From an uncultured Burkholderiales bacterium (lineage in GTDB: Bacteria > Pseudomonadota > Gammaproteobacteria > Burkholderiales > JAEUOS01): DNA of 64,000 nucleotides. Position 1 is the first letter of the stretch, and each line of letters begins with the position of its first letter. The notes under the pieces are model-generated. The model did no database searches. It was not told the origin of the DNA and saw only the letters and a list, made by a program, of their open reading frames with translations. The position numbers and the translations under genes were made by a program. This document shows positions 1-64,000 of the stretch, piece after piece. Location of the stretch: contig CAYUEG010000002.1 of the NCBI GenBank assembly GCA_964443245.1, forward strand, positions 8,188-72,187, given 5' to 3'.

Positions 1-294
1 CAGTTCGATGCCGGCAAACACCAGGCGCAGGATGAAACCGAACGTCAGGCCGATGGCCAGTTGCTGCATCAGGATGTTGAGGGCATTCCAGCCGGCATAG
101 GCGTTGGCGGGTATTTCCGGCAGGGTGGGCCCGATGATCAGGGCGATCGAGGCGGCCAGGCCGATCTTGACGCGCGCCGGAATCGAGCGGTGGCCCAGCA
201 CGGGGGCGATCGACATCATCGCCAGCACGCGGATGAACGGCCACAGGAATACCGAGATCCAGGCCGCCAACTGCGTGCTGGTAAAGCTGATCAT
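1..294 (-). CDS. fliR: Flagellar export gate protein FliR, N-terminal part (gene runs off the left edge)
   Basis: Not in the ORF track because it is open at the window edge. The reverse strand from ATG (cat 292-294) reads MISFTSTQLAAWISVFLWPFIRVLAMMSIAPVLGHRSIPARVKIGLAASIALIIGP..., a hydrophobic FliR-like N-terminus. It starts 30 nt after the fliQ stop, in the canonical fliPQR order. Confidence 0.85.
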   Translation of the reverse strand, partial: MISFTSTQLAAWISVFLWPFIRVLAMMSIAPVLGHRSIPARVKIGLAASIALIIGPTLPEIPANAYAGWNALNILMQQLAIGLTFGFILRLVFAGIEL

Positions 295-324
295 GGCCGC
301 AGCGGTGGCTGGGGTGGAGCGGCC

Positions 325-597
325 TTAGCCGATCACGGTCGGAATCTGCAGCAGCATGCGCCGCGTGTAATCGACCATGGTGGTCAGCATCCAGGGGCCG
401 GCAATCGCCATCACGAGGAACATGGCAATCAGCTTGGGAATGAACGAGAGCGTCATCTCGTTGATCTGGGTGGCCGCCTGCAGGATGCTGATGACGAGGC
501 CGGTGACCAGGGCGGCCAGCAACAGCGGCGCCGAGACCATCAGGGTGACTTCCATGGCCTGCTGTGCGATGGTCAGAACAGTCTGGGTGGTAAACAT
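325..597 (-). CDS. fliQ: Flagellar export gate protein FliQ
   Basis: 90 aa, two TM helices. MFTTQTVLTIAQQAMEVTLMVSAPLLLAALVTGLVISILQAATQINEMTLSFIPK is a typical FliQ sequence. Lies between fliP and fliR. Confidence 0.95.
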   Translation of the reverse strand: MFTTQTVLTIAQQAMEVTLMVSAPLLLAALVTGLVISILQAATQINEMTLSFIPKLIAMFLVMAIAGPWMLTTMVDYTRRMLLQIPTVIG

Positions 598-620
598 CGG
601 GTGCCTTTACGCAAAAGGGG

Positions 621-1376
621 TCAGCCGTGGAAGCTGGCCACCAGGGAGCCGACCAGGAGATTCCAGCCGTCCACGAGGACAAACAGGATCAGCTTGAACG
701 GCAGGGAAATGAGGACCGGCGAGAGCATCATCATGCCCATCGACATGAGCACGCTGGCCACCACCAGATCGATGACGAGGAAGGGGATGAAGATCATGAA
801 GCCGATCTGGAAGGCCGTTTTCAGTTCGCTCGTGACGAAGGCCGGGACGATGACGGACAGGGGCAACTCTTCCGGTTTGCCGGCGCTGGCGCGGCCGGAC
901 AGCTTGAGGAACAAGGCCAGATCCGGCTCGCGTACCTGCTTCAACATGAAGGCCTTCATCGGCACTTCGCCGCGTTTCACCGCTTCCTGAAAGTTGATCT
1001 GGTTGGCGGAATACGGCGCGTAGGCCTCGTTGTAGACCTTGTCGAGGGTGGGGTTCATCACGAAGATGGTGAGGAACAGGGCCAGGCCGACCAGCACCTG
1101 GTTGGGGGGCGCGGTCTGGGTGCCGAGTGCATGGCGCAACAGCGAGAGGACGATGACGATGCGGGTAAACCCGGTCATCAGCAGCAGCACGGCGGGCAGG
1201 AAGGTCAGCGCCGTCAGCAGCAGCAGGGTCTGGAGCGGCAGCGAATAGGTGGTCGAGCCACCCGGGCCGGGCGTGGAAGTCATGCCCGGCAGGCTTTGCG
1301 ACCATGCCGGCAAGGCGGCGAGCATCAGGCCCAGGCAGGCGATGCCGGCAAACCAGTGGCGGTAGGAGCGTGTCAT
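621..1376 (-). CDS. fliP: Flagellar export gate protein FliP
   Basis: The ORF 621..1763 contains FliP from the internal ATG at 1376 ([26 protein letters not shown] signal peptide). It has the conserved [16 protein letters not shown] and [10 protein letters not shown] blocks. The start overlaps the fliO stop by 4 nt (ATGA). Confidence 0.95.
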
Positions 1377-1795
1377 GAGCGTTTGAGCGCCTTGTCCAGC
1401 CACACCGCAAAACCGGGGCTGGCGGGGGGCGCGCTGCTCTCGGCGGCATGTGCCGGCTTGGGCAGGCGTGCCAGTCGCGTGACGTGGCCGGGCGCGACGC
1501 CCAGCACCATCCAGGAACCTTCGATCTCGACCACGACCACCCGCTCGCGGGTGCCCACGGCATGCGAGGCGACGACCGAGAGGATCCGTGATGCACGCAT
1601 CGGGCCGGCCTGGGTCTGGCGCAGCAGCCAGCCGAGGCCAAGGATCAGGGCGATCACGGCGGCCAGGCCAAGCAGCATTTGTGCAAATCCGGCGCCGGTG
1701 GACGGTGCGGCTGACTCTGCTGCCACGGCCGCCGGGATCAGGACAGGCGCCAGCAGCGCCCATGCGGCGACAGTCGAAACGGGGCGCAACTTCAT
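1373..1795 (-). CDS. fliO: Flagellar biosynthesis protein FliO
   Basis: 140 aa with a single TM segment ([18 protein letters not shown]) followed by the [16 protein letters not shown] motif typical of FliO. Position is between fliN and fliP, with 4-nt overlaps on both sides. Confidence 0.8.
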
Positions 1796-2217
1796 CGGTT
1801 CAGTTTCCGGATGCGCTCGGAGGGAGTGACGATGTCGGTCAGGCGGATGCCGAATTTCTCGTTGACCACCACCACTTCGCCCTGGGCGATCAGGCAGCCG
1901 TTGACCAGTACGTCCATCGGTTCGCCGGCGAGCCCGTCCAGTTCCACCACCGAGCCTTGCGCCAGTTGCAGGATCTGCTTGATCGGGATGCGGGTGCGGC
2001 CCAGTTCCACCGTCATCTGGACCGGGATGTCCAGCACGAGGTTGATGTCGTTGGCGGTACCCGCCACATTGCCTGGTGCCAGCTGCTCGAACATCGGCGC
2101 GCTGGCGACATTGGCGGTGGTGGCAACGGCTGCCGATTGCTCAGCCAGGGCGGCGCCCCAATCGGCGTCGGCATCGGGGGTCTCCTGCATTACCGCATCT
2201 TCAGTGGACATGCTCAT
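1792..2217 (-). CDS. fliN: Flagellar motor switch protein FliN
   Basis: C-terminal SpoA/FliN domain: [67 protein letters not shown]. Start taken at ATG 2217 (MSMSTED), which overlaps the fliM end. The upstream part of the ORF looks like read-through. Confidence 0.9.
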
Positions 2218-3205
2218 CTCCGAGAGAGTTTTCGTGTGGCGGGATCGCCAGGGTGTTTTCGATCTTGAGGGCGTATTTGCCGTTGAGCACGCCGTAGCGG
2301 CACTCGAACACGGGCACGCCATCGACCTCGGCCACGGCGGTTGGCTTCAGATCGACGCCGATCACGTCGCCCGCCTTCATGTTGAGGATCTGCTTGAGGG
2401 TCACTTCGGCATTGGCCAGCTTGGCGACCAGCTCCACCTCTGCCAGCTGCACCTGCTTGGTCAGCATGTTGAGCCAGCGATGGTCGGGTTCGAAGCTGTC
2501 GGTCTGGGTCGAGCTGTAGAGAATGTCGCGGATCGGTTCGACGGTGGAATACGGGATGCAGACGTGGATGTCGCCGCCGCCGGCGCCGAGCTCGACGTTG
2601 AAGGTTGTCGTGATGACGATTTCCGAAGGCGTGGCAATGTTGGCAAACTGGGTGTGCATTTCCGAGCGTACATGCTCGAACTGCAGCGCATGGACCGGTT
2701 GCCAGGCCTGCTGATAGGTCCCCAGCACGACTTCCAGCATGCGCTGGATGATGCGTTGTTCCGTCAGGGTGAAGTCGCGGCCCTCGATGCGGGTGTGGAA
2801 CCGGCTGTCGCCCCCGAACAGGTTGTCGACCACCGTGAACACCAGCGTGGGCTCGAAGATGAACAGCGTGCTGCCGCGCAATGGCCGGGCGGTGACCACG
2901 TTGATGTTGGTCGGCACGACCAGATTGCGGATGAATTCACTGTACTTCTGTACCTTGACCGGTGCGACGGAGATCTCCGGGCTTTTGCGCATGAAGTTGA
3001 ACATGCCGATGCGCAGGTTGCGGGCAAAGCGCTCGTTGAGGATTTCCAGGGTCGGCATGCGTCCGCGGACGATGCGCTCCTGCTTGGCCAGGTTGTAGGC
3101 ACGCGGGCCGCTGCCTTCCTGTTCATCGGAAGGCTGGTCATCCTCACCGTTGACACCCTTCAGGAGGGCATCAACTTCGTCCTGCGACAGGAATTCGGTA
3201 GACAT
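2201..3205 (-). CDS. fliM: Flagellar motor switch protein FliM
   Basis: 334 aa. The N-terminal CheY-P binding peptide LSQDEVDALL is present. The FliM middle domain and C-terminal FliN-like domain are recognisable. Confidence 0.95.
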   Translation of the reverse strand: MSTEFLSQDEVDALLKGVNGEDDQPSDEQEGSGPRAYNLAKQERIVRGRMPTLEILNERFARNLRIGMFNFMRKSPEISVAPVKVQKYSEFIRNLVVPTNINVVTARPLRGSTLFIFEPTLVFTVVDNLFGGDSRFHTRIEGRDFTLTEQRIIQRMLEVVLGTYQQAWQPVHALQFEHVRSEMHTQFANIATPSEIVITTTFNVELGAGGGDIHVCIPYSTVEPIRDILYSSTQTDSFEPDHRWLNMLTKQVQLAEVELVAKLANAEVTLKQILNMKAGDVIGVDLKPTAVAEVDGVPVFECRYGVLNGKYALKIENTLAIPPHENSLGDEHVH

Positions 3206-3210
3206 CTGGC

Positions 3211-3747
3211 TTACTGGATGATGAAGGAGGAAAAGTGCACGTCGGTGACACCGCGGTCGGAGGCGGGCTGCTCGCCTTGGCCGTCGCCCTTGGCGCTGAC
3301 GGCCGGGGCTGGCCCGCCCACGATGTTGCGTACCGTGGCCAGGAGTTCGGCTGCCAGCCGGGCCTTGCCTTCACTGCTGGCCAGTTCCTCGCCCGATTTG
3401 CTGGTCAGGATCAGCAGCACCTTGCCGCGGATCAGCGGCGTGGCGGCCTTGATGGCATCGGCAATCTCGTTGCCGTTCACCTCGAATACCAGCCCGATCT
3501 GCAGGAACTGCTCATGCGTGACGGCACGCAGGTTGACCGTGAAGGGGTCCAGCGGAGCGAACACCCGGACCTTCTTTTCCACCTTTTTCGGTTCTTCCTT
3601 GGCGGCGCCAGCGTGCTTGGAGCGCGCCATCATGATGTAGCCGCCGGCGGCACCCAGCAGCAGTACGAGGAGGACCACCGCAATCAGGATGATCTTGCCT
3701 TTCTTGCCAGCGGCAGGCGGGGCGGGGAGGGCGGCGTCTTTGGACAT
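3211..3747 (-). CDS. fliL: Flagellar basal-body-associated protein FliL
   Basis: Single TM (IILIAVVLLVLLLGAAGGYIMM) followed by the FliL core (PLDPFTVNL...FLQIGLVFEV...LILTSK). ATG at 3747 is preceded by AAAGGA. The TTG at 3771 is a less likely start. Confidence 0.85.
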   Translation of the reverse strand: MSKDAALPAPPAAGKKGKIILIAVVLLVLLLGAAGGYIMMARSKHAGAAKEEPKKVEKKVRVFAPLDPFTVNLRAVTHEQFLQIGLVFEVNGNEIADAIKAATPLIRGKVLLILTSKSGEELASSEGKARLAAELLATVRNIVGGPAPAVSAKGDGQGEQPASDRGVTDVHFSSFIIQ

Positions 3748-3983
3748 GGCGAATCCTTTGCGTTTGGACAAGAGTGCGCGCCTGGCGGCTTCCGTCTCCC
3801 TTCTCCGGAGGGGAAAGCCTTGGCAACAACGCTATTGTTTCGCTTGTCCGGGGCTTCCAAACCCCGAATTAGGCGCCGAATTGCCCGGGTGTTCGCTTGA
3901 CCCGCCCGGTCTGCGGGCGTGTGTGAACGGCCGCGTTCGAAGGCGCGCGGCCGGGGCTCTCGCCCGCGCCGGCCGGCGCCCGA

Positions 3984-5243
3984 TCAGGCGAAGAGGTCGA
4001 CCAGACCCGTGCCTCGCGCAACCGGCAAGGCCACAGGCTGGCCAGTTGCGGCCGGCGCGGCAGTCTGCGTCTCGCGCAGGCGCTGGGACGCGAGCAGGCG
4101 CGCGCGCTCTTCCTCGGCGGCAAACTGGCCGCCGCCGCCGGATTCGACGCTGGTGTGCCCCAGGCTGATGCCGCTCTCGGAGAGCATCTCCCGCAAGCGT
4201 GGCAGGGCGTCCTCGATCGCCCGGCCGGATTCGGGCTGGGTCACGGCAAAGGCAATGGTGGCTTCATCCTGCGCGAGGCGGATGCGAATCTCGATCGGCC
4301 CCATGTCTGGCGGAGTAACACGCAGGGACGCCGATTCGACACCATTCTTGACCAGCCACGTCAGGCGCTGGGCGGCTTCATCAGGGAACGCCGGGGAGGG
4401 TAATGGGGCATGCACGGTTGCCGTGACCACGGGGGGAGGCTCGGCTGCGCGTTGCGGCGCCACTGCCGTCAGGGCGTTGGGGGCCAAGGAGGAAAGGCTG
4501 GGGACCGCAGGTGTGCCTGCAGTGCCGGGGGAGACGCCAGATTCAAGCTTCTCAAGTTTTGCCAGGGCCGCTTCAAACCCGTGTTCTTGCATCATGCCGA
4601 CACCGGCGGGCAGGCCGGAGCCGAAATTGGCACCTGCCAACGGTGAGCTGCGCATGCCGGCACCCAGATCGGCCATGACCTCGCCTGGCGCCGGGCGCGA
4701 TGCGACAGGCGATGCCATGCCGCCGGCTGGTGCAGCAGGGCCTGTCCCCGCCAGCACGTCTTTGCCGGTGCGGTTGGCCCCAGGCAAGGGCGTGCCGGGC
4801 AGTGCCCATCCCGCGACCGGCAGGGCGATGTTGAACGGGGGGGCGGTTGGTGCGGCTTCGGCAGTGACGGGAAGGCCGGCGGCTGCGGCTTCGGTATCCG
4901 GGGCGGCGATCTGGTCGCGCAAGGATTGCAGCAACGCCAGATCAAGCGCCGGATCGGCAGCCGTCAGGCCGCCGCTGCCGGCTTCGGTGTCGGCTGCTTC
5001 TCCGGTGGCGGTTGCGGACAGCTTGGCGTCAACGGGCGGTGCGGTTGCCTGGGCAGGATCGCTGACTTCCGGGCTGCTGCGGCCGGGAGGGCGCGGCGCC
5101 TGCGTCGCACGTGCCCGGGCAAAGGCGGTCGAAAACGCATCGCCAGCAGGATTTTCGCCGCCAGCCTGAGCCGGTTTGGCACCGTCCGGCAGATTGCCCG
5201 GCAGCGGGGGGGTGATGGCAATGTCGTTCAATTGGGTATTCAC
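3984..5243 (-). CDS. fliK: Flagellar hook-length control protein FliK
   Basis: 419 aa, Ala/Pro-rich and low-complexity. The C-terminal Flg_hook/T3S4 block reads ASLRVTPPDMGPIEIRIRLAQDEATIAFAVTQPESGRAIEDALPRLREMLSESGISL. GTG start. Position is between fliJ and fliL. Confidence 0.85.
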   Translation of the reverse strand: MNTQLNDIAITPPLPGNLPDGAKPAQAGGENPAGDAFSTAFARARATQAPRPPGRSSPEVSDPAQATAPPVDAKLSATATGEAADTEAGSGGLTAADPALDLALLQSLRDQIAAPDTEAAAAGLPVTAEAAPTAPPFNIALPVAGWALPGTPLPGANRTGKDVLAGTGPAAPAGGMASPVASRPAPGEVMADLGAGMRSSPLAGANFGSGLPAGVGMMQEHGFEAALAKLEKLESGVSPGTAGTPAVPSLSSLAPNALTAVAPQRAAEPPPVVTATVHAPLPSPAFPDEAAQRLTWLVKNGVESASLRVTPPDMGPIEIRIRLAQDEATIAFAVTQPESGRAIEDALPRLREMLSESGISLGHTSVESGGGGQFAAEEERARLLASQRLRETQTAAPAATGQPVALPVARGTGLVDLFA

Positions 5244-5263
5244 GGAATTGGCCTATGCGGGCA

Positions 5264-5719
5264 TTACTGACCAAATGAGAGGGCGCCACCGCCGGCTGCG
5301 AACTTGCGGGCAGCGATTTCGTCGGTGCGCTTTTGCTCGGTGCGCGCCTGATGCAGTTCTTCGAGCTGGCGCCGGCGCCTTTCGATCGTGCTGTACGACA
5401 GGTTCTGCTTTTGCTCCTGCTGCCAGGTCTGGCGCGCTGCATCCACCGTCACGGCCCAATGCTCGCGCTCGGCTTGTTGTTGCCTGACGGCTTCATCGAG
5501 TTTTCCGAGGAAGCCCTGAAAATTGCGCAGCTGGGTCGCATCCACGCCGCGCCGGATGGCGTCTTCCAGCCGTGCCCGGTAATCGTCGCGATAGGCCTTC
5601 AGGGTTTCGCCGCGATATTCGCTGTCGCGCGCCTGTGCCATCAACACACCCAGGCGTTGTGCCGCGTGGTCACTCTTGCGCTGAGTCAGTTCAATCAGGG
5701 TATCGAAGCTGCGTTTCAT
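5264..5719 (-). CDS. fliJ: Flagellar export chaperone/stalk protein FliJ
   Basis: 151 aa, coiled-coil, rich in charged residues. It lies immediately downstream of fliI, the canonical fliHIJ order. Confidence 0.8.
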   Translation of the reverse strand: MKRSFDTLIELTQRKSDHAAQRLGVLMAQARDSEYRGETLKAYRDDYRARLEDAIRRGVDATQLRNFQGFLGKLDEAVRQQQAEREHWAVTVDAARQTWQQEQKQNLSYSTIERRRRQLEELHQARTEQKRTDEIAARKFAAGGGALSFGQ

Positions 5720-5730
5720 GGCGGTCTCCT

Positions 5731-7173
5731 TCAGGCGTTCTGTCCTGCGGGTTGGTTGGTCAGGCTGACAAGCGCAGCGACGCTCTCGGCCATGCTGATG
5801 TTTTCGTTCATGCCCTGCTGCAGGAAGGCCTCCAGCGCGGGGTAGGTGTCGATGGCGCGATCCAGGATCGGATCGCTGCCGCGGGCGTAGGCCCCGACGT
5901 TGATCAGGTCGCGGTTGCGCTGGTAGCGCGAGAACAGCGTCTTGAAGGCCTTCGCACGCTGCAGGACCGATTCTTCGGTGATGGCATGCATCACGCGGCT
6001 GATGGACTGCTCGATGTCAATCGCAGGGTAGTGGCCGGCGTCGGCCAGGGCACGCGACAGCACGATGTGGCCGTCGAGAATCGCCCGCGCTGCGTCCGCG
6101 ATCGGGTCCTGCTGATCGTCGCCTTCGGTCAGCACGGTGTAGAACGCCGTGATCGAGCCCTTGCTGCCGCCAGGACCGCTGGCCGTGCCGTTGCCGGCCC
6201 GTTCGACCAGCTGGGGCAGCTTGGCGAATACCGATGGCGGGTACCCCTTGGTGGCCGGCGGTTCACCGATTGCCAGAGAGATTTCGCGTTGTGCCATTGC
6301 ATAGCGGGTCAGGGAGTCCATGATCAGCAGCACGCTCAGGCCACGGTCGCGAAAGTGCTCCGAGATTGCGGTGGCATAGGCCGCGCCCTGCAGGCGCAAC
6401 AGGGGTGGCACGTCTGCCGGTGCCGCTACCACCACGGCACGTTTGAGGCCTTCCGCCCCGAGGTTCTCCTCGATGAATCCCTTGACTTCCCGACCACGTT
6501 CGCCGATCAGGCCGACGACCGTGATGTCGGCCTTCGAGTACCGCGCCAGCATGCCCAGCAGCACGCTTTTGCCGACACCGCTGCCGGCGAACAGGCCGAT
6601 CCGCTGGCCACGTCCGATGGTGAGCAGGGCATTGATGGCACGCACGCCGACATCCATCGGTTCATTGATCGAGGCACGGTCAATCGGGTTGAGCGGGCGG
6701 CTGGCGAGGGGCGTGCGCTGGTCGAAGTTGATCGGGCCCAGACTGTCAAGCGGGCGGCCCTGGGCGTCAATCACCCGGCCGAGCAGGCATTCGCCGACCG
6801 GCAGATGTTTGGTGCGATCCTCGGCGCGCCGCCAGGGGTGGCGCGTGCGGCCGACGACCGGCGGTGAAGTGGCCATTTCCAGAGGCGTGACGGCCGCACC
6901 CGGGGTGAGGCCGTAGACGTCTCCGGACGGCATCAGGAACAGCTTGTCGCCGGCAAAGCCGACGACCTCGGCTTCCACCGGGTTCATGCCGTCCTGCTGG
7001 ATCAGGCAGGTACTGCCTACCGGCAGGCGCAAGCCGACCGCTTCCATTACCAGCCCGGCGACGCGGGTCAGGCGGCCCTGCGGCGAAAGGGTGCGCACGG
7101 CGCGGGCGTGCACCCCGCACGTGGCCAGGTGCGTTGCCCAGACGGCCGTGTGGGGATTACCTTTCCCAAGCAT
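5731..7173 (-). CDS. fliI: Flagellum-specific ATPase FliI
   Basis: Walker [13 protein letters not shown], Walker [14 protein letters not shown], and an F1/T3SS ATPase fold throughout. Confidence 0.97.
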
Positions 7174-7807
7174 GGTTCCGCCCCAATGCCGTTACCACCG
7201 CACGCCAGCGTGCCGCCAGCGTGGCGTCGATCGAGCCGTTGCTGGTGGAGACGCGGCAACCGCCTGGATCGATGCGTTCGTCTTCGGCAATGCGCCAGCC
7301 TGCGGCCGTCAGTTCATCGCCGATGCGCTCCTTCACCAGGGCAGAATCCTCGGGATTGAGGAGCAGCTGCGGATGGGGGCCGGACCCTGCCAGATCGACC
7401 GCCTCGCGCACGGCGGCCAGCATCGACTCGCGATTGACCGTCAGTTCGTTGCGCAGAACGTCGCGCGCCACTTCCAGGGCGAGGTCGGTGACCGCCAGGC
7501 CTACCTCGTCCTGCAGGGTATTGAGTGCGTAGGACATGGCCTCGGCCATGGCGCGAATACGGGCCAGTTCGGTGTCGGCGCGCTGCCGGCCTTCCGCAAT
7601 CCCCGCCGCCATGCCTTCGGCATGTCCGGCTGCCCTGGCTTCCTCGCGCCAGCGCTCCATCGCGGCCTTGTCGGCAGGCGTGGGGGGAGGGGCGGCGGGT
7701 GCTGCCCGAGGCTTGGTACTGTCGGCGAGGGAAGCGAACTGCCATCGCTCGAAAGCGCCCGATAGCGTGGCGGTACCGGTACCGGCGTTAAACAAAGCTG
7801 TCGTCAC
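7157..7807 (-). CDS. fliH: Flagellar assembly protein FliH
   Basis: Sits between fliG and fliI. FliH-like C-terminal region ([20 protein letters not shown]). Preferred start is GTG 7807, preceded by GGGAGG. The ATG at 7855 would overlap fliG by 68 nt. Confidence 0.8.
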
Positions 7808-8783
7808 CCTTGCCTCCCAATACGATCTGGCCTTCGTCGGCCAGACGTCGTGCAATCTTCAGGATTTCCTTCTGCTGCGCCTCGACGTCGGAGAGCCGTA
7901 CCGGACCTTTCGATTCGAGGTCCTCGCGCAGCATTTCGGCAGCGCGGCTCGACATGTTCTTGAAGATCTTCTCGCGCAGTTCCGGCGGCGCACCCTTGAG
8001 CGCAATGATCAGCGCATCCGACTGGACTTCCTTGAGCAGGGCCTGGATGCCCTTGTCATCGACGTCGATCAGGTTGTCGAACACGAACATTTCGTCGAGG
8101 ATGCCCTGTGCCAGGTCACCGTCGATGGCCTGTACGGCTTCCATGATGACGGTCTCGGAGGTGCCGCCGACAAAGTTGAGGATTTCCGCTGCCGTTCGCA
8201 CGCCGCCCATCGCGGATTTCTTGATCCGGTCGGAACCGGAGAGGGCTTTGGAGATGACGTCGTTCAGTTCGCGCAGGGCCGACGGGTGAATCCCGTCCAG
8301 GGTGGCGATGCGCAGGACGACGTCGCCACGCACGCGATCCTGCAACTGGTTCAGGATGGCCGCCGCATGGTCGCGCTCCAGATGCACCAGGATCGAGGCG
8401 ATGATCTGCGGATGTTCGTTCTTGATCATCTCGGCGACGGTGTTGGCATCCATCCATTTGAGACTCTCGATGCCGCTGGCATCGTCTCCCTGCAGGATGC
8501 GATCGAGCAGAAACTTGGCTTTGTCCTCACCCAGCGCCTTGTTCAGCACGCCGCGGATGTATTCATCGGAATTGAGGCCAATCGGGGTTTGCTTGCTGGC
8601 TTCCCCGGTAAAGCGCGTGAGCACATCATCGACCTTCTCGCGTGGCACGTTCTTCAGCTTGGCCATCGCGGCGCCCACCTTCTGGGCTTCCTTCGGTGGC
8701 AAAAGCTTGAACACTTCTGCGGCCTCGTCCTCCCCCAGGCTCATGAGGAGAATGGCGCTGTCGTCAACCCCGGTATCACTCAT
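7788..8783 (-). CDS. fliG: Flagellar motor switch protein FliG
   Basis: 331 aa from ATG 8783 (MSDTGVDDSAILLMSLGEDEAAEVFKLL). The C-terminal torque-generating domain is recognisable, with the charged-helix region SSRAAEMLREDLE. Overlaps the fliF stop by 8 nt. Confidence 0.95.
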   Translation of the reverse strand: MSDTGVDDSAILLMSLGEDEAAEVFKLLPPKEAQKVGAAMAKLKNVPREKVDDVLTRFTGEASKQTPIGLNSDEYIRGVLNKALGEDKAKFLLDRILQGDDASGIESLKWMDANTVAEMIKNEHPQIIASILVHLERDHAAAILNQLQDRVRGDVVLRIATLDGIHPSALRELNDVISKALSGSDRIKKSAMGGVRTAAEILNFVGGTSETVIMEAVQAIDGDLAQGILDEMFVFDNLIDVDDKGIQALLKEVQSDALIIALKGAPPELREKIFKNMSSRAAEMLREDLESKGPVRLSDVEAQQKEILKIARRLADEGQIVLGGKGDDSFV

Positions 8784-10401
8784 TGCCGGACGCCCAGTTC
8801 TTGACGACATTGGCGACGACGCTCGGATCCTGCTTGGCGAGCTGCCGTACGTTGTCCAGCGGAGAAGGCAGGGCTGGAGCGGCGGCTTCGCCAGATGCAT
8901 CCGCGGCTGCCTCGTCACCGGCTTGCGCCGCTACGGCAGTGGCCGTCAGTTTCCGCATGCCGGGGCGAATGATGCCCAGCCAGAGGTAGATCACGAGGGC
9001 GGCCGGCAACAGGAAGCGCCCGACATCCTTTGCCGTGGCGAGCACCTCGGGCTGTTTCCAGAGTGGCAGCTCCGGCACCACCTCCGGTGCCACCAGGGTG
9101 AACGGGGCGTTGACGACATTGATGGAATCGCCACGGTCTTTCTGGAACCCGATCGCTTCCCGCACCAGCGAATTGATCTGTGCGACCTCTTCTGCAGTGA
9201 GCGGCGTCGATTGCGTCTTGCCTCCGGAAACGCTCTTGCGGTGATTGATGACGACTGCCGCAGTGACCCGCTTGACGGCCCCGACCCGGGTGCGCACATG
9301 GCGCGTGGTTTTGTCGACCTCGTAGTTGGTGATGGCGTCGCGCTTGGTGGCGGCGCCGGCCGCAGCGGCACTGGCGGCACCGGGGTTGGTCGGGGCATTG
9401 CCTTGTACCGGAGCGGTCGGCGTTGCAGGCGGCTGGTTCGACAGGGCGCCCGGTACGCCGCTGGCGCCGCTGCCGGCGTTCGGGGTTTCGCTGATCTGCA
9501 TGCTGCGTATCGTTGCTTCGGCAGCATTCTGGTTCGGCTTGAAGGCCTCCGAGGTGGATTCACTTTCGGAAAAGTCCACCTCTGCCTTGACCTGGGCCCG
9601 CACGTTGCCCTCGCCATGCAGGGGTGTGAGGATGTCCAGGATGCGCTTGATATAGCCTTCTTCGACCCGGTGGACATAGGAAAGCTGATTGGCGTCGAGC
9701 TGGCCGGCCGCATTCGCGTCGGGCGGCTGCGAGAGCAGATTGCCGGCATCGTCGATGATGCTGACGTTGCGGGTCTGCAGGTCCGGCAGGCTGCTGGCGA
9801 CCAGGTGCGTGATGCCGGCGATCTGGGTCCGGTCCAGGCTCTTGCCCGGATACAGGGTCAGCAATACCGAGGCGGAAGTCTTCTGCTGCTCCTTGAGGAA
9901 CACCGACTGCTTGGGCAGCGCCAGATGGACGCGGGCGCTGCGCACCACGGACAAGGACTGGATCGAACGCGACAGTTCGCCTTCAATCGCACGCTGGTAA
10001 TGCACCTGCTCCTGAAACTGCGTGATGCCAAAACGCGGATTCTCCATCAGGTCGAAGCCGGGGTTGCCGGCCTTCGGCAATCCCTGCGATGCCAGCTTCA
10101 GGCGGGTTTCGTGCACCAGGTTGGATGGCACCATGATCACGCCGCCGCCTTCGCCAATGCGGTAAGGCACGTTCATCTGGTTCAGTGCTGCCACCACGGC
10201 GCCGCCGTCCTTGTCGGCAATACCGGTGAAGAGCACCTTGTAGTCCGGTGCCTGGCTCCACAACCAGCCGGCAATCAGCAGGGCAATCGACAAAGCCCCG
10301 CCGACCATGACGACGATCAGATTGCGGACGGGCATCGCCCTGAGCTGGGTCAGCAGGGGGGCGGCAGTAAAGGTGGCGGGTGCGGCGACGGCGTTGGCCA
10401 T
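8776..10401 (-). CDS. fliF: Flagellar MS-ring protein FliF
   Basis: 541 aa. N-terminal TM, YscJ/FliF ring-building motifs (YKVLFTGIADKDGGAVVAALNQMNVPYRI), and a C-terminal TM plus FliG-binding tail. Confidence 0.95.
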   Translation of the reverse strand: MANAVAAPATFTAAPLLTQLRAMPVRNLIVVMVGGALSIALLIAGWLWSQAPDYKVLFTGIADKDGGAVVAALNQMNVPYRIGEGGGVIMVPSNLVHETRLKLASQGLPKAGNPGFDLMENPRFGITQFQEQVHYQRAIEGELSRSIQSLSVVRSARVHLALPKQSVFLKEQQKTSASVLLTLYPGKSLDRTQIAGITHLVASSLPDLQTRNVSIIDDAGNLLSQPPDANAAGQLDANQLSYVHRVEEGYIKRILDILTPLHGEGNVRAQVKAEVDFSESESTSEAFKPNQNAAEATIRSMQISETPNAGSGASGVPGALSNQPPATPTAPVQGNAPTNPGAASAAAAGAATKRDAITNYEVDKTTRHVRTRVGAVKRVTAAVVINHRKSVSGGKTQSTPLTAEEVAQINSLVREAIGFQKDRGDSINVVNAPFTLVAPEVVPELPLWKQPEVLATAKDVGRFLLPAALVIYLWLGIIRPGMRKLTATAVAAQAGDEAAADASGEAAAPALPSPLDNVRQLAKQDPSVVANVVKNWASGNE

Positions 10402-10589
10402 GAATCAGGGTTCACAAGTGGGTCAATAGGGCAATTATGCGAATCCGCCGGAACCGCCATGCGAAGAGCAGGGGCCGAAAAGCGCCGCAGTTTCCCCCGC
10501 CGTGCGCCAGGCAGGCTGGGTAGACTGGTGGCACTTTCAACCACGATCAGGGTGTGCAGCAGCGTGGCACCCTGCCAAGGAAGCGCATC

Positions 10590-10904
10590 ATGGACAAGAT
10601 CGGATCGATTGGTGGCCTCAGTGGCATCGCGTCAGCACGTGGCAGCTCGGCGGCAAGCGAGGTCGCAGGCATGGGCAATGGCGGCAGCTTCGCCAAGGCA
10701 CTGTCGCAGGCTCTGGATGCGGTGAACGGCGCCCAATCCGAGGCATCGGCCCTGTCTCGCGAGTTTCAACTGGGCAATACATCGGTGTCCCTTGAGGAGA
10801 CGATGATCGCCATGCAGAAGTCCAGCATCGCGTTCCAGACGGCCGTGCAGGTTCGCAATCGCGTCGTCAGCGCCTACAACGACATCATGAACATGCCGGT
10901 CTGA
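10590..10904 (+). CDS. fliE: Flagellar hook-basal body complex protein FliE
   Basis: C-terminal FliE signature: LEETMIAMQKSSIAFQTAVQVRNRVVSAYNDIMNMPV. ATG 10590 is preceded by AAGGAAG. Divergent from fliF. Confidence 0.9.
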   Translation: MDKIGSIGGLSGIASARGSSAASEVAGMGNGGSFAKALSQALDAVNGAQSEASALSREFQLGNTSVSLEETMIAMQKSSIAFQTAVQVRNRVVSAYNDIMNMPV

Positions 10905-10971
10905 CCGGCTGCGCACTGATGTGCCGGCATGGCCCGGCCAAGGCGGGGCCACAGGTCGCCAGCTGTTCCAT

Positions 10972-11727
10972 TCAGACCAGGGCGCGACGTGTACGCTCCA
11001 GGTAATTGATGTAGCGCTGGATCAGGCTGACAACCGGCCCGGCGAGGTTGGCGAACTGGCAGCCGTAGTGGTCACGGCTGACACCCTGGGCGTCCTTGCG
11101 CTTGCCGTGGGCATGACGGATTTCCAGGGCGGTGGTGAAGCTGCCGTGGCCCGGCAACTCGACCGTGCAATGTTCGAATATGGCGCCCGGCGTGAACGCG
11201 GGCGTCATCGGGCCGGCGATGACACCCATACCGCCTACGCTCAGGTCGCCGACCATGAAGTGGGCGGTCGATCCGTCGGCGAGCGTGATCTCGCAGCGGA
11301 TCGGGCCGGACTTGGGGGCGTGCACGCGAAAGAAGTTGCGGCGTTGCAGTCGCAGCACGGAATCGGGTACCCGGATGCGCAATACCGGGCGTCCCTCGAA
11401 GGTGGTGGCTTCGGCAATCTGGGCATGAAACTGGATCTTGATCTGATCCACAAAGGAGACGAAGGTCAGGCGCCGCGAACGGACGATGCGCCGGCTCAGT
11501 TCGGCATCTTCCGTCCCGTCAAAAATGAGTTCCTCAAACTCCGGGTTCAGGTGCAGGAGGTTGGTGACCACATAGTCCTCGCCTTGCGCGAAATGCAGCG
11601 TGACCAGCGAACGCCGCTCGATCATCGATTGCAGGATGGCGAGGATTTCGCGCCGCGAATAGGTCTGAAATCCTTCGGTTTCCGCGCTTTCTTCCTCGGG
11701 CGCAGCGGCGACAGGTGATTCGGTCAT
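10972..11727 (-). CDS. ycgR: YcgR-type flagellar brake protein (PilZN + PilZ, c-di-GMP binding)
   Basis: PilZ motifs are intact: RRNFFR (RxxxR) and DLSVGGMG (DxSxxG). The N-terminal YcgR/PilZN-like domain is present. The start ATG 11727 overlaps the upstream stop by 4 nt. Confidence 0.85.
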   Translation of the reverse strand: MTESPVAAAPEEESAETEGFQTYSRREILAILQSMIERRSLVTLHFAQGEDYVVTNLLHLNPEFEELIFDGTEDAELSRRIVRSRRLTFVSFVDQIKIQFHAQIAEATTFEGRPVLRIRVPDSVLRLQRRNFFRVHAPKSGPIRCEITLADGSTAHFMVGDLSVGGMGVIAGPMTPAFTPGAIFEHCTVELPGHGSFTTALEIRHAHGKRKDAQGVSRDHYGCQFANLAGPVVSLIQRYINYLERTRRALV

Positions 11728-12029
11728 GATGGTTTCCTCGGTGCAGGGTTCGAGATTCCCGTCTCGATGTGATGAACCCACGCCAGCAGTTCGGCAATTG
11801 CTGCGTACATGGCCGGCGGGATGTGGGCGTCCAGGTCCACCTGCATCAGCAGGCTGACCAGTTCGCGCGATTCGTGTACGGCGACGCCGGCTTCGCGGGC
11901 GCGCCGGATGATCTCGTCGGCGATCAGGCCACTGCCTTTGGCGCTGACCCGGGGTGCCTTGGTGCCGGCGCCGCCATAGGTAAGCGCCACTGCGGCATGC
12001 TGGGGGGCGGGGGCGAGTTCAGTCATCAT
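11724..12029 (-). CDS. Free-standing FlhB C-terminal (FlhB_CC)-like protein
   Basis: 101 aa. QHAAVALTYGGAGTKAPRVSAKGSGLIADEIIRRAREAGVAVHESRELVSLLM aligns with the FlhB of this same window from the residue after NPTH (HYAVALSYRSASMRAPRIVALGQDEVAARIRQIAQENGVPLLEAPPLARALY). It has no TM domain and no NPTH site. Confidence 0.8.
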   Translation of the reverse strand: MMTELAPAPQHAAVALTYGGAGTKAPRVSAKGSGLIADEIIRRAREAGVAVHESRELVSLLMQVDLDAHIPPAMYAAIAELLAWVHHIETGISNPAPRKPS

Positions 12030-13032
12030 GCAACGAGACTTCGGTGGCGACCAGCGTCAATCCGGCGGTGGCAAGGGCTGTCGAGAGCACGCTGGTGGCG
12101 TCACGCAAATGGCGGATCGAGTCCTCCTCGCTTGCCTTCGCATGCAGCCACACGGATGTTGCATGCAACCTGAGGCGCAGGTCGAGCCGGCCCATGCCGG
12201 GCAGCTCAAGCGACAGGGCTGCTTCGCTGGCCTGCACCGGTGCGTCCTGGCTGGCGTGCTGCTGTTGTCCGTTACGGTAAGGATCAAACAAAGTCAGTTG
12301 GGCAACCTGACCGGGCCAGGGGGTCAGTTCGAAACGCGTTTCCCCATGCTCGATGGCGCGAAACTGTTCACGAAACGTCGCTTCAAGGGCGCCGTTGGCG
12401 CGCACCGGCAGTGGCGCCGTGTCCTGGGCAAGCGCTGTGGCCGCAGCCGGGCTGGCATCCTGCCTGACGAGGATGTCCGGTAGCCGGGCCTGCGGTTCGC
12501 GCAGCAGATCCTTTGCCGCAAAACTGCCTGCGGCCCAGCGGCGCAGGTGGGATTCGTAGAAGACGCCGCTGTTGGTGATTGCGCGCGACAACTCCTGTGC
12601 CAGCTGTACCGCGCTGCCGGCGGCACTGGCATGGGTGATCAGCTTGAGAGGCGTGGTCTCCTGCTCGGCCGCCGCCGCGAAGGCACTGAGTACTTTGGCC
12701 TCCCCGCCCAGCCGTACCGTGGCATCGCCGATGCCGGGCGAGGGGGGCATCACCGGAAGGCGCTCTACCCACTTGGCGATCACCTGCTCGCCCGCGGCAC
12801 GCGGCATGCTCAGCTGGGCCCGGTAGGTTTGGCCATCGATCTCGATCAGGGCGTCGCCGTTCGCTTTCGATTCCAGCACGTGGCCGTCGAAGACGCGCGT
12901 CGGATAGCGCTGCAACAGCTCCCTTCCCGTCTGCTCATCGATGCGCAGGACGGCCAGAAGGGGCTCCACCCGCCTGGTGGCAGCCTGAACTGCAGCCGGG
13001 ATGACGGAGCGAAGCTCGACGACCGGCAGCAT
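12019..13032 (-). CDS. Second FliK-like (hook-length control / T3S4 domain) protein
   Basis: The C-terminus ALSLELPGMGRLDLRLRLHATSVWLHAKASEEDSIRHLRDATSVLSTALATAGLTL follows the same pattern as the FliK Flg_hook block at 3984..5243. ATG 13032 is preceded by AAGGATAAAGGG. The stop overlaps the next gene by 11 nt. Confidence 0.7.
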   Translation of the reverse strand: MLPVVELRSVIPAAVQAATRRVEPLLAVLRIDEQTGRELLQRYPTRVFDGHVLESKANGDALIEIDGQTYRAQLSMPRAAGEQVIAKWVERLPVMPPSPGIGDATVRLGGEAKVLSAFAAAAEQETTPLKLITHASAAGSAVQLAQELSRAITNSGVFYESHLRRWAAGSFAAKDLLREPQARLPDILVRQDASPAAATALAQDTAPLPVRANGALEATFREQFRAIEHGETRFELTPWPGQVAQLTLFDPYRNGQQQHASQDAPVQASEAALSLELPGMGRLDLRLRLHATSVWLHAKASEEDSIRHLRDATSVLSTALATAGLTLVATEVSLHDD

Positions 13033-13036
13033 CCCT

Positions 13037-13387
13037 TTATCCTTCGCCGGCGCCAACCGCCAGGTACGAGCGGTGCGCCCGATGCCCTTGCCCGGTGGCC
13101 CCCAGCATGCTCTCGAGCGAACGCATCCAGTGCTGCGTGAGGGATCGAATCTGGGCATCGTTGGCCAGCACTTCGCCGAGGGCCTGCAAACGCCGCTGGT
13201 TGTCATCCGGCTGCATCCGCACGCGGCAGTCGGGGTCCAGGCGCGTCAATTCGGACACCAGTTCAGCACACTGCGACTCGGCGGCAATCAGGCCGTCCCA
13301 GTCTTCGGATCGCGCCGCTTCGAGCATGCGCGCGCTGGCGGCGGCGATGCTGTCGTAGTGACGGAGTACTTCGACAGAGTGGGTCAT
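13037..13387 (-). CDS. fliT: Flagellar export chaperone FliT
   Basis: 116 aa, helical. Lies directly after fliS with a 4-nt overlap. The EDWDGLIAAESQCAELV region is FliT-like. The call rests mainly on position and size. Confidence 0.7.
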   Translation of the reverse strand: MTHSVEVLRHYDSIAAASARMLEAARSEDWDGLIAAESQCAELVSELTRLDPDCRVRMQPDDNQRRLQALGEVLANDAQIRSLTQHWMRSLESMLGATGQGHRAHRSYLAVGAGEG

Positions 13388-13791
13388 GCCGCACCTTTTG
13401 CCTGGTTCGTGGCCAGTTCCGACCAGGCACTGCGCAATTCGCCCAGCAGCTTGCGCACTTCCTCGATCGGTGCCGCCTCGCGGCTCAGGCTGGCGGCGAG
13501 GAGGCGCCGCGTCATGTAGCCGTACAGATCCCGCAGCTGTGCGCCAATGGCGCCTCCGTTCGGGTCCAGGCTGGCGCTCAGGCCTTCGTCAATGATGCGG
13601 ATCGCACGGGTGAGTTCAGCACTATGGGCGCCGCCGGCATTGGCCTGATGCCGCGTCAAGGCGCAGGTCAGGGCATCGATGGCACCGTCGTACAGCATCA
13701 GGATCAGGTCGATTGGCCGGGCGGCCGCGACGCCGGTTTCCAGTCCTACCTGACGATAGGCCTGTGTGAAGTTGCGATAGGCACCAAACAT
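13384..13791 (-). CDS. fliS: Flagellin-specific chaperone FliS
   Basis: 135 aa. YRQVGLETGVAAARPIDLILMLYDGAIDAL is a typical FliS N-terminus. Confidence 0.9.
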   Translation of the reverse strand: MFGAYRNFTQAYRQVGLETGVAAARPIDLILMLYDGAIDALTCALTRHQANAGGAHSAELTRAIRIIDEGLSASLDPNGGAIGAQLRDLYGYMTRRLLAASLSREAAPIEEVRKLLGELRSAWSELATNQAKGAA

Positions 13792-13860
13792 GGAGTGGTT
13801 TCCGGGTATTGATTGTGATGTGGCTTATAACGGCAGTCTGGCGCTGTGGGTGAGGGTGAA

Positions 13861-15852
13861 TCAGGAAGAAGTTTGCTTCTGCAGGGCAGTCAACTGCTGG
13901 GTCAGGTAGGTGCTGGTACTGTTCATGCTGCTCAGGGTGCGATCCAGGGCGGTGTACTGCTTGCGCAGATTGGCCTCGATCAACGTGAGCCGGTTGTTGA
14001 AACGCGTCTGCTGGGCCTGGATGCCCTGGATCGACTTCTGCCAGCTGTCGGTACGGTTGGCGATGGTGCCGTCGCTTTTCAGGGCGGCACTGACCAGGGC
14101 GGAAATCTGCGTGCCATAGCCTTGCCGGAATTCGAGGTTGCCCAATGCACCCGGGGCGGTGCTGGTGACCTTGACGCGCAGGCCGTTCGAGGCGGTCAGT
14201 TCCTGGCCCAGGCCGCTGGTCGTCAGGCCGCCGATTGAGCCTTGCACATCGGTCCCCGCCTGCGATACGGGAGCGCCGCCGAAGAGATCGGCGGCGGCAT
14301 TGCCGGTCGCGTTGGTCACTGCGGAAGCCGATCCATAGGTGGTGGAGGTCAGGCTGAGTGTGCCACCCGACTCGCTGACGCTGACGGCGACCCCGGCAGC
14401 GCGCAATGCCGCCACACCATTGACCTTGGACTGCAATTCGGCGGCCAGGGCGCTGGCGGTATAGGTTCCGGCCGTGAGCTGGATGGTGGCGCCGATGCCG
14501 TTGACGGACAGGCCAAGCGTGTCATTGATGCCGCTGGCGATGGTCAGGTTGGCAGCAGCGCTGCCGGTCAGGGATCCGCGACTGGCCGCCTGGGTGACCG
14601 TGACACCATAGGTGCCGGGCTTGCTGGCTTCGGTCGAACCGGCAAAGCTGACCAGTGCATTGCTGGCCGCACCGGTGGTGGCAAACAGCCGCGCCACCTG
14701 CGCGGCCGGATCCTGCATCACGCGGTCAAACTTGGCGCTGTCGAATCCCAGGCTGCCATCGCGCTGGAATCCGAGGCCGATGTCGCTCAGGGTGCCCGGA
14801 TTGTTGGTCAAGCCCGGCAGAGCGGTGGTGAGCGCCGTCTTCATCCTGGCCAGAAGCCCGGCCGCCGCCGAATCCCCGCTCAACGCACCGGCCGCACCGG
14901 TCTGGGCGTTATAGCCGGTGAAATTCTTGATCATGGTGCCCATGTTGTTGTAGGCCTTGACCAGATCATTGATCGCCGTGCGTGCGGCCGCCGCATCCTG
15001 CCCGACCGTGACGGTCACCGGGGTGCCCGCGGTGACCTGATTCAGATTCAGCGTGACACCTTCAATCGCTTCCTGAACCTGGTTGGTGGGCCGGGTAATA
15101 GCGAGGCCATCAATGGTGAGCTGGGCATCGAGCGCCGCCGCGCGCTGGGTGAGGTTGGCGCCGGATCCGGATGCTGCCGCCGGGTTGAAGGCGAGCTGCG
15201 ACAGGCCGCTGGTGTCGGTGTGGTTGCCGTCATCGTCATTGACCAGAATCCGCAGGCTGTTGGCCGTGCCGGATTCGGCGCTGGACAGCACCAGCCGATG
15301 GCCGCTGCCATCATTCACCAATGAGGCGACGACCCCTCCGTTGGCCGCGTTGATGGCGTCGCGCACGCCTGCCAGAGTATTCTGGCCTGGTCCGATCGTG
15401 ACAGCCAGCGCCGGCTTGGCCGCATTGGCCGAGAAGGTACCGGCGGCGAAGGTGCCGAACTGAATGTTCAGGGTGCCGGAGCCGACCACGGCACCGGTAC
15501 TCGGAAATGCCGACGAAGCAAGCTTCTGCGATTGCGCAAGTTGCGCCACCGTGACGCTGTAGCTTCCGCGTGCCGCCCCGGCGGACGCGCTTGCCCCAAC
15601 CTTGGTGGCGTCACTTGACGAAGAAGTGACAGCACGGAACAGGTCGACCGATTGCAGTTTCTTGGCGGCATCGCCGACGGCCGAGTAAGCGCCCTTGATG
15701 GCGCCAAAGGCGGAGATCCGGGATTGCAGGACGCTCTGCCGCCGCTGCATTTCGGTCAACGGACGGCTCTCCACCTGCATCAGCTGGGACACCACGCTGG
15801 ATACGTCCAGGCCGGAACCGGAGGAGGTGGAGCTGATGCTGCTGGTAGCCAT
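13861..15852 (-). CDS. fliD: Flagellar filament cap protein FliD
   Basis: N-terminus MATSSISSTSSGSGLDVSSVVSQLMQVESRPL, and C-terminus RFNNRLTLIEANLRKQYTALDRTLSSMNSTSTYLTQQL. ATG 15852 is preferred over the TTG at 15873. Confidence 0.9.
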   Translation of the reverse strand: MATSSISSTSSGSGLDVSSVVSQLMQVESRPLTEMQRRQSVLQSRISAFGAIKGAYSAVGDAAKKLQSVDLFRAVTSSSSDATKVGASASAGAARGSYSVTVAQLAQSQKLASSAFPSTGAVVGSGTLNIQFGTFAAGTFSANAAKPALAVTIGPGQNTLAGVRDAINAANGGVVASLVNDGSGHRLVLSSAESGTANSLRILVNDDDGNHTDTSGLSQLAFNPAAASGSGANLTQRAAALDAQLTIDGLAITRPTNQVQEAIEGVTLNLNQVTAGTPVTVTVGQDAAAARTAINDLVKAYNNMGTMIKNFTGYNAQTGAAGALSGDSAAAGLLARMKTALTTALPGLTNNPGTLSDIGLGFQRDGSLGFDSAKFDRVMQDPAAQVARLFATTGAASNALVSFAGSTEASKPGTYGVTVTQAASRGSLTGSAAANLTIASGINDTLGLSVNGIGATIQLTAGTYTASALAAELQSKVNGVAALRAAGVAVSVSESGGTLSLTSTTYGSASAVTNATGNAAADLFGGAPVSQAGTDVQGSIGGLTTSGLGQELTASNGLRVKVTSTAPGALGNLEFRQGYGTQISALVSAALKSDGTIANRTDSWQKSIQGIQAQQTRFNNRLTLIEANLRKQYTALDRTLSSMNSTSTYLTQQLTALQKQTSS

Positions 15853-15897
15853 GACATTGGCGCGGCCGGACAAGGGCCGCCAGTGCTTTCCGTTGAT

Positions 15898-16022
15898 CCG
15901 CCTCAGAAATCCGGAGGCGGAGAGTTCAGATCAGAACAACGCAAGAAGGCACTCATGGGGAGAGTGCCTTCCTTCGCATTCTGAGCAAGGCCGTGGGCAG
16001 CCGGGTGAGCGGCTGCCCACGG
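15898..16022 (-). terminator. Three stacked GC-rich hairpins downstream of fliC (probable terminator/attenuator)
   Basis: Perfect inverted repeats: ccgtgggcagcc/ggctgcccacgg (15991-16022), gaaggcactc/gagtgccttc (15945-15971, followed on the transcript by TTGCGTTGTT), and ccgcctc/gaggcgg (15898-15920). Confidence 0.5.
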
Positions 16023-16027
16023 ATTGA

Positions 16028-17176
16028 TCAGCCGCGCAGCAGGCTCATGACGTTGTTGGGCGCCTGATTCGCCTGCGCCAGCATTGCCATGCCGGCCTGT
16101 TGCAGGATCTGGTTCTTGGTCATGCTGGCCGTTTCCGCCGCGTAGTCCGTATCCTGGATGCGGCTGCGAGAAGCGCTCAGGTTCTCGGCAGCAGTTTGCA
16201 GGTTCGAGACCGTCGAGGTGAAGCGGTTCTGCAGGGCACCCAGCGTGGCACGCGAGGTGTTGATCTGGCCGAGCGCGCTGTCCACCTGCTTGATCGCCAG
16301 CGTGGCACCGGCAAACGAGGAGATGTCCATCGTGGTGAGGCCTGTCGTGGTGGCGGCTGCCGCCGTCACGCCACCGGCACCGTTGAAGCCGGTGAGCGCA
16401 CCGTTGTCCGTACCGGCCAAGGTGATGGTGGCGCCGGAGGTCATGACCAGCTTGTTGGTCGCAACGTCCATGTAGGCATTCACACCGGTGGTGCCGGCGA
16501 TCTTGTTGACGGCGTCCACAACCTGCGCTGCACGTTCCTGGCTGGTGCCGACGGCGGTGAGGGCGCCGATGTCGGTGCCGTTGACTGTCAAGCTGCCGGC
16601 AGCAACGACACCCGTGCCGAGGCCGGACACGACGGACGATTGGGTGGAGGCGGACGACACCGAACCCAGGCCGGCGATGGTCGAGTTCTGTACGCCAGTA
16701 ACCGAAATGGTCTCGTTGGCGTTGGCGCCGACCTGGAACGCGGCAGAAGTGAAGGAGCCATCAAGCAACTTGATGCCGTTGAACGCGGTTTGCGAGGCAA
16801 CGCGATCGATCTCGGATTTCAACTGTGCCACTTCAGATTGCAGGGCAGCACGGTCACTGTTGCTGTTGGTGGCATTGGCCGACTGCACCGCCAGTTCACG
16901 GATGCGCTGCAGGTTGTCGCCCACGGAGGCCATCGCGCCTTCTGCGGTTTGCGACAGCGAGATGGCGTCATTGGCGTTGCGTGCAGCCTGGTTCAGGCCG
17001 CGAATCTGGGAGGTGAAGCGCTCCGAGATGGCCAGGCCGGCGGCGTCATCCTTGGCGCTGTTGATGCGCAGGCCGGAAGAAAGGCGCTGCATGGCGGTCT
17101 GCGACGCTGCCTGCGAGCCGTTGAGGTTGCGCTGCGCATTGAGCGAAGCAATGTTGGTGTTGATAGTTTGGGGCAT
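16028..17176 (-). CDS. fliC: Flagellin FliC
   Basis: [22 protein letters not shown] ... [23 protein letters not shown] at the N-terminus, and [56 protein letters not shown] at the C-terminus. Confidence 0.97.
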
Positions 17177-17329
17177 GGTGAATCTCCTTTAAACGGATTG
17201 AAAGCCAAAGTTAAGTGATGCGGACCCAAATGGTCCAATACTGCTCATTTAGAAAGACCGTCAGGCTCTTCGCCCTTCAGGTCCGCAACTTCGGTTCGGA
17301 TCACTGGATTCAAACCGCCGTCAGACCTC

Positions 17330-17357
17330 TTAACGGATTGCTTCTGCATAAACTTTA
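17330..17357 (-). promoter_or_regulatory. Putative sigma-28 (FliA) promoter of fliC
   Basis: The reverse strand reads TAAAGTTT-N12-TCCGTTAA, against the consensus TAAAGTTT-N11-GCCGATAA. It lies about 150 nt upstream of the fliC ATG. Confidence 0.5.
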
Positions 17358-17404
17358 GGCACGCCGGATTTGAAGCCTTTCCTTTGTGCCGCCATGAATA
17401 TGTA

Positions 17405-17450
17405 TTGACAAGATTAGTGGCGCGTTCTGTGATCTGATCGTCCGATCAGA
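17405..17450 (+). promoter_or_regulatory. Candidate sigma-70 promoter plus palindromic operator upstream of flhDC
   Basis: TTGACA (17405-17410), a 17-nt spacer, then TGTGAT (17428-17433). It is immediately followed and overlapped by the perfect 18-bp palindrome TCTGATCG-TC-CGATCAGA (17433-17450). It sits in the AT-richer 724-nt fliC-flhD spacer. Confidence 0.3.
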
Positions 17451-17900
17451 GCGGTTTTCCTGCCCCAATCCTCAATTGGCGTGGTGATTTCGTCGTCGCT
17501 TTCCGGTGCATGCGACTGGTCTTCACGTGTGCGCAGGTGCCCGGTGAAGGTGCACAACGACGTGATTCGCGTGCTGCTTCAGGCGGCCTTGAGGCAGATC
17601 GCGCATCCCGCAAGGTCCAGGCAAATCAGGGGTCTTTCAGTCGAGTGCTGCGGCATTACATGAACCGGGGTAGGTGTTCGGCTTCACGCATGTAGGAAGT
17701 GCGCCTACAACGCAAGGGCGGTGTTGCCTAGCTTGCGCAGTTGCTCCGCTGACAGGGGAACCGAGCCGGTTTCGTAGCCATCAGCACGTGCTGTATTGGA
17801 CATGCTTCCCATCCATATTCGGATGTTCGCGAACCGGGCTTCGGCCGAAGATTCGGTCACTGGCACACAGCCAGTTTCACAAACATAACGGAGGCCTCAC

Positions 17901-18221
17901 ATGAATACTAAAGACCTGACTGAAGAAATTCGCGACGCCAACCTTTCCTACCTGATGTTGGCTCAGCACCTGATTCGCCATGATCGCGCCGAGGCGCTGC
18001 TGCGCCTGGGCCTGTCGGAGGCGGTGGCCGATATCGTGGAGGCGCTTTCGCCCGCACAGATTCTCAAGGTGGCCGCGTCCAGCATGCTGATGTGCCGTTT
18101 CCGCTTTGACGACAGCGTAGTGTGGAATCTGCTGCTGTCGCACTCCAAGGAAGAGCGTGCCTCGGACCGCATGCATGCCGCCATCCTGATGGCCGGCCGT
18201 TCCGCCGAGGTGGCAGCATGA
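17901..18221 (+). CDS. flhD: Flagellar master regulator FlhD
   Basis: 106 aa. LSYLMLAQHLIRHDRAEALLRLGLSEAVADIVEALSPAQILKVAASSMLMCRFRFDD is typical FlhD. Confidence 0.95.
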   Translation: MNTKDLTEEIRDANLSYLMLAQHLIRHDRAEALLRLGLSEAVADIVEALSPAQILKVAASSMLMCRFRFDDSVVWNLLLSHSKEERASDRMHAAILMAGRSAEVAA

Positions 18222-18784
18222 AGCGCGCGAAAACGGTATTGGGCGAAGTGCGCGAGATCCGCCTCGCCAGCGAACTGATCGACCTGGGCGCCCGTCTGCA
18301 GGTGCTCGAGTCCGAGACCACCTTGTCCCGCGAGCGCCTGCTCAAGCTCTACAAGGAGATCCGCCACAAGTCGCCCCCGAAAGGCATGCTGCCGTTCTCG
18401 ACAGACTGGTTCATGACCTGGCAGCCGAATGTGCATGCCTCCCTGTACATGAATCTGTATCAGTCCCTGATTACCAGCTCCGAGCTGGATGAGGTGGACG
18501 CGATGATCCGTGCCTATCGTCTCTATCGAGAGCACGTTACCGAAATGGGAATGCCGGAAGTGCTTTCCATCACCCGGGCCTGGCGGCTCCTGAAATTCTT
18601 CGATGCCGGCATGATCACGCTGACCCCCTGCACCGAATGTGGTGGCCACTTCGTGATCCACACCTACGAACTGACCGAAGACTACGTGTGCGGTCTGTGC
18701 AACATGCCTTCACGTGCCGGCAAGACACGTGTGGCCAGCCTTCACGACGCCCATCCGGCGGAACTGGAGACGGTCGATGCCTGA
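18218..18784 (+). CDS. flhC: Flagellar master regulator FlhC
   Basis: Starts at MKRAKTVLGEVREIRLASELIDLGARLQVL with an ATGA overlap onto flhD. The zinc site is present: CTECGGHFV...CGLC. Confidence 0.95.
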   Translation: MKRAKTVLGEVREIRLASELIDLGARLQVLESETTLSRERLLKLYKEIRHKSPPKGMLPFSTDWFMTWQPNVHASLYMNLYQSLITSSELDEVDAMIRAYRLYREHVTEMGMPEVLSITRAWRLLKFFDAGMITLTPCTECGGHFVIHTYELTEDYVCGLCNMPSRAGKTRVASLHDAHPAELETVDA

Positions 18785-19004
18785 TCGTCGGGAGACACCT
18801 GGCAGCCGCCCCACGCGAGGCAGGCTGCCAGTGGAGACCGATGCGACGGCGCGACCCGAGGCCGAATCAGGGACGGAATCATGCTGCTTTTCCGGCGATA
18901 GGGGAGATTTGCCGGTTGATAACCTTCGTATGGCTCAAATCAAACGGATCGGATCGGCGCCTGCCGGCCGGCCTGGACTCACCAGCTTCCCATAGGGTTG
19001 GCGC

Positions 19005-19865
19005 ATGCTCGTCATTATTGGATACATCGTTGTAGTCGGCTCCGTCATTGGCGGCTTCGTCTTGCACGGCGGCAAACTGGCGGCACTGTGGCAGCCGTTC
19101 GAGCTGCTGATCATCGGCGGTGCTGCGATCGGTTCGATGGTGGTAACCAATACCGGCAAGGTGCTCAAGGGTGTCCTGAAAGCGCTGCCGACCTGTTTCA
19201 AGGGCTCGCAGTTCACCAAAGCCCGTTACCTCTCCCTGATGGCGCTCATGTTTGACATCCTGACCAAGGTGCGCAAGGAAGGTTTGATGTCGATCGAAAA
19301 GGATGTCGAGGATCCGCACGGCAGTGCCTTGTTTGGCAAGTACCCCGAACTGGCGGGTGACCATCATTTGATCGAATTCATTACGGATTACCTGCGCATG
19401 ATGGTCAGCGGCAACCTCAATCCGATGGAAATTGAAACCCTGATGGATCAGGAAATTGAAACGCACCACCAGGAAGGGCATGTGCCGGCGCATGCGGTGA
19501 CAGCTCTGGCAGACGGATTGCCAGCGTTCGGCATTGTGGCGGCAGTGATGGGGGTCGTGAACGTGATGGGTTCAGTCGGTGAGCCCCCGGCCATCCTGGG
19601 CGCCAAGATTGGCGCGGCGCTGGTGGGTACTTTTGTCGGCATCCTGCTGGCGTATGGCTTCGTCGGCCCGCTGGGCGGATTGCTGGTGCACAAGCTGGCG
19701 GAAAACAGCAAGCAGCTGGAGTGCGTCAAGGTGACGCTGCTCGCCAGCATGAATGGCTATGCGCCGCAGATTGCCGTCGAGTTTGGCCGCAAGGTCCTGT
19801 ACTCGACCGAGCGCCCCAGTTTTGCGGAGCTGGATAGCCATGTGCGCCAGTCCAAGGGCAAGTAG
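19005..19865 (+). CDS. motA: Flagellar stator protein MotA
   Basis: 286 aa with four TM segments. MLVIIGYIVVVGSVIGGFVLHGGKLAALWQPFELLIIGGAAIG and the conserved PAFGIVAAVMGVV plug/TM region. Confidence 0.95.
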   Translation: MLVIIGYIVVVGSVIGGFVLHGGKLAALWQPFELLIIGGAAIGSMVVTNTGKVLKGVLKALPTCFKGSQFTKARYLSLMALMFDILTKVRKEGLMSIEKDVEDPHGSALFGKYPELAGDHHLIEFITDYLRMMVSGNLNPMEIETLMDQEIETHHQEGHVPAHAVTALADGLPAFGIVAAVMGVVNVMGSVGEPPAILGAKIGAALVGTFVGILLAYGFVGPLGGLLVHKLAENSKQLECVKVTLLASMNGYAPQIAVEFGRKVLYSTERPSFAELDSHVRQSKGK

Positions 19866-19885
19866 GGCTCAACAGGACCAACACC

Positions 19886-20872
19886 ATGGCCGGCGGAAAA
19901 GGTAAAGCGGGCGAGATCCAGCCCATCGTCATCAAGCGCATCAAGAAGGTGTCCGGCGGGCATCATGGCGGCGCCTGGAAGATTGCCTACGCCGATTTCG
20001 TGACGGCGATGATGGCGTTCTTCCTCCTGATGTGGCTGCTGGGCTCGACCACACAGGGAGATCTGAAAGGCATTGCCGAATACTTCAATACGCCGCTGAA
20101 AGTGTCGCTGATGGGCGGCACCGGCAGTGGTGACGCCACCAGCATCATCAAGGGGGGCGGCAAGGATCTGACGCGGGAAACCGGGCAGGTGAAGGATGGT
20201 GCCAACAAGTCCGATCGCAAGAAGCATGAGGTATCGGAAGCCCGTCAGGAGATTGAACGCCTTGATCGCGCCAAGCTGGCGGCGCTCAAGGAGCGGATCG
20301 ACGGCATGCTGTCCACCAGCCCTTTGCTGCGCAACTTCCAGAACCAGATCCGGCTTGACATCACCTCCGAAGGCCTGCGCATCCAGATCGTCGACGAGAA
20401 CAACCGGCCGATGTTCGACAGCGGCCGTGCGGTACTGAAGGACTATTCGCGCGGCATCCTGCACGAGATCAGCCGTGCACTCAACGAGGTGGACAACAAG
20501 ATCTCGATTTCCGGCCACACGGATGCGCAGCCGTTTGTTTCCGGTGATCGTGGCTACAGCAACTGGGAACTCTCGGCAGACCGCTCCAACGCCGCCCGGC
20601 GCGAAATGGTGATGGCCGGCATTGATGAGCAGAAGATGGTCCGGGTGGTGGGGCTGGCTTCATCGATTCCCCTGATTCCGGAGGATCCATTCGATCCGCG
20701 CAACCGTCGCATCAGCATCATTGTGCTCAACAAGAAGGCGGAAGAGGCCGTAATGCGCCCTGTCCCGGCGCTTGACATCTCGAATCCGGAGGCCGTCAGC
20801 CAGCAACTGGCACCCGCTGCGCCCGGCGCACCGGCTCCGGTTGCCAGCCCGCTCCCCTCACCGCGCAAGTAA
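19886..20872 (+). CDS. motB: Flagellar stator protein MotB
   Basis: HGGAWKIAYADFVTAMMAFFLLMW carries the conserved Asp in its TM segment. The C-terminal OmpA-like domain reads ISISGHTDAQPF...NWELSADRSNAARREM...NRRISIIV. Confidence 0.95.
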   Translation: MAGGKGKAGEIQPIVIKRIKKVSGGHHGGAWKIAYADFVTAMMAFFLLMWLLGSTTQGDLKGIAEYFNTPLKVSLMGGTGSGDATSIIKGGGKDLTRETGQVKDGANKSDRKKHEVSEARQEIERLDRAKLAALKERIDGMLSTSPLLRNFQNQIRLDITSEGLRIQIVDENNRPMFDSGRAVLKDYSRGILHEISRALNEVDNKISISGHTDAQPFVSGDRGYSNWELSADRSNAARREMVMAGIDEQKMVRVVGLASSIPLIPEDPFDPRNRRISIIVLNKKAEEAVMRPVPALDISNPEAVSQQLAPAAPGAPAPVASPLPSPRK

Positions 20873-20900
20873 ACCGCATACCGTCTACAAGGAGAATCAA

Positions 20901-21830
20901 ATGGGTCACAGCGATTACCAGCTTCTGAACATGGTGAACGAGAAATCACGTCTGGCAGGGTCCAACAAGATGGAGCTTCTGCTGTTCTCCCTGGGCGGGG
21001 CGGAAACCTTCGGCATCAACGTGTTCAAGGTGCGCGAAGTCTGCGAATCCATGCAGATCACCAAGACGCCGAACATGCCGCTTGGTGTGGAGGGGATTGT
21101 CTCGTTGCGCGGCAGCATCATTCCGGTGATTGACCTCGCCACCTGCCTCTCGATGCCGTTTGACGGCGAGCGTACCAAGCTGATCATCACCGAGTTCTCC
21201 AGCCACACCCAGGCGTTCTACGTGGCCAACGTGGATCGCATCGTGCGGGTTGACTGGGACCAGGTCAAGACACCGCATAGCCTGGCCGCGAAGACGCTGG
21301 GGCTGATCACCGCCATTACCCAGCTTTCGGACGGCAAGCTGGTGTCGATTCTGGATGTCGAGCAGATTCTCTCGAACGTTATCGGAGAGACCGAGGTGCC
21401 GCATCTGGAACCGATTGCCGCCCCCAAACCGGCGAGCATCTTCTTTGCGGACGATTCCGGTCTGGCGCGCAAGAAGATCATGGAAGTGCTCGACAAGATG
21501 AGCATTTCCTACCAGTACGCCCAGAACGGGGCCGAAGCCTGGGAGAAGCTGAAGAAGATCGCCAAACGGGTGGAAGACGAGAACGGCGTTCTCAAGGACA
21601 CGATCAACCTGATTCTGACCGATGCCGAAATGCCCGAAATGGACGGCTACGTACTCACCAAGCACATCAAGGAGGACAGCCGTTTCGAAGGCATCCCCGT
21701 GATGATGCACTCGTCGCTGTCATCGACTGCCAACCAGAAGCTGGGGCAGCAGGTGGGTGTCGATGCCTACATCCCGAAATTCAACCCTGAAGATCTGTCT
21801 CGTGCCTTGACCGGCATGATCCTGCGTTAA
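20901..21830 (+). CDS. cheV: Chemotaxis coupling protein CheV (CheW domain + receiver)
   Basis: N-terminal CheW-like domain: ELLLFSLGGAETFGINVFKVREV...IVSLRGSIIPVIDL. C-terminal REC domain: FFADDSGLARKK, LILTDAEMPEMDG, YIPKF. ATG 20901 is preceded by AAGGAG. Confidence 0.9.
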   Translation: MGHSDYQLLNMVNEKSRLAGSNKMELLLFSLGGAETFGINVFKVREVCESMQITKTPNMPLGVEGIVSLRGSIIPVIDLATCLSMPFDGERTKLIITEFSSHTQAFYVANVDRIVRVDWDQVKTPHSLAAKTLGLITAITQLSDGKLVSILDVEQILSNVIGETEVPHLEPIAAPKPASIFFADDSGLARKKIMEVLDKMSISYQYAQNGAEAWEKLKKIAKRVEDENGVLKDTINLILTDAEMPEMDGYVLTKHIKEDSRFEGIPVMMHSSLSSTANQKLGQQVGVDAYIPKFNPEDLSRALTGMILR

Positions 21831-21843
21831 TCCGAGGTAATCC

Positions 21844-22233
21844 ATGTCAACTGCTGAACTCAAATTTCTCATCGTCGATGATTTCTCGACCATGCGCCGG
21901 ATCATTCGCAATCTTCTCAAGGAGATTGGCTATAGCAATGCCGACGAGGCTGAAGATGGCAATGCGGCCCTGACCAAGCTGCGTGGCGCGCGCTTTGACT
22001 TTGTGGTCTCCGACATCAACATGCCCAACATGAACGGGTTCGAACTGTTGCGGCAGATTCGGGCAGACGAAGGACTGAAGGCACTGCCGGTTCTGATGGT
22101 GACTGCCGAGGCCAAGAAGGAAGACATCGTCACTGCAGCACAGGCGGGCGCTTCCGGCTACATCGTCAAGCCCTTCACCAAGGCCGTGCTGGAAGAGAAA
22201 GTGGCCAAGATCATCCAGAAGCTGAAAGGGTAA
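21844..22233 (+). CDS. cheY: Chemotaxis response regulator CheY
   Basis: 129 aa. Signature residues are present: [37 protein letters not shown]. Confidence 0.95.
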
Positions 22234-22239
22234 GGAATC

Positions 22240-22989
22240 ATGAGCCAAGTGGTGGAGAGCGAAACCGAAGATCTGGAAGCGCTGTTTGACCAGATCGCAG
22301 ACCAGCGCCGTGAAGAAATCCTGGCGCAACCGCAGCCAGCGCCGGCCGCCCCTGCTCAGGAGCAGCCGGCCGCGGGTGCGAACGACCCCTACGACGTCTT
22401 TCAGCGGATTGGCAGCCTGACGCGCAATCTGCATGACGCCCTGCGGGAGTTGGGGTATGACCGGCAAGTGGAGCGTGCGGTGGGCGCCCTGCCGGACGCC
22501 CGTTCGCGCTTGAGCTACATCGCGAACCTTACGGGCCAGGCTGCGGAGAAGGCGTTGGCCAAGTCAGAGGCCGGGTCGGCGATCCAGGAAAAGATTGGCG
22601 CCGAGGCGCAGGTGCTCGCCGAACGGTGGGACGCGCTGATGGCAGGGACCTTGTCCGTATCGGAGTTTCGCGAGAGTGCGCTGGCGACCCACGCCTTTCT
22701 CAATCAGCTGCCCGGGCGCGCAGCCGAAGCCAACAGCCTGTTCACGGACATCATGCTGGCCCAGGATTTCCATGATCTGACAGGGCAGGTGATCAAGAAG
22801 GTCGTGGATGTCGCCCAAAACCTGGAAACGCAGCTGGTCAAGCTGCTGATTGATGCCTCTCCACCCGAGCGTCGGGTGGAAGTGGGCGAGGAATGGCTCA
22901 ATGGCCCGGTCATCGATGCGGCTGGCCGCACTGACGTGGTGACAAACCAGGCGCAAGTGGATGATTTGCTGGAGAGCCTCGGCTTTTGA
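22240..22989 (+). CDS. cheZ: CheY-P phosphatase CheZ
   Basis: 249 aa. The catalytic region QDFHDLTGQVIKKV and the C-terminal CheY-binding peptide QAQVDDLLESLGF are present. Confidence 0.85.
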   Translation: MSQVVESETEDLEALFDQIADQRREEILAQPQPAPAAPAQEQPAAGANDPYDVFQRIGSLTRNLHDALRELGYDRQVERAVGALPDARSRLSYIANLTGQAAEKALAKSEAGSAIQEKIGAEAQVLAERWDALMAGTLSVSEFRESALATHAFLNQLPGRAAEANSLFTDIMLAQDFHDLTGQVIKKVVDVAQNLETQLVKLLIDASPPERRVEVGEEWLNGPVIDAAGRTDVVTNQAQVDDLLESLGF

Positions 22990-23016
22990 CGGGGCGCGCC
23001 AAACGGAGAAGTGCTG

Positions 23017-24795
23017 ATGAGCGACATGAGTGAGATGCAGGACCTGCTGCAGGATTTTCTGGCCGAAGCCGGCGACATGCTGGACGACGTGGACCAGAAG
23101 CTGATCATGCTGGAGCACGCGCCGGAAGACATGGAGTTGCTCAATACGATCTTTCGCGGATTCCACACGATCAAGGGGGGGGCTGGCTTTCTCGATGCGC
23201 AGGCCATGGTGGCCTTGTGCCATCGGACAGAGAATCTGTTTGATCACCTGCGCAGCGGCAAGCTCAAGCTCTTTCCGGAGATGATGGATGCGATCCTGGA
23301 AGCCACCGCCCACGTCAAGCGGATGATGAGCGAGATGGGAGAACACTCTGCGCCTGGTGCGGCCCCTGCAGAATTGCTGGCTGCGCTGGATCTGCTGGCC
23401 AAGGGCGAACGGCCGGCGGCCGCACCTGCCGGCGCAGTCTCCGCCCCGGCCGCGGGCGCGCAAGCGGCAACGGAGCCCGATTGGGCCGAGCTGCACCGGC
23501 TGCTGACCAATCCGGGCGCTGCGGCGTCAGCGCCGCCCGCTGCACCTCCGGCTGTCAAGGCAGAGGCGCCGCGGGCTGCGGAGGCACCCCGGCCACTGCC
23601 GGCAGAGACGGGCAAGTCCGGCGCCAGCAAGGAAAACACCCTGCGTGTCGATACCGCGCGCTTTGACCAGATCCTCAATTTGTCCGGCGAGATCGGCCTG
23701 ACCAAGAATCGCCTGAATTGCCTGAACGCCGAACTGGAGCGTCTGGGTGGCGACAACGCATCGGTGCGGACCATCAGTCAGGTACTGGGGCGGCTCGACA
23801 CCCTGGTCTCCGACCTGCAGACGGCCGTGATGAAGGCTCGCATGCAGCCGGTGGGCCGGGTGTTCCAGAAGTACACCCGCCTGGCGCGCGACGTGGCGCG
23901 GCAGCTGGGCAAAGACGCCGACCTGATCATCGAGGGTGCCGAGACCGAGGTGGACAAGACCATCCTCGAGGAGCTCAATGACCCGCTGGTACATCTGATC
24001 CGCAATTCAGTCGATCACGGGCTGGAGACCACCAAGGAGCGTACCGCCCTGGGCAAGCCCGCGCGTGGCTCGATCAGGCTGAGTGCCAGGCAGGCGGGGG
24101 ACCACATCATCATCGAGATCGTCGATGACGGCCGCGGCATGGATCCGGAGATATTGCGCCGCAAGGCGGTCGAGAAGGGCTTGATCTCGCTCGACGAAGC
24201 CAATTCGCTGGACGAGCGCCAGAGCCTGAACCTGATTTTTCTGCCCGGATTCTCGACCAAGACCGATATCAGCGAGGTCTCGGGACGGGGGGTCGGCATG
24301 GATGTGGTGCGGACCAACATCCAGCGTCTGAAAGGGCGCATCGAACTGACATCCAATCTGGGCCGTGGTTCGCGCGTCAGCATCGCGCTGCCGCTCACCC
24401 TGGCGATCCTTCCGGTCCTGATGATGCGGACGGGCGCCCAGGTGTATGCGGTGCCGCTTTCGTCAGTACGGGAAATCATCCCGCTTGATTCAGGCCTGCT
24501 GCAGCTGGTCGGCGGCATGCCCAGCGTGACAGTGCGTGGTGACGTCTTGCCGGTGTTGCCGCTGGCCGGGCTGCTGGGCGTGCCAAGCCCATCCCCATCG
24601 CCGGTGGGCGTGGTGGTCACAGTACGCGAAAAGGATCTTGTCATCGGGGTGGACAGCCTGGCGGGACAGGACGAAGTCATGGTCAAGCCGCTGGAGGGAC
24701 TCAAGCCGCGCGGTGTCACCGGGGCCACGCTGTCGGGCGACGGCGTGCTGGTGCTGGTGCTGGAGTTGCACGAGCTGCTCGGGGATTCGCTCTAG
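23017..24795 (+). CDS. cheA: Chemotaxis histidine kinase CheA (P1-linker-P3-P4-P5; no obvious P2)
   Basis: HPt domain FRGFHTIKGGAGFL, dimerisation/kinase core (NDPLVHLIRNSVDHGLE, DDGRGMD, GRGVGMDVV) and C-terminal CheW-like P5. ATG 23017 follows GGAGAA. The region between P1 and P3 is about 100 aa of Ala/Pro-rich linker. Confidence 0.95.
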   Translation: MSDMSEMQDLLQDFLAEAGDMLDDVDQKLIMLEHAPEDMELLNTIFRGFHTIKGGAGFLDAQAMVALCHRTENLFDHLRSGKLKLFPEMMDAILEATAHVKRMMSEMGEHSAPGAAPAELLAALDLLAKGERPAAAPAGAVSAPAAGAQAATEPDWAELHRLLTNPGAAASAPPAAPPAVKAEAPRAAEAPRPLPAETGKSGASKENTLRVDTARFDQILNLSGEIGLTKNRLNCLNAELERLGGDNASVRTISQVLGRLDTLVSDLQTAVMKARMQPVGRVFQKYTRLARDVARQLGKDADLIIEGAETEVDKTILEELNDPLVHLIRNSVDHGLETTKERTALGKPARGSIRLSARQAGDHIIIEIVDDGRGMDPEILRRKAVEKGLISLDEANSLDERQSLNLIFLPGFSTKTDISEVSGRGVGMDVVRTNIQRLKGRIELTSNLGRGSRVSIALPLTLAILPVLMMRTGAQVYAVPLSSVREIIPLDSGLLQLVGGMPSVTVRGDVLPVLPLAGLLGVPSPSPSPVGVVVTVREKDLVIGVDSLAGQDEVMVKPLEGLKPRGVTGATLSGDGVLVLVLELHELLGDSL

Positions 24796-24903
24796 TAAGG
24801 CGCGGTGGCACCGGGCATCGCGTAAAAAGGGACAGCAGCAACCGCAGCAAAGAAGGTGTTTCTGATGATGCTGGCGGCGCGCGGGCGCCGGGAGGAGAAC
24901 GGA

Positions 24904-26709
24904 ATGGATCGATTGATGCGCTGGTACGAAGCGATCGAGGAGCGCTTCTTTTTCACCCTGACACGCAAGATCGCAGCCAACATGCTGCTGCTGATGGCCG
25001 TTCCGCTGGCGATGGCCTGGCTGGCGTGGCAGAGCGGGCAGGGTGCGCTCCAGGCGGCAATGACCTCCGGCACGCCACCGGCGGCGCTGGAAGGCATCAG
25101 CCATGCGGTCCAGGTGCAGGCATGGATGATCGGGACCCTGGCGCTGCTGGCCGTTGTGGTGGCTGTTGCGGCCGGACTTTACCTCAGGCATCTGATTGTG
25201 CGGCCGGTCGCCCGTCTGGTCAGCCTGATGCAGGAAATCAGCTCCGGCGATGCCGATCTGACCCGCACCATGCCGTTGCAAACCCGGGACGAACTGCGTG
25301 ATCTGGCCGAAGGGTACAACCGCTTTGCCGCGCGCCTGCGCGACATCGTCGGCCAGGTAAGACACATGAGCATCCAGGTGGCCTACGAGTCGGCCAAGAC
25401 CGCGAGCGAGGTGGGTCAGTCGGCCCAACTGGCGGTGCGGCAGGACCAGCTGTCGACCGAGATCTTCGGGGCTTCGGAGGAAGCCAGGCAGGGGCTGGCG
25501 CGGATCAGTGCCAGCGCGGAAGTGCTGACTGCTGCCAACGCGACCCATCTCGAACACGCGCACGCTTCATTCAACGAATTGCAGGCGGGCATCGGGGAAC
25601 TCGAATCGGTCCGCTCGCGGGTTCTCTCCTTTACCGGAACCGTGGGTGATCTGGACCGCAATTCCAGGGGAATTGAACAGATTGTCAATCTGATCAACGG
25701 CATATCCGATCAGACCAACCTGCTGGCGCTCAATGCCGCAATCGAAGCGGCGCGTGCCGGGGAAGCCGGACGCGGCTTTGCGGTGGTGGCAGACGAAGTA
25801 CGCAAGCTGGCCGAGAAGGTGAAGGCGGCCACTGGCGACATCATGGCCAGCACGCGTGACATGTCGGTCCTGGTCGCCAGCACGCTGCGGGAGACGGCGG
25901 CGATCGAAGGCGAGATCGAACGGGCGCGTCAGGCCGTTCAGGGTTCGTCCCAGCGGTTTGAAGCCTTTGTGCGCGAATTTGCCGACATTGGCGGCACCAT
26001 CGGGCAGGTGGGTGATTCGATCAGCGGGCTCGAATCCGGCCAGGTTCAGTTATACGGGAAGGTGGCGTCGATCCGCGATCTGTCTGCCGATGTCGCGCAG
26101 CGGATGGCACATTCACGCGACAGTTCGTCAGAGCTGTCCCTTGCGGCCGAGCAGATCGAAGAGCTGGCGGCGCGCTTCCGGATTGGGAACGATGTGCTCG
26201 AAGAAATGATCGGCCGATCGGAGCGCTACCGCGATGCGTGTGCCGAGGTGTTGTGCGGGCTGGCCGAACGCGGCATGGACGTGTTTGACCGCAACTACCG
26301 GCCGATTCCCGACACCCAGCCGCCCAAATTCCATACTGCTTACGACCAGGCGTGCGAGGGCGGATTTCAGTCACTGTTTGACGCCCTGGTGCGGGAGACG
26401 GCGGGGGCGACCTATGCCCTTTGCATTGACGCGAACGCCTATGCCCCTACGCACAACAGCTGGTTCTCCAAGCCCTTGACGGGTGATCCGGCAGCAGATC
26501 TGGTGGGGAGCCGCGACAAGCGCATGTTTACCGATGTCACCGGCAAGCGCGGGGCTGCCAATCAGCAACGCTTCCTGCTGCAGACCTACCGCCGGGATAC
26601 CGGCGAGATCCTGTGCGACCTGTCGATGCCAATCTTTGTGGCCGGGCGCCACTGGGGCTGCCTGCGCCTTGGGTTCAAGCCCGAAGTGCTCCTCAAGGGG
26701 GCAACTTAA
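24904..26709 (+). CDS. Methyl-accepting chemotaxis protein with a short periplasmic loop, HAMP, and an extra C-terminal sensor-like domain
   Basis: Two TM helices about 30 aa apart, then HAMP ([27 protein letters not shown]). The signalling hairpin is [38 protein letters not shown]. About 165 further residues end in [38 protein letters not shown] 24904 is preceded by GGAGGAG. Confidence 0.9.
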
Positions 26710-26720
26710 GAAGTCAAGTA

Positions 26721-26764
26721 AAAACCCCTGAAACCGTTGTCGCACAACGGTTTCAGGGGTTTTT
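26721..26764. terminator. Bidirectional rho-independent terminator
   Basis: aaaacccctgaaaccgttgt-cgc-acaacggtttcaggggtttt is a perfect stem of about 16-20 bp. It is flanked by an A-run and a T-run and lies between the convergent mcp and the small acidic ORF. Confidence 0.8.
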
Positions 26765-26811
26765 GAGAGACGTGAATGCTGGCCTGACGGCGGCCAGCGG
26801 CAGCGCTTTGG

Positions 26812-27009
26812 CTAGCGTGCTGCAAGCCGGGCGCGCCGGCTTGGGCGATGGGCGATCAGCGACAGCAGGTCCTCTTCGAACAGCTCTTCATCCGCTGCTT
26901 CGAAGTCCTCGTTGATGCTGGCGTAATCCTCGGCCATTGCCAGCGCCTGATCCACATAAAAGTCGTCGAATGCTTCGCCAGCGAAGCCGGCGCGGTCCAA
27001 TTGTCCCAT
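26812..27009 (-). CDS. Small acidic hypothetical protein (65 aa)
   Basis: The ATG is preceded by a strong SD (GAAGGAGAACAGAAATG). GC3-rich codons. MGQLDRAGFAGEAFDDFYVDQALAMAEDYASINEDFEAADEELFEEDLLSLIAHRPSRRARLAAR is a very acidic body with a basic tail. I recognise no family. Confidence 0.5.
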   Translation of the reverse strand: MGQLDRAGFAGEAFDDFYVDQALAMAEDYASINEDFEAADEELFEEDLLSLIAHRPSRRARLAAR

Positions 27010-27198
27010 TTCTGTTCTCCTTCACTGACGGTGGTTTGAGGGGCCGGACGTCTGGTCCGGTTGCACTCCAATCTACGCTCCGCGGGACAAGCCGGTCAGT
27101 TGATTAGGGCGGGGATTGGCAACCTATTCCTGCCTTCCGGGCGCGCGCCCCCCGGAATAATTGACGGACTCATAAGCGTGTCCAGGCAGGGTTTGTCA

Positions 27199-28341
27199 AT
27201 GGCTGAAGAGCAGGATCAGGAAAGACATTTACCAGCGTCGCAAAAGCGGCTGGATGATGCCCGGGAGAAGGGGCAGATTCCGCGTTCGCGCGAGCTGACG
27301 ACGGCTGTCATGCTGCTGGTAGCGGCAGCGACGCTGGTCACATTTGGCCCGGCGGCCAATCGTGACGTGATGGAGTTGCTGGGGAGTGGGCTGCACCTTT
27401 CGCGGGCCAGTGCCTTTGAGCCGGCAGTGGCACTGCGCCAGGCGGCGGAAACGGCGGTGGCAGGCCTGCTGGCGTTTGCGCCGCTGTTCGCGGTGCTGAC
27501 GGCGACTGCGCTGGCGGCGCCGATCTTGGTGGGTGGCTGGATCTTCAGCCACGAAGCCTATACCCCGGATCCGTCACGCATGAATCCGCTGCGCGGCCTG
27601 GCGAACCTGGTGTCGGGCCACGCGCTGGCAGAACTGCTCAAGGGGATTGCCAAGGTAACGCTGGTAGGGGCGGTGGCGGCCTGGGTTCTCTGGTCGGACC
27701 AGCCGCAGCTGGCGATGCTGCCGGCGCTGGATCCAAAGGCTGCGGTGGCGCAGTCCGGCAGCCTGATGCTGCACGATTTCCTGGTGATTGCGTCGATTCT
27801 CGTGATTGTGGCCGCGGCCGATGTACCACTGCAGATCTGGCGCCACAACAGCCAGCTCAAGATGTCGCTCGAAGAGGTCAAGCGGGAAGCGCGCGAGAGC
27901 GAGGGCGATCCCCAGCTCAAGGGGCGGATCCGCCAACTGCAGCGTGAAGCGGCGCGCCGGCGCATGATGTCCGCCGTGCCGACCGCTGACGTGGTGGTGA
28001 CCAATCCGACCCACTATGCCGTCGCCCTGAGCTACCGTTCTGCCTCCATGCGGGCGCCACGGATCGTTGCGCTCGGCCAGGATGAGGTGGCAGCGCGCAT
28101 TCGGCAGATTGCCCAGGAAAACGGTGTGCCGCTGCTGGAGGCGCCGCCGCTGGCGCGTGCCCTGTATCGCCATGGTGATCTGGAACAGGAGATTCCGGCG
28201 GCCCTGTACAACGCCGTTGCCCAGGTGCTGGCGGTGGTGTACCAGTTGAAGGCCGGCTCGGCACAACTGGCCGACAGCATGCTGGCAGACCTGGAAGTGC
28301 CGCCCGAGCTTGATCCCTTGAATGCGCGGGGTGCCGCATGA
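27199..28341 (+). CDS. flhB: Flagellar export switch protein FlhB
   Basis: MAEEQDQERHLPASQKRLDDAREKGQIPRSREL at the N-terminus, four TM segments, and the autocleavage site NPTHYAVAL. Confidence 0.95.
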   Translation: MAEEQDQERHLPASQKRLDDAREKGQIPRSRELTTAVMLLVAAATLVTFGPAANRDVMELLGSGLHLSRASAFEPAVALRQAAETAVAGLLAFAPLFAVLTATALAAPILVGGWIFSHEAYTPDPSRMNPLRGLANLVSGHALAELLKGIAKVTLVGAVAAWVLWSDQPQLAMLPALDPKAAVAQSGSLMLHDFLVIASILVIVAAADVPLQIWRHNSQLKMSLEEVKREARESEGDPQLKGRIRQLQREAARRRMMSAVPTADVVVTNPTHYAVALSYRSASMRAPRIVALGQDEVAARIRQIAQENGVPLLEAPPLARALYRHGDLEQEIPAALYNAVAQVLAVVYQLKAGSAQLADSMLADLEVPPELDPLNARGAA

Positions 28342-30437
28342 GCAGTGCCTTGCCCTTGCCTGCAACCGCGCTGAAGGCGGTGCCCTGGCGCAGCATGGCG
28401 GCGCCGATTCTGGTGGTGATGATCATCGCCATGATGATCCTGCCGCTGCCGCCGATTCTGCTGGATTTGCTGTTCACGTTCAATATCGCGCTGGCGCTGA
28501 TTGTCCTGCTGGCTGCCGTGTATGCAAACCGCCCGCTTGATTTCGCCGTCTTCCCCACTGTCCTGCTGCTGACGACGCTGCTGCGCCTGTCCCTGAACGT
28601 CGCCTCCACCCGGGTGGTGCTGATGCACGGGCACACCGGGCCGGATGCGGCCGGCAAGGTGATCGAGGCGTTCGGGCACTTCCTGGTCGGCGGCAACTTT
28701 GCCGTCGGTCTGGTGGTGTTCGCCATCCTGATCGTGATCAACTTTGTGGTGATCACCAAGGGTGCCGGGCGGATTGCCGAGGTCAGTGCCAGGTTTACCC
28801 TCGATGCCATGCCCGGCAAGCAGATGGCGATTGATGCCGACCTCAATGCCGGCCTGGTGAACGAAGCCGAAGCGCGCCGCCGGCGTCGCGAGGTGGCGCA
28901 GGAGGCCGATTTCTACGGCGCAATGGACGGCGCCTCCAAGTTCGTGCGCGGTGACGCCATCGCCGGCATCCTGATCCTGTTCATCAACATCATCGGCGGC
29001 TTTGCCATCGGCATGTTGCAGCACAACCTGTCTGCTGCGACCGCCGCGAACAACTACATCCTGCTGGCGATCGGCGACGGCCTGGTGGCGCAGGTGCCGG
29101 CACTGGTGATCTCGATTGCGGCGGGCCTAGTCGTCAGCCGCGTCGGTGGCGGGGACGGCGATGCGGAAGACATGGGCTCCCAGATCATCCGCCAGCTGCT
29201 GAACCATCCGCACACACTGATGGTGACCGGTGGCGTGTTGACGGTGCTGGGCCTGATCCCCGGCATGCCGCATTTCGTGTTCATCCTGTTCGGAGCGGCG
29301 GCGGGGTGGTTCGGCTGGTGGCGTTCCCAGCAGGCGGCAAAAGTGCCAACCGAAGCGCCCAGTGCGGTACCTGCTGCAGAACAGCAGGAGGCAACCTGGG
29401 ACGATCTTGCGCCCGTCGACGTGCTTGGCCTCGAAGTCGGCTTCCGCCTGATCCCTCTGGTGGACAAGAATCAGGATGGCGACTTGCTCAAACGGATCAA
29501 GGCGATCCGCAAGAAGTTCGCCCAGGAAGTCGGCTTCCTGCCTCCCCAGGTTCACATCCGGGACAACATGGAGCTGCGTCCGAGCGGATACCGCATTACG
29601 CTCAAGGGCGTGGCTGTGGGCGAGGGCGAAGTCTATGCCGGCATGTACATGGCCATCAATCCGGGCCGGGTTACTGCCACCCTCCCGGGAACGGCGACGA
29701 CCGACCCGGCATTTGGCCTCGCCGCCGTGTGGATCGAAGCCGGCTTGCGCGACCAGGCGCTGGCGGCCGGTTACACCGTGGTCGATGCCAGCACGGTGGT
29801 GGCGACGCACCTCAACCATCTGATGCAGTCCCATGCGGGGTTGTTGCTGGGTCGCACCGAGGTCCAGGCACTGGTCGAGCATGTGGGCCGCCTGGCGCCC
29901 AAACTGCTCGACGATCTGGTACCCAAGCTGATCCCGCTGGCGACCCTGCAGCGGGTGCTGCAGAACCTGCTCGACGAAGGTGTGCATGTCCGCGACATGC
30001 GCACCATCGTCGAAACCATGGCGGAGCATGCCCCCACCAGCGCCGATGCGGGATCGCTGACCGCCCAGGTGCGGATTGCACTGGGTCGCGCCATCATCCA
30101 GGGCCAGTTTGGCACCGAGCGCGATCTGGAAATGCTGGTCCTCGATCCGGCGCTCGAACGGGTCATGGTCCAGGCCGCCGGCAGCGGTGAGGGATTCGCC
30201 ATCGAGCCGGGCCTGGCCGAGAACCTGATTCGCGAACTGACTGAAGCGGCCCAGCGTCTGGAGGCGCTGGGGCAGCCGGTGGCCCTGCTGGTGCCTGATC
30301 GCCTGCGCTTGCCGCTGGCGCGCCTGGCGCGGCGCGCGTTGCCGCGACTCAAGGTGTTTGCGCACGCTGAAGTGCCGGAAGCTTGTTCGATTCGTGTTTC
30401 GGCCGTGGTGGGGGCGCGTGCGCCTCTGCCGGGCTGA
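28338..30437 (+). CDS. flhA: Flagellar export gate protein FlhA
   Basis: 699 aa. FHFLVGGNFAVGLVVFAILIVINFVVITKGAGRIAEVSARFTLDAMPGKQMAIDADL is the FHIPEP signature. A 4-nt overlap with flhB. Confidence 0.97.
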   Translation: MSSALPLPATALKAVPWRSMAAPILVVMIIAMMILPLPPILLDLLFTFNIALALIVLLAAVYANRPLDFAVFPTVLLLTTLLRLSLNVASTRVVLMHGHTGPDAAGKVIEAFGHFLVGGNFAVGLVVFAILIVINFVVITKGAGRIAEVSARFTLDAMPGKQMAIDADLNAGLVNEAEARRRRREVAQEADFYGAMDGASKFVRGDAIAGILILFINIIGGFAIGMLQHNLSAATAANNYILLAIGDGLVAQVPALVISIAAGLVVSRVGGGDGDAEDMGSQIIRQLLNHPHTLMVTGGVLTVLGLIPGMPHFVFILFGAAAGWFGWWRSQQAAKVPTEAPSAVPAAEQQEATWDDLAPVDVLGLEVGFRLIPLVDKNQDGDLLKRIKAIRKKFAQEVGFLPPQVHIRDNMELRPSGYRITLKGVAVGEGEVYAGMYMAINPGRVTATLPGTATTDPAFGLAAVWIEAGLRDQALAAGYTVVDASTVVATHLNHLMQSHAGLLLGRTEVQALVEHVGRLAPKLLDDLVPKLIPLATLQRVLQNLLDEGVHVRDMRTIVETMAEHAPTSADAGSLTAQVRIALGRAIIQGQFGTERDLEMLVLDPALERVMVQAAGSGEGFAIEPGLAENLIRELTEAAQRLEALGQPVALLVPDRLRLPLARLARRALPRLKVFAHAEVPEACSIRVSAVVGARAPLPG

Positions 30438-30472
30438 GCGACTACCCACGTCAATAGCAGGAGAAGTCTGAC

Positions 30473-31837
30473 ATGATGATGCGAAAGTTCATTGCCCCAA
30501 CCAGCCGCGAAGCCATGCAAAAGATGAAGGCAGCGCTGGGGCCGGATGCCTACGTGATCTCGAATCGCAAGATCGCACAGGGCATCGAGATCATGGCGAT
30601 GGTGGGGGATGTGGCACCGGAGTCGCCTCTGGCAAACGGAGGCTGGAATGCGGGCAAGGCGGCGTTCACCACCGGCACACGGTCGGGGGGAACCACGGGT
30701 GCACGCAAGTCGCCGCAGAAAAGCCCGGCGTCGGTCCCTGCCGCAGCGCCGATGAAGACCCTGCGCGACATTGCCGTGCACTTGCCGACGACCGGGCCGG
30801 CACCAGCCCCGCTGCCGGGCGATGCGTCTGCCGCGCGTGGCAGTGCCGGGCGCGCGCCGAACCTGGCGGAAAAGGACGGGCCGGCCGAGCTGGCATCGCT
30901 GATGGATGAGGTCAGATCGATGCGTTCGCTGTTTGAATCCCACATGGTGCAGATGGCGGGTCAGACCGGCGTGCCGGGGCGCCAGTTAGGCAAACAGTTG
31001 CTGCAGCGTTTGATCGCCGCCGGCTTCTCCGAATCCGTGGCACGCTCTCTGGTCGGACGCCTTCCCGACGACTATTCCGCAACGCAGGGGGAAAAATGGG
31101 TCCAGGATGTCCTGGCCCACAACCTGCGCTGCATGCCGGATGCGAGTGATCTGGTCGCCGCCGGTGGAATCTACGCGCTGATCGGCCCGACCGGCGTGGG
31201 CAAGACCACCACGACAGCCAAGCTGGCCGCGCGTTGCGTGGTCAAGTTTGGTGCCGGTGCCTTGGGCCTGATCACCACCGACAGCTATCGGATTGGTGCC
31301 TTCGACCAGTTGGCCACCTATGGGCGCATCCTCGGGGTGCCGGTGCATACCGCGCATACCGAGGCCGAGTTGCACGAGGCACTCGCAACCATGCGGGACA
31401 AGCATCTTGTGCTGATTGACACGGCAGGCATGAGCCAGCGTGACCCACGTGTACGTGAGCACCTGCGCATGCTCGATCTTCCCCAGATCAGGCCGGTCGT
31501 TCTGCTCAATGCCACCGCCCAGCGCGAGACCCTGGACGACGTGCTCCGGGCCTATGGTGTGGCACCGGCCGCTGGCAAGCCCCGTACGGTGGTGCTGACC
31601 AAACTGGACGAGGCGGTCAAGCTGGCGCCGGTACTTGACCTGTGCATGCGCCACAGCCTTGAACTGGCCTACGTGTCGACCGGGCAGCGGGTGCCCGAAG
31701 ACTTGCACGGTGCCAATGCGCGGGTACTCGTGCACAAGGCATGGACGCATTCGGGCGGGCCATCGCTGCCTGAGCAGCCAAACCTTCCGCTGCCTGGGAT
31801 GCCGGCGTCACCAGCAGCGGCGGCGCGGAGGTTCTGA
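30473..31837 (+). CDS. flhF: Flagellar placement SRP-type GTPase FlhF
   Basis: GTPase motifs are intact: G1 GPTGVGKTTTTAKLAAR, G3 DTAGMSQRD, G4 TKLDE. Confidence 0.9.
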   Translation: MMMRKFIAPTSREAMQKMKAALGPDAYVISNRKIAQGIEIMAMVGDVAPESPLANGGWNAGKAAFTTGTRSGGTTGARKSPQKSPASVPAAAPMKTLRDIAVHLPTTGPAPAPLPGDASAARGSAGRAPNLAEKDGPAELASLMDEVRSMRSLFESHMVQMAGQTGVPGRQLGKQLLQRLIAAGFSESVARSLVGRLPDDYSATQGEKWVQDVLAHNLRCMPDASDLVAAGGIYALIGPTGVGKTTTTAKLAARCVVKFGAGALGLITTDSYRIGAFDQLATYGRILGVPVHTAHTEAELHEALATMRDKHLVLIDTAGMSQRDPRVREHLRMLDLPQIRPVVLLNATAQRETLDDVLRAYGVAPAAGKPRTVVLTKLDEAVKLAPVLDLCMRHSLELAYVSTGQRVPEDLHGANARVLVHKAWTHSGGPSLPEQPNLPLPGMPASPAAAARRF

Positions 31838-31841
31838 GACG

Positions 31842-32693
31842 ATGGGCATGCAGTTGGAGAACGCACCGATGGCGGATGCGATACCGTTGGCAGACCAGGC
31901 CGCAGGCCTGCGTTCCCTCGTGGAGCGTGAGGGATTGCGGGTACTGCCGGTGCTCGGCGCGGGGCCCGGCGTAGGCGCTGGCGCGATCGCAGCCGGACTG
32001 GCGCAAGCGCTTGCCGGTCATTCGCGCACGCTGCTGCTCGATCAGACCGGCGAGGCGCTGGTCACGCTGGGGTTGGCAGCCGGCCGGGACCTGATTGACC
32101 TGTTGCATGGCCGGTTTGAGTTTGGCGAGGTGGTTCAGCGTGCTGGAAGCTTGCGTGCCGTCAATGCGCGTGAGGGGCTGACCCGGTTGCTTGAGGCCGG
32201 GCAGGCGGGCGCCGATTTCTTTGGCGGATTCCTGCGGCTGGCCGATCCGGCAGAGATGGTGGTGCTGTTGCTCGATGCGGAGGCTGCCACGCTGCCCGAC
32301 ATCGTCCAGACCGGCCACGAAGCATTGATTGTGGTGACGCCGCGGCCGGCTGCGCTGACTGCCGGCTATGCGCGCATCAAGCAGCTTGCAGAGACCGGCG
32401 AGACCGGGACAGTGTTCCGTGTTCTGGTCAACGGCGCAACCGACGAGGCACAGGCCCTGGCCATCTACCGGAGCCTGTCGACCACGGCGCGCGAGTTCAT
32501 TGGCGTGCGCGTCCGCTTCGCCGGCTGGTTGCCTCTGGTACCCGGGTTCCCGTTGTTTGGTCAAGGAAACCGTGCGTCGAACCCTGCCGGTCGCGAGGCA
32601 CTCACCCACATCGCGGCTACCGTGCCCGCCTGGCATCTGGCCAGCTGCACTTCGCGGCAGATCAGGGCTGCCGAACCTTACCCGATTCAATAA
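31842..32693 (+). CDS. flhG: FlhG/FleN (MinD-family) homologue with degenerate nucleotide-binding motifs
   Basis: Sits between flhF and fliA. The N-terminal DQAAGLR motif is present. MinD-like collinearity (LLLDQT, VVLLLDAEAA, VVTPRPAALTAGYARIK, FRVLVNG). At the Walker A position the sequence is GAGPGVGAG, and the whole protein contains a single Lys. Confidence 0.75.
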   Translation: MGMQLENAPMADAIPLADQAAGLRSLVEREGLRVLPVLGAGPGVGAGAIAAGLAQALAGHSRTLLLDQTGEALVTLGLAAGRDLIDLLHGRFEFGEVVQRAGSLRAVNAREGLTRLLEAGQAGADFFGGFLRLADPAEMVVLLLDAEAATLPDIVQTGHEALIVVTPRPAALTAGYARIKQLAETGETGTVFRVLVNGATDEAQALAIYRSLSTTAREFIGVRVRFAGWLPLVPGFPLFGQGNRASNPAGREALTHIAATVPAWHLASCTSRQIRAAEPYPIQ

Positions 32694-32704
32694 AGGGAGT
32701 TTTC

Positions 32705-33421
32705 ATGTATACCGCATCAGGCATTGTTGAACGTCACGGTCCGGTCGAGCATTTCGCACCACTGGTGCGCAAGATTGCCCATCATTTGCAGTCGCGGCTG
32801 CCTGCGTCTGTCGAGGTCGATGACCTGATTCAGGCAGGCATGGTCGGTTTGATGGACGCAGTGGCCCGTTTCGAGGACGGACAGGGCGCCCAGTTCGAAA
32901 CCTATGCTTCCCAGCGCATTCGTGGCGCGATGCTCGACGAATTGCGGCAGAACGACTGGCTGCCGCGCACGGTGCGCAAGACCCAGCGGCAGATCGAGGC
33001 GGCGCTGGCCCGCGTGGAGCACAGGATGGGGCGTGCCGCCACCGAAGTGGAGGCGGCACGGGAGATCGGCGTCGATCTGGCTGACTATCAAAGCATGCTC
33101 GCCGAAGCGCGTGGCGGGCAACTGGTCTACTACGAGGATTTTGACGGCGAGGGCGATGGCGGGGAGGCATTTCTTGACCGGCATTGCATCGACGAGACCA
33201 GCGATCCGATGGCGCAGCTGAAGGAAGGCCGCGCGCGCCAGGCGTTGATTGCTGCCATTGAAAACCTGCCGGAACGCGAAAAGCTGCTGATGGGGCTGTA
33301 TTACGAACAGGACCTCAACTTCCGGGAGATTGCTGCGGTCATGAACGTCACGGAATCCCGCGTCTGCCAGCTCCATACCCAGGCAGTGGCGAGGTTGCGC
33401 AACAAGCTCAAGGACTGGTAG
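32705..33421 (+). CDS. fliA: Flagellar sigma factor FliA (sigma-28)
   Basis: Region 2: DDLIQAGMVGLMDAVARFEDGQGAQFETYASQRIRGAMLDELR. Region 4: LNFREIAAVMNVTESRVCQLHTQAVARLR. Confidence 0.95.
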   Translation: MYTASGIVERHGPVEHFAPLVRKIAHHLQSRLPASVEVDDLIQAGMVGLMDAVARFEDGQGAQFETYASQRIRGAMLDELRQNDWLPRTVRKTQRQIEAALARVEHRMGRAATEVEAAREIGVDLADYQSMLAEARGGQLVYYEDFDGEGDGGEAFLDRHCIDETSDPMAQLKEGRARQALIAAIENLPEREKLLMGLYYEQDLNFREIAAVMNVTESRVCQLHTQAVARLRNKLKDW

Positions 33422-33433
33422 CCGCAAACTGTT

Positions 33434-36400
33434 TTGAAAAATGCAAATGCCATAGAATGGGTTGTCCCGCCCGGTTCGGGCGCTTCCATTCTTCGCCCTT
33501 CACTGGCGTACGGTCCTTCGATGCCCGAGGCTCACCTTCCAGAGCGCGCCAAGCCGATGCCGCGCTTTCCTGCCGTTTTGCCGGTATTGATGGCGCTTCT
33601 GGCCGGATGCGGATGGACGGTGGCGCTGCTGCCCTGGTTCCCGTCATTCGGGGAAGCGACGACGGCCCCGTCCGTGGCGGCGGCAGGCTGGCTGCGGATT
33701 GCCGGCGCCCTGATGGGCACGGGCTGTCTGGTCTATGTTGTCAAGGCCCTGCTGCGCGAGCGCCATGCCGTTGAGGCGCTGGCGTCGATGCGGGAGCGCG
33801 AAGCCCGTTTTGCCCACCTGACCAGACTGTCGACCGACTGGTTCTGGGAGACCGCGGTGGATGGCCGATTTGTAAGGGTCGAAGGCGGTGGCTCCGCGCC
33901 GGAGCGCAAAGGGATGGCATCCCTGATGGGCATCATGCCGTGGGACAGTCAGGGGCTGGTGCCGGTCTCGATGGACTGGGAGGCGGTCAAGGAGGCGCAA
34001 CGGCGGCGCGAACCCTACCGCCAGACGCTGGCCTATCACTTGCGCGACGGCAGTGTCTCTTCCGGCACCATCGAGGTCATTGCGGAGCCGCGCCTTGATG
34101 CAAACGGCCTGTATTGCGGTTATCGCGGCATCGCACGCGACATTACGGCGCGGGTCGCTGCCCAGACCGCGCTGGAGCGCATGGCGGCAGAGAATGCGGC
34201 GGCTCTGGACCGCCTGGAGCTGATTGTGCGCAGCATGCCGGTCGCTTTCACCGTGGTGGATGCGAACCACAAGCGAATCCTCTGGAATCCCGAGGCCGAG
34301 CGGATCTTCGGTTATTCCGAGCAGGAGGCGTTGGGGCAGGATCCCTACAGTCTCATCATCCCCCAGGATCAGCTCGATGACGTGAAGGCGCGCTATGACA
34401 AGTTGCGCAGCGGGCATGCCATGGTTGTGGGGATCAATCGCAATGTGACGCGCTCCGGCAAGATCGTCTACTGCCAGTGGCGCAATGCGCGGATCGCCGA
34501 TGCGGAAGGGGCTTATGCCGGCGCGATTGCGATGGCTGTCGATGTCACGGTAGCCCATCGCGAGGAACTGTGGCGCAAGGCTGAACATCGGCTGTTTGAA
34601 GCGCTGGCAGCGGGTGCCGGCCTGGGCGAACTGATGGGCATCCTGTGTGAAGCGGTGGAGTCGGTGTGCGAGGCAGGGGTGCGCTGTGCGGTCAACCTGG
34701 TCGTTGACGGCCGGCTCCGCAGCTGTGCTGCACCACATGTTCCGGAAAGCCTGACATTGGCAGCCGACGGGCTTGCAGTGGGTGAGGAGAGCGGCACCTG
34801 TGGCCTGGCTGCGGCGTTGAATCGCGAAGTGGTGACCGAGAACGTGGCCGAGAGTCCCGCCTGGCAGCGCTTTACGGCGCTGGCGCAATCGGCCCGGGTC
34901 GCAGGATGCTGGTCGACGCCGATCCATGGCGACGAAGGCGAGGTCGTAGCCACATTCGCTGCCTACCTCGACCAGGCCCGCCCACCAGGGAGCGCGGAGC
35001 TGGAATTCACGCGCATGGCAGCCAAGCAGGCGACCCTGATCTTCTCCCGCTTCAAGGCGCGTGAAGCCTTGTCCAGGAATGAAGCGCGATTCCGTCACCT
35101 GGTGCAGTTGGCGTCGGATTGGGAATGGGAGCGTGACCGCGAATTCCGGCTCACTCACTTGCGCTTCTGGCAGGAACCGGCCCTTCTCGAGGCAGATGCC
35201 TTGCTGGGTCAAGTGCCGTGGGTCGGGGGAAACAAGACGCTGATCAACGACGATTGGGAGCGGTTTCGTGAACGCATCGAACGGCGCGAACCGTTTGAAC
35301 ACGCGATTCTGGAGTATCGTCGGCGGGATGGCAGGCGTGCCTACATTTCGAACCGGGGTGCGCCGGTTCACGATGCGGACGGCAATTTCTCCGGTTACCG
35401 CGGCGTCGGTGTGGATATCTCCAGGCGATTTCGTGCAGACCGCATCCGGACGGTGGAGCGCGAGTTGTTCGAATCCATGGCCAAAGGTGCCGACGTGGGG
35501 CGCCTGGTGGATATCGTGGCAGCAGGCTTGTCGAGCGTGCTGGAGCGTGCCGCGGAAGTGGTGGTCCTGCAGCCCGGCAATGCCGGTTGGGAATCGCTGG
35601 CCTCCAAGGAGGGTGCCACGCCTCTGTTGGGGGCGCTGCGGCGGGCCGCCGATGAGGCGGAACTGCGGTCGTCGCTTGAGGATGTGATGCGCAGTGGCGC
35701 GCCGCTCTTTTTCGAATCCTTCCCTGACGCCGGGGTGAGTGAATGGCAGGTGCACCTGCGTCAGGCCGGCTTGGTCGCCTTATGGGTTGTCCCGATTCGC
35801 GACGGCCTGGGCATTTCCCTGGGCGTTGTGTGTGTGTGTGGCGCCAGCGCGGCGCTGCCGTCGAGTGCCGATGTGGAGTGGCTGGATCACTGTGCACGGC
35901 TGTTTGCACTGGTCGTGGAGCGGGCGCGCGTTGCGCATATGGCCGAAGAGGCAGCCGAACGCTATCGCCGGCTGGTCGAATTCTCCCAGGATGGCGTGCT
36001 GATTCACGAATGGGGCAAGATCATTTATGCCAACCCGGCGTTCGTACGGATGATCGGTGCCAGGGACGGATACTCCCTGCAAGGTCACACCATGGGAGAG
36101 ATGTTTGCAGAGGAGGATCGGGAGACAGTGGCGGCGCATCTGGCGCACCTGCGCCGGACCGGCGAACCGCAGCCCTATGTCGAGATGCGTTTGCTGCGGC
36201 ACGATGGCGGGGAGCTTGAAGTCGAGGTGGGGGCGAACCTGTTCGAAGCCCACGGCGTGCGGCTGATCCAGACACAGTTCCGCGACATCGGTGAGCGCAA
36301 GCGGTCCGAGCGGGAGGTGATGCGGCTCAATGCCGAACTGGAACTGCGCGTCGAGCAGCGAACCACGGAATTGACGGCTGCGAATCGGGAACTGGAGGCG

Positions 36401-37066
36401 TTCTCGTATACCGTGGCTCACGATCTGCGCGCGCCGCTGCGCGCGATTGACGGATTTTCCCAAATGCTCAAGCTGGATGCGGGCGAATCGCTTCCTGAAG
36501 AGGCCCGTCGCGATGTGGACGCGATCACTTCAAGCGCCCGAAAGATGGCCGAGTTGATTGAAGGATTGCTCAATTTTTCCCGCTTGAGCCGTACCGGATT
36601 CAGTCGTCAGCTGGTGCCGACCAGATTGCTGGTGGACAGCCTGCTGCGGGAAGTGCCGGGGGCGGACAAGGTTGCTTTTCGCGTCGGTGAACTGCCGGAT
36701 AGCTGGGGTGATGCCGGGATGCTCCGCCAGGTCTGGACCAACCTGATCAGCAATGCCATCAAGTTCAGTGCCAAGGTGGCGTCGCCCGGCGTGGAGATTT
36801 CCTGTGAACAGCGTGCCGACCTGCAGATTTTTCGCGTCCGTGACAACGGCAGCGGCTTTGACGCACGCTACGCGGGCAAGCTGTTTGGCGTGTTCCAGCG
36901 TCTGCACACCGAAACCGAGTTTGAGGGCACGGGTGTCGGTTTGGCCATCGTCAAGCGAATCGTGGAGCGGCATGGCGGATCGGTAGGGGCGGATTCGCCC
37001 GCGGAGGGTGGTGCGACGTTCTGGTTTGCCCTCCCGTACGGAAATGAAGGGATGTCGGCGGCATAG
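33434..37066 (+). CDS. Large membrane-anchored multi-PAS/GAF sensor histidine kinase
   Basis: N-terminal TM helices, several PAS-like repeats (WFWETAVDGRF, RILWNPEAERIFGYSEQEALG, WEWERDREFRLTHL, GVLIHEWGKIIYANPAF) and two GAF-like blocks. Then HisKA LEAFSYTVAHDLRAPLRAI and HATPase (NLISNAIKF, DNGSGFD, GTGVGLAIV). The start is uncertain: the ORF begins with TTG 33434, and ATG 33521 is an alternative. Confidence 0.85.
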   Translation: MKNANAIEWVVPPGSGASILRPSLAYGPSMPEAHLPERAKPMPRFPAVLPVLMALLAGCGWTVALLPWFPSFGEATTAPSVAAAGWLRIAGALMGTGCLVYVVKALLRERHAVEALASMREREARFAHLTRLSTDWFWETAVDGRFVRVEGGGSAPERKGMASLMGIMPWDSQGLVPVSMDWEAVKEAQRRREPYRQTLAYHLRDGSVSSGTIEVIAEPRLDANGLYCGYRGIARDITARVAAQTALERMAAENAAALDRLELIVRSMPVAFTVVDANHKRILWNPEAERIFGYSEQEALGQDPYSLIIPQDQLDDVKARYDKLRSGHAMVVGINRNVTRSGKIVYCQWRNARIADAEGAYAGAIAMAVDVTVAHREELWRKAEHRLFEALAAGAGLGELMGILCEAVESVCEAGVRCAVNLVVDGRLRSCAAPHVPESLTLAADGLAVGEESGTCGLAAALNREVVTENVAESPAWQRFTALAQSARVAGCWSTPIHGDEGEVVATFAAYLDQARPPGSAELEFTRMAAKQATLIFSRFKAREALSRNEARFRHLVQLASDWEWERDREFRLTHLRFWQEPALLEADALLGQVPWVGGNKTLINDDWERFRERIERREPFEHAILEYRRRDGRRAYISNRGAPVHDADGNFSGYRGVGVDISRRFRADRIRTVERELFESMAKGADVGRLVDIVAAGLSSVLERAAEVVVLQPGNAGWESLASKEGATPLLGALRRAADEAELRSSLEDVMRSGAPLFFESFPDAGVSEWQVHLRQAGLVALWVVPIRDGLGISLGVVCVCGASAALPSSADVEWLDHCARLFALVVERARVAHMAEEAAERYRRLVEFSQDGVLIHEWGKIIYANPAFVRMIGARDGYSLQGHTMGEMFAEEDRETVAAHLAHLRRTGEPQPYVEMRLLRHDGGELEVEVGANLFEAHGVRLIQTQFRDIGERKRSEREVMRLNAELELRVEQRTTELTAANRELEAFSYTVAHDLRAPLRAIDGFSQMLKLDAGESLPEEARRDVDAITSSARKMAELIEGLLNFSRLSRTGFSRQLVPTRLLVDSLLREVPGADKVAFRVGELPDSWGDAGMLRQVWTNLISNAIKFSAKVASPGVEISCEQRADLQIFRVRDNGSGFDARYAGKLFGVFQRLHTETEFEGTGVGLAIVKRIVERHGGSVGADSPAEGGATFWFALPYGNEGMSAA

Positions 37067-37110
37067 CCGCCGGCAGGGGTTTAAAATCGCACTTGAAATA
37101 GTGCAGTGAT

Positions 37111-37590
37111 GTGATGACAGGGGCGGTGAAGGCGATGGCAGATGCGGGTACGGGAGCGGACGAGATCTTGCTCGTCGAGGACAATCCGAACGATGCTGAA
37201 CTGGTGGTCCGGGCACTCAAGCGCAGCGGTTTGAGAGTATCGGTATCGCACGCGCAGGATGGGGTGGAAGCCATTGATTTCCTGCTGGGAACGGGGCAAC
37301 ATGCGGCGCGCAAGGGAGCGGCGCCGCCCAAGCTGATCCTGCTCGATTGCAAGCTGCCCAAGTTGACCGGCATTGAGGTGCTCAAGCGGATCCGCAGTGC
37401 GCCTGAATTGCGCCATGTGCCTGCGGTGATCCTGTCTTCCTCAAGCGAGGCACGTGACATTGCCGACGCCTACGACAGCGGGGCCAACAGCTACGTGGTC
37501 AAGCCGGTGGAGTTCGAGGAGTTTGTCGACGCCGTCGGGCGCCTGGGGCACTACTGGCTGCGGTTCAACCGCATTTCAGACCGCGACTGA
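37111..37590 (+). CDS. Single-domain response regulator (Rcp/CheY-like)
   Basis: ILLVEDNPNDAELV, LILLDCKLPKLTG, VILSSS, YVVKP. Lies immediately downstream of the kinase. The start is ambiguous (GTG 37111, ATG 37114 or ATG 37135). Confidence 0.85.
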   Translation: MMTGAVKAMADAGTGADEILLVEDNPNDAELVVRALKRSGLRVSVSHAQDGVEAIDFLLGTGQHAARKGAAPPKLILLDCKLPKLTGIEVLKRIRSAPELRHVPAVILSSSSEARDIADAYDSGANSYVVKPVEFEEFVDAVGRLGHYWLRFNRISDRD

Positions 37591-37995
37591 TCCCATCGGT
37601 GCCACATGCGCACGGGCGGGGCGCCGCGCCGCCTGGATTTCCGCCAGTACGGTGCTGGCCAGCTCTTCGGTGCGATTCTTGTCCACAAACGCACGCGCGC
37701 CTGCCAGGGCGGCAGCAGCCCACTTTGCCTGTGTGAAGTGCCCGGAATAAATCAGCAGCGGAATCGCCTTTCCCGACTCTTTCAGTACACCCAGGGCGTC
37801 GGCCGAGTTGAAGGAGGGCATGCTCTCGTCACACAGGATCAGATCCCAATCCTGTGCCGCCAGCGCCTGGCGCATGGTTTCGTGCGTGTCGACACGGCGG
37901 AACTGGATGTCCGGAATGTGGCGCCGGAGCTGCGCAACGGTCAACAGCGAGTCGTCGCGGGAATCGTCCACCATCAATATCTGCGTACCTGACAT
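37576..37995 (-). CDS. Single-domain response regulator downstream of flgN
   Basis: ILMVDDSRDD, LILCDESMPSFNS, LLIYSG, FVDK. The ATG is preceded by GAGGGAG, 21 nt after the flgN stop. Its 3' end overlaps the convergent receiver gene by 15 nt. Confidence 0.85.
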   Translation of the reverse strand: MSGTQILMVDDSRDDSLLTVAQLRRHIPDIQFRRVDTHETMRQALAAQDWDLILCDESMPSFNSADALGVLKESGKAIPLLIYSGHFTQAKWAAAALAGARAFVDKNRTEELASTVLAEIQAARRPARAHVAPMGSVAV

Positions 37996-38016
37996 GGTGC
38001 TCCCTCAAGGGCCATT

Positions 38017-38514
38017 CTAGGCGTAGGCGCGCGCCATCGGCGCCGGTTTGTAGGGTAGGGCGGTACCGGCCATGTTGTAGCCGGCATCCCTGCCGGCAGC
38101 GTGGACCAGGCCGGCCTGTCGGCTGCGCAGATAGGCCAACTGATGCTCCAGCAACCGGCCGAGGCCCTGGTTGAGATTGCGTAAGGCGGCATACTCCTGC
38201 AGCAGTTTGATGAGCGTGCGGCGCGGCGATGAGGCGGGTGGGAACGTTGCCAGATAGGACTGCAGGCCGTTCCAGTCTGGCCTGAAGCCGGCCCGTTTCA
38301 TGTCCGCCTCTCGCTGCCGGGTCGCAGTGGCCATGGTTGCCTGCAGCGTCGACTTCTGGGATGCCAACGCTGCCAGACGCGCGGTGTCTGCCGCCTCCAC
38401 CGCTGCCTGCTCTGCCAGGAGTACCGCCCGGAATTGCCGGACGCACTCCAGCTCAGAGGCCAGGCTCTCTTCGCAGAAAGCGTTGCCGGATGGGGCGGGG
38501 CGGACTGTGATCAT
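38017..38514 (-). CDS. flgN: Flagellar export chaperone FlgN
   Basis: 165 aa, helical. The FlgN-like N-terminus reads ELECVRQFRAVLLAEQAAVEAADTARLAALASQKSTL. Lies directly after flgM. Confidence 0.8.
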   Translation of the reverse strand: MITVRPAPSGNAFCEESLASELECVRQFRAVLLAEQAAVEAADTARLAALASQKSTLQATMATATRQREADMKRAGFRPDWNGLQSYLATFPPASSPRRTLIKLLQEYAALRNLNQGLGRLLEHQLAYLRSRQAGLVHAAGRDAGYNMAGTALPYKPAPMARAYA

Positions 38515-38519
38515 GGGGC

Positions 38520-38801
38520 TTAGTGACGCGGACCAAGCAATTCGTTGGCACTGGCCAGGAGCTTGCCGGCGACCACTTCGGCATTGACCTGGAAGCGGCC
38601 TTCCCGAATCGCTGCCTTGATCTCGTCGACCTTGCGGGTGTCGAAGTCACCCTCCTGGCGCAGCGTGGTGGTGACGCCCGGTTCAGCTGCCTTGGCGACG
38701 GCGCCAGCGTCGGCCGACTTGCCGGCAGCGCTCGTCTTGCCAGGGCCGGTCGCCTGCACGGTGCCCAGACGGGAGGTATCAGATAAAGTATTGATTTTCA
38801 T
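38520..38801 (-). CDS. flgM: Anti-sigma-28 factor FlgM
   Basis: 93 aa. The C-terminal FliA-binding region is DTRKVDEIKAAIREGRFQVNAEVVAGKLL. Confidence 0.85.
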   Translation of the reverse strand: MKINTLSDTSRLGTVQATGPGKTSAAGKSADAGAVAKAAEPGVTTTLRQEGDFDTRKVDEIKAAIREGRFQVNAEVVAGKLLASANELLGPRH

Positions 38802-38857
38802 GGTGTTTTCCTGTCGTTTCGAACCGGGATGGACGTACTTTCGGGTGTTCGAAACAA

Positions 38858-38884
38858 GTAACGGCGCAGACGCTGGAAACTTGA
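38858..38884 (-). promoter_or_regulatory. Putative sigma-28 promoter of flgMN
   Basis: The reverse strand reads TCAAGTTT-N11-GCCGTTAC, against the consensus TAAAGTTT-N11-GCCGATAA. It starts 10 nt downstream of the flgA stop codon and lies about 57 nt upstream of the flgM ATG. Confidence 0.55.
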
Positions 38885-38894
38885 GGCAATTTGA

Positions 38895-39605
38895 TCAACG
38901 CAGTTCGACAATCCGGCCGCTGCGGGCGATGCCCTGCAGAAACCGGCCTGAATCGGTCTGTACGCGCACTGGCTGCCCCTCGGCAGCTTGCGACAGGGCA
39001 CGGCCGCTGGTGGAAATGGCGAATCCCGCGCCGATAAACTGGACCCGAACGGTATCTCCTGCATCGACAGCTGCCGGCGCGCGAAAGTACTCCTGCTTGA
39101 GGATCTGCCCGGCGGCCAGCGGACGCGCCGTGGTCTTGCCGGCAAGCTGCCCCAACTGGGACACCAGAACCCCGCTTTCCCGGGTTATTTCGATCTCCTC
39201 TTCGCGGACATCATTGTCGCCGGGCACCTGACCCGCACCGATGCTTCGGCTGGCGACGAGCGTTTTGGCGTAGACACGGATGTCGACCGGAAGAAAGACG
39301 TTCCAGCCGGCGGCATCGTGACAGCGCAGACCGATCGAGGTGCGCCCCCACAAGCGCGAACCGCGCGGGACATAGGGTTCGACCTGGCTGCAGGGCGCCA
39401 GTTTGACGCGTTCGTCCAGGGTGCCCACGCTGACTTCGACCCGGCCGGGAAGGCCGGTGGTTGCGCGCTCCAGATAAATCTTGAGCATCTGGGCCGGATT
39501 GTCGGCCGGCGCAGAACGTGCCCGTAGCGGCGCCGAACTGAGTAAGGCGGCGCCGATCAGCAGCACATGCATCAACCACACCGGGACGGGATTACGGGGA
39601 AACAT
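38895..39605 (-). CDS. flgA: Flagellar P-ring assembly chaperone FlgA
   Basis: Signal peptide MFPRNPVPVWLMHVLLIGAALLSSAPLRA. The C-terminal SAF-like block is GDTVRVQFIGAGFAISTSGRALSQAAEGQPVRVQTDSGRFLQGIA. The upstream ATG 39644 is possible. Confidence 0.85.
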   Translation of the reverse strand: MFPRNPVPVWLMHVLLIGAALLSSAPLRARSAPADNPAQMLKIYLERATTGLPGRVEVSVGTLDERVKLAPCSQVEPYVPRGSRLWGRTSIGLRCHDAAGWNVFLPVDIRVYAKTLVASRSIGAGQVPGDNDVREEEIEITRESGVLVSQLGQLAGKTTARPLAAGQILKQEYFRAPAAVDAGDTVRVQFIGAGFAISTSGRALSQAAEGQPVRVQTDSGRFLQGIARSGRIVELR

Positions 39606-39893
39606 GATGGGCACTCCATGCAGGGCCGAAGAACTGGCAAGCACGATAGCGCCCCGGCCGCACCTACGGCAGGGCGAATAGACAGGCTTTTACCTGACTG
39701 TTTGGCGCTTTCACGGCGCACGGCTTTGCTCAAATGACACCCACAGCGCCACTGGCGGCGAGCGCAGCAAAGAGCGTTGCGGGCAGTGGCAGAACCAATA
39801 TCCCAGACTCGGCTGCGGGTCGCCGCTGCACACCGGACACCAGCGTTTACGGCAGCTGCTCCCAAAACTGTAGTCCAGGCTTGGAGATGAAAG

Positions 39894-40295
39894 ATGATCG
39901 GCAAACTTGATGAGGCACTGAACTTCAACGGCACTGCGCTCCGCTTGCGTGCAGAGCGGCAGCAAGTCATCGCCGGCAACATCGCCAACGCAGACACCCC
40001 GGGTTTCAAGGCAGCTGACTTCAATTTTGCGCGTGCACTTGAATCTGCCGTCCGTGGTGGCGCCAGTGCCGGCACCATGGTCAAGACCTCGCCGCAGCAC
40101 CTGGGTCTGGACAACGGCTCGATCAGGTCGATTCCGCTGGAGTACCGCAGGCCCGGCCAGGGCTCGATCGACGGCAACAGCGTCGAGATGGACGCCGAGC
40201 GTGCGCAGTTTGCCGACAACGCGGTGCGTTACGAAGCCGCCCTGCGCTTCCTGAATGGTCAGATCAAGACCATGATGAGCGCCGTACAAGGATAA
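39894..40295 (+). CDS. flgB: Flagellar proximal rod protein FlgB
   Basis: RLRAERQQVIAGNIANADTPGFKA is the rod N-terminal signature. First gene of flgBCDEFGHIJKL. Confidence 0.95.
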   Translation: MIGKLDEALNFNGTALRLRAERQQVIAGNIANADTPGFKAADFNFARALESAVRGGASAGTMVKTSPQHLGLDNGSIRSIPLEYRRPGQGSIDGNSVEMDAERAQFADNAVRYEAALRFLNGQIKTMMSAVQG

Positions 40296-40302
40296 GCCAG
40301 CC

Positions 40303-40716
40303 ATGTCACTCTTCAATGCATTCAGGATTGCCGGCGGCGGCGCCACGTCGCAAGGCGTGCGTCTCAATGTGGTGGCCAGCAATCTGGCCAATGCCGACAG
40401 TGTGGCCGGCCCTGATGGGCAGGCCTACAAATCCCGTCAGGTGGTGTTTGAATCGGTGCCGCTGGATGCGGCGCGCAACGGGGTGCAGTCGGTGCGCGTG
40501 CGCGAGGTCACCACCGACAACTCGCCTGGCCGAAAGGTCCATGACCCCAAGCATCCGCTGGCCGATCAGGAAGGCTATGTGTCGATGCCGAACGTCAGTG
40601 CTGCCGAGGAAATGGTGAACATGATTTCGGCAGCGCGTTCCTATGAAAGCAACATCGAGGTCATGAATACGGCCAAGTCCTTGTTGCTCAAGACCCTGCA
40701 GCTGGGCAACAGCTGA
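40303..40716 (+). CDS. flgC: Flagellar proximal rod protein FlgC
   Basis: MSLFNAFRIAGGGATSQGVRLNVVASNLANADS at the N-terminus and EEMVNMISAARSYESNIEVMNTAKSLLLKTLQL at the C-terminus. Confidence 0.95.
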   Translation: MSLFNAFRIAGGGATSQGVRLNVVASNLANADSVAGPDGQAYKSRQVVFESVPLDAARNGVQSVRVREVTTDNSPGRKVHDPKHPLADQEGYVSMPNVSAAEEMVNMISAARSYESNIEVMNTAKSLLLKTLQLGNS

Positions 40717-40733
40717 TTCTTGACGGATATCCC

Positions 40734-41408
40734 ATGACTGCAACCACGATTACAAGCCCGCAACAGAGTACGTTGCTCGCCCAGCTGGGCGGAACCGCTG
40801 CGGCCGCCAAGCCGGCGACTGACGAGAGCCAGGACCGTTTCATGACCTTGCTGGTGGCACAGCTCAAGAACCAGGACCCGCTCAATCCGATGGACAACGC
40901 CCAGGTCACCACACAGTTGGCGCAGATCGATACGGTCAAGGGCATCGACCAGTTGAACCAGACGGTCAAGAAATTGCTCGGCAATGCCGATGCGGGCCAG
41001 GCGCTGCAGGCGGCCGGTCTGGTCAACCGGATGGCCCTGGTGCCGGGTACCAGCATGGTCCTTGAGGCCGGGAGCGCGCTCGGCGGATTTGATCTGGCGG
41101 CCGACGCCGAGGCCATCTCGGTGTCGATTACCGACCCCTCCGGGCGCGTGATCCACAACGCCAATCTGGGTCCGATGAAGGCCGGGGTGCACAGTTTTGC
41201 CTGGGATGGTGTTACCGATGCCGGTGTGCCTGCGCAACCCGGTACCTATACGTTCAACGTCAAGGCGCAGATCGGCGGCAAGTCGTCGTCGGTCGACAGC
41301 CTGACCGCCACCCGCATTGAAGGGGTCGTTCCCGCAGAAGGCGGTCCCCAGATCCAGACCCGCAACGCCGGCCTGATCCCGATGGGACAGGTTCGGCAAA
41401 TCATGTAA
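40734..41408 (+). CDS. flgD: Flagellar hook capping protein FlgD
   Basis: DRFMTLLVAQLKNQDPLNPMDNAQVTTQLAQI is the FlgD signature. A FlgD Ig-like C-terminal domain is present. Confidence 0.9.
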   Translation: MTATTITSPQQSTLLAQLGGTAAAAKPATDESQDRFMTLLVAQLKNQDPLNPMDNAQVTTQLAQIDTVKGIDQLNQTVKKLLGNADAGQALQAAGLVNRMALVPGTSMVLEAGSALGGFDLAADAEAISVSITDPSGRVIHNANLGPMKAGVHSFAWDGVTDAGVPAQPGTYTFNVKAQIGGKSSSVDSLTATRIEGVVPAEGGPQIQTRNAGLIPMGQVRQIM

Positions 41409-41444
41409 CAGCCCCTATTTCGTCTTTTTGCACAGGAGAATTTG

Positions 41445-42656
41445 ATGAGCTTTCAGCAAGGCTTGAGTGGCTTGAATGCAGCTTCCAAGAACCTCGACGT
41501 GATCGGCAACAACGTTGCCAACTCGAGCACGGTCGGCTTCAAGGGAAGCGAAGCACAGTTTGGTGACGTGTTTGCCAATTCACTGGCAGGTGGCGGCGGT
41601 GGAGGGGTCGGCATCGGTACCAGCGTCAGTTCCATCAACCAGACGTTCGGCCAGGGCAACCTGACGGTCACGTCCAACCCGCTGGATATCGCGATCAACG
41701 GCGCAGGCTTTTTTCGCATGGATACCAACGGCACCGTCACCTATTCGCGCAACGGCCAGTTTTCGCTCGACAAGTCCGGCAATATCGTCAATTCCTCAGG
41801 GCAGAAATTGACCGGCTATCCGCCCACCGCCTCTGGTGGCGTGACGACGGCGGCCCCGGCCGCGCTGCAGGTATCCACGGCGGATCTGGCCCCCTCTGCG
41901 AGCACCTCGGCGAAGGCCAAGGTCAACCTCGATTCGCGTGCAACCGCATTGTCCCCGGCCGCGTTCGACCAGAATGATCCGGCCACCTACCACGGCGCCA
42001 CCTCAGTGTCGGTCTATGACAGCCTGGGCAACTCGCATACCTTGTCGACCTATTTCGTCAAGACGGCAGCCAACAGTTGGGATGTGTTTGCCGCCAGTGA
42101 CGGTAGCCTGGTGAGCCCCACAGCCGTCGGCTCCATGACCTTCAACTCCAGCGGCGCACTGACGTCGGGAGGGCCCTATGCCTTGAACATCCCGGTCACC
42201 ACTGGCGCGTCTGCGATCAGCTTGTCGCTCGACATGACCGGCAGCACGCAGTTTGGCAGCACCTTCGGTGTCAATTCACTGGAGCAGGACGGTTATGGCG
42301 CCGGCAAGCTCACCGGCTTTTCGGTAGGACAGGACGGCACCATTGTCGGCAGGTACTCGAACGGGCAGACCCGCGCCCAGGGACAGATTGCCCTGTCCAA
42401 CTTCACCAATCCACAGGGCTTGCAGTCGTTCGGCAGCAATCAGTGGGGTGAGACTGCCAATTCCGGCCCGGCGCTCACGGGCGCACCGAACACCGGCAAC
42501 CTGGGTGTCCTGCAATCGGGCGCTGTCGAGGAATCCAACATCGACCTGACGGCCGAGCTGGTCGACATGATCACGGCGCAGCGGGTCTACCAGGCCAATG
42601 CGCAGTCGATCAAGACCCAGGATGCCGTGTTGCAGACGCTGGTCAACCTTCGCTGA
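41445..42656 (+). CDS. flgE: Flagellar hook protein FlgE
   Basis: MSFQQGLSGLNAASKNLDVIGNNVANSSTVGFK at the N-terminus and ELVDMITAQRVYQANAQSIKTQDAVLQTLVNL at the C-terminus. Confidence 0.95.
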   Translation: MSFQQGLSGLNAASKNLDVIGNNVANSSTVGFKGSEAQFGDVFANSLAGGGGGGVGIGTSVSSINQTFGQGNLTVTSNPLDIAINGAGFFRMDTNGTVTYSRNGQFSLDKSGNIVNSSGQKLTGYPPTASGGVTTAAPAALQVSTADLAPSASTSAKAKVNLDSRATALSPAAFDQNDPATYHGATSVSVYDSLGNSHTLSTYFVKTAANSWDVFAASDGSLVSPTAVGSMTFNSSGALTSGGPYALNIPVTTGASAISLSLDMTGSTQFGSTFGVNSLEQDGYGAGKLTGFSVGQDGTIVGRYSNGQTRAQGQIALSNFTNPQGLQSFGSNQWGETANSGPALTGAPNTGNLGVLQSGAVEESNIDLTAELVDMITAQRVYQANAQSIKTQDAVLQTLVNLR

Positions 42657-42681
42657 GCAATCTCCATAGGGGTGTGATGTC

Positions 42682-43422
42682 ATGGACCGGATGATCTACG
42701 TGGCGATGTCAGGGGCGAAGAACCTGATGCAACGCCAGGAAACGGTGGCCAACAACCTGGCCAACCTGAACACACCCGGTTACCGCGCGGCGACGGCGGC
42801 GTTTCGGGTTGCCCCCGTGACCGGCCCCGAGCTGCCCACCCGCGCCTTCTCGGTGGAAACCACCATCGGTGCGGATTTTCAGCCAGGCACGATTCAAACC
42901 ACCGGCCGAGCCCTCGATGTGGCGTTACCGGGAAGAGGCTGGTTTGCGGTGCAGGGTGCGGACGGCACCGAGGCTTATACCCGCAATGGCGGCTTCCAAG
43001 TGAGTGAACAGGGGCAGCTCCAGACCAGCGCCGGCCAGCCAGTCCTGGGCGACGGCGGTCCGATCACGATTCCCGCCGGACAGAAGGTGTCGATCGGAAC
43101 CGACGGCATCATCTCCGGTGTTCCCGAAAGTGGCGGCAAGGCGGTTACCGCGCTGGGCCGGCTCAAGCTGGTCAACCCGCCGGATGCCCAACTGGTGCGG
43201 CGCCCGGACGGCCTGTTCGGCATGCGCGACGGTTCGTCCGCAGATGCCGATCCGCTGGTGAAGGTGACCAGCGGTGCCATCGAGGGCAGCAATGTCAATG
43301 CAGTGGAGGCGATGGTCGGGATGATCAGTCTGGCGCGCCAGTTCGAGACACAAATGAAACTTCTTCAAACTGCGGAAGCCAATGCGCGCAAGGCGTCATC
43401 GCTGCTTTCCGTCAACGGCTGA
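42682..43422 (+). CDS. flgF: Flagellar proximal rod protein FlgF
   Basis: MDRMIYVAMSGAKNLMQRQETVANNLANLNTPGYRA at the N-terminus and EAMVGMISLARQFETQMKLLQTAE at the C-terminus. Confidence 0.9.
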   Translation: MDRMIYVAMSGAKNLMQRQETVANNLANLNTPGYRAATAAFRVAPVTGPELPTRAFSVETTIGADFQPGTIQTTGRALDVALPGRGWFAVQGADGTEAYTRNGGFQVSEQGQLQTSAGQPVLGDGGPITIPAGQKVSIGTDGIISGVPESGGKAVTALGRLKLVNPPDAQLVRRPDGLFGMRDGSSADADPLVKVTSGAIEGSNVNAVEAMVGMISLARQFETQMKLLQTAEANARKASSLLSVNG

Positions 43423-43437
43423 ACGGGATAACACATC

Positions 43438-44220
43438 ATGATTCGTTCCCTCTGGATTTCCAAGACCGGGCTGGATGCGCAGCAGACGCAGCTGGACGTG
43501 ATTTCCAACAACCTGGCCAATGTCAGCACCAACGGCTTCAAGCGCTCGCGCGCCGTGTTCGAGGATCTGCTCTATCAGAACATGCGCCAGCCAGGGGCAC
43601 AGTCTTCCCAGACGACCCAGTTGCCTACCGGATTGCAGGTCGGCACCGGCGTCAAACCGGTGGCGACAGCACGCGTTTTCACCCAGGGCAATTTGCAGCA
43701 AAGCGGCAACAATCTGGATGTGGCGATCAACGGTCAGGGATTTTTCCAGGTGCAGATGCCCGATGGAACCGTCGGCTATACCCGTGACGGCAGCTTCCAT
43801 CGTGACGCGCAAGGCCAGCTGGTCACTTCGAACGGTTTTCATCTGCAGCCGGCGATCACGATTCCGGCCAATGCGTTGTCGGTGACGATCGGGCAAGACG
43901 GCACGGTCAATATCACCGTCCCCGGCAGCGCCGCCCCGCAGCAGGTCGGCACGATCCAGCTGGCCAACTTTGTCAATCCGTCCGGCCTGCAATCGCAGGG
44001 CCAGAACATCTATATGGAGACGGCGGCATCCGGCACCCCGCAAACCAGCGTACCCGGCCTCAACGGTGTGGGGCTGCTCAACCAGGGCTACGTCGAGACA
44101 TCGAACGTCAACGTGGTTGAGGAACTGGTGTCCATGATCCAGACACAGCGCGCCTACGAGATCAATTCGAAGGCGATCCAGACTTCCGATCAGATGTTGC
44201 AACGCCTTTCCCAACTCTAG
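43438..44220 (+). CDS. flgG: Flagellar distal rod protein FlgG
   Basis: [35 protein letters not shown] at the N-terminus and [30 protein letters not shown] at the C-terminus. Confidence 0.95.
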
Positions 44221-44229
44221 GAACCCGAC

Positions 44230-44997
44230 GTGAATCCATTCCCCGCTTCACCGATGCAGGCTGCCGATGACCAGCACAAACTCCTTCCGGAATGGCTGTG
44301 GCCGGCCGTGATGCGTGCGCTTGAAGTCGCACTGCCGATTGCCCTGATCCTGTCGCTCGCATTCGTCGGATCCGGGTGTACTCCCATGCCCAAGGTGGAC
44401 GTCCAGCAGCCGACCACGGCCCGCGCGGCGCCGACGCCGCGTCCGGTCGCCGGCAACGGCGCCATCTTTCAGGCAGCCGGCTTTCGGCCCCTGTTCGAGG
44501 ATGCCCGTCCGCGCTTCGTGGGTGACATCCTGACCATCAATATCCAGGAGAACCTGAACTCAACCCAGAAGCGCAACTCCAGTGCCAGCAAGACCGGCAG
44601 CATCGCGACTGACCCGACCAACGTGCAACTGCCGATCGGCGTGTTTCAGGGCCTCAATGGCGTCAGCGTATCCGGCGGTTCGAACAACCGGTTCGAGGGC
44701 AAGGGCGAAACGGCCAGCACCAACACCTTTACCGGCACCATCACCACCACGGTGGTGGATGTTCTGGCCAACGGTTATCTGGTGGTATCCGGCGAGAAGC
44801 AGATCGGCACCAACCGGGAAGTGGAGACCATCCGATTCTCCGGCGTGGTCAATCCAGCCAACATTCTGGCCGGGAACACGGTCAGTTCGGCGCAGGTGGC
44901 CGATGCGCGGATTGAACTGCGTGGCCAGGGTGCGGTGGATGAGGCGCAAGTCATGGGTTGGCTGGGGCGCTTTTTCCTCACTTTCCTGCCTTTCTGA
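44230..44997 (+). CDS. flgH: Flagellar L-ring lipoprotein FlgH
   Basis: Lipobox LAFVGSGC, then the FlgH core (DARPRFVGDILTINIQENL..., VVSGEKQIGTNREVETIRFSGVVNP). GTG 44230 is in the track, and ATG 44311 (MRALEV) is an alternative start. Confidence 0.9.
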   Translation: MNPFPASPMQAADDQHKLLPEWLWPAVMRALEVALPIALILSLAFVGSGCTPMPKVDVQQPTTARAAPTPRPVAGNGAIFQAAGFRPLFEDARPRFVGDILTINIQENLNSTQKRNSSASKTGSIATDPTNVQLPIGVFQGLNGVSVSGGSNNRFEGKGETASTNTFTGTITTTVVDVLANGYLVVSGEKQIGTNREVETIRFSGVVNPANILAGNTVSSAQVADARIELRGQGAVDEAQVMGWLGRFFLTFLPF

Positions 44998-45008
44998 AGG
45001 GAGCAAGC

Positions 45009-46139
45009 ATGTTGTCGAAGATGCATGTGCGCGATGTGCTGGCCCTGATTCTGGCGGTTTGCGGGGTGGTGATGCTGGGCCTGGGGGAGGCACGCGCCGA
45101 GCGCATCAAGGATCTGGTGAGTGTCCAGGGGGTGCGCAGCAACCAGCTGCTCGGCTATGGACTGGTGGTCGGGCTTGATGGCAGCGGTGACCAGACCACG
45201 CAGACACCCTTCACGGTGCAAAGCCTGGCTACGATGCTGTCGCAGCTGGGCATCACGCTGCCGCCCGGAACCAATCTGCAACTGAAGAACGTGGCGGCAG
45301 CGATGGTCACGGCGCAACTGCCGGCCTTCGCACAGCCGGGGCAGCCCCTCGATATCACCGTCTCTTCGATGGGGAACGCCAAGTCCTTGCGCGGCGGCAC
45401 ACTGCTGCTGACCCCGCTGAAGGGCGCGGATGGGCAGATCTACGCGATGGCACAGGGCAATATCGTGGTTGCGGGTGCGGGAGAAACGGCCGCGGGAAGC
45501 AAGGCGCAGATCAATCACCTCAGTGCCGGACGGATTCCCGGCGGTGCGACAGTGGAGCGTGCCGTCGCCAGCTCTTTTGCGCTCGGGGACCAGCTCCGCC
45601 TTGAACTGCATACCCTGGATTTCGGTACGGCGCGGCGTGTGGTGGAGGCGATCAACGCGCGCATGGGAAGCGGTACCGCGCAGGCCTTGAATGGCCGCGT
45701 GATTCAGGTGCAGGCGCCTGCCGGAGTGGATGCCCGGGTGGGCTTTCTGGCAGAACTGGAAAACCTCAGCGTGGATGTGGTCGCAGGCGCCGCCAAGGTG
45801 ATCATCAATGCGCGCACCGGATCCGTGGTGATGAATCAGTCGGTGACCCTGGAGGCCTGCGCCGTGGCACACGGTAATCTTTCCGTGACGGTCAATTCGA
45901 CGCCGGTCATCAGCCAGCCCAATGCGCTGTCGCAAACCGGACAAACGGTGGTGTCCGAGCGCGCCGACATCCAGATCCGCCAGGATGGCGGCAAGATGAT
46001 CCTGCTCGACGCCGGTGTGCGTCTGGCGGATGTCGTCAAGGCGCTCAATACCCTCGGAGCAACGCCGCAGGATTTGCTGGCCATCCTGCAGGCCATGAAG
46101 GCTTCCGGTGCGCTGCGCGCCGAACTGGAGATCATCTGA
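45009..46139 (+). CDS. flgI: Flagellar P-ring protein FlgI
   Basis: A signal peptide, then ERIKDLVSVQGVRSNQLLGYGLVVGLDGSGDQTTQTPFTVQSL. Confidence 0.95.
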   Translation: MLSKMHVRDVLALILAVCGVVMLGLGEARAERIKDLVSVQGVRSNQLLGYGLVVGLDGSGDQTTQTPFTVQSLATMLSQLGITLPPGTNLQLKNVAAAMVTAQLPAFAQPGQPLDITVSSMGNAKSLRGGTLLLTPLKGADGQIYAMAQGNIVVAGAGETAAGSKAQINHLSAGRIPGGATVERAVASSFALGDQLRLELHTLDFGTARRVVEAINARMGSGTAQALNGRVIQVQAPAGVDARVGFLAELENLSVDVVAGAAKVIINARTGSVVMNQSVTLEACAVAHGNLSVTVNSTPVISQPNALSQTGQTVVSERADIQIRQDGGKMILLDAGVRLADVVKALNTLGATPQDLLAILQAMKASGALRAELEII

Positions 46140-46140
46140 C

Positions 46141-47031
46141 ATGAACGCCGCGGTCGACAGCTCAATCGGAACCCGTTTTGCGCTCGATGGCAAAGGGCTG
46201 GACGAGCTCAAGCGCAAGGCACGCGATGTATCGAACGGTGATTCGCAGAAGCAGGCCTTGCGGCAGGCGGCCGGGCAGTTCGAAGCGGTATTCATGAACA
46301 TGCTCCTGAAAAGCATGCGCGATACCCTGCCCAAGGATGGCGCGTTCGAGAGCGAGACCACACGCACGTTCACAGGCATGTACGACCAGCAGCTGGCGCA
46401 GAAGATCTCGGAGAAGGGCGTCGGGCTGGCCGACATGATCGTGCGCCAGGTGGAATCCCGTGGCGGCGCGCAGCCGGCCGTCAAGGCACCGAGCATGCCC
46501 TCCACCCTGGACAAGATCAAGTCGGCCACGGCGGAGGCAGCCACCGCCGCCGACGGGGCCATCAGTGGAGCGCCGAAGGAGTTTGTGCAGCGGATGTGGA
46601 AAAGCGCCCGTGCGGCGGAGGAGAGCACGGGCATGCCTGCCCAGTTCATCCTCGGCCAGGCGGCGCTGGAGTCGGGCTGGGGCAAGCGGGAGATACGCCA
46701 TGCCGACGGCAGTACCAGCCATAACCTGTTTGGCATCAAGGCTGGACCGGGCTGGAAGGGCGCCACTGTCGACGCTGTCACCACCGAGTATGTCGGTGGC
46801 GTCGCGCGCAAGGTAACCGAGAAGTTTCGCGCCTATGACTCCTATGCCGACAGCTTCGCCGACTACGCCCGGCTGATCACCAACAATCCGCGCTATGCCG
46901 CGACGCTCAAGTCAGGTAACGATGCCGATCGCTTTGCCCGCAGCCTGCAGGATGCGGGTTACGCCACCGACCCGCTTTACGCCCACAAGTTGTCGCGCGT
47001 GATCGGGCAGACCCTGCGGGCAGTAGGCTGA
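46141..47031 (+). CDS. flgJ: Flagellar rod assembly protein / peptidoglycan hydrolase FlgJ
   Basis: N-terminal rod-binding domain (AAGQFEAVFMNMLLKSMRDT) and C-terminal glucosaminidase domain (ILGQAALESGWGKREI...NLFGIKAG..., YATDPLYAHKL). Confidence 0.9.
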   Translation: MNAAVDSSIGTRFALDGKGLDELKRKARDVSNGDSQKQALRQAAGQFEAVFMNMLLKSMRDTLPKDGAFESETTRTFTGMYDQQLAQKISEKGVGLADMIVRQVESRGGAQPAVKAPSMPSTLDKIKSATAEAATAADGAISGAPKEFVQRMWKSARAAEESTGMPAQFILGQAALESGWGKREIRHADGSTSHNLFGIKAGPGWKGATVDAVTTEYVGGVARKVTEKFRAYDSYADSFADYARLITNNPRYAATLKSGNDADRFARSLQDAGYATDPLYAHKLSRVIGQTLRAVG

Positions 47032-47083
47032 GCATGATGACGGCAATCTCGCCCCGGCTATTGGACAAGGAAAAGGCCTGAAC

Positions 47084-48979
47084 ATGGCAGCATCGATTCT
47101 CGGCATTGGCATCATGGGCCTGAATGCGGCCCAGACCGGCCTGACGACCACGTCCCACAACATCAGCAACGCCAACACACCCAGCTTCAGCCGCCAAAGC
47201 ACGGTGCAAAGCACGGCGGTACCGCTTTTTACCGGTGCCGGCTACATGGGGCAGGGGGCCCAGGTAGACACGATCCGGCGTTCGTACAGCAGTTTTCTCG
47301 AGGCGCAGGTTCGTGAGGCCACATCGCAATCGGCCCATGTGCAGGCGCTGCACCAGCAGGCTTCGAATATCGACAACCTGTTTGCCGACCCCTCAACCGG
47401 CCTGACGCCGGCGATGAACGACTTTTTCGCCAGTATCAACACGCTTTCTGCCAATCCTGGCGACAGTGCGGCCAGGCAGCAAGTGTTGAGCGCATCCGAA
47501 ACCATGGCGGGCCGCTTCCGCGGGCTCGCCGATACGCTGCAGGACACGCGCCGTGACATCAATCAGCGCATTCAGACGTCGATTGAATCGATCAATGGTT
47601 CGGCGGCGCACGTTGCGGCGCTGAACGACAAGATCCGCACGGCACTGGGTTCCGGGCAAACGCCGAATGATCTGCTCGATCAACGGGATGCCATCCTGCG
47701 GGACCTCTCCTCCAAGGTACGCATCAACGTCGTCGCGCTTGCCGACGGCACTGTCAACGCGTTCATGCCCAATGGCCTCGGCATCGTGCTGGGCACGCAA
47801 ACGGTTGCGCTGTCGGCACAGGGCGACCCGGCCGATCCCGCGAACACCGCGATCGGTCTGCAGACGACGGCGGGTTTCAAACCGCTGCGCGAAGCCGATC
47901 TCTCGGGAGGTGATTTAGGCGGCCTGCTTGCATTTCGCAGCACGGTCCTTGACAGCACCGAGAATGCATTGGGGCGGGTTGCTGCCACGCTGGCCAGCGC
48001 ATTCAATGCGCAGCACATGGTGGGGATGGATCGGAACGGGAATGCCGGTACGCAGTTCTTCGTGGCCGGGGGCGGACCGATCGTCAACACGAACGCCAAC
48101 AATACCGGCAATGCCGTGCTTGGTGCCAGCGTGTCCAGCATCAATGCGGCGACCACCAATGATTACCGGGTCACCTATACCGGCACCGGTTATGACGTGC
48201 GCAACCTGTCCGACAATTCGGTGCAGTCGTTTGCCACCCTGCCGCAAACCATTGGGGGCATTGCCATTTCGGTCACCAGCGGCACGCCGGCCGCCGGCGA
48301 CAGTTTTCTGATTCAGCCGATGCGCGATGCGGCGCGCAACTTCACGGTGGCGATTCGCGATGCCAGTGCGATCGCTGCCGGCTATCCCATGCGGGGACAG
48401 GCGGCCGCGGCGAACACCAGCCAGTCGTCATTGCAACTGACCGGGGTCACACCGCCAGCCAACGCCAATCTGACACAGCCGGTGACGCTGACCTTTACCT
48501 CCGCCGGCACGTTTGACGTATCTGGGGTCGGAACCGGCAACCCCTCCGGCGTCGCTTTTTCGGCCGGGCAGGCTGTTTCCTACAATGGATGGACCGCCAC
48601 CTTCAAGGGGAACCCCAAGGCGGGCGATGTCTTCACCATTGTTCCCAACGTGGCCGGGGTTGGCGATAACGGCAACCTCGAACAACTCGGCGCGGTGTAC
48701 AGCGCGCGGCTGCTGGACGGTGCAAGCGCGAGTATCCACGATGCCTACGCCCAGATGGTCAGCCGGGTGGGCGTGGTCACCAACGGCGCCGCAGTCGATA
48801 CCAAGGCCTATTCGGCGGTGGTGGCGCAGGCGCAGGCGGCTCAGCAATCCGTGTCCGGTGTCAATCTGGACGAGGAGGCCGCCAATCTGCTGAAGTACCA
48901 GCAGGCCTACCAGGCTTCCGGAAAAGTGATTGCCACCGCCAATTCCCTGTTTGAAGAGATCTTGAGCATCATGCGGTAA
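47084..48979 (+). CDS. flgK: Hook-filament junction protein FlgK
   Basis: ILGIGIMGLNAAQTGLTTTSHNISNANTPSFSRQ at the N-terminus and VNLDEEAANLLKYQQAYQASGKVIATANSLFEEIL at the C-terminus. Confidence 0.9.
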   Translation: MAASILGIGIMGLNAAQTGLTTTSHNISNANTPSFSRQSTVQSTAVPLFTGAGYMGQGAQVDTIRRSYSSFLEAQVREATSQSAHVQALHQQASNIDNLFADPSTGLTPAMNDFFASINTLSANPGDSAARQQVLSASETMAGRFRGLADTLQDTRRDINQRIQTSIESINGSAAHVAALNDKIRTALGSGQTPNDLLDQRDAILRDLSSKVRINVVALADGTVNAFMPNGLGIVLGTQTVALSAQGDPADPANTAIGLQTTAGFKPLREADLSGGDLGGLLAFRSTVLDSTENALGRVAATLASAFNAQHMVGMDRNGNAGTQFFVAGGGPIVNTNANNTGNAVLGASVSSINAATTNDYRVTYTGTGYDVRNLSDNSVQSFATLPQTIGGIAISVTSGTPAAGDSFLIQPMRDAARNFTVAIRDASAIAAGYPMRGQAAAANTSQSSLQLTGVTPPANANLTQPVTLTFTSAGTFDVSGVGTGNPSGVAFSAGQAVSYNGWTATFKGNPKAGDVFTIVPNVAGVGDNGNLEQLGAVYSARLLDGASASIHDAYAQMVSRVGVVTNGAAVDTKAYSAVVAQAQAAQQSVSGVNLDEEAANLLKYQQAYQASGKVIATANSLFEEILSIMR

Positions 48980-48991
48980 AGGATGATTTCC

Positions 48992-50194
48992 ATGAGAATG
49001 AGCACACAGACGTTGTACGAGGCAGGAACAGCCTCGCTCGGATCACAGCAGACAGACCTGTTCAGGATCCAGCAGCAGATGGCCACCGGACGCCGCGTGC
49101 TGACGCCGGCAGATGATCCGGTATCGTCCAGCGCGATCCTGAATGCGCGGCAGGCACTGCATTTCAACGCACAGCATGCGGAAAACCAGACGGCGGCCAG
49201 CAATGCCCTGGGTCTGGTGGAGAATACGCTGGGAGCCGCCGGTGATGCGATTCAGGATGCACGGCAGCTGATCCTCTCGGCCAACAATGGTGCGCTCACG
49301 GATGCCGATCGACGCACGGTTGCCACGCAGCTGGAGAATCTGCTCAGCCAGCTCACCGGTATTGCCAACACGCGCGATGGCGGCGGCCGTTACATGTTCG
49401 GCGGTTTCAAGGACGAATTGCCGCCCTTTGCGCTCAATGCAACGGGCGGTGTGTATACCGGGGACGAGGGTGAGCGCCGCGTCGAAGTGGCGCCGCAACG
49501 CAGCATGGAAGTGACGACCAGCGGTGCGGCGACCTTCATGCGCATTCCGAACGGCAATGGCGTGTTCTCCGCGCGTGCCGGGGCCGCCAATGCGGGTTCC
49601 GGCGTGATCGATCCGGGGCAGGTGGTGAATCCGGCGGCCTTGACCGGGAACCAGTACCGGATTCAGTTTACCGGCGCTGCCACTTACGATCTGCTCGACG
49701 TCACCGCCGGCACCACGGTGTCCAGCGCCAACGCGTTCACGCCGGGAACCGCGATTACCGTGGCCGGGATGCAGACCACCATCGCCGGACAACCGTCGGC
49801 GGGAGACAGCTTTGACCTTGCCCCCAGCGCACAGCAGGATGTCTTCACCACGCTGCGCTCGATCATCACCGCACTCAATACGCCGACCAGTGGCACGGCG
49901 GGCACCACGCGGGTGACCAATCAGATCAACGCGGCGGTCATGGATCTTGACCGTGCCGCAGACAACATCCTGACGACCCGCACGCAAGTGGGTTCGCGCA
50001 TGGCCGAACTGGATCGGCTGCAGGCCGTCAACAGCGCCTCCGGCATTGAACACCAGCGGCGCCTGTCCGAACTGGAGGATCTCGACTATGCCGCGGCGGC
50101 GTCGGATCTGACCCGCAAGCAGACCATGCTGCAGGCCAATCAGGAGACGTTTGCGCGCCTGGCCAAGCTGAGCTTGTTCAATTTCCTGGCGTGA
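48992..50194 (+). CDS. flgL: Hook-filament junction protein FlgL
   Basis: MRMSTQTLYEAGTASLGSQQTDLFRIQQQMATGRRVLTPADDPV is flagellin-like. ATG 48992 has the best SD spacing; ATG 48983 and ATG 48998 are alternatives. Confidence 0.9.
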   Translation: MRMSTQTLYEAGTASLGSQQTDLFRIQQQMATGRRVLTPADDPVSSSAILNARQALHFNAQHAENQTAASNALGLVENTLGAAGDAIQDARQLILSANNGALTDADRRTVATQLENLLSQLTGIANTRDGGGRYMFGGFKDELPPFALNATGGVYTGDEGERRVEVAPQRSMEVTTSGAATFMRIPNGNGVFSARAGAANAGSGVIDPGQVVNPAALTGNQYRIQFTGAATYDLLDVTAGTTVSSANAFTPGTAITVAGMQTTIAGQPSAGDSFDLAPSAQQDVFTTLRSIITALNTPTSGTAGTTRVTNQINAAVMDLDRAADNILTTRTQVGSRMAELDRLQAVNSASGIEHQRRLSELEDLDYAAAASDLTRKQTMLQANQETFARLAKLSLFNFLA

Positions 50195-52374
50195 CAGGCC
50201 GTTGCCGGTACCCTGAGGTTCGGCCCGTCTGTGGTGGCGGATCCTTCTGGCGGGAGGCTCGCAGGGGCGCCGTCGGGTCGAACAGTGTCTGAACCAGACT
50301 GTCGCAGCAGGGCGCGGAAGAGGGCATCCGGAACCGGCTTGCTGAACAGGTAACCCTGCATGGTCTGACAACCGTGCGTGCGCAGCAGGGCAAGCTGTGC
50401 ATCGGTCTCGACGCCTTCGGCAACCACCTCAAGCTTGAGGGTTCGGGCCATCGCAATGATCGCAGCCGTGATGATCTCGTTATCGTGATTGTCGTTGATG
50501 TCCGACACGAATGACCGGTCGATCTTCAGCTGATGAATGTCAAACTTCTTGAGATAGGCAAACGAGGAGTAGCCGGTACCGAAGTCGTCGATCGCCAGCC
50601 GTACCCCAAGACGTTTCAGGCGCTGCAGGCTGACGATGGTGGTGGCCAGATCCTTCATCAGCATCGATTCGGTGATCTCGAGCTCGAGAAGGTGAGCGGG
50701 CAGATTGGTGGCGTGCAGCACGTCCTCGATCATCTCGACGAATCCGGGCTTCTGGAAGTGTGATCCCGGAATGTTCACGGCGACCCGAATCGGCGGCAAG
50801 CCGTCTGCGATCCAGGAGGCGGCATCACTGGCAGCCTGCCGCAATGCCCACTCCCCGAAAGGCACGATCAAGCCGCTTTCCTCGGCAATCGGGATGAATA
50901 CCGACGGTGGCACCGGTTTGCCTTCGTGCTTCCAGCGCATCAATGCTTCGGCGCCGACAATCTTGCCGCTCATCCCATCGATCTGGATCTGGTAATGCAG
51001 TTCAAGTTCATTGCGCTCGAGTGCCTTGTTGAGCGCCTGCTCCAGCTCCCAGCGCTGGCGGTCCGTGGTCTGCATCTCGGGCGTATAGGCGCACAAGTCA
51101 TTGCGGCCCTGTGCCTTGGCCGAATACATCGCAGCGTCGGCGTTGCGCAGCAGTTCGTCCGGATCGACGCCGTCCTGTGGATATTGGGCAATGCCGATGC
51201 TGGCACTGACGAATGTCTCCTGGCCGTTGATGAGGAACGGGGCACGCAGCGATTCGAGCATGCGCTCGGCAACCTGCATGGATTGCTTCTCGTCCGTGAT
51301 GTTGGTCAGCAGGACGACAAATTCGTCACCGCCCAGGCGGGCGACGATGTCACGGTTGCCATCCCGCCAGCGTACGCACTGGCTCAGGCGCTCCGCCACC
51401 TCGCGCAGGAGCATGTCGCCGGCTCCATGACCCTGGGTGTCGTTGACGTGCTTGAATCGGTCAAGATCGACAAACAGTGCCGCCAGTTTGCCGACCGACT
51501 GTTCGGCTTCCGCCACGGCGTCCTCAAACGCCACCTGAAACAGCCGGCGATTCGGCAACCCTGTCAGCGAATCGTAATTGGCCAGGGAGAGGATCTGTTC
51601 CTCGATGCGCTTGCGCTGTGAAATGTCCTGGATGGTGCCTGCGATGACGTCAATGGCGCCCGATTCCGAGCGTTGTGCCTGCGCCTCTAGCTGAACGAAC
51701 GACAAGTCGTCGGCATTGCGCCCCAGACTCAGTTCGATCGCCAGTTCACCGCCATCATGAGCCAAGCGCGCCAGCGATCGCTCCAGCGCCTGCTTGTCCT
51801 CGCTTACTACGTGTTCGAAGAATGTTCCCTTGTCGACGACCCCGGAGGTCGTGCCGGCGCGCGCGATGCCCATGCTGATTTCGCAGGCGGTGACCTTGCC
51901 GGTGCGCAGATCGATCTCCCAGTTGCCCAGGCGGGCAATCTTCTGGGCACGCGCCAGTTTGGCGCGGCTCTCTTCGAGTTCCTGACGCATCCGGCTGGCA
52001 CGCAGTAGATAGCGGGTACGTTGCGCCAGAAGCGTCCACTGATTCGATTTGACGAAGAAATCGGTTGCGCCCGCTTCGTAGGCGAAGGCGATCGATTTTT
52101 CGTCGTCCAGGCCGGTCAGCATCAAAATCGGAATATGCGCGCCGTTGGGTTGCAGGCGAATCGCCCTGCAGACGTCAAATCCATCCATGCCTGGCATGAG
52201 TGCGTCCAGCAGCACGCAATCGAAGGCCTGCTGTGAAAACTTGTCAAGTGCTTCCTGGCCGCTCCCGGCTTCGACGATACGCATGCCCTTCTGGGCGAGT
52301 ACCGAGGCGGTCAACAGCCGGGAAACCGGATCGTCATCCACGAGCAATACGACGTCATGATCAGTCGGATGCAT
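50140..52374 (-). CDS. REC-PAS-GGDEF-EAL c-di-GMP turnover protein
   Basis: REC (LLVDDDPVSRL, VLLDALMPGMDG), a PAS-like segment, GGDEF (ARLGGDEFVVLL) and EAL (EALMRW, DDFGTGYSS, KIDRSF). The 3' end overlaps the convergent flgL by 55 nt. Confidence 0.9.
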   Translation of the reverse strand: MHPTDHDVVLLVDDDPVSRLLTASVLAQKGMRIVEAGSGQEALDKFSQQAFDCVLLDALMPGMDGFDVCRAIRLQPNGAHIPILMLTGLDDEKSIAFAYEAGATDFFVKSNQWTLLAQRTRYLLRASRMRQELEESRAKLARAQKIARLGNWEIDLRTGKVTACEISMGIARAGTTSGVVDKGTFFEHVVSEDKQALERSLARLAHDGGELAIELSLGRNADDLSFVQLEAQAQRSESGAIDVIAGTIQDISQRKRIEEQILSLANYDSLTGLPNRRLFQVAFEDAVAEAEQSVGKLAALFVDLDRFKHVNDTQGHGAGDMLLREVAERLSQCVRWRDGNRDIVARLGGDEFVVLLTNITDEKQSMQVAERMLESLRAPFLINGQETFVSASIGIAQYPQDGVDPDELLRNADAAMYSAKAQGRNDLCAYTPEMQTTDRQRWELEQALNKALERNELELHYQIQIDGMSGKIVGAEALMRWKHEGKPVPPSVFIPIAEESGLIVPFGEWALRQAASDAASWIADGLPPIRVAVNIPGSHFQKPGFVEMIEDVLHATNLPAHLLELEITESMLMKDLATTIVSLQRLKRLGVRLAIDDFGTGYSSFAYLKKFDIHQLKIDRSFVSDINDNHDNEIITAAIIAMARTLKLEVVAEGVETDAQLALLRTHGCQTMQGYLFSKPVPDALFRALLRQSGSDTVRPDGAPASLPPEGSATTDGPNLRVPATACHARKLNKLSLARRANVS

Positions 52375-53308
52375 CGGTTTGCTCCTCTGCCTGCAAGACC
52401 TGCAGGCGCAAGATGTCGTCCATGGCCAACTGGACGGCAGATTCCACTTCGCACATCAGGTGTTGTGCACGGGAAAGTTGATCAATGCTTGCCGCCTGTT
52501 CGATCATTCGAAACAGCTCGGCCGCTTTCAGCGCACCAAAGTGCGTGTGCCCGGACTTGAGCGCATGGGCGGTGGCGCGCACCTCGGAGGCGTCCTGGTG
52601 GTGCAAGGCATCGCGCAGCTTCTGCAGATTGTGCGGCACGCTAACGACGTAGGCCTCGCACAAGCGTCCGAGCAGGCCCGGGGCCCCAGCACGCTGCAGG
52701 CAGAGCAGGCCCTCAACAACCTCCCTGGAAAGGGATCGTGACGAAAGCAGCGTGACCGGCACCGCGGGTTTGGCGTATTGGCCGGCCCCTGGCGATGTCG
52801 ATCCCCGGGATCCTGCCGACAACGACCGATCAATCAGCCATCGGTCCAGCATCTGGTGCAATTGTGCATCGGTAAACGGCTTGCTGAGGTAGTCCGAGAA
52901 GCCGGCGGCGAGGCATCGGTCACGATCGCCAGGAAGCGCATTCGCCGTCAGGGCAATGACGGGAATGTCGTCGGGCACCCGCAGGGGCGATTCCGAAGCG
53001 GCAGACTGGCGAATGGCGGTCGCTGCCAGAAAGCCGTTCATCACTGGCATCTGGCAATCCATCAAGACGATATCGAACGCTTCAGATGCAAGCCGTTCCA
53101 GCGCGGCCCTGCCATTTTCTGCACAGGCGATGTCGAAATCGCACCCTTCGAGCATGGTCAGGGCGATCTCCAGATTGATGGGGTCATCGTCGACCAGAAG
53201 CACGCGTACCGGACGTGGCCGGCCCAGCCGGGGCACGATGCACGGCTCGGTGTGCCGCGTCGTGACGGCGACGGGCACACAGGCAGGGGGTGACGAGGAC
53301 AGGCGCAC
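52361..53308 (-). CDS. Receiver-HPt phosphorelay protein
   Basis: REC (LLVDDDPINLEI, VLMDCQMPVMNG, ALTANA, YLSKPF), then HPt with ATAHALKSGHTHFGALKAAEL. GTG start, uncertain. The stop overlaps the next gene by 14 nt. Confidence 0.8.
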   Translation of the reverse strand: MRLSSSPPACVPVAVTTRHTEPCIVPRLGRPRPVRVLLVDDDPINLEIALTMLEGCDFDIACAENGRAALERLASEAFDIVLMDCQMPVMNGFLAATAIRQSAASESPLRVPDDIPVIALTANALPGDRDRCLAAGFSDYLSKPFTDAQLHQMLDRWLIDRSLSAGSRGSTSPGAGQYAKPAVPVTLLSSRSLSREVVEGLLCLQRAGAPGLLGRLCEAYVVSVPHNLQKLRDALHHQDASEVRATAHALKSGHTHFGALKAAELFRMIEQAASIDQLSRAQHLMCEVESAVQLAMDDILRLQVLQAEEQTDASD

Positions 53309-53323
53309 GATCGTCCCGGAAGG

Positions 53324-53779
53324 TCAATGCAGCATGGTTCTCGCGCCTTCGCGGTAATCGGGCGCAAGGGTGGCCGGGCCGACGCGCAAGCTCTTCAATT
53401 CGGCCTGCGCGTGGCGCAGGGAGAGCAGATTGACCACCCGGGCGACCAGTTCCGGCAGGTCGACTGGCTGCTCCAGGAAATCCGTCGCGCCAATGCGCAG
53501 GGCATCGCCCCGGAGGAAACGGGCGGATGGGTCATGCATCAGCACCACCGGATTGTCATCTCGGCCGGGGATCTGACGGAATCGGCGGATGAATTCCAGT
53601 CCGTCGGTCGCCCGCATCAGATGGGAGACCAGCACCAGGTCCGGTTCGTGTTCGAAGCTCCAGTCCAGGGCGGCGGCAGGATGCTCGAATCCGAGCACCG
53701 TTGCCAGCCGGCATTGACCGATGGCCTGTTGAATCCATGACACCTCTTCGGGTCGATCGCTTACAACAATGATATTCAT
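53324..53779 (-). CDS. Stand-alone pseudo-receiver (REC fold, phospho-acceptor Asp replaced)
   Basis: MNIIVVSDRPEE...PDLVLVSHLMRATDGLEFIRRFRQ...PVVLMHD...GATDFLEQPVD is collinear with REC. Asp becomes Ser at the acceptor position, Lys becomes Gln, and the first acidic residue becomes Ser. Confidence 0.65.
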   Translation of the reverse strand: MNIIVVSDRPEEVSWIQQAIGQCRLATVLGFEHPAAALDWSFEHEPDLVLVSHLMRATDGLEFIRRFRQIPGRDDNPVVLMHDPSARFLRGDALRIGATDFLEQPVDLPELVARVVNLLSLRHAQAELKSLRVGPATLAPDYREGARTMLH

Positions 53780-53967
53780 GGTGACAAGGTTCCCCAGATT
53801 TGAAATGAATACCCCCTTTACGGCAGGGGTCGGGAAATCTTGATGATCGGGCGGTCGGAAGCCCCAAACTGGCCTGCATAAGACAACCTGTTCACCGCTT
53901 TCCGCTGCCGCCCGCAGGCGTAGAGTGCGGTGTCCCCATCGGCAATCCGGCAAATGTCCCCACCACC

Positions 53968-55728
53968 ATGACAGCCGCTTTAGCTTCGCCTCAACCTGCC
54001 AACCCGACCGAAGCGGCCCGTGAGGTCATTCGCAAGCTGGCATTGGAGCGCATTCCGCCCACACCGGAAAACTACGCCCGCCTGTTCGCCGAGATTTCCG
54101 GAACGGAGGACCGGCACCCGGTGGTCGATTCGGTGCGCAAGTGGGCCGCCAGACTGGTGCGGGAGCCTGGCAGTGCAGCGCTCGGCCGGCAAGTGCTCAA
54201 GGCAGTCAAGCAGCAGAAATGGAGCGAACTGGATCAGGTCTTTGAGCAGTGTTCTAGCCAGCCGATTCGTGCACATGCCGAGTGGAGTGCCGTGGTCCAG
54301 GAAATGGTCCGCAAGTGGCCCGCCAGAAACGAACCGGCGGCTTGTGCACACAGCGCCGACCATGTGCTCAGCGCACTGCGCAGTGCCGAGGAAGATCCGG
54401 ACTGCGGCCTGACCCAGCTGCGCGCCCTGGTACGCACCTGGGCCGATGCCGGAACGTCTCGTCCGCCTGCCGCCGCGTCGGCCGGTGCAAGTGCCGTGGC
54501 CATACCGGTCGAAACCGATGCGAAAGCGCAGCAGTTCCGTGAACTTCTGGCACGCACGCTTGAAATCGCTGTGGTGGAGCGGCTTGGGTACACGCCGGAA
54601 CTGGCGGCCCATGCCCGCCGCCTGGCCGAACAGTGTCGCACCGTCCACAAGGCGAAAGAAGTGCTGCAGGTGGAGCAGGATCTGCGACAGTTCTGGGTGC
54701 GGCTGGAACTGCGCGGCGAAACGCTGGACCGGCTGATCAGCGGCTTGCTCAACCTGCTGCGCCTGATGATCGGCAACCTGGGCGAATTGGCCGGCGAAGA
54801 TGCCCTGATCCAGGCGCAACTGGTGCGGGCGCAGCAATTGATTGCCGATCCGATCGACATCAACGCGGTGCATGAAGCCGAACGCAGCTTCCGCGAGGTT
54901 GCGATCCGCCAGGGCACCATGCGCCATTCCCTGGACGAAGCCAAGAACGCACTCAAGAGCATGGTGGCGCTGTTTATCGACCGGTTGGGCGCACTGACCT
55001 TAGCCACCGGCGACTTTCACCAGAAGGTGGGCGGATATGTCGCCCAGATCGAGGAGTCGGACGATCTGGCGAAACTGTCTTCCATCGTCGGGGCATTGCT
55101 GGCGGATACACGGATGGTACATGCCGATATGGAGCGCACCCACGACGAGCTGCAGCGGACGCGTCAGGAAGCGCAGGCGCGGGAAGCGCGGGTGCGGCAG
55201 CTCGAATCCGAGCTTGCCTCCCTTGGCGATCTGATCAAGGTTGATCCGCTCACCTCCGTGCTCAACCGGCGCGGTCTCGATGAGGCCTTTGCCGCCGAAG
55301 AGGCGAGGGCGGCGCGCAGCGGGACATCGTTGAGCGTGGCTTTGCTCGATGTCGACAACTTCAAGCGCCTCAATGACCAGTATGGGCACAAGACGGGCGA
55401 CAACGCACTGACCCACCTGGCCGAAATCCTGCGCTCGACCATCAGGCCATCCGACAAGGTCGCGCGGTTTGGCGGCGAGGAATTTGTGCTCCTTTTGCCC
55501 GATACGCCGATGGAGGAAGCCGTTGCGGTGATGACGCGGGTGCAACGCGAACTGACACGGCGCTTTTTCCTGCATGAGAATGAAAAGATACTGATCACCT
55601 TCAGCGCCGGGGTTTCACAATGGCGCAAGGGTGAAACCAAGGAACAGGCATTCGAAAGGGCGGACGCGGCGATGTATGAGGCCAAGCGCACCGGCAAGAA
55701 TCGCGTGGTCTGCGCGCCGCTGTCCTGA
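53968..55728 (+). CDS. Diguanylate cyclase (long helical N-terminal region + GGDEF with I-site)
   Basis: C-terminal GGDEF domain: LDVDNFKRLNDQYGHKTGDNAL, RPSDKVARFGGEEFVLLLP. The RxxD I-site lies exactly 5 residues before GGEEF. The roughly 400-aa N-terminal part is helical/coiled-coil with no TM segment seen. Confidence 0.85.
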   Translation: MTAALASPQPANPTEAAREVIRKLALERIPPTPENYARLFAEISGTEDRHPVVDSVRKWAARLVREPGSAALGRQVLKAVKQQKWSELDQVFEQCSSQPIRAHAEWSAVVQEMVRKWPARNEPAACAHSADHVLSALRSAEEDPDCGLTQLRALVRTWADAGTSRPPAAASAGASAVAIPVETDAKAQQFRELLARTLEIAVVERLGYTPELAAHARRLAEQCRTVHKAKEVLQVEQDLRQFWVRLELRGETLDRLISGLLNLLRLMIGNLGELAGEDALIQAQLVRAQQLIADPIDINAVHEAERSFREVAIRQGTMRHSLDEAKNALKSMVALFIDRLGALTLATGDFHQKVGGYVAQIEESDDLAKLSSIVGALLADTRMVHADMERTHDELQRTRQEAQAREARVRQLESELASLGDLIKVDPLTSVLNRRGLDEAFAAEEARAARSGTSLSVALLDVDNFKRLNDQYGHKTGDNALTHLAEILRSTIRPSDKVARFGGEEFVLLLPDTPMEEAVAVMTRVQRELTRRFFLHENEKILITFSAGVSQWRKGETKEQAFERADAAMYEAKRTGKNRVVCAPLS

Positions 55729-55735
55729 GGCCAGC

Positions 55736-58150
55736 GTGGAGCCGATCGTTCGAACTGCTCCGCCCCGCCGCCGCCGGTACTGGTCCCGGGACGCCGTTGC
55801 CGCTTCCGGCGGCATCTGGTCGGCGTTTGATGAGATGCCGATCGGCGTGCTGCGCATCAATGCACAAGGCGCGGCCAGCTACTGGAACCGTGCGCTCTCC
55901 CGTTTGCTGGAACTGGACCGGACCGGTCAGGACGCCCACCTGGCGCCGGATGCGTGCGCCACGCGCGGTCTGCGCGGGCTCGTCGCCGCCTGTCTGAAGC
56001 AGGTCGGGGTGGAAGGGCTGCCGGCGCCGGAATTCGAGATCCTGAACGAGGGTGGTGCGGTGCGTTACTTGCGCGCCTCCCCCTTCCTGGTGGAAAGCGA
56101 ACTGGAGGAAGGGGCGTTCTGGTTTACGGTCGAGGACGCCGGCCGGACAAGAAGGTTGATGAACCTTCTGGCACAGAGCGAGGCCGACTCTCGCCTTCTG
56201 TCCGCGGTGGCCGGACATACGCAGAACATGGTACTCATTCTGGGCCGGAACGGCGAGATTGAATGGGTCAGCAAGACGTTCGAGCAATTCAGTGGCTACG
56301 CGCTTGCCGAACTGAAGGGGCAAAGGCGCGACCGGTTGTTCACCGGTGCCGATACCGATCCGACGGCGCTGCAGCGGATTGGGGCCAGCCTGGCCACCCA
56401 TGCGCCGTTTACCGAGGAACTGCTGAGCTACAAAAAGTCGGGCGAAGCGTACTGGTCATCGATCGAGGCCTCTCCGGCCTTTGACATGGACGGCAATCCC
56501 GACCGCTTTGTACTGATTGAGCGTGATGTCACCGATCGCCGACGTGCCGTCGAAGCCTTGCGCGCCAGTGAAAGACGGTACCGGATGATCGTCAGCAGTG
56601 TCCGGGACGTGATCTTTCAGATCGATGGCGACGGGTGCTGGACCTTCCTCAGCCCCGCCTGGGAGCACCTGACCGGCTTCGCCGTGGAGCAATCCCTTGG
56701 ACGTGCCTTGTGGGACGACCTTGATGCAGCCGACAAATGGCGCGCAGAAGTGGTGGTGCAGCAATTGCTGCATGCGCCGGATACCGTGGATGAGGGCATC
56801 TTCCGGGTGACCTGCAGGAACGGCGAACAGAAGTCGTTCGAATGGCGCATGCGCAGTGCGGCTGCGGAAAATGGCCTCGTGAGCTGTACCGGCACACTGC
56901 ACGATGTCACGGATACGCAGCGGGCAGGTGAGGCCGTACGGCGCGTGGAACAGGAGCTTCTACGGCTCCAGGCACGTTATCAGGCAGCTGTCGAAGGGGC
57001 CAACGACGGCCTCTGGGAGCGGGACCTCGCCAGCGGGGTAGGCTATTACTCTGCACGGATGTGCCAGCTTCTGGGATTGCGTCCCAAGGAGCTGGTTCAG
57101 GAGACGGATGTCATCCTGATGTGTCTTCACCCGCAGGACGTGAACGCCTACCAGGAGGCTTTGGCACAAATGCGCCTCTCGCGGCGGGCCGAACCGCGCG
57201 ATCTGCGCATTGTCATGCCAAAGGGGGCAGTGCAGTGGATTCGCCTCCGGGGAGGTGCCGTGTTCGATGCCGATGGCGTGCTCGAGCGAATCACGGGAAC
57301 CGCCACCGATATCTCTGCGGAGAAGGAAGTGGAACACGAGCTCGACGGGTACCGGCAGCACCTTGAAGAGATGGTTGCCGAACGCACCGAGGCTGCCGAC
57401 AACGCCAGAAGACAAGCCGAGCAGGCGAGCCAGGCCAAGAGCGAGTTTCTGGCCAACATGTCCCATGAGTTGCGCACGCCGATGCACGCAATTCTCAGTT
57501 TTGCCGATTTTGGCGCCGAAAAAACGGCTGTGGGCAATCATTCGCGTTCGAATCACTACTTTGCCACGATTCGCAAGAGCGGCAAGCGTTTGATGGATCT
57601 GCTCAATGACCTGCTTGATCTGTCCAAGCTGGAAGCCGGAAAAATGGAGCTGCGGGTCAGTTCGGTGGATTTGCGCGAAACCCTGGCCGAAGCGCTGGCC
57701 GAAGCCGAGGCCATGGCGCGTGTCAAGGGCATCCGCCTGATACTGTCGGGCACGGAACAAGCGCAGGTGGTCGAGGCAGATGCGCCGCGCATGTTGCAGG
57801 TTTTTCGCAATCTTTTGTCCAATGCCATCAAGTTCAGCCCGCCTGATGCCGTAGTCGAAGTAACGCTTGAAGGCAATGTCTCCCCGCCGAACTGGGCGGA
57901 GATACGTTTTACCGACAGCGGGGTCGGCATTCCCGAAGACGAACTGGAAGCCGTATTTGACAAGTTTGTGCAGTCAACCAAGACCAAGAGCGGTGCAGGC
58001 GGCACTGGCCTGGGCCTGGCGATTTGCCGGCAACTGCTGGCTGCGCATGGCGGCACCATCCACGCAGTGAATCGGGATGCGCCGCATAGCGGTTGCTCCT
58101 TCGTGGTGCGCATGCCGCGTTCTTCAGGTGGTCCGGCCGTGAACGACTGA
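55736..58150 (+). CDS. Cytoplasmic multi-PAS sensor histidine kinase
   Basis: At least three PAS-like blocks, then HisKA FLANMSHELRTPMHAI and HATPase (NLLSNAIKFSP, DSGVGIP, GTGLGLAICRQL). Start GTG 55736 is preceded by GAGG; ATG 55835 is an alternative. Confidence 0.85.
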   Translation: MEPIVRTAPPRRRRYWSRDAVAASGGIWSAFDEMPIGVLRINAQGAASYWNRALSRLLELDRTGQDAHLAPDACATRGLRGLVAACLKQVGVEGLPAPEFEILNEGGAVRYLRASPFLVESELEEGAFWFTVEDAGRTRRLMNLLAQSEADSRLLSAVAGHTQNMVLILGRNGEIEWVSKTFEQFSGYALAELKGQRRDRLFTGADTDPTALQRIGASLATHAPFTEELLSYKKSGEAYWSSIEASPAFDMDGNPDRFVLIERDVTDRRRAVEALRASERRYRMIVSSVRDVIFQIDGDGCWTFLSPAWEHLTGFAVEQSLGRALWDDLDAADKWRAEVVVQQLLHAPDTVDEGIFRVTCRNGEQKSFEWRMRSAAAENGLVSCTGTLHDVTDTQRAGEAVRRVEQELLRLQARYQAAVEGANDGLWERDLASGVGYYSARMCQLLGLRPKELVQETDVILMCLHPQDVNAYQEALAQMRLSRRAEPRDLRIVMPKGAVQWIRLRGGAVFDADGVLERITGTATDISAEKEVEHELDGYRQHLEEMVAERTEAADNARRQAEQASQAKSEFLANMSHELRTPMHAILSFADFGAEKTAVGNHSRSNHYFATIRKSGKRLMDLLNDLLDLSKLEAGKMELRVSSVDLRETLAEALAEAEAMARVKGIRLILSGTEQAQVVEADAPRMLQVFRNLLSNAIKFSPPDAVVEVTLEGNVSPPNWAEIRFTDSGVGIPEDELEAVFDKFVQSTKTKSGAGGTGLGLAICRQLLAAHGGTIHAVNRDAPHSGCSFVVRMPRSSGGPAVND

Positions 58151-58169
58151 TTGGGAAGCAAAAATTGAA

Positions 58170-59102
58170 ATGGCACATCCAGAAGCACCCCCTGTTGACC
58201 AGAGCCATGCGGAAAGTGCCAGGCGCAAACTTCTGGTGGTCGATGACGAACCTCTGAACATCGAGATCATCTGCGAGCATCTGGAGGGATTGGCCATCGA
58301 TCTGGAAACCGCGGCCGATGGCGTGGCCGCCTGGAACATGCTCGATGCAGATCCGGAAGGCTTCGATGCCGTCCTGCTGGACCGGATGATGCCCGGAATG
58401 AGCGGGATCGAGGTACTGGAACGGATTCGCGCCGATCAACGTCTGCGCCACCTGCCGGTCATCCTGCAGACGGCGGCGGCCGGCCGCGAGCAAGTGCTCG
58501 AGGGCCTGCGTAGTGGTGCCTATTACTATCTGACCAAACCGTTCGAGCGCGACATGCTGCTGTCGGTCGTGCGCGGGGCGCTTGAGCAGAGCGCGCGCCG
58601 GCAGGATTTGCTGATCGACATCGTGGCAAGCAAGGCGGCGATGGAGGGGTTGCAGCAGGCCTGTTTCGAGTTCCGCACGCCCGCCCAGGTACGGGCCATT
58701 GCCGCTTTGCTTGCCAAGGTGGCACCGGTGCCGGAAATGGCGGTGATCGGGTTGAGCGAACTGATGCTCAATGCCGTGGAGCACGGCAATCTGGAAATTT
58801 CGTATGAAGAAAAGTCAGCGCTGTTGCAGGAGGGCCGATGGGAACAGGAAATCGCTGCCCGTCTGGCTGATCCGCGCAGGGGTTCGCGCAGTGCACAGGT
58901 AAGCGTGACGCGCAAGGCCGACGAGATCGTCTTTGAAATCGAGGATGAGGGTGCCGGCTTTGACTGGAGCAGGTTTCTTGAACTGAGTGCAGAGCGGGCA
59001 TTCGACAGCCACGGTCGCGGCATCTCGATGGCGCGCAGCCTGAGCTTTTCGGCGCTGCAGTATCAGGGCTGCGGCAACCGCGTCAGGGCGGTGATCGCGT
59101 AA
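58170..59102 (+). CDS. Receiver fused to an RsbW/SpoIIAB-like serine kinase (HATPase_c_2-type) domain
   Basis: REC (LLVVDDEPLN, VLLDRMMPGMSG, ILQTAA, YLTKPF). The C-terminal part has the N-box ELMLNAVEHGN, G1 DEGAGFD and G2 GRGISMAR, and no HisKA/H-box. Confidence 0.8.
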   Translation: MAHPEAPPVDQSHAESARRKLLVVDDEPLNIEIICEHLEGLAIDLETAADGVAAWNMLDADPEGFDAVLLDRMMPGMSGIEVLERIRADQRLRHLPVILQTAAAGREQVLEGLRSGAYYYLTKPFERDMLLSVVRGALEQSARRQDLLIDIVASKAAMEGLQQACFEFRTPAQVRAIAALLAKVAPVPEMAVIGLSELMLNAVEHGNLEISYEEKSALLQEGRWEQEIAARLADPRRGSRSAQVSVTRKADEIVFEIEDEGAGFDWSRFLELSAERAFDSHGRGISMARSLSFSALQYQGCGNRVRAVIA

Positions 59103-59130
59103 CGCGACCCGGGTGGCGTGCCTGTCCGCC

Positions 59131-59763
59131 TTACTCAACCAGCTTGTGCTTGAGTGCGTAGTGGGTGACTTCAGCGTTGTTCTTCATGTGCATTTTCTCC
59201 AGGATGCGGGCGCGATAGACGCTGACTGTCTTCGGGCTGAGCGACAACAGCTCGGCAATCTGGGATAGCTGCTTGCCCGATGCAATCAGGCACATGGTCT
59301 GGTACTCGCGATCCGACAGGGATTCATGCGGAGGGGCATCGGATTCATCGACCAGATGGGTTGCCAGCGTTTCAGCCAGGCTGGGCGTGATGTAGCGCTT
59401 GCCGCGTGCCACCGTATGGATGGCTTCCAGCAGGCGTTCCGGCGCATGATCCTTGGTCAGGTAGCCTGAGGCGCCGGCCTTGAGCGCACGCAGGGCATAT
59501 TGATCTTCCGGGTACATGGACAGGATCAATACCTGCATCTTCGGGTAGGTTTCCTTGACGATCTTCAGGATTTCGATGCCGTTCTTGCCCGGCATGCCGA
59601 TGTCAAGCAGCAGGACGTCGCACGCGGCGCCACGCAACAGGCGCATCAGCTCACTGTATTCGCTGGCCTCCCCGGTGATTTCGATGGTCGGACTGTCGTC
59701 GGCGATCAGGCGCATGCCCTTGCGTACGATCGCGTGGTCATCGGCAATGACAACCTTGATCAT
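59131..59763 (-). CDS. NarL/FixJ-family response regulator (REC + LuxR HTH)
   Basis: VVIADDHAIVRKG, VLLLDIGMPGKNG, ILSMY, YLTKD. HTH: LSDREYQTMCLIASGKQLSQIAELLSLSPKTVSVYRARILEKM. Confidence 0.92.
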   Translation of the reverse strand: MIKVVIADDHAIVRKGMRLIADDSPTIEITGEASEYSELMRLLRGAACDVLLLDIGMPGKNGIEILKIVKETYPKMQVLILSMYPEDQYALRALKAGASGYLTKDHAPERLLEAIHTVARGKRYITPSLAETLATHLVDESDAPPHESLSDREYQTMCLIASGKQLSQIAELLSLSPKTVSVYRARILEKMHMKNNAEVTHYALKHKLVE

Positions 59764-61688
59764 GCTGCCGCCTTTCTTGAGCTGCCGGTCTTGCGCGGCA
59801 ACGACACCATCACCGTGGTGCCGTCGCCCCCCGTGCCGCTGATCTCGACCCAGCCGTCAAGCGCGCGGGCCCGTTCCATCATGCCCTTGATGCCGAACGA
59901 GGTTTCCTTGTTGAGGTCATCGACTGCCATGCCGACGCCATTGTCGCGTATCTCCAGCGTGATGTTGCTGGCGGTGGCGAACAGGTGCGATTCGACTTTG
60001 CTGGCATGGGCGTACTTGTAGATGTTGGTCAAGGCTTCCTGGAAAATCCGGAACAGGGTGGTCGAGTGATCGATGTCGAGCTTGATCTCGTCCTCGTTGC
60101 TGTCGAACGACACCGGGATGCCCATGCGCTGGCTGAAATCCTTGGCTTGCCAGTCCAGTGCCGGAACGATGCCATCGTCCAGGATGCCGGGCCGGAGCGA
60201 ACGGATGATGCGATTGGCTGTGCCCACTGCGCCATCGACCAGCTGTTGCATGTCGTCGAGTTTGGCGGAGGCCATCTCGTCGTTGGCCAGCCGCTTGCGC
60301 AGCCAGGCAGCGTCGGCCTTCAGGCCGGCCAGAATGCTGCCGATGTCGTCGTGAATCTCGCGTGACACGGCCATCCGTTCCTGCTCCTTGAGCGATTCCA
60401 TGTGTGCGCTCAGTCGCCGCAATTCCTCGCGCGAGCGGGTGAGTTCGATCTCGGCAAGCTTCTGGGCGGAGACGTCGGTGATCACGCCGTCAAATACATG
60501 ATTGCCGGCGTCTCCCGGGGTGACCGAAGCCGAGAGGTGGATCCACTTGGTGCTCTGGTCGGCGATGGTGACCTGCCATTGGCCCTGCAACGGCTTTCCG
60601 CTGCGCAGTGCAGCACTGACGGCGCTGCGAATCTCCTCCTGTCCCGGTGCATCAAACAGCTGCATGAAGCGGGCAGGGTCCTGAATGAATACCTCGGGCA
60701 GCACGCCGAACAATGCCTGGCAGCCGGCGCTGACATAAGTGATGCGGGCAGCGCCAAGGTCGGGCCGGAATTGCATGCGAAACAGCACGCCGGGAAGATT
60801 CGCCGAGATCGCCGCAACGTGAGACTCGCTTTCCCTTCTGGCGGCCTCGGCTTGTCGCTGGCTGGTGATGTCGGCCGCGAAGACGACCGTGCCGCCACCG
60901 CGCGAAGCCGGCAGGGGCGCCGCCGACACCAGCAATGCCGATTCCGTGCCGTCGTTCTGGCGCCAGGTAGCGGCAATGTTCTGCACCGGCTGGTGCGAGG
61001 CCACTGCACTGAAAGCCTGGTCCAGTACCTGCTGGTTGGCCGGGATGCGGTGCTCTGCCAGCCGGCCCAGTTCCAGCCCCGAGCCGGGAAACAGGACGTC
61101 CACTGCCGGATTCAGGAGGGTCACCCGGCGCTCGGCGTCAAAGGCAATCACGGCGACCGGCGAGTTGATCACCAGCGTGCGCAGGTAATCCTCCGACGCT
61201 TGCAGGCCGGCCAGGGCGCTCAGGCGGCTGCGGCGTACGGTGGCTTCCTTGATGGCGCGCTCGATGGCCGTCGGCAACCTTCCCAGATTGTGCTTCATGA
61301 CATAGTCGTCAGCACCCTCGCGCATGGCTTCCACCGCCATGTCCTCGCCGACCGCCCCCGAAACAATCAGGAAAGGCATTTCCGCATCGTGCGCCTTGGC
61401 AATCGAAAGCGCCGCGCTGGCGGAGAAGCGCGGCATGCGGAAATCCGAGATGACAATGTCCCACTGGGCACCGGCCAGGGCTGCCCGCATGTCGGCCTCG
61501 TTGTCAACGCGCTGGATTTGCGGATCGACGGCGAACTGCGCCCTGCGCAGCGCGTGCCGGATCAGGGCGAAGTCGGTCTCCGAATCGTCCACCACCAGAA
61601 TGCGGATCGGATGTTCGGGCAGTGCTGGCGGTGAAATGGCGCGCTGCTGCCAGTCGGCAAGGTGATCGGTGGCCGGAAACGTAGTCAA
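59760..61688 (-). CDS. REC-PAS-PAS-HisKA_3-HATPase sensor kinase (NarX/DegS-type core)
   Basis: N-terminal REC (ILVVDDSETD, IVISDFRMPRFS, YVMKH) and two PAS-like blocks. H-box REIHDDIGSILAGLK, then HATPase (QEALTNIYKYA, DNGVGM). A 4-nt overlap with the NarL-type regulator. TTG start, uncertain. Confidence 0.88.
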   Translation of the reverse strand: MTTFPATDHLADWQQRAISPPALPEHPIRILVVDDSETDFALIRHALRRAQFAVDPQIQRVDNEADMRAALAGAQWDIVISDFRMPRFSASAALSIAKAHDAEMPFLIVSGAVGEDMAVEAMREGADDYVMKHNLGRLPTAIERAIKEATVRRSRLSALAGLQASEDYLRTLVINSPVAVIAFDAERRVTLLNPAVDVLFPGSGLELGRLAEHRIPANQQVLDQAFSAVASHQPVQNIAATWRQNDGTESALLVSAAPLPASRGGGTVVFAADITSQRQAEAARRESESHVAAISANLPGVLFRMQFRPDLGAARITYVSAGCQALFGVLPEVFIQDPARFMQLFDAPGQEEIRSAVSAALRSGKPLQGQWQVTIADQSTKWIHLSASVTPGDAGNHVFDGVITDVSAQKLAEIELTRSREELRRLSAHMESLKEQERMAVSREIHDDIGSILAGLKADAAWLRKRLANDEMASAKLDDMQQLVDGAVGTANRIIRSLRPGILDDGIVPALDWQAKDFSQRMGIPVSFDSNEDEIKLDIDHSTTLFRIFQEALTNIYKYAHASKVESHLFATASNITLEIRDNGVGMAVDDLNKETSFGIKGMMERARALDGWVEISGTGGDGTTVMVSLPRKTGSSRKAAA

Positions 61689-61904
61689 GTGTGGAAATTG
61701 GAAGACAGAAGGTGGATCGGACCGCTAATCACCGGAACACTGCGCCGGCACATTGCCTAGACTCTATTGTACAAATCCGGCCCGGTCCCGGCGGCGAGCG
61801 TGTTGCGTTCAGGAAAGGCAGCCAGTTGCCGTAATGGGACTGCAAGGGCGGGTGATGCTGGGTTGCCCCAATGGCAGGCATGGGCCTGCTTACCAACGGA
61901 GAAG

Positions 61905-62213
61905 ATGATGCGATACGAGTTAGCGCGGCACGAAAATCAGGCCAAACTTTTCCTGAATGGCCGCTTCGACTATTCCTGTCACCGGGAACTGCGCAAGGCC
62001 TTTGACGACGCCTGCGCCCCGGAGAGCACGCACGAGCTGGTGATCGACATGCAGGGCGTTGACTACATGGACAGCTCGGCGCTGGGCATGTTGTCGCTGC
62101 TGCGCGACCGCTGCCGGGCCAACAACAAGAAACTGATCCTGGCGAACTGCCGTGCCCAGGTGATGCAGATCCTGAAAGTCACCAATTTCGACAAGCTGTT
62201 CACGGTGCAGTAA
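61905..62213 (+). CDS. STAS-domain anti-sigma-factor antagonist-like protein
   Basis: 102 aa from ATG 61905, preceded by GGAGAAG. VIDMQGVDYMDSSALGMLSLL carries the conserved phosphorylatable Ser of SpoIIAA/RsbV-type proteins. Confidence 0.8.
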   Translation: MMRYELARHENQAKLFLNGRFDYSCHRELRKAFDDACAPESTHELVIDMQGVDYMDSSALGMLSLLRDRCRANNKKLILANCRAQVMQILKVTNFDKLFTVQ

Positions 62214-62223
62214 AGCCGGGCCG

Positions 62224-63420
62224 GTGGCACCGATACGGATTATCCAGTTCGGCCGGGCGGCGGCCTGGCCGGAGGCCCTGCGCAGCATTGTGGCCTCCTC
62301 CGAGTCGCTGGTGATTGACGAAGGGAGCTTCGAAGCGTCGATTGGCGTCATGGGGGATCTGGTCAGGTCGTTCCGGCCGGACCTCATTCTTACCCCCAGT
62401 TGTGGTGATGGCAGCCGCTTGCGGCAGATCGTGGAGCGAGTCCGTCATGCCGAGTCGCGCTGGTGGACCCACGTCTGGTGCGTCAATGGCCAGGCCGAAG
62501 ACCTGATGGCCGGGGTCGACGGGTTGATCCCCGCCGACGCGGCGGCCGACTGGATTGCCGGCCGTTTCGACATGCTGGGCAAATTCATCTCGCTGCAACG
62601 CCAGACCCGCTCTGAACTGGAGCAACTGCATTTGCGTCTGAATGAGCATTTGCTGGAAATGCGCTCCGCTGCATCCATGATGCGCAAACTGATCGAGATG
62701 CCGGCCAACACCGTCTTGTCCGGTTACGTCTGGAATGCGCCGGCATCCAGTTTCAGCGGCGACCTTCTGTACGGTATCGAGTGCCAGGACGGTGCGCTTG
62801 AGGTGATCCTTGCTGATGGCGTCGGGCATGGGCTGGCCGCTGCGCTCAATGTCCTGCCGATCATTCCGCCGTTTGAGCGGCGCATTCGCCACAGCCGGCC
62901 TCTCGGCCAGGCCGTAGTCGATCTGGACAAGGCGGTTCGCGCCTACCTGCCGGCCTACCGTTTCATTGCCGCCACGATCGTGCGCGTGGATCCGTCCAAA
63001 CGCCGCTTGCAGGTATGGAATGGGGGCAATCCGGATGCGCTGTTGTTCGACGACAAGGCGCGCCTGATACACCGCTTTGCCAGCCGCCACCTGCCGCTGG
63101 GGGTGGCTCCCGACCTGGGGCTGGATACCTCTATCGAGTCAGTCCATTTTCACGATGGCCATCACCTGCTGCTGTGTTCGGATGGCATCCTGGAGGCGAC
63201 CAATGCCCATGGCGAAATGTTCGGCGAGGCGCGCCTCCTTGACGCGATCGCCGGGTGCGAGCCGCCACAATGGGTCATGGCAATCAAGGATGCAGTGGTG
63301 AACCATCTCCAGGGCGAATCGGCCCATGATGACCTGACCGTTGTGGTTCTGGATGTCGATCAAGTGACCGAGCGTGCACAGGCCAGCATGGCCGTCAACT
63401 TTGGTGTGCGGGCGGATTGA
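62224..63420 (+). CDS. PP2C (SpoIIE/RsbU-type) serine phosphatase with a degenerate N-terminal receiver-like domain
   Basis: PP2C motifs FSGDLLYG, ILADGVGHGLAAAL, LLLCSDGILEA and HDDLTVVVLDV. The N-terminal roughly 120 aa resembles REC, but PDLILTPSCGDG puts Thr where the Asp should be. GTG start 10 nt after the STAS stop. Confidence 0.85.
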   Translation: MAPIRIIQFGRAAAWPEALRSIVASSESLVIDEGSFEASIGVMGDLVRSFRPDLILTPSCGDGSRLRQIVERVRHAESRWWTHVWCVNGQAEDLMAGVDGLIPADAAADWIAGRFDMLGKFISLQRQTRSELEQLHLRLNEHLLEMRSAASMMRKLIEMPANTVLSGYVWNAPASSFSGDLLYGIECQDGALEVILADGVGHGLAAALNVLPIIPPFERRIRHSRPLGQAVVDLDKAVRAYLPAYRFIAATIVRVDPSKRRLQVWNGGNPDALLFDDKARLIHRFASRHLPLGVAPDLGLDTSIESVHFHDGHHLLLCSDGILEATNAHGEMFGEARLLDAIAGCEPPQWVMAIKDAVVNHLQGESAHDDLTVVVLDVDQVTERAQASMAVNFGVRAD

Positions 63421-63513
63421 CGTCGCGGTTGCGCACCGCAATCGCAGGGTGCCGTCGCCACGGCCACAGACCACCGACCGGTGAAAGCGGCAGGCAGCCT
63501 CGTGGGCCAGGGT

Positions 63514-64000
63514 TCAGACGCGGATGGCGCGTCCTTCCGTTCCGGAGCAGTGGGCCAGCAGGCTGGCGGCGATCCCGGAAAGCGGCAACACCTCGTGCAC
63601 GGCACCGGCCGCAATCGCCTCACGTGGCATGCCGAATACCACGCAGGAGGCCTCGTCCTGGGCAATGTTGTAGGCGCCCGCTTCGCGCATCTGCAACATG
63701 CCCTGAGCGCCGTCCTTGCCCATGCCAGTCAGCATCGCCGCCACGGCGGACTTGCCGGCATGTTGTGCGGCGGAGCGGAACAGCACCTCGACCGATGGTC
63801 GATGGCGGTTGACCGGGGGATCGTCCGACAGCGCAGTGACATAGTTGGCGCCGCTTTTCTGCAGGGCCAGATGCCGGTTTCCGGGGGCGATATAGGCGTG
63901 CCCAGGCAACACGCGCTCACCGTGCTCGGCCTCCTTCACACTGATCTGGCACAAGCGGTCGAGGCGCTCGGCGAAGCTGCGGGTGAAGCCCGCAGGCATG
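63514..64000 (-). CDS. cheB: Chemotaxis methylesterase CheB, C-terminal catalytic part (gene runs off the right edge)
   Basis: [40 protein letters not shown] and [16 protein letters not shown] are CheB methylesterase blocks. The ORF is open at the window end. Confidence 0.9.

Follow-up and report, generated by a model that had tools for sequence, protein, structure and literature searches.

The locus studied here raises the question of which kinase acts on a STAS protein whose neighbouring PP2C phosphatase carries no kinase domain. In the window, i.e. the whole 64-kb stretch of DNA analysed, we found a ~13-kb island of genes for REC-GGDEF-EAL, REC-HPt, REC, GGDEF, histidine kinase, TciR-like, NarL-type pair and STAS-PP2C proteins (Table 1). 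The island is kept in Burkholderiales-like lineages, with Che genes alongside in most, and its setting is a flagellar/chemotaxis supercluster with flgM and fliA, like that of hsbAR-hptB in Pseudomonas. The FlgM/FliA, REC-HPt and GGDEF genes that the initial annotation had placed in the same window were all confirmed. The locus is thus a conserved signalling island beside flagellar genes and, judging from sequence, it combines a TciK/TciR-like pair, a STAS protein of the HsbA/CrsA type and a reduced phosphatase related to HsbR/CrsR. It had also been claimed that no sigma or anti-sigma factor is encoded in the island. No separate gene for either was found between 50 and 64 kb of the window; however, the RsbW-like domain of the TciR-like protein is itself of the anti-sigma type, so that for anti-sigma factors the claim is true of stand-alone genes only.

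Table 1. Features of the island and of the flagellar genes considered with it (window coordinates)
Coordinates	Strand	Feature	Details
32705..33421	+	FliA-type sigma factor	
38520..38801	-	FlgM	
50140..52374	-	REC-GGDEF-EAL protein	Domain map, NCBIfam matches; last gene of minus-strand operon
52361..53308	-	REC-HPt phosphotransfer protein	Pfam REC and Hpt
53324..53953	-	Single-domain receiver protein	Pfam REC, 48.5 bits
53968..55728	+	Soluble diguanylate cyclase	GGEEF motif, RxxD I-site; Pfam GGDEF, 156 bits
55631..58150	+	TciK-like cytoplasmic histidine kinase	PASx3-HisKA-HATPase_c, no receiver (Pfam)
58170..59102	+	TciR/LvrC-type response regulator	Canonical receiver and RsbW-like (Bergerat-fold) Ser-kinase/anti-sigma domain
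59131..59763	-	NarL/GerE-type response regulator	Pfam REC and GerE; convergent with TciR-like gene
59760..61688	-	Receiver-controlled histidine kinase	REC-PAS-PAS-HisKA_3-HATPase_c (Pfam)
61908..62213	+	HsbA/CrsA/RsbV-type single-domain STAS protein	101 aa; predicted phosphorylatable Ser56
62224..63420	+	Truncated HsbR/CrsR derivative	Pseudo-receiver 1-107, helical linker 108-157, intact PP2C 166-385
63514..63999	-	cheB, 3' part	Pfam CheB_methylest, 183 bits; first gene of convergent Che cluster

A STAS protein and a truncated phosphatase

The STAS protein matched the Pfam STAS model (61.8 bits) and the NCBIfam model TIGR00377 (anti-sigma factor antagonist; 63.6 bits, cut-off 53.45), and aligned with the anti-sigma antagonist TM1442 (E 1e-11). 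Its mechanical ORF is 61767..62213, and translation most likely begins with the ATG at 61908, which matches all orthologues. The phosphorylatable-serine motif YMDSSALG reported previously was borne out: within VDYMDSSALG, D55-S56 and G60 are invariant among 10 aligned STAS proteins, SpoIIAA included. The phospho-site of HsbA is Ser56 (PMC5085249).

The STAS stop codon and the start of the PP2C gene are 10 nt apart. The 398-aa PP2C protein matched the Pfam SpoIIE/PP2C model (121.5 bits, residues 189-378), and the metal-binding motifs D180, D198-G-x-G-H202, D320-G321 and D369-D370 are all invariant in the alignment of relatives. Residues 1-178 had no Pfam match, even at E<=10, and aligned with the receiver of three-domain relatives. 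In the AlphaFold2 model, residues 1-107 form a (beta-alpha)5 receiver fold that leads into a 50-residue linker helix (pLDDT about 80-88; 83 for the whole model), and the best Foldseek match was full-length Pseudomonas aeruginosa RssB (REC-linker-PP2C; E 7e-16). All five receiver signature positions are gone, the acidic pair being replaced by F9-G10, the phospho-Asp by P58, the Thr by N88 and the Lys by A104. The degenerate receiver described in the initial annotation is therefore real, although the Asp is replaced by Pro58 and not by Thr, Thr57 lying one residue before. The nearest relatives outside a small clade of its own are ~580-aa REC-PP2C-HATPase_c_2 proteins, of which some carry the JGI label HptB-dependent regulator, and tblastn found no relic of a kinase domain downstream of the PP2C gene. 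By its sequence, the protein is an HsbR/CrsR derivative that has lost the kinase domain and the receiver phospho-site but retained purifying selection.

The phosphatase, perhaps together with the STAS protein, might instead be a functionless HsbR-like remnant clipped by inversion of the Che cluster, given that it stops about 14 residues past the PP2C domain, exactly at the inverted Che junction, and has lost every receiver signature residue. This we consider highly improbable. The frame is intact, the same 394-398-aa form is present in at least three further sequence clusters (74-77% identity), the metal-binding motifs are kept and the model is confidently folded; the selection test, with dN/dS values of 0.18 for the pseudo-receiver and 0.10 for the PP2C domain (dS about 0.8-1.0), largely refutes decay. 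The STAS protein had a dN/dS of 0.086, and both Ser56 and the protein as a whole are strongly constrained in kinase-less lineages.

A response regulator of the TciR/LvrC type

The 310-aa TciR-like protein matched Response_reg (86 bits, residues 22-134) and HATPase_c_2 (37.4 bits, gathering score 27.4, residues 171-308). The histidine-kinase model HATPase_c scored only 17.3 bits, under its gathering score of 26.4, and no HisKA domain or H-box was found with Pfam; the C-terminal domain thus does not score as a normal histidine-kinase ATPase, in agreement with the earlier description of an RsbW-like kinase (N-box, G1 and G2, no H-box) fused to a canonical receiver. In a 17-member family alignment, receiver residues D25, D26, D71, T101 and K123, N-box residues E197/N201/H205-G206, the G1 motif D259-x-G261-x-G263 and the G2 motif G282-R283-G284 were invariant or nearly so. 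Vogesella indigofera TciR is 47% identical over 292 aa, the full length (E 2e-98). The family profile matched the structure of LvrC (PDB 9QIH) along its full length (E 3e-22); LvrC was also the sole significant PDB match of the kinase domain (E 5e-6) and the top Foldseek match of the AF2 model (9qih, E 4e-15). The family is large and strongly conserved (1102 clusters at 50% identity, E<=1e-30), with a dN/dS of 0.11 between the window protein and its orthologue at locus L001. Kinase activity of TciR/LvrC-type Bergerat domains is predicted from these motifs.

The TciK-like gene, whose true start is probably GTG 55736 or ATG 55835, stops 19 nt before the TciR-like gene, and the core of its product (residues 532-834) shares 43% identity with TciK (E 2e-43). 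In 35 of 80 surveyed genomes, the gene immediately preceding the TciR-like gene encodes a histidine kinase. This non-hybrid PAS histidine kinase of the window is the most likely phosphodonor of the TciR-like protein, ahead of the REC-HPt protein. In relatives, the REC-HPt protein has its counterpart in the C-terminal portion of a hybrid histidine kinase, likewise REC-HPt (residues 35-273 against 654-925 of the hybrid kinase at L007, which has 969 aa by gene call and 1062 aa from the mechanical ORF; 40% identity, E 2e-56), and no kinase remnant was found beside its gene.

The initial annotation had interpreted the locus as a disassembled HsbR, the phosphorylatable receiver having moved from the phosphatase to the kinase. 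The STAS-PP2C pair is indeed HsbA/HsbR-like, but HsbR is not the source of the kinase and no receiver moved, since the REC-kinase belongs to a separate large family. Moreover, the island of two sister lineages (L006 and L007) contains the TciR-like gene together with a gene for an HsbR-like protein that still has all three domains intact, and release from HsbR was rejected on these grounds. The TciR-like gene is ancestral to the island and not a fission product.

Neighbourhood of the TciR-like gene

Comparison of loci L001, L005-L007, L088 and L089 revealed that the order GGDEF-HK-TciR-like / NarL-REC-HK / STAS-(HsbR-like) is held down to 53-55% TciR-like identity. A gammaproteobacterial metagenome-assembled genome (L041) has the order STAS > HsbR-like > TciR-like with a 4-nt overlap, next to genes for a hybrid HK-HPt, a REC-GGDEF-EAL protein, GGDEF proteins and a histidine kinase, and a Bacteriovoracaceae one (L040) has TciR-like > REC-PP2C > STAS. 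Tight STAS/PP2C/TciR-like operons are thus found independently in two other phyla-level lineages. In 29 of 80 species-level genomes, the TciR-like gene has a PP2C gene as its direct same-strand neighbour, and most of these loci lack a STAS gene; these PP2C domains are 39% identical to that of the window, and the partners have intact receivers and PAS domains. A STAS gene was located within 10 kb of the TciR-like gene in only 3 of the 80 surveyed loci, even with a broadened STAS model.

A proposed partner switch with a trans-acting kinase

Our preferred reading, to which we give a probability of about 45%, is that the STAS protein is phosphorylated in trans by the TciR-like protein, which may also be its anti-sigma partner, with two-component input on the kinase side. 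The TciR-like, STAS and PP2C proteins would then act as one RsbU/RsbV/RsbW-style partner switch in this lineage. The TciK-like kinase would phosphorylate Asp71 of the TciR-like protein and so modulate the Bergerat domain, which would phosphorylate Ser56 of the STAS protein in trans and/or bind its unphosphorylated form. The phosphatase, presumably freed of phosphorelay control, would take the phosphate off again, either constitutively or in response to a protein partner that acts on its pseudo-receiver and linker. With the phosphatase outside phosphorelay control and TciK-like input reaching the TciR-like protein, two-component input would enter at the kinase side, unlike in HsbR, where it enters at the phosphatase side; the 'opposite sign' of the phosphorelay input proposed earlier is plausible. 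The switch might act on a sigma factor bound to the Bergerat domain, which by analogy with HsbR/CrsR would be RpoS-like; FlgM/FliA and the diguanylate cyclase of the same operon are further candidates.

This reading is supported by the island synteny, the L040 and L041 operons and the PP2C adjacency. Furthermore, the window encodes a single homologue of the kinase domain that was lost from the HsbR-like protein, namely the TciR-like kinase domain, which has in common with HsbR-type kinase domains an insert after the N-box. HsbR-like kinase and receiver motifs decay repeatedly in the clade (P0145-P0157; L088), with no such decay of the conserved TciR-like protein; the lineages without the HsbR-like phospho-site are also those in which the hybrid kinase has shrunk to REC-HPt; and the STAS protein remains constrained where no HsbR-like kinase is left. 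The rarity of STAS genes near TciR-like genes weakens this reading, as does the fact that the TciR-like and STAS-PP2C genes of the window do not form one operon. Also counting against it, V. indigofera, where TciR was defined, has no RsbV homologue according to the authors (PMC12826045), and we found no STAS or PP2C gene within 8 kb of tciKR there; other RsbW-like kinases may be encoded outside the window; and in the sister lineages the intact HsbR-like protein provides a cis kinase, so the TciR-like protein is not needed as STAS kinase there.

Several of these observations would suit two independent modules that merely share a neighbourhood, an alternative that we regard as unlikely, though less so than the others considered. 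The TciK/TciR-like pair would be a receiver-controlled anti-sigma system on the LvrC model with no STAS involvement, and the STAS-PP2C pair a leftover output arm of the Che system (CrsA/CrsR-like) with its STAS kinase encoded elsewhere. Direct sigma-factor sequestration was proposed by the LvrC authors (PMC13269768), crsR-crsA lies inside the Che operon at the S. oneidensis che1 locus (PMC9855816), and the STAS-HsbR-like genes come directly after cheR-cheB in L006 and L088. In the window, a convergent two-component pair separates the TciR-like and STAS-PP2C gene sets, which are therefore separate transcription units; and 77 of the 80 loci, like V. indigofera, have no STAS gene nearby. Against this stand the independent operons in L040 and L041, the conserved synteny and the invariant ATP-binding and kinase motifs of the TciR-like family, while the PP2C adjacency in 29 genomes favours Ser/Thr phospho-signalling over pure sigma sequestration.

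That same adjacency, mostly without STAS, would also fit an RsbT/RsbU-like wiring, in which the TciR-like Bergerat domain mainly activates the phosphatase by docking on the pseudo-receiver and linker and driving its dimerization, phosphorylation of the TciR-like receiver switching the phosphatase on or off. In that system, the RsbW-family kinase RsbT binds the N-terminal domain and linker of RsbU and thereby activates it, and the crossing-linker geometry of RsbU is also found in P. aeruginosa RssB (3F7A/3EQ2) (PMC12143880); by fold, the window PP2C model with its long linker helix matches these RssB structures best, and the pseudo-receiver is under purifying selection though not phosphorylatable. 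Such wiring is compatible with kinase activity, as in RsbT. We nevertheless hold it to be rather improbable, as it names no kinase for the STAS protein and the intact receivers and PAS domains of PP2C partners elsewhere could regulate on their own.

The preferred trans-kinase reading would be useful in offering a candidate target for TciR and LvrC: the island hints at STAS as the protein acted on by this kinase type, which is suggestive but no proof.

Comparison with known systems

The V. indigofera TciK/TciR system (PMC12826045, J Bacteriol 2025) has the same two-gene layout, a histidine kinase followed by a ~300-aa REC plus RsbW-like regulator, and the kinase residues are kept. However, the TciK sensor is CHASE-PAS whereas the TciK-like one has three PAS domains; tciKR stands alone whereas the island pair sits among STAS, PP2C, HPt, c-di-GMP and Che genes; and the TciR phenotype, indigoidine production, has no counterpart in the island. 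LvrC of pathogenic Leptospira (PMC13269768, Nat Commun 2026), proposed as a receiver-regulated anti-sigma factor, has the same REC plus Bergerat-fold architecture at only about 24% identity; its input is the receiver-controlled kinase LvrB, below the hybrid kinase LvrA, and not a plain upstream PAS histidine kinase.

As in HptB-HsbR-HsbA of P. aeruginosa and CrsR-CrsA of Shewanella oneidensis (PMC6482189, PMC5085249, PMC9855816), a STAS gene with the Ser56 motif lies directly upstream of a PP2C gene of the HsbR/CrsR lineage, beside flagellar genes (flgM) and a Che cluster, with HPt and diguanylate cyclase genes nearby. HsbR and CrsR each unite REC, PP2C and kinase/anti-sigma domains in one protein, in which the receiver decides between kinase and phosphatase activity, whereas in the island the PP2C receiver is dead, the kinase/anti-sigma domain is absent, and the only cis kinase is the TciR-like protein, a separate product served by a histidine kinase of its own. 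Unlike in the HptB system, the HPt domain is fused to a receiver. In Bacillus subtilis, RsbU-RsbV-RsbW (and RsbT) likewise place phosphatase, STAS substrate and Bergerat-fold kinase/anti-sigma factor on three proteins, and RsbU too has an N-terminal regulatory domain and helical linker; but this N-terminus is a four-helix bundle, not a pseudo-receiver, and the island differs in having no sigma factor gene and a receiver on the kinase. SypE-SypA of Vibrio fischeri likewise sets STAS phosphorylation with a receiver-linked RsbW-like kinase and PP2C, and its output is not a cis-encoded sigma factor; SypE, however, is one protein (kinase-REC-PP2C), whereas the island has two, with a phosphorylatable receiver on the kinase only.

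Other genes of the island

The GGDEF gene heads the same-strand GGDEF-HK-TciR-like cluster and holds the equal position in L001, L005, L006, L007 and L089. Its 586-aa product has a 420-aa N-terminal region without a Pfam match and a maximal 19-residue hydropathy of 1.36, so no transmembrane segment is expected. Orthology with HsbD (389 aa, six transmembrane segments) was rejected, the architecture being unrelated. The REC-GGDEF-EAL gene is also present in L001 and L007, and the single-domain receiver keeps its position in L001 and L005-L007 (orthologue gene calls of 147-184 aa). The NarL-type gene adjoins the TciR-like gene in every island-type locus, and the receiver-controlled histidine kinase is kept in the island, including the Pigmentiphaga loci L019 and L027, and L080. 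In the orthologous locus L001, gene calls give the Che cluster as cheB-cheD-cheR-polyHAMP MCP-MCP.

Results

Gene content and setting of the signalling island

The genes of the island, from a REC-GGDEF-EAL gene to the 3′ end of cheB, are listed in the table. Because FlgM, FlgN, a FliA-type sigma factor, FlhB, FlhA and FlhF are encoded at 27-39 kb of the window, the island forms the edge of a flagellar/chemotaxis supercluster. As the initial annotation had stated, no sigma factor gene is present between 50 and 64 kb, the nearest being the FliA-type gene at 32705..33421; the island thus lacks the co-encoded target sigma factor by which a classical rsbV-rsbW-sigB-type operon is recognized. When 53.2-63.7 kb was scanned for promoters and terminators, the counts matched those of shuffled sequence.

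Features of the signalling island (window positions)
Feature	Position	Strand
REC-GGDEF-EAL protein	50140..52374	-
REC-HPt protein	52361..53308	-
Single receiver protein	53324..53953	-
GGDEF protein	53968..55728	+
PASx3-HisKA-HATPase_c histidine kinase without receiver (TciK-like)	ORF 55631..58150	+
REC + HATPase_c_2 protein (TciR-like)	58170..59102	+
NarL-type regulator	59131..59763	-
REC-PAS-HisKA_3 kinase	59760..61688	-
STAS protein	ORF from 61767, start probably 61908	+
PP2C protein	62224..63420	+
cheB 3′ end	63514..	-

A further signalling module lies within the flagellar cluster of the window. It consists of a 1210-aa PAS-GAF-PAS-HisKA-HATPase kinase (33434-37066, +), directly after the FliA-type sigma gene, and two single-domain receivers (37111-37590, +, and 37576-37995, -) that follow the kinase just upstream of flgN/flgM. 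The domain map also revealed a second chemotaxis set at ~20772-26709 (+), comprising a CheW-REC (CheV-like) protein, a single receiver, CheA and an MCP, which is distinct from the Che cluster starting at 63514.

The receiver-kinase protein belongs to the TciR/LvrC family

The 310-aa TciR-like protein matched the Pfam models REC (86 bits) and HATPase_c_2 (37.4 bits, gathering score 27.4). With the histidine-kinase model HATPase_c it scored 17.3 bits, under the gathering score of 26.4, and no HisKA/H-box match was found in the protein by the Pfam search. Identification of the C-terminal domain as an ordinary histidine-kinase ATPase, which the initial annotation had set against its own view, was rejected on both counts. 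Its description of an RsbW-like kinase fused to a canonical receiver agrees with these profile scores and with the conserved residues: in a 17-member family alignment, D25, D26, D71, T101 and K123 of the receiver are invariant or nearly invariant, as are the N-box (E197, N201, H205-G206), G1 (D259-x-G-x-G263) and G2 (G282-R-G284) residues of the kinase domain.

Over 292 aa, the protein shares 47% identity (E 2e-98) with P0293, a Vogesella indigofera protein recovered through an Aquitalea homologue and encoded by the sixth gene of JBPXRZ010000001.1. P0293 is TciR, since JBPXRZ010000001.1 is the accession under which the genome of the TciR study was deposited (PMC12826045); its gene (ACSVIT_00030) directly follows a CHASE-PAS histidine kinase gene, that of TciK (ACSVIT_00025). 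The profile of the TciR-like family matched PDB 9QIH (residues 5-290, full length, E 3e-22), which was also the sole significant PDB match of the window kinase domain and the best fold match of the AlphaFold2 model of the TciR-like protein. This structure is that of LvrC from Leptospira, which combines Rec with a Bergerat fold, is phosphorylated by LvrB and is a putative anti-sigma factor (PMC13269768); "SenB" is merely its deposited name, traced by the PDB code. On sequence grounds, the window protein agrees with the TciR/LvrC family in every testable feature. Its best match among species-level genomes was only 55% identical and came from a Burkholderiales MAG. The gene starts 19 nt downstream of that of the TciK-like kinase, the core of which is 43% identical to TciK, and a histidine kinase gene is found immediately upstream of the TciR-like gene in 35 of 80 species-level genomes.

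The initial annotation had regarded the kinase as a split-off part of a disassembled HsbR (REC-PP2C-kinase), with the receiver moved from the phosphatase to the kinase. Fission of HsbR into two genes was rejected on two grounds. Firstly, in the sister lineages L006 and L007 the TciR-like gene coexists in the same island with an intact three-domain HsbR-like protein, and a moved receiver is therefore wrong as an evolutionary account. Secondly, the TciR-like protein is a member of a separate family that comprises 1102 clusters at 50% identity (E<=1e-30), nearly all of them ~300 aa in length. The kinase domains of the TciR-like and HsbR-like proteins are 26% identical (E 1e-4) and have a common insert after the N-box.

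The STAS protein resembles RsbV/HsbA-type antagonists

The STAS protein scored 61.8 bits with PF01740 and 63.6 bits with the NCBIfam anti-sigma-antagonist model TIGR00377 (cut-off 53.45), and matched the PDB protein TM1442 with an E value of 1e-11. Its motif, D55-S56-S57-A-L-G60, contains the putative phosphorylatable Ser already pointed out in the initial annotation: D55, S56 and G60 are invariant in an alignment of relatives that includes SpoIIAA (alignment A4), and the phospho-site of HsbA is Ser56 (PMC5085249). These features are those of an ordinary RsbV/HsbA-type antagonist. The dN/dS against the orthologous locus (L001) is 0.086, and the STAS stop codon is 10 nt from the PP2C start.

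The PP2C protein is a reduced HsbR/CrsR-type regulator

The SpoIIE/PP2C domain of the window PP2C protein scored 121.5 bits, and D180, D198, H202, D320, D369 and D370 are invariant in the family alignment. Residues 1-178 matched no Pfam family, REC included, even at E<=10; they align with the receivers of relatives, and AlphaFold2 predicted for them a (beta-alpha)5 receiver fold and a 50-residue helix (mean pLDDT 83). The best structural match of the protein was full-length P. aeruginosa RssB (REC-linker-PP2C). All signature residues of the receiver are replaced (the acidic pair by F9-G10, Asp by P58, Thr by N88 and Lys by A104), so that the receiver is indeed degenerate, as first proposed, although the Asp-to-Thr replacement originally reported was off by one: the Asp column is occupied by Pro58, and Thr57 comes before it.

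Three close clusters (74-100% identity) are 394-398 aa in length. The next-best matches were ~580-aa REC-PP2C-HATPase_c_2 proteins (35-38% identity, 82-89% of the query), some of which are labelled "HptB-dependent secretion and biofilm response regulator" in JGI/KEGG. These relatives go on into a ~170-residue kinase domain, whereas the window protein ends ~14 residues past the PP2C domain; no relic of the lost domain was detected downstream of the PP2C gene by tblastn. Since the protein lacks both a phosphorylatable receiver and a kinase domain, two features that define HsbR/CrsR, it is to be regarded as a derivative of this group and not as a member. Exact-sequence look-ups of the window protein and of P0088 returned no records.

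In L006, the STAS-HsbR-like gene pair lies after cheR-cheB on the same strand. In the window and L001, a convergent Che cluster (cheB-cheD-cheR-polyHAMP MCP-MCP) borders directly on the 3′ end of the truncated PP2C gene. The kinase domain was likely lost through a rearrangement at this Che junction. Could the PP2C gene itself be a decay product? This is highly improbable, and a pseudogene was rejected: against L001, dN/dS is 0.18 for the pseudo-receiver and 0.10 for the PP2C domain (dS ~0.8-1.0), and the catalytic residues are intact.

A betaproteobacterial sub-group of HsbR-like proteins (P0145-P0157) has kept its full length and an intact PP2C domain; the receiver and/or kinase domain is often below Pfam detection, and degeneration is seen in the receiver pocket, N-box and G1. 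One of these proteins, P0149, is encoded in an island of the same type (L088). Loss of flanking-domain function thus appears as a trend in this HsbR-like clade.

Two observations were made on related loci. In the gammaproteobacterial MAG locus L041, the HsbR-like gene (8273-10010, +) consists of two ORFs (8273-9226 and 9237-10010) with the break within the PP2C domain; the break may stem from a frameshift or faulty sequencing, or be a genuine disruption. In L001, the MCP beside cheR (17938-20616, -) is an 892-aa poly-HAMP receptor with McpB_HAMP_2, HAMP_N3 and HAMP_2 matches, resembling the Aer2/McpB-type receptors that belong to F7 Che systems. Examples of F7 systems are P. aeruginosa Che2 and S. 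oneidensis Che1.

Association of TciR-like genes with PP2C and STAS genes

A total of 80 species-level genomes with a TciR-like gene were surveyed, scored by our own domain models. The REC-kinase/STAS/PP2C trio that the initial annotation proposed to look for recurred in part: a same-strand PP2C gene, usually REC-PAS-PP2C, is located immediately beside the TciR-like gene in 29 of the 80 genomes, but a STAS gene within 10 kb was found at only three loci. To cover divergent copies that the first STAS model might miss, the model was extended with SpoIIAA, RsbV and TM1442; run on ORFs of at least 55 aa at E<=0.05, it detected no extra STAS genes near the TciR-like loci. The PP2C domain of P0215, the neighbour of a TciR-like protein at L038, is 39% identical to that of the window protein.

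Even where TciR-like identity falls from 82% to 53%, the genes of the island remain in the same order (L001, L089, L005, L006, L007 and L088). Outside this type, L041 has a tight operon of STAS, HsbR-like and TciR-like genes with a 4-nt overlap, beside which hybrid HK-REC-HPt, REC-GGDEF-EAL, GGDEF and HK genes make up the island gene set in another order; a Bacteriovoracaceae MAG (L040) has the order TciR-like, REC-PP2C, STAS. These arrangements favour a functional coupling of the TciR-like kinase to STAS and PP2C, as do the survey counts for adjacent PP2C and upstream histidine kinase genes and the joint reduction of the HsbR-like phospho-site and the hybrid kinase described below. Against coupling stand the scarcity of nearby STAS genes, the solitary tciKR of Vogesella and, in the window, the arrangement of the TciR-like and STAS-PP2C gene sets as separate transcription units. 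That the TciK/TciR-like pair and the STAS-PP2C pair are independent modules is, on balance, rather unlikely.

Neighbouring phosphorelay and c-di-GMP genes

The match of the REC-HPt protein is confined to the last receiver and the HPt domain of 969-1476-aa hybrid histidine kinases, which occupy the corresponding position in L005-L007 (1482-4391, -, in L007). The sensor-kinase part is absent in the window, L001 and L089, which are the same lineages that have a dead HsbR-like receiver, so that loss of the HsbR-like phospho-site goes together with reduction of the hybrid kinase to a bare REC-HPt protein. As a donor for the TciR-like receiver, the REC-HPt protein is less parsimonious than the adjacent TciK-like kinase.

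The GGDEF protein was rejected as an HsbD orthologue: it is 586 aa in length with no 19-residue hydrophobic segment above 1.36, whereas HsbD is a protein of ~389 aa with six transmembrane segments and, at its C-terminus, a GGDEF domain (PMC5085249). Its ~420-aa N-terminal region has neither a Pfam match nor a hydrophobic segment, and the length (577-588 aa) and position of the whole protein are kept in all island-type loci.

In island-type loci, the HisKA_3 kinase and NarL-type regulator genes are always convergent with the TciR-like gene. No STAS gene was seen within 10 kb at the convergent-pair loci L019, L027 (Pigmentiphaga) and L080. The HisKA_3 kinase and LvrB, the donor of LvrC, are both receiver-controlled but differ in DHp family.

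Discussion

Encoded in the island are a pair of TciK- and TciR-like proteins, an HsbA-like STAS protein carrying Ser56 and a predicted PP2C phosphatase that looks active but, judging from its residues, is beyond control by Asp phosphorylation. We propose that D71 of the TciR-like protein serves as the phosphorylation site for the TciK-like kinase, that the Bergerat domain of the TciR-like protein would phosphorylate and/or bind the STAS protein, and that the pseudoREC-PP2C protein would undo this. We give this mechanism as a whole a probability of roughly 0.45. The lineage would in effect have rebuilt a three-protein switch of the RsbU/RsbV/RsbW type, with the receiver on the kinase. An RsbT/RsbU-like arrangement, in which the TciR-like protein would activate the phosphatase via its pseudo-receiver and linker (PMC12143880), seems improbable.

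In Vogesella, TciK becomes dispensable when TciR is overexpressed, consistent with activation of TciR by phosphorylation (PMC12826045). By analogy, a signal would raise STAS-P in the lineage studied here. In HsbR, phosphorylation of the receiver shifts the balance to the phosphatase, and its absence shifts it to the kinase (PMC6482189); the sign of the response may thus be opposite to that of HsbR, as the initial annotation had suggested. Known binding partners are RpoS for the kinase domains of HsbR and CrsR, and FlgM or a diguanylate cyclase for HsbA (PMC6482189). Candidate outputs in the window are FlgM/FliA and the co-operonic soluble diguanylate cyclase.

The partner or substrate was stated to be unknown by the authors for both TciR (December 2025; PMC12826045) and LvrC (April 2026; PMC13269768). 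According to the former authors, no protein of REC + RsbW-like architecture had been characterized before, and they doubt a STAS mechanism because V. indigofera is reported to have no RsbV homologue (PMC12826045). The main value of the window lies in a concrete candidate substrate, the STAS protein, for a response-regulator class with an acknowledged open target question. The locus and its relatives provide the first genomic context that ties the TciR/LvrC family to STAS/PP2C partner-switch parts, on the basis of a conserved Burkholderiales-like island, two independent tight operons elsewhere and the PP2C adjacency in the survey. The S. oneidensis che1 locus had already provided a precedent for a Che cluster with a STAS gene and a REC-PP2C-kinase gene (PMC9855816). 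The novelty lies in the gene combination, with a TciR-like kinase embedded next to HsbA/HsbR-like components, and in the evolutionary pattern, with a lineage whose sole remaining kinase in cis is the TciR-like protein. The window may be seen as a natural kinase-deleted, receiver-dead HsbR variant, with the TciR-like protein as the only candidate kinase in cis.

More tentatively, the TciR/LvrC class may consist of Ser kinases that act in trans on HsbA/CrsA-type STAS proteins and are their binding partners, with HsbR-type PP2C proteins as counter-enzymes. If so, the bifunctional HsbR of the island would have been subfunctionalized, with the TciR-like protein taking over the kinase role and the receiver falling silent, and a plain two-component system driving STAS phosphorylation would have replaced an HPt relay driving dephosphorylation. 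Two-component, Che-type chemosensory and c-di-GMP signalling would then be coupled to flagellar or stress sigma-factor control. The repeated loss of receiver and kinase function in HsbR/CrsR-type regulators, with the phosphatase kept, bears on the evolution of bifunctional signalling proteins.

A different arrangement of TciR-like genes was observed at three Rhodocyclaceae/Zoogloea loci (L023, L048 and L078), where two of them flank one large histidine kinase gene in the order TciR-like, HK, TciR-like, REC-PAS-PP2C, which suggests a tandem duplication of the TciR-like regulator.
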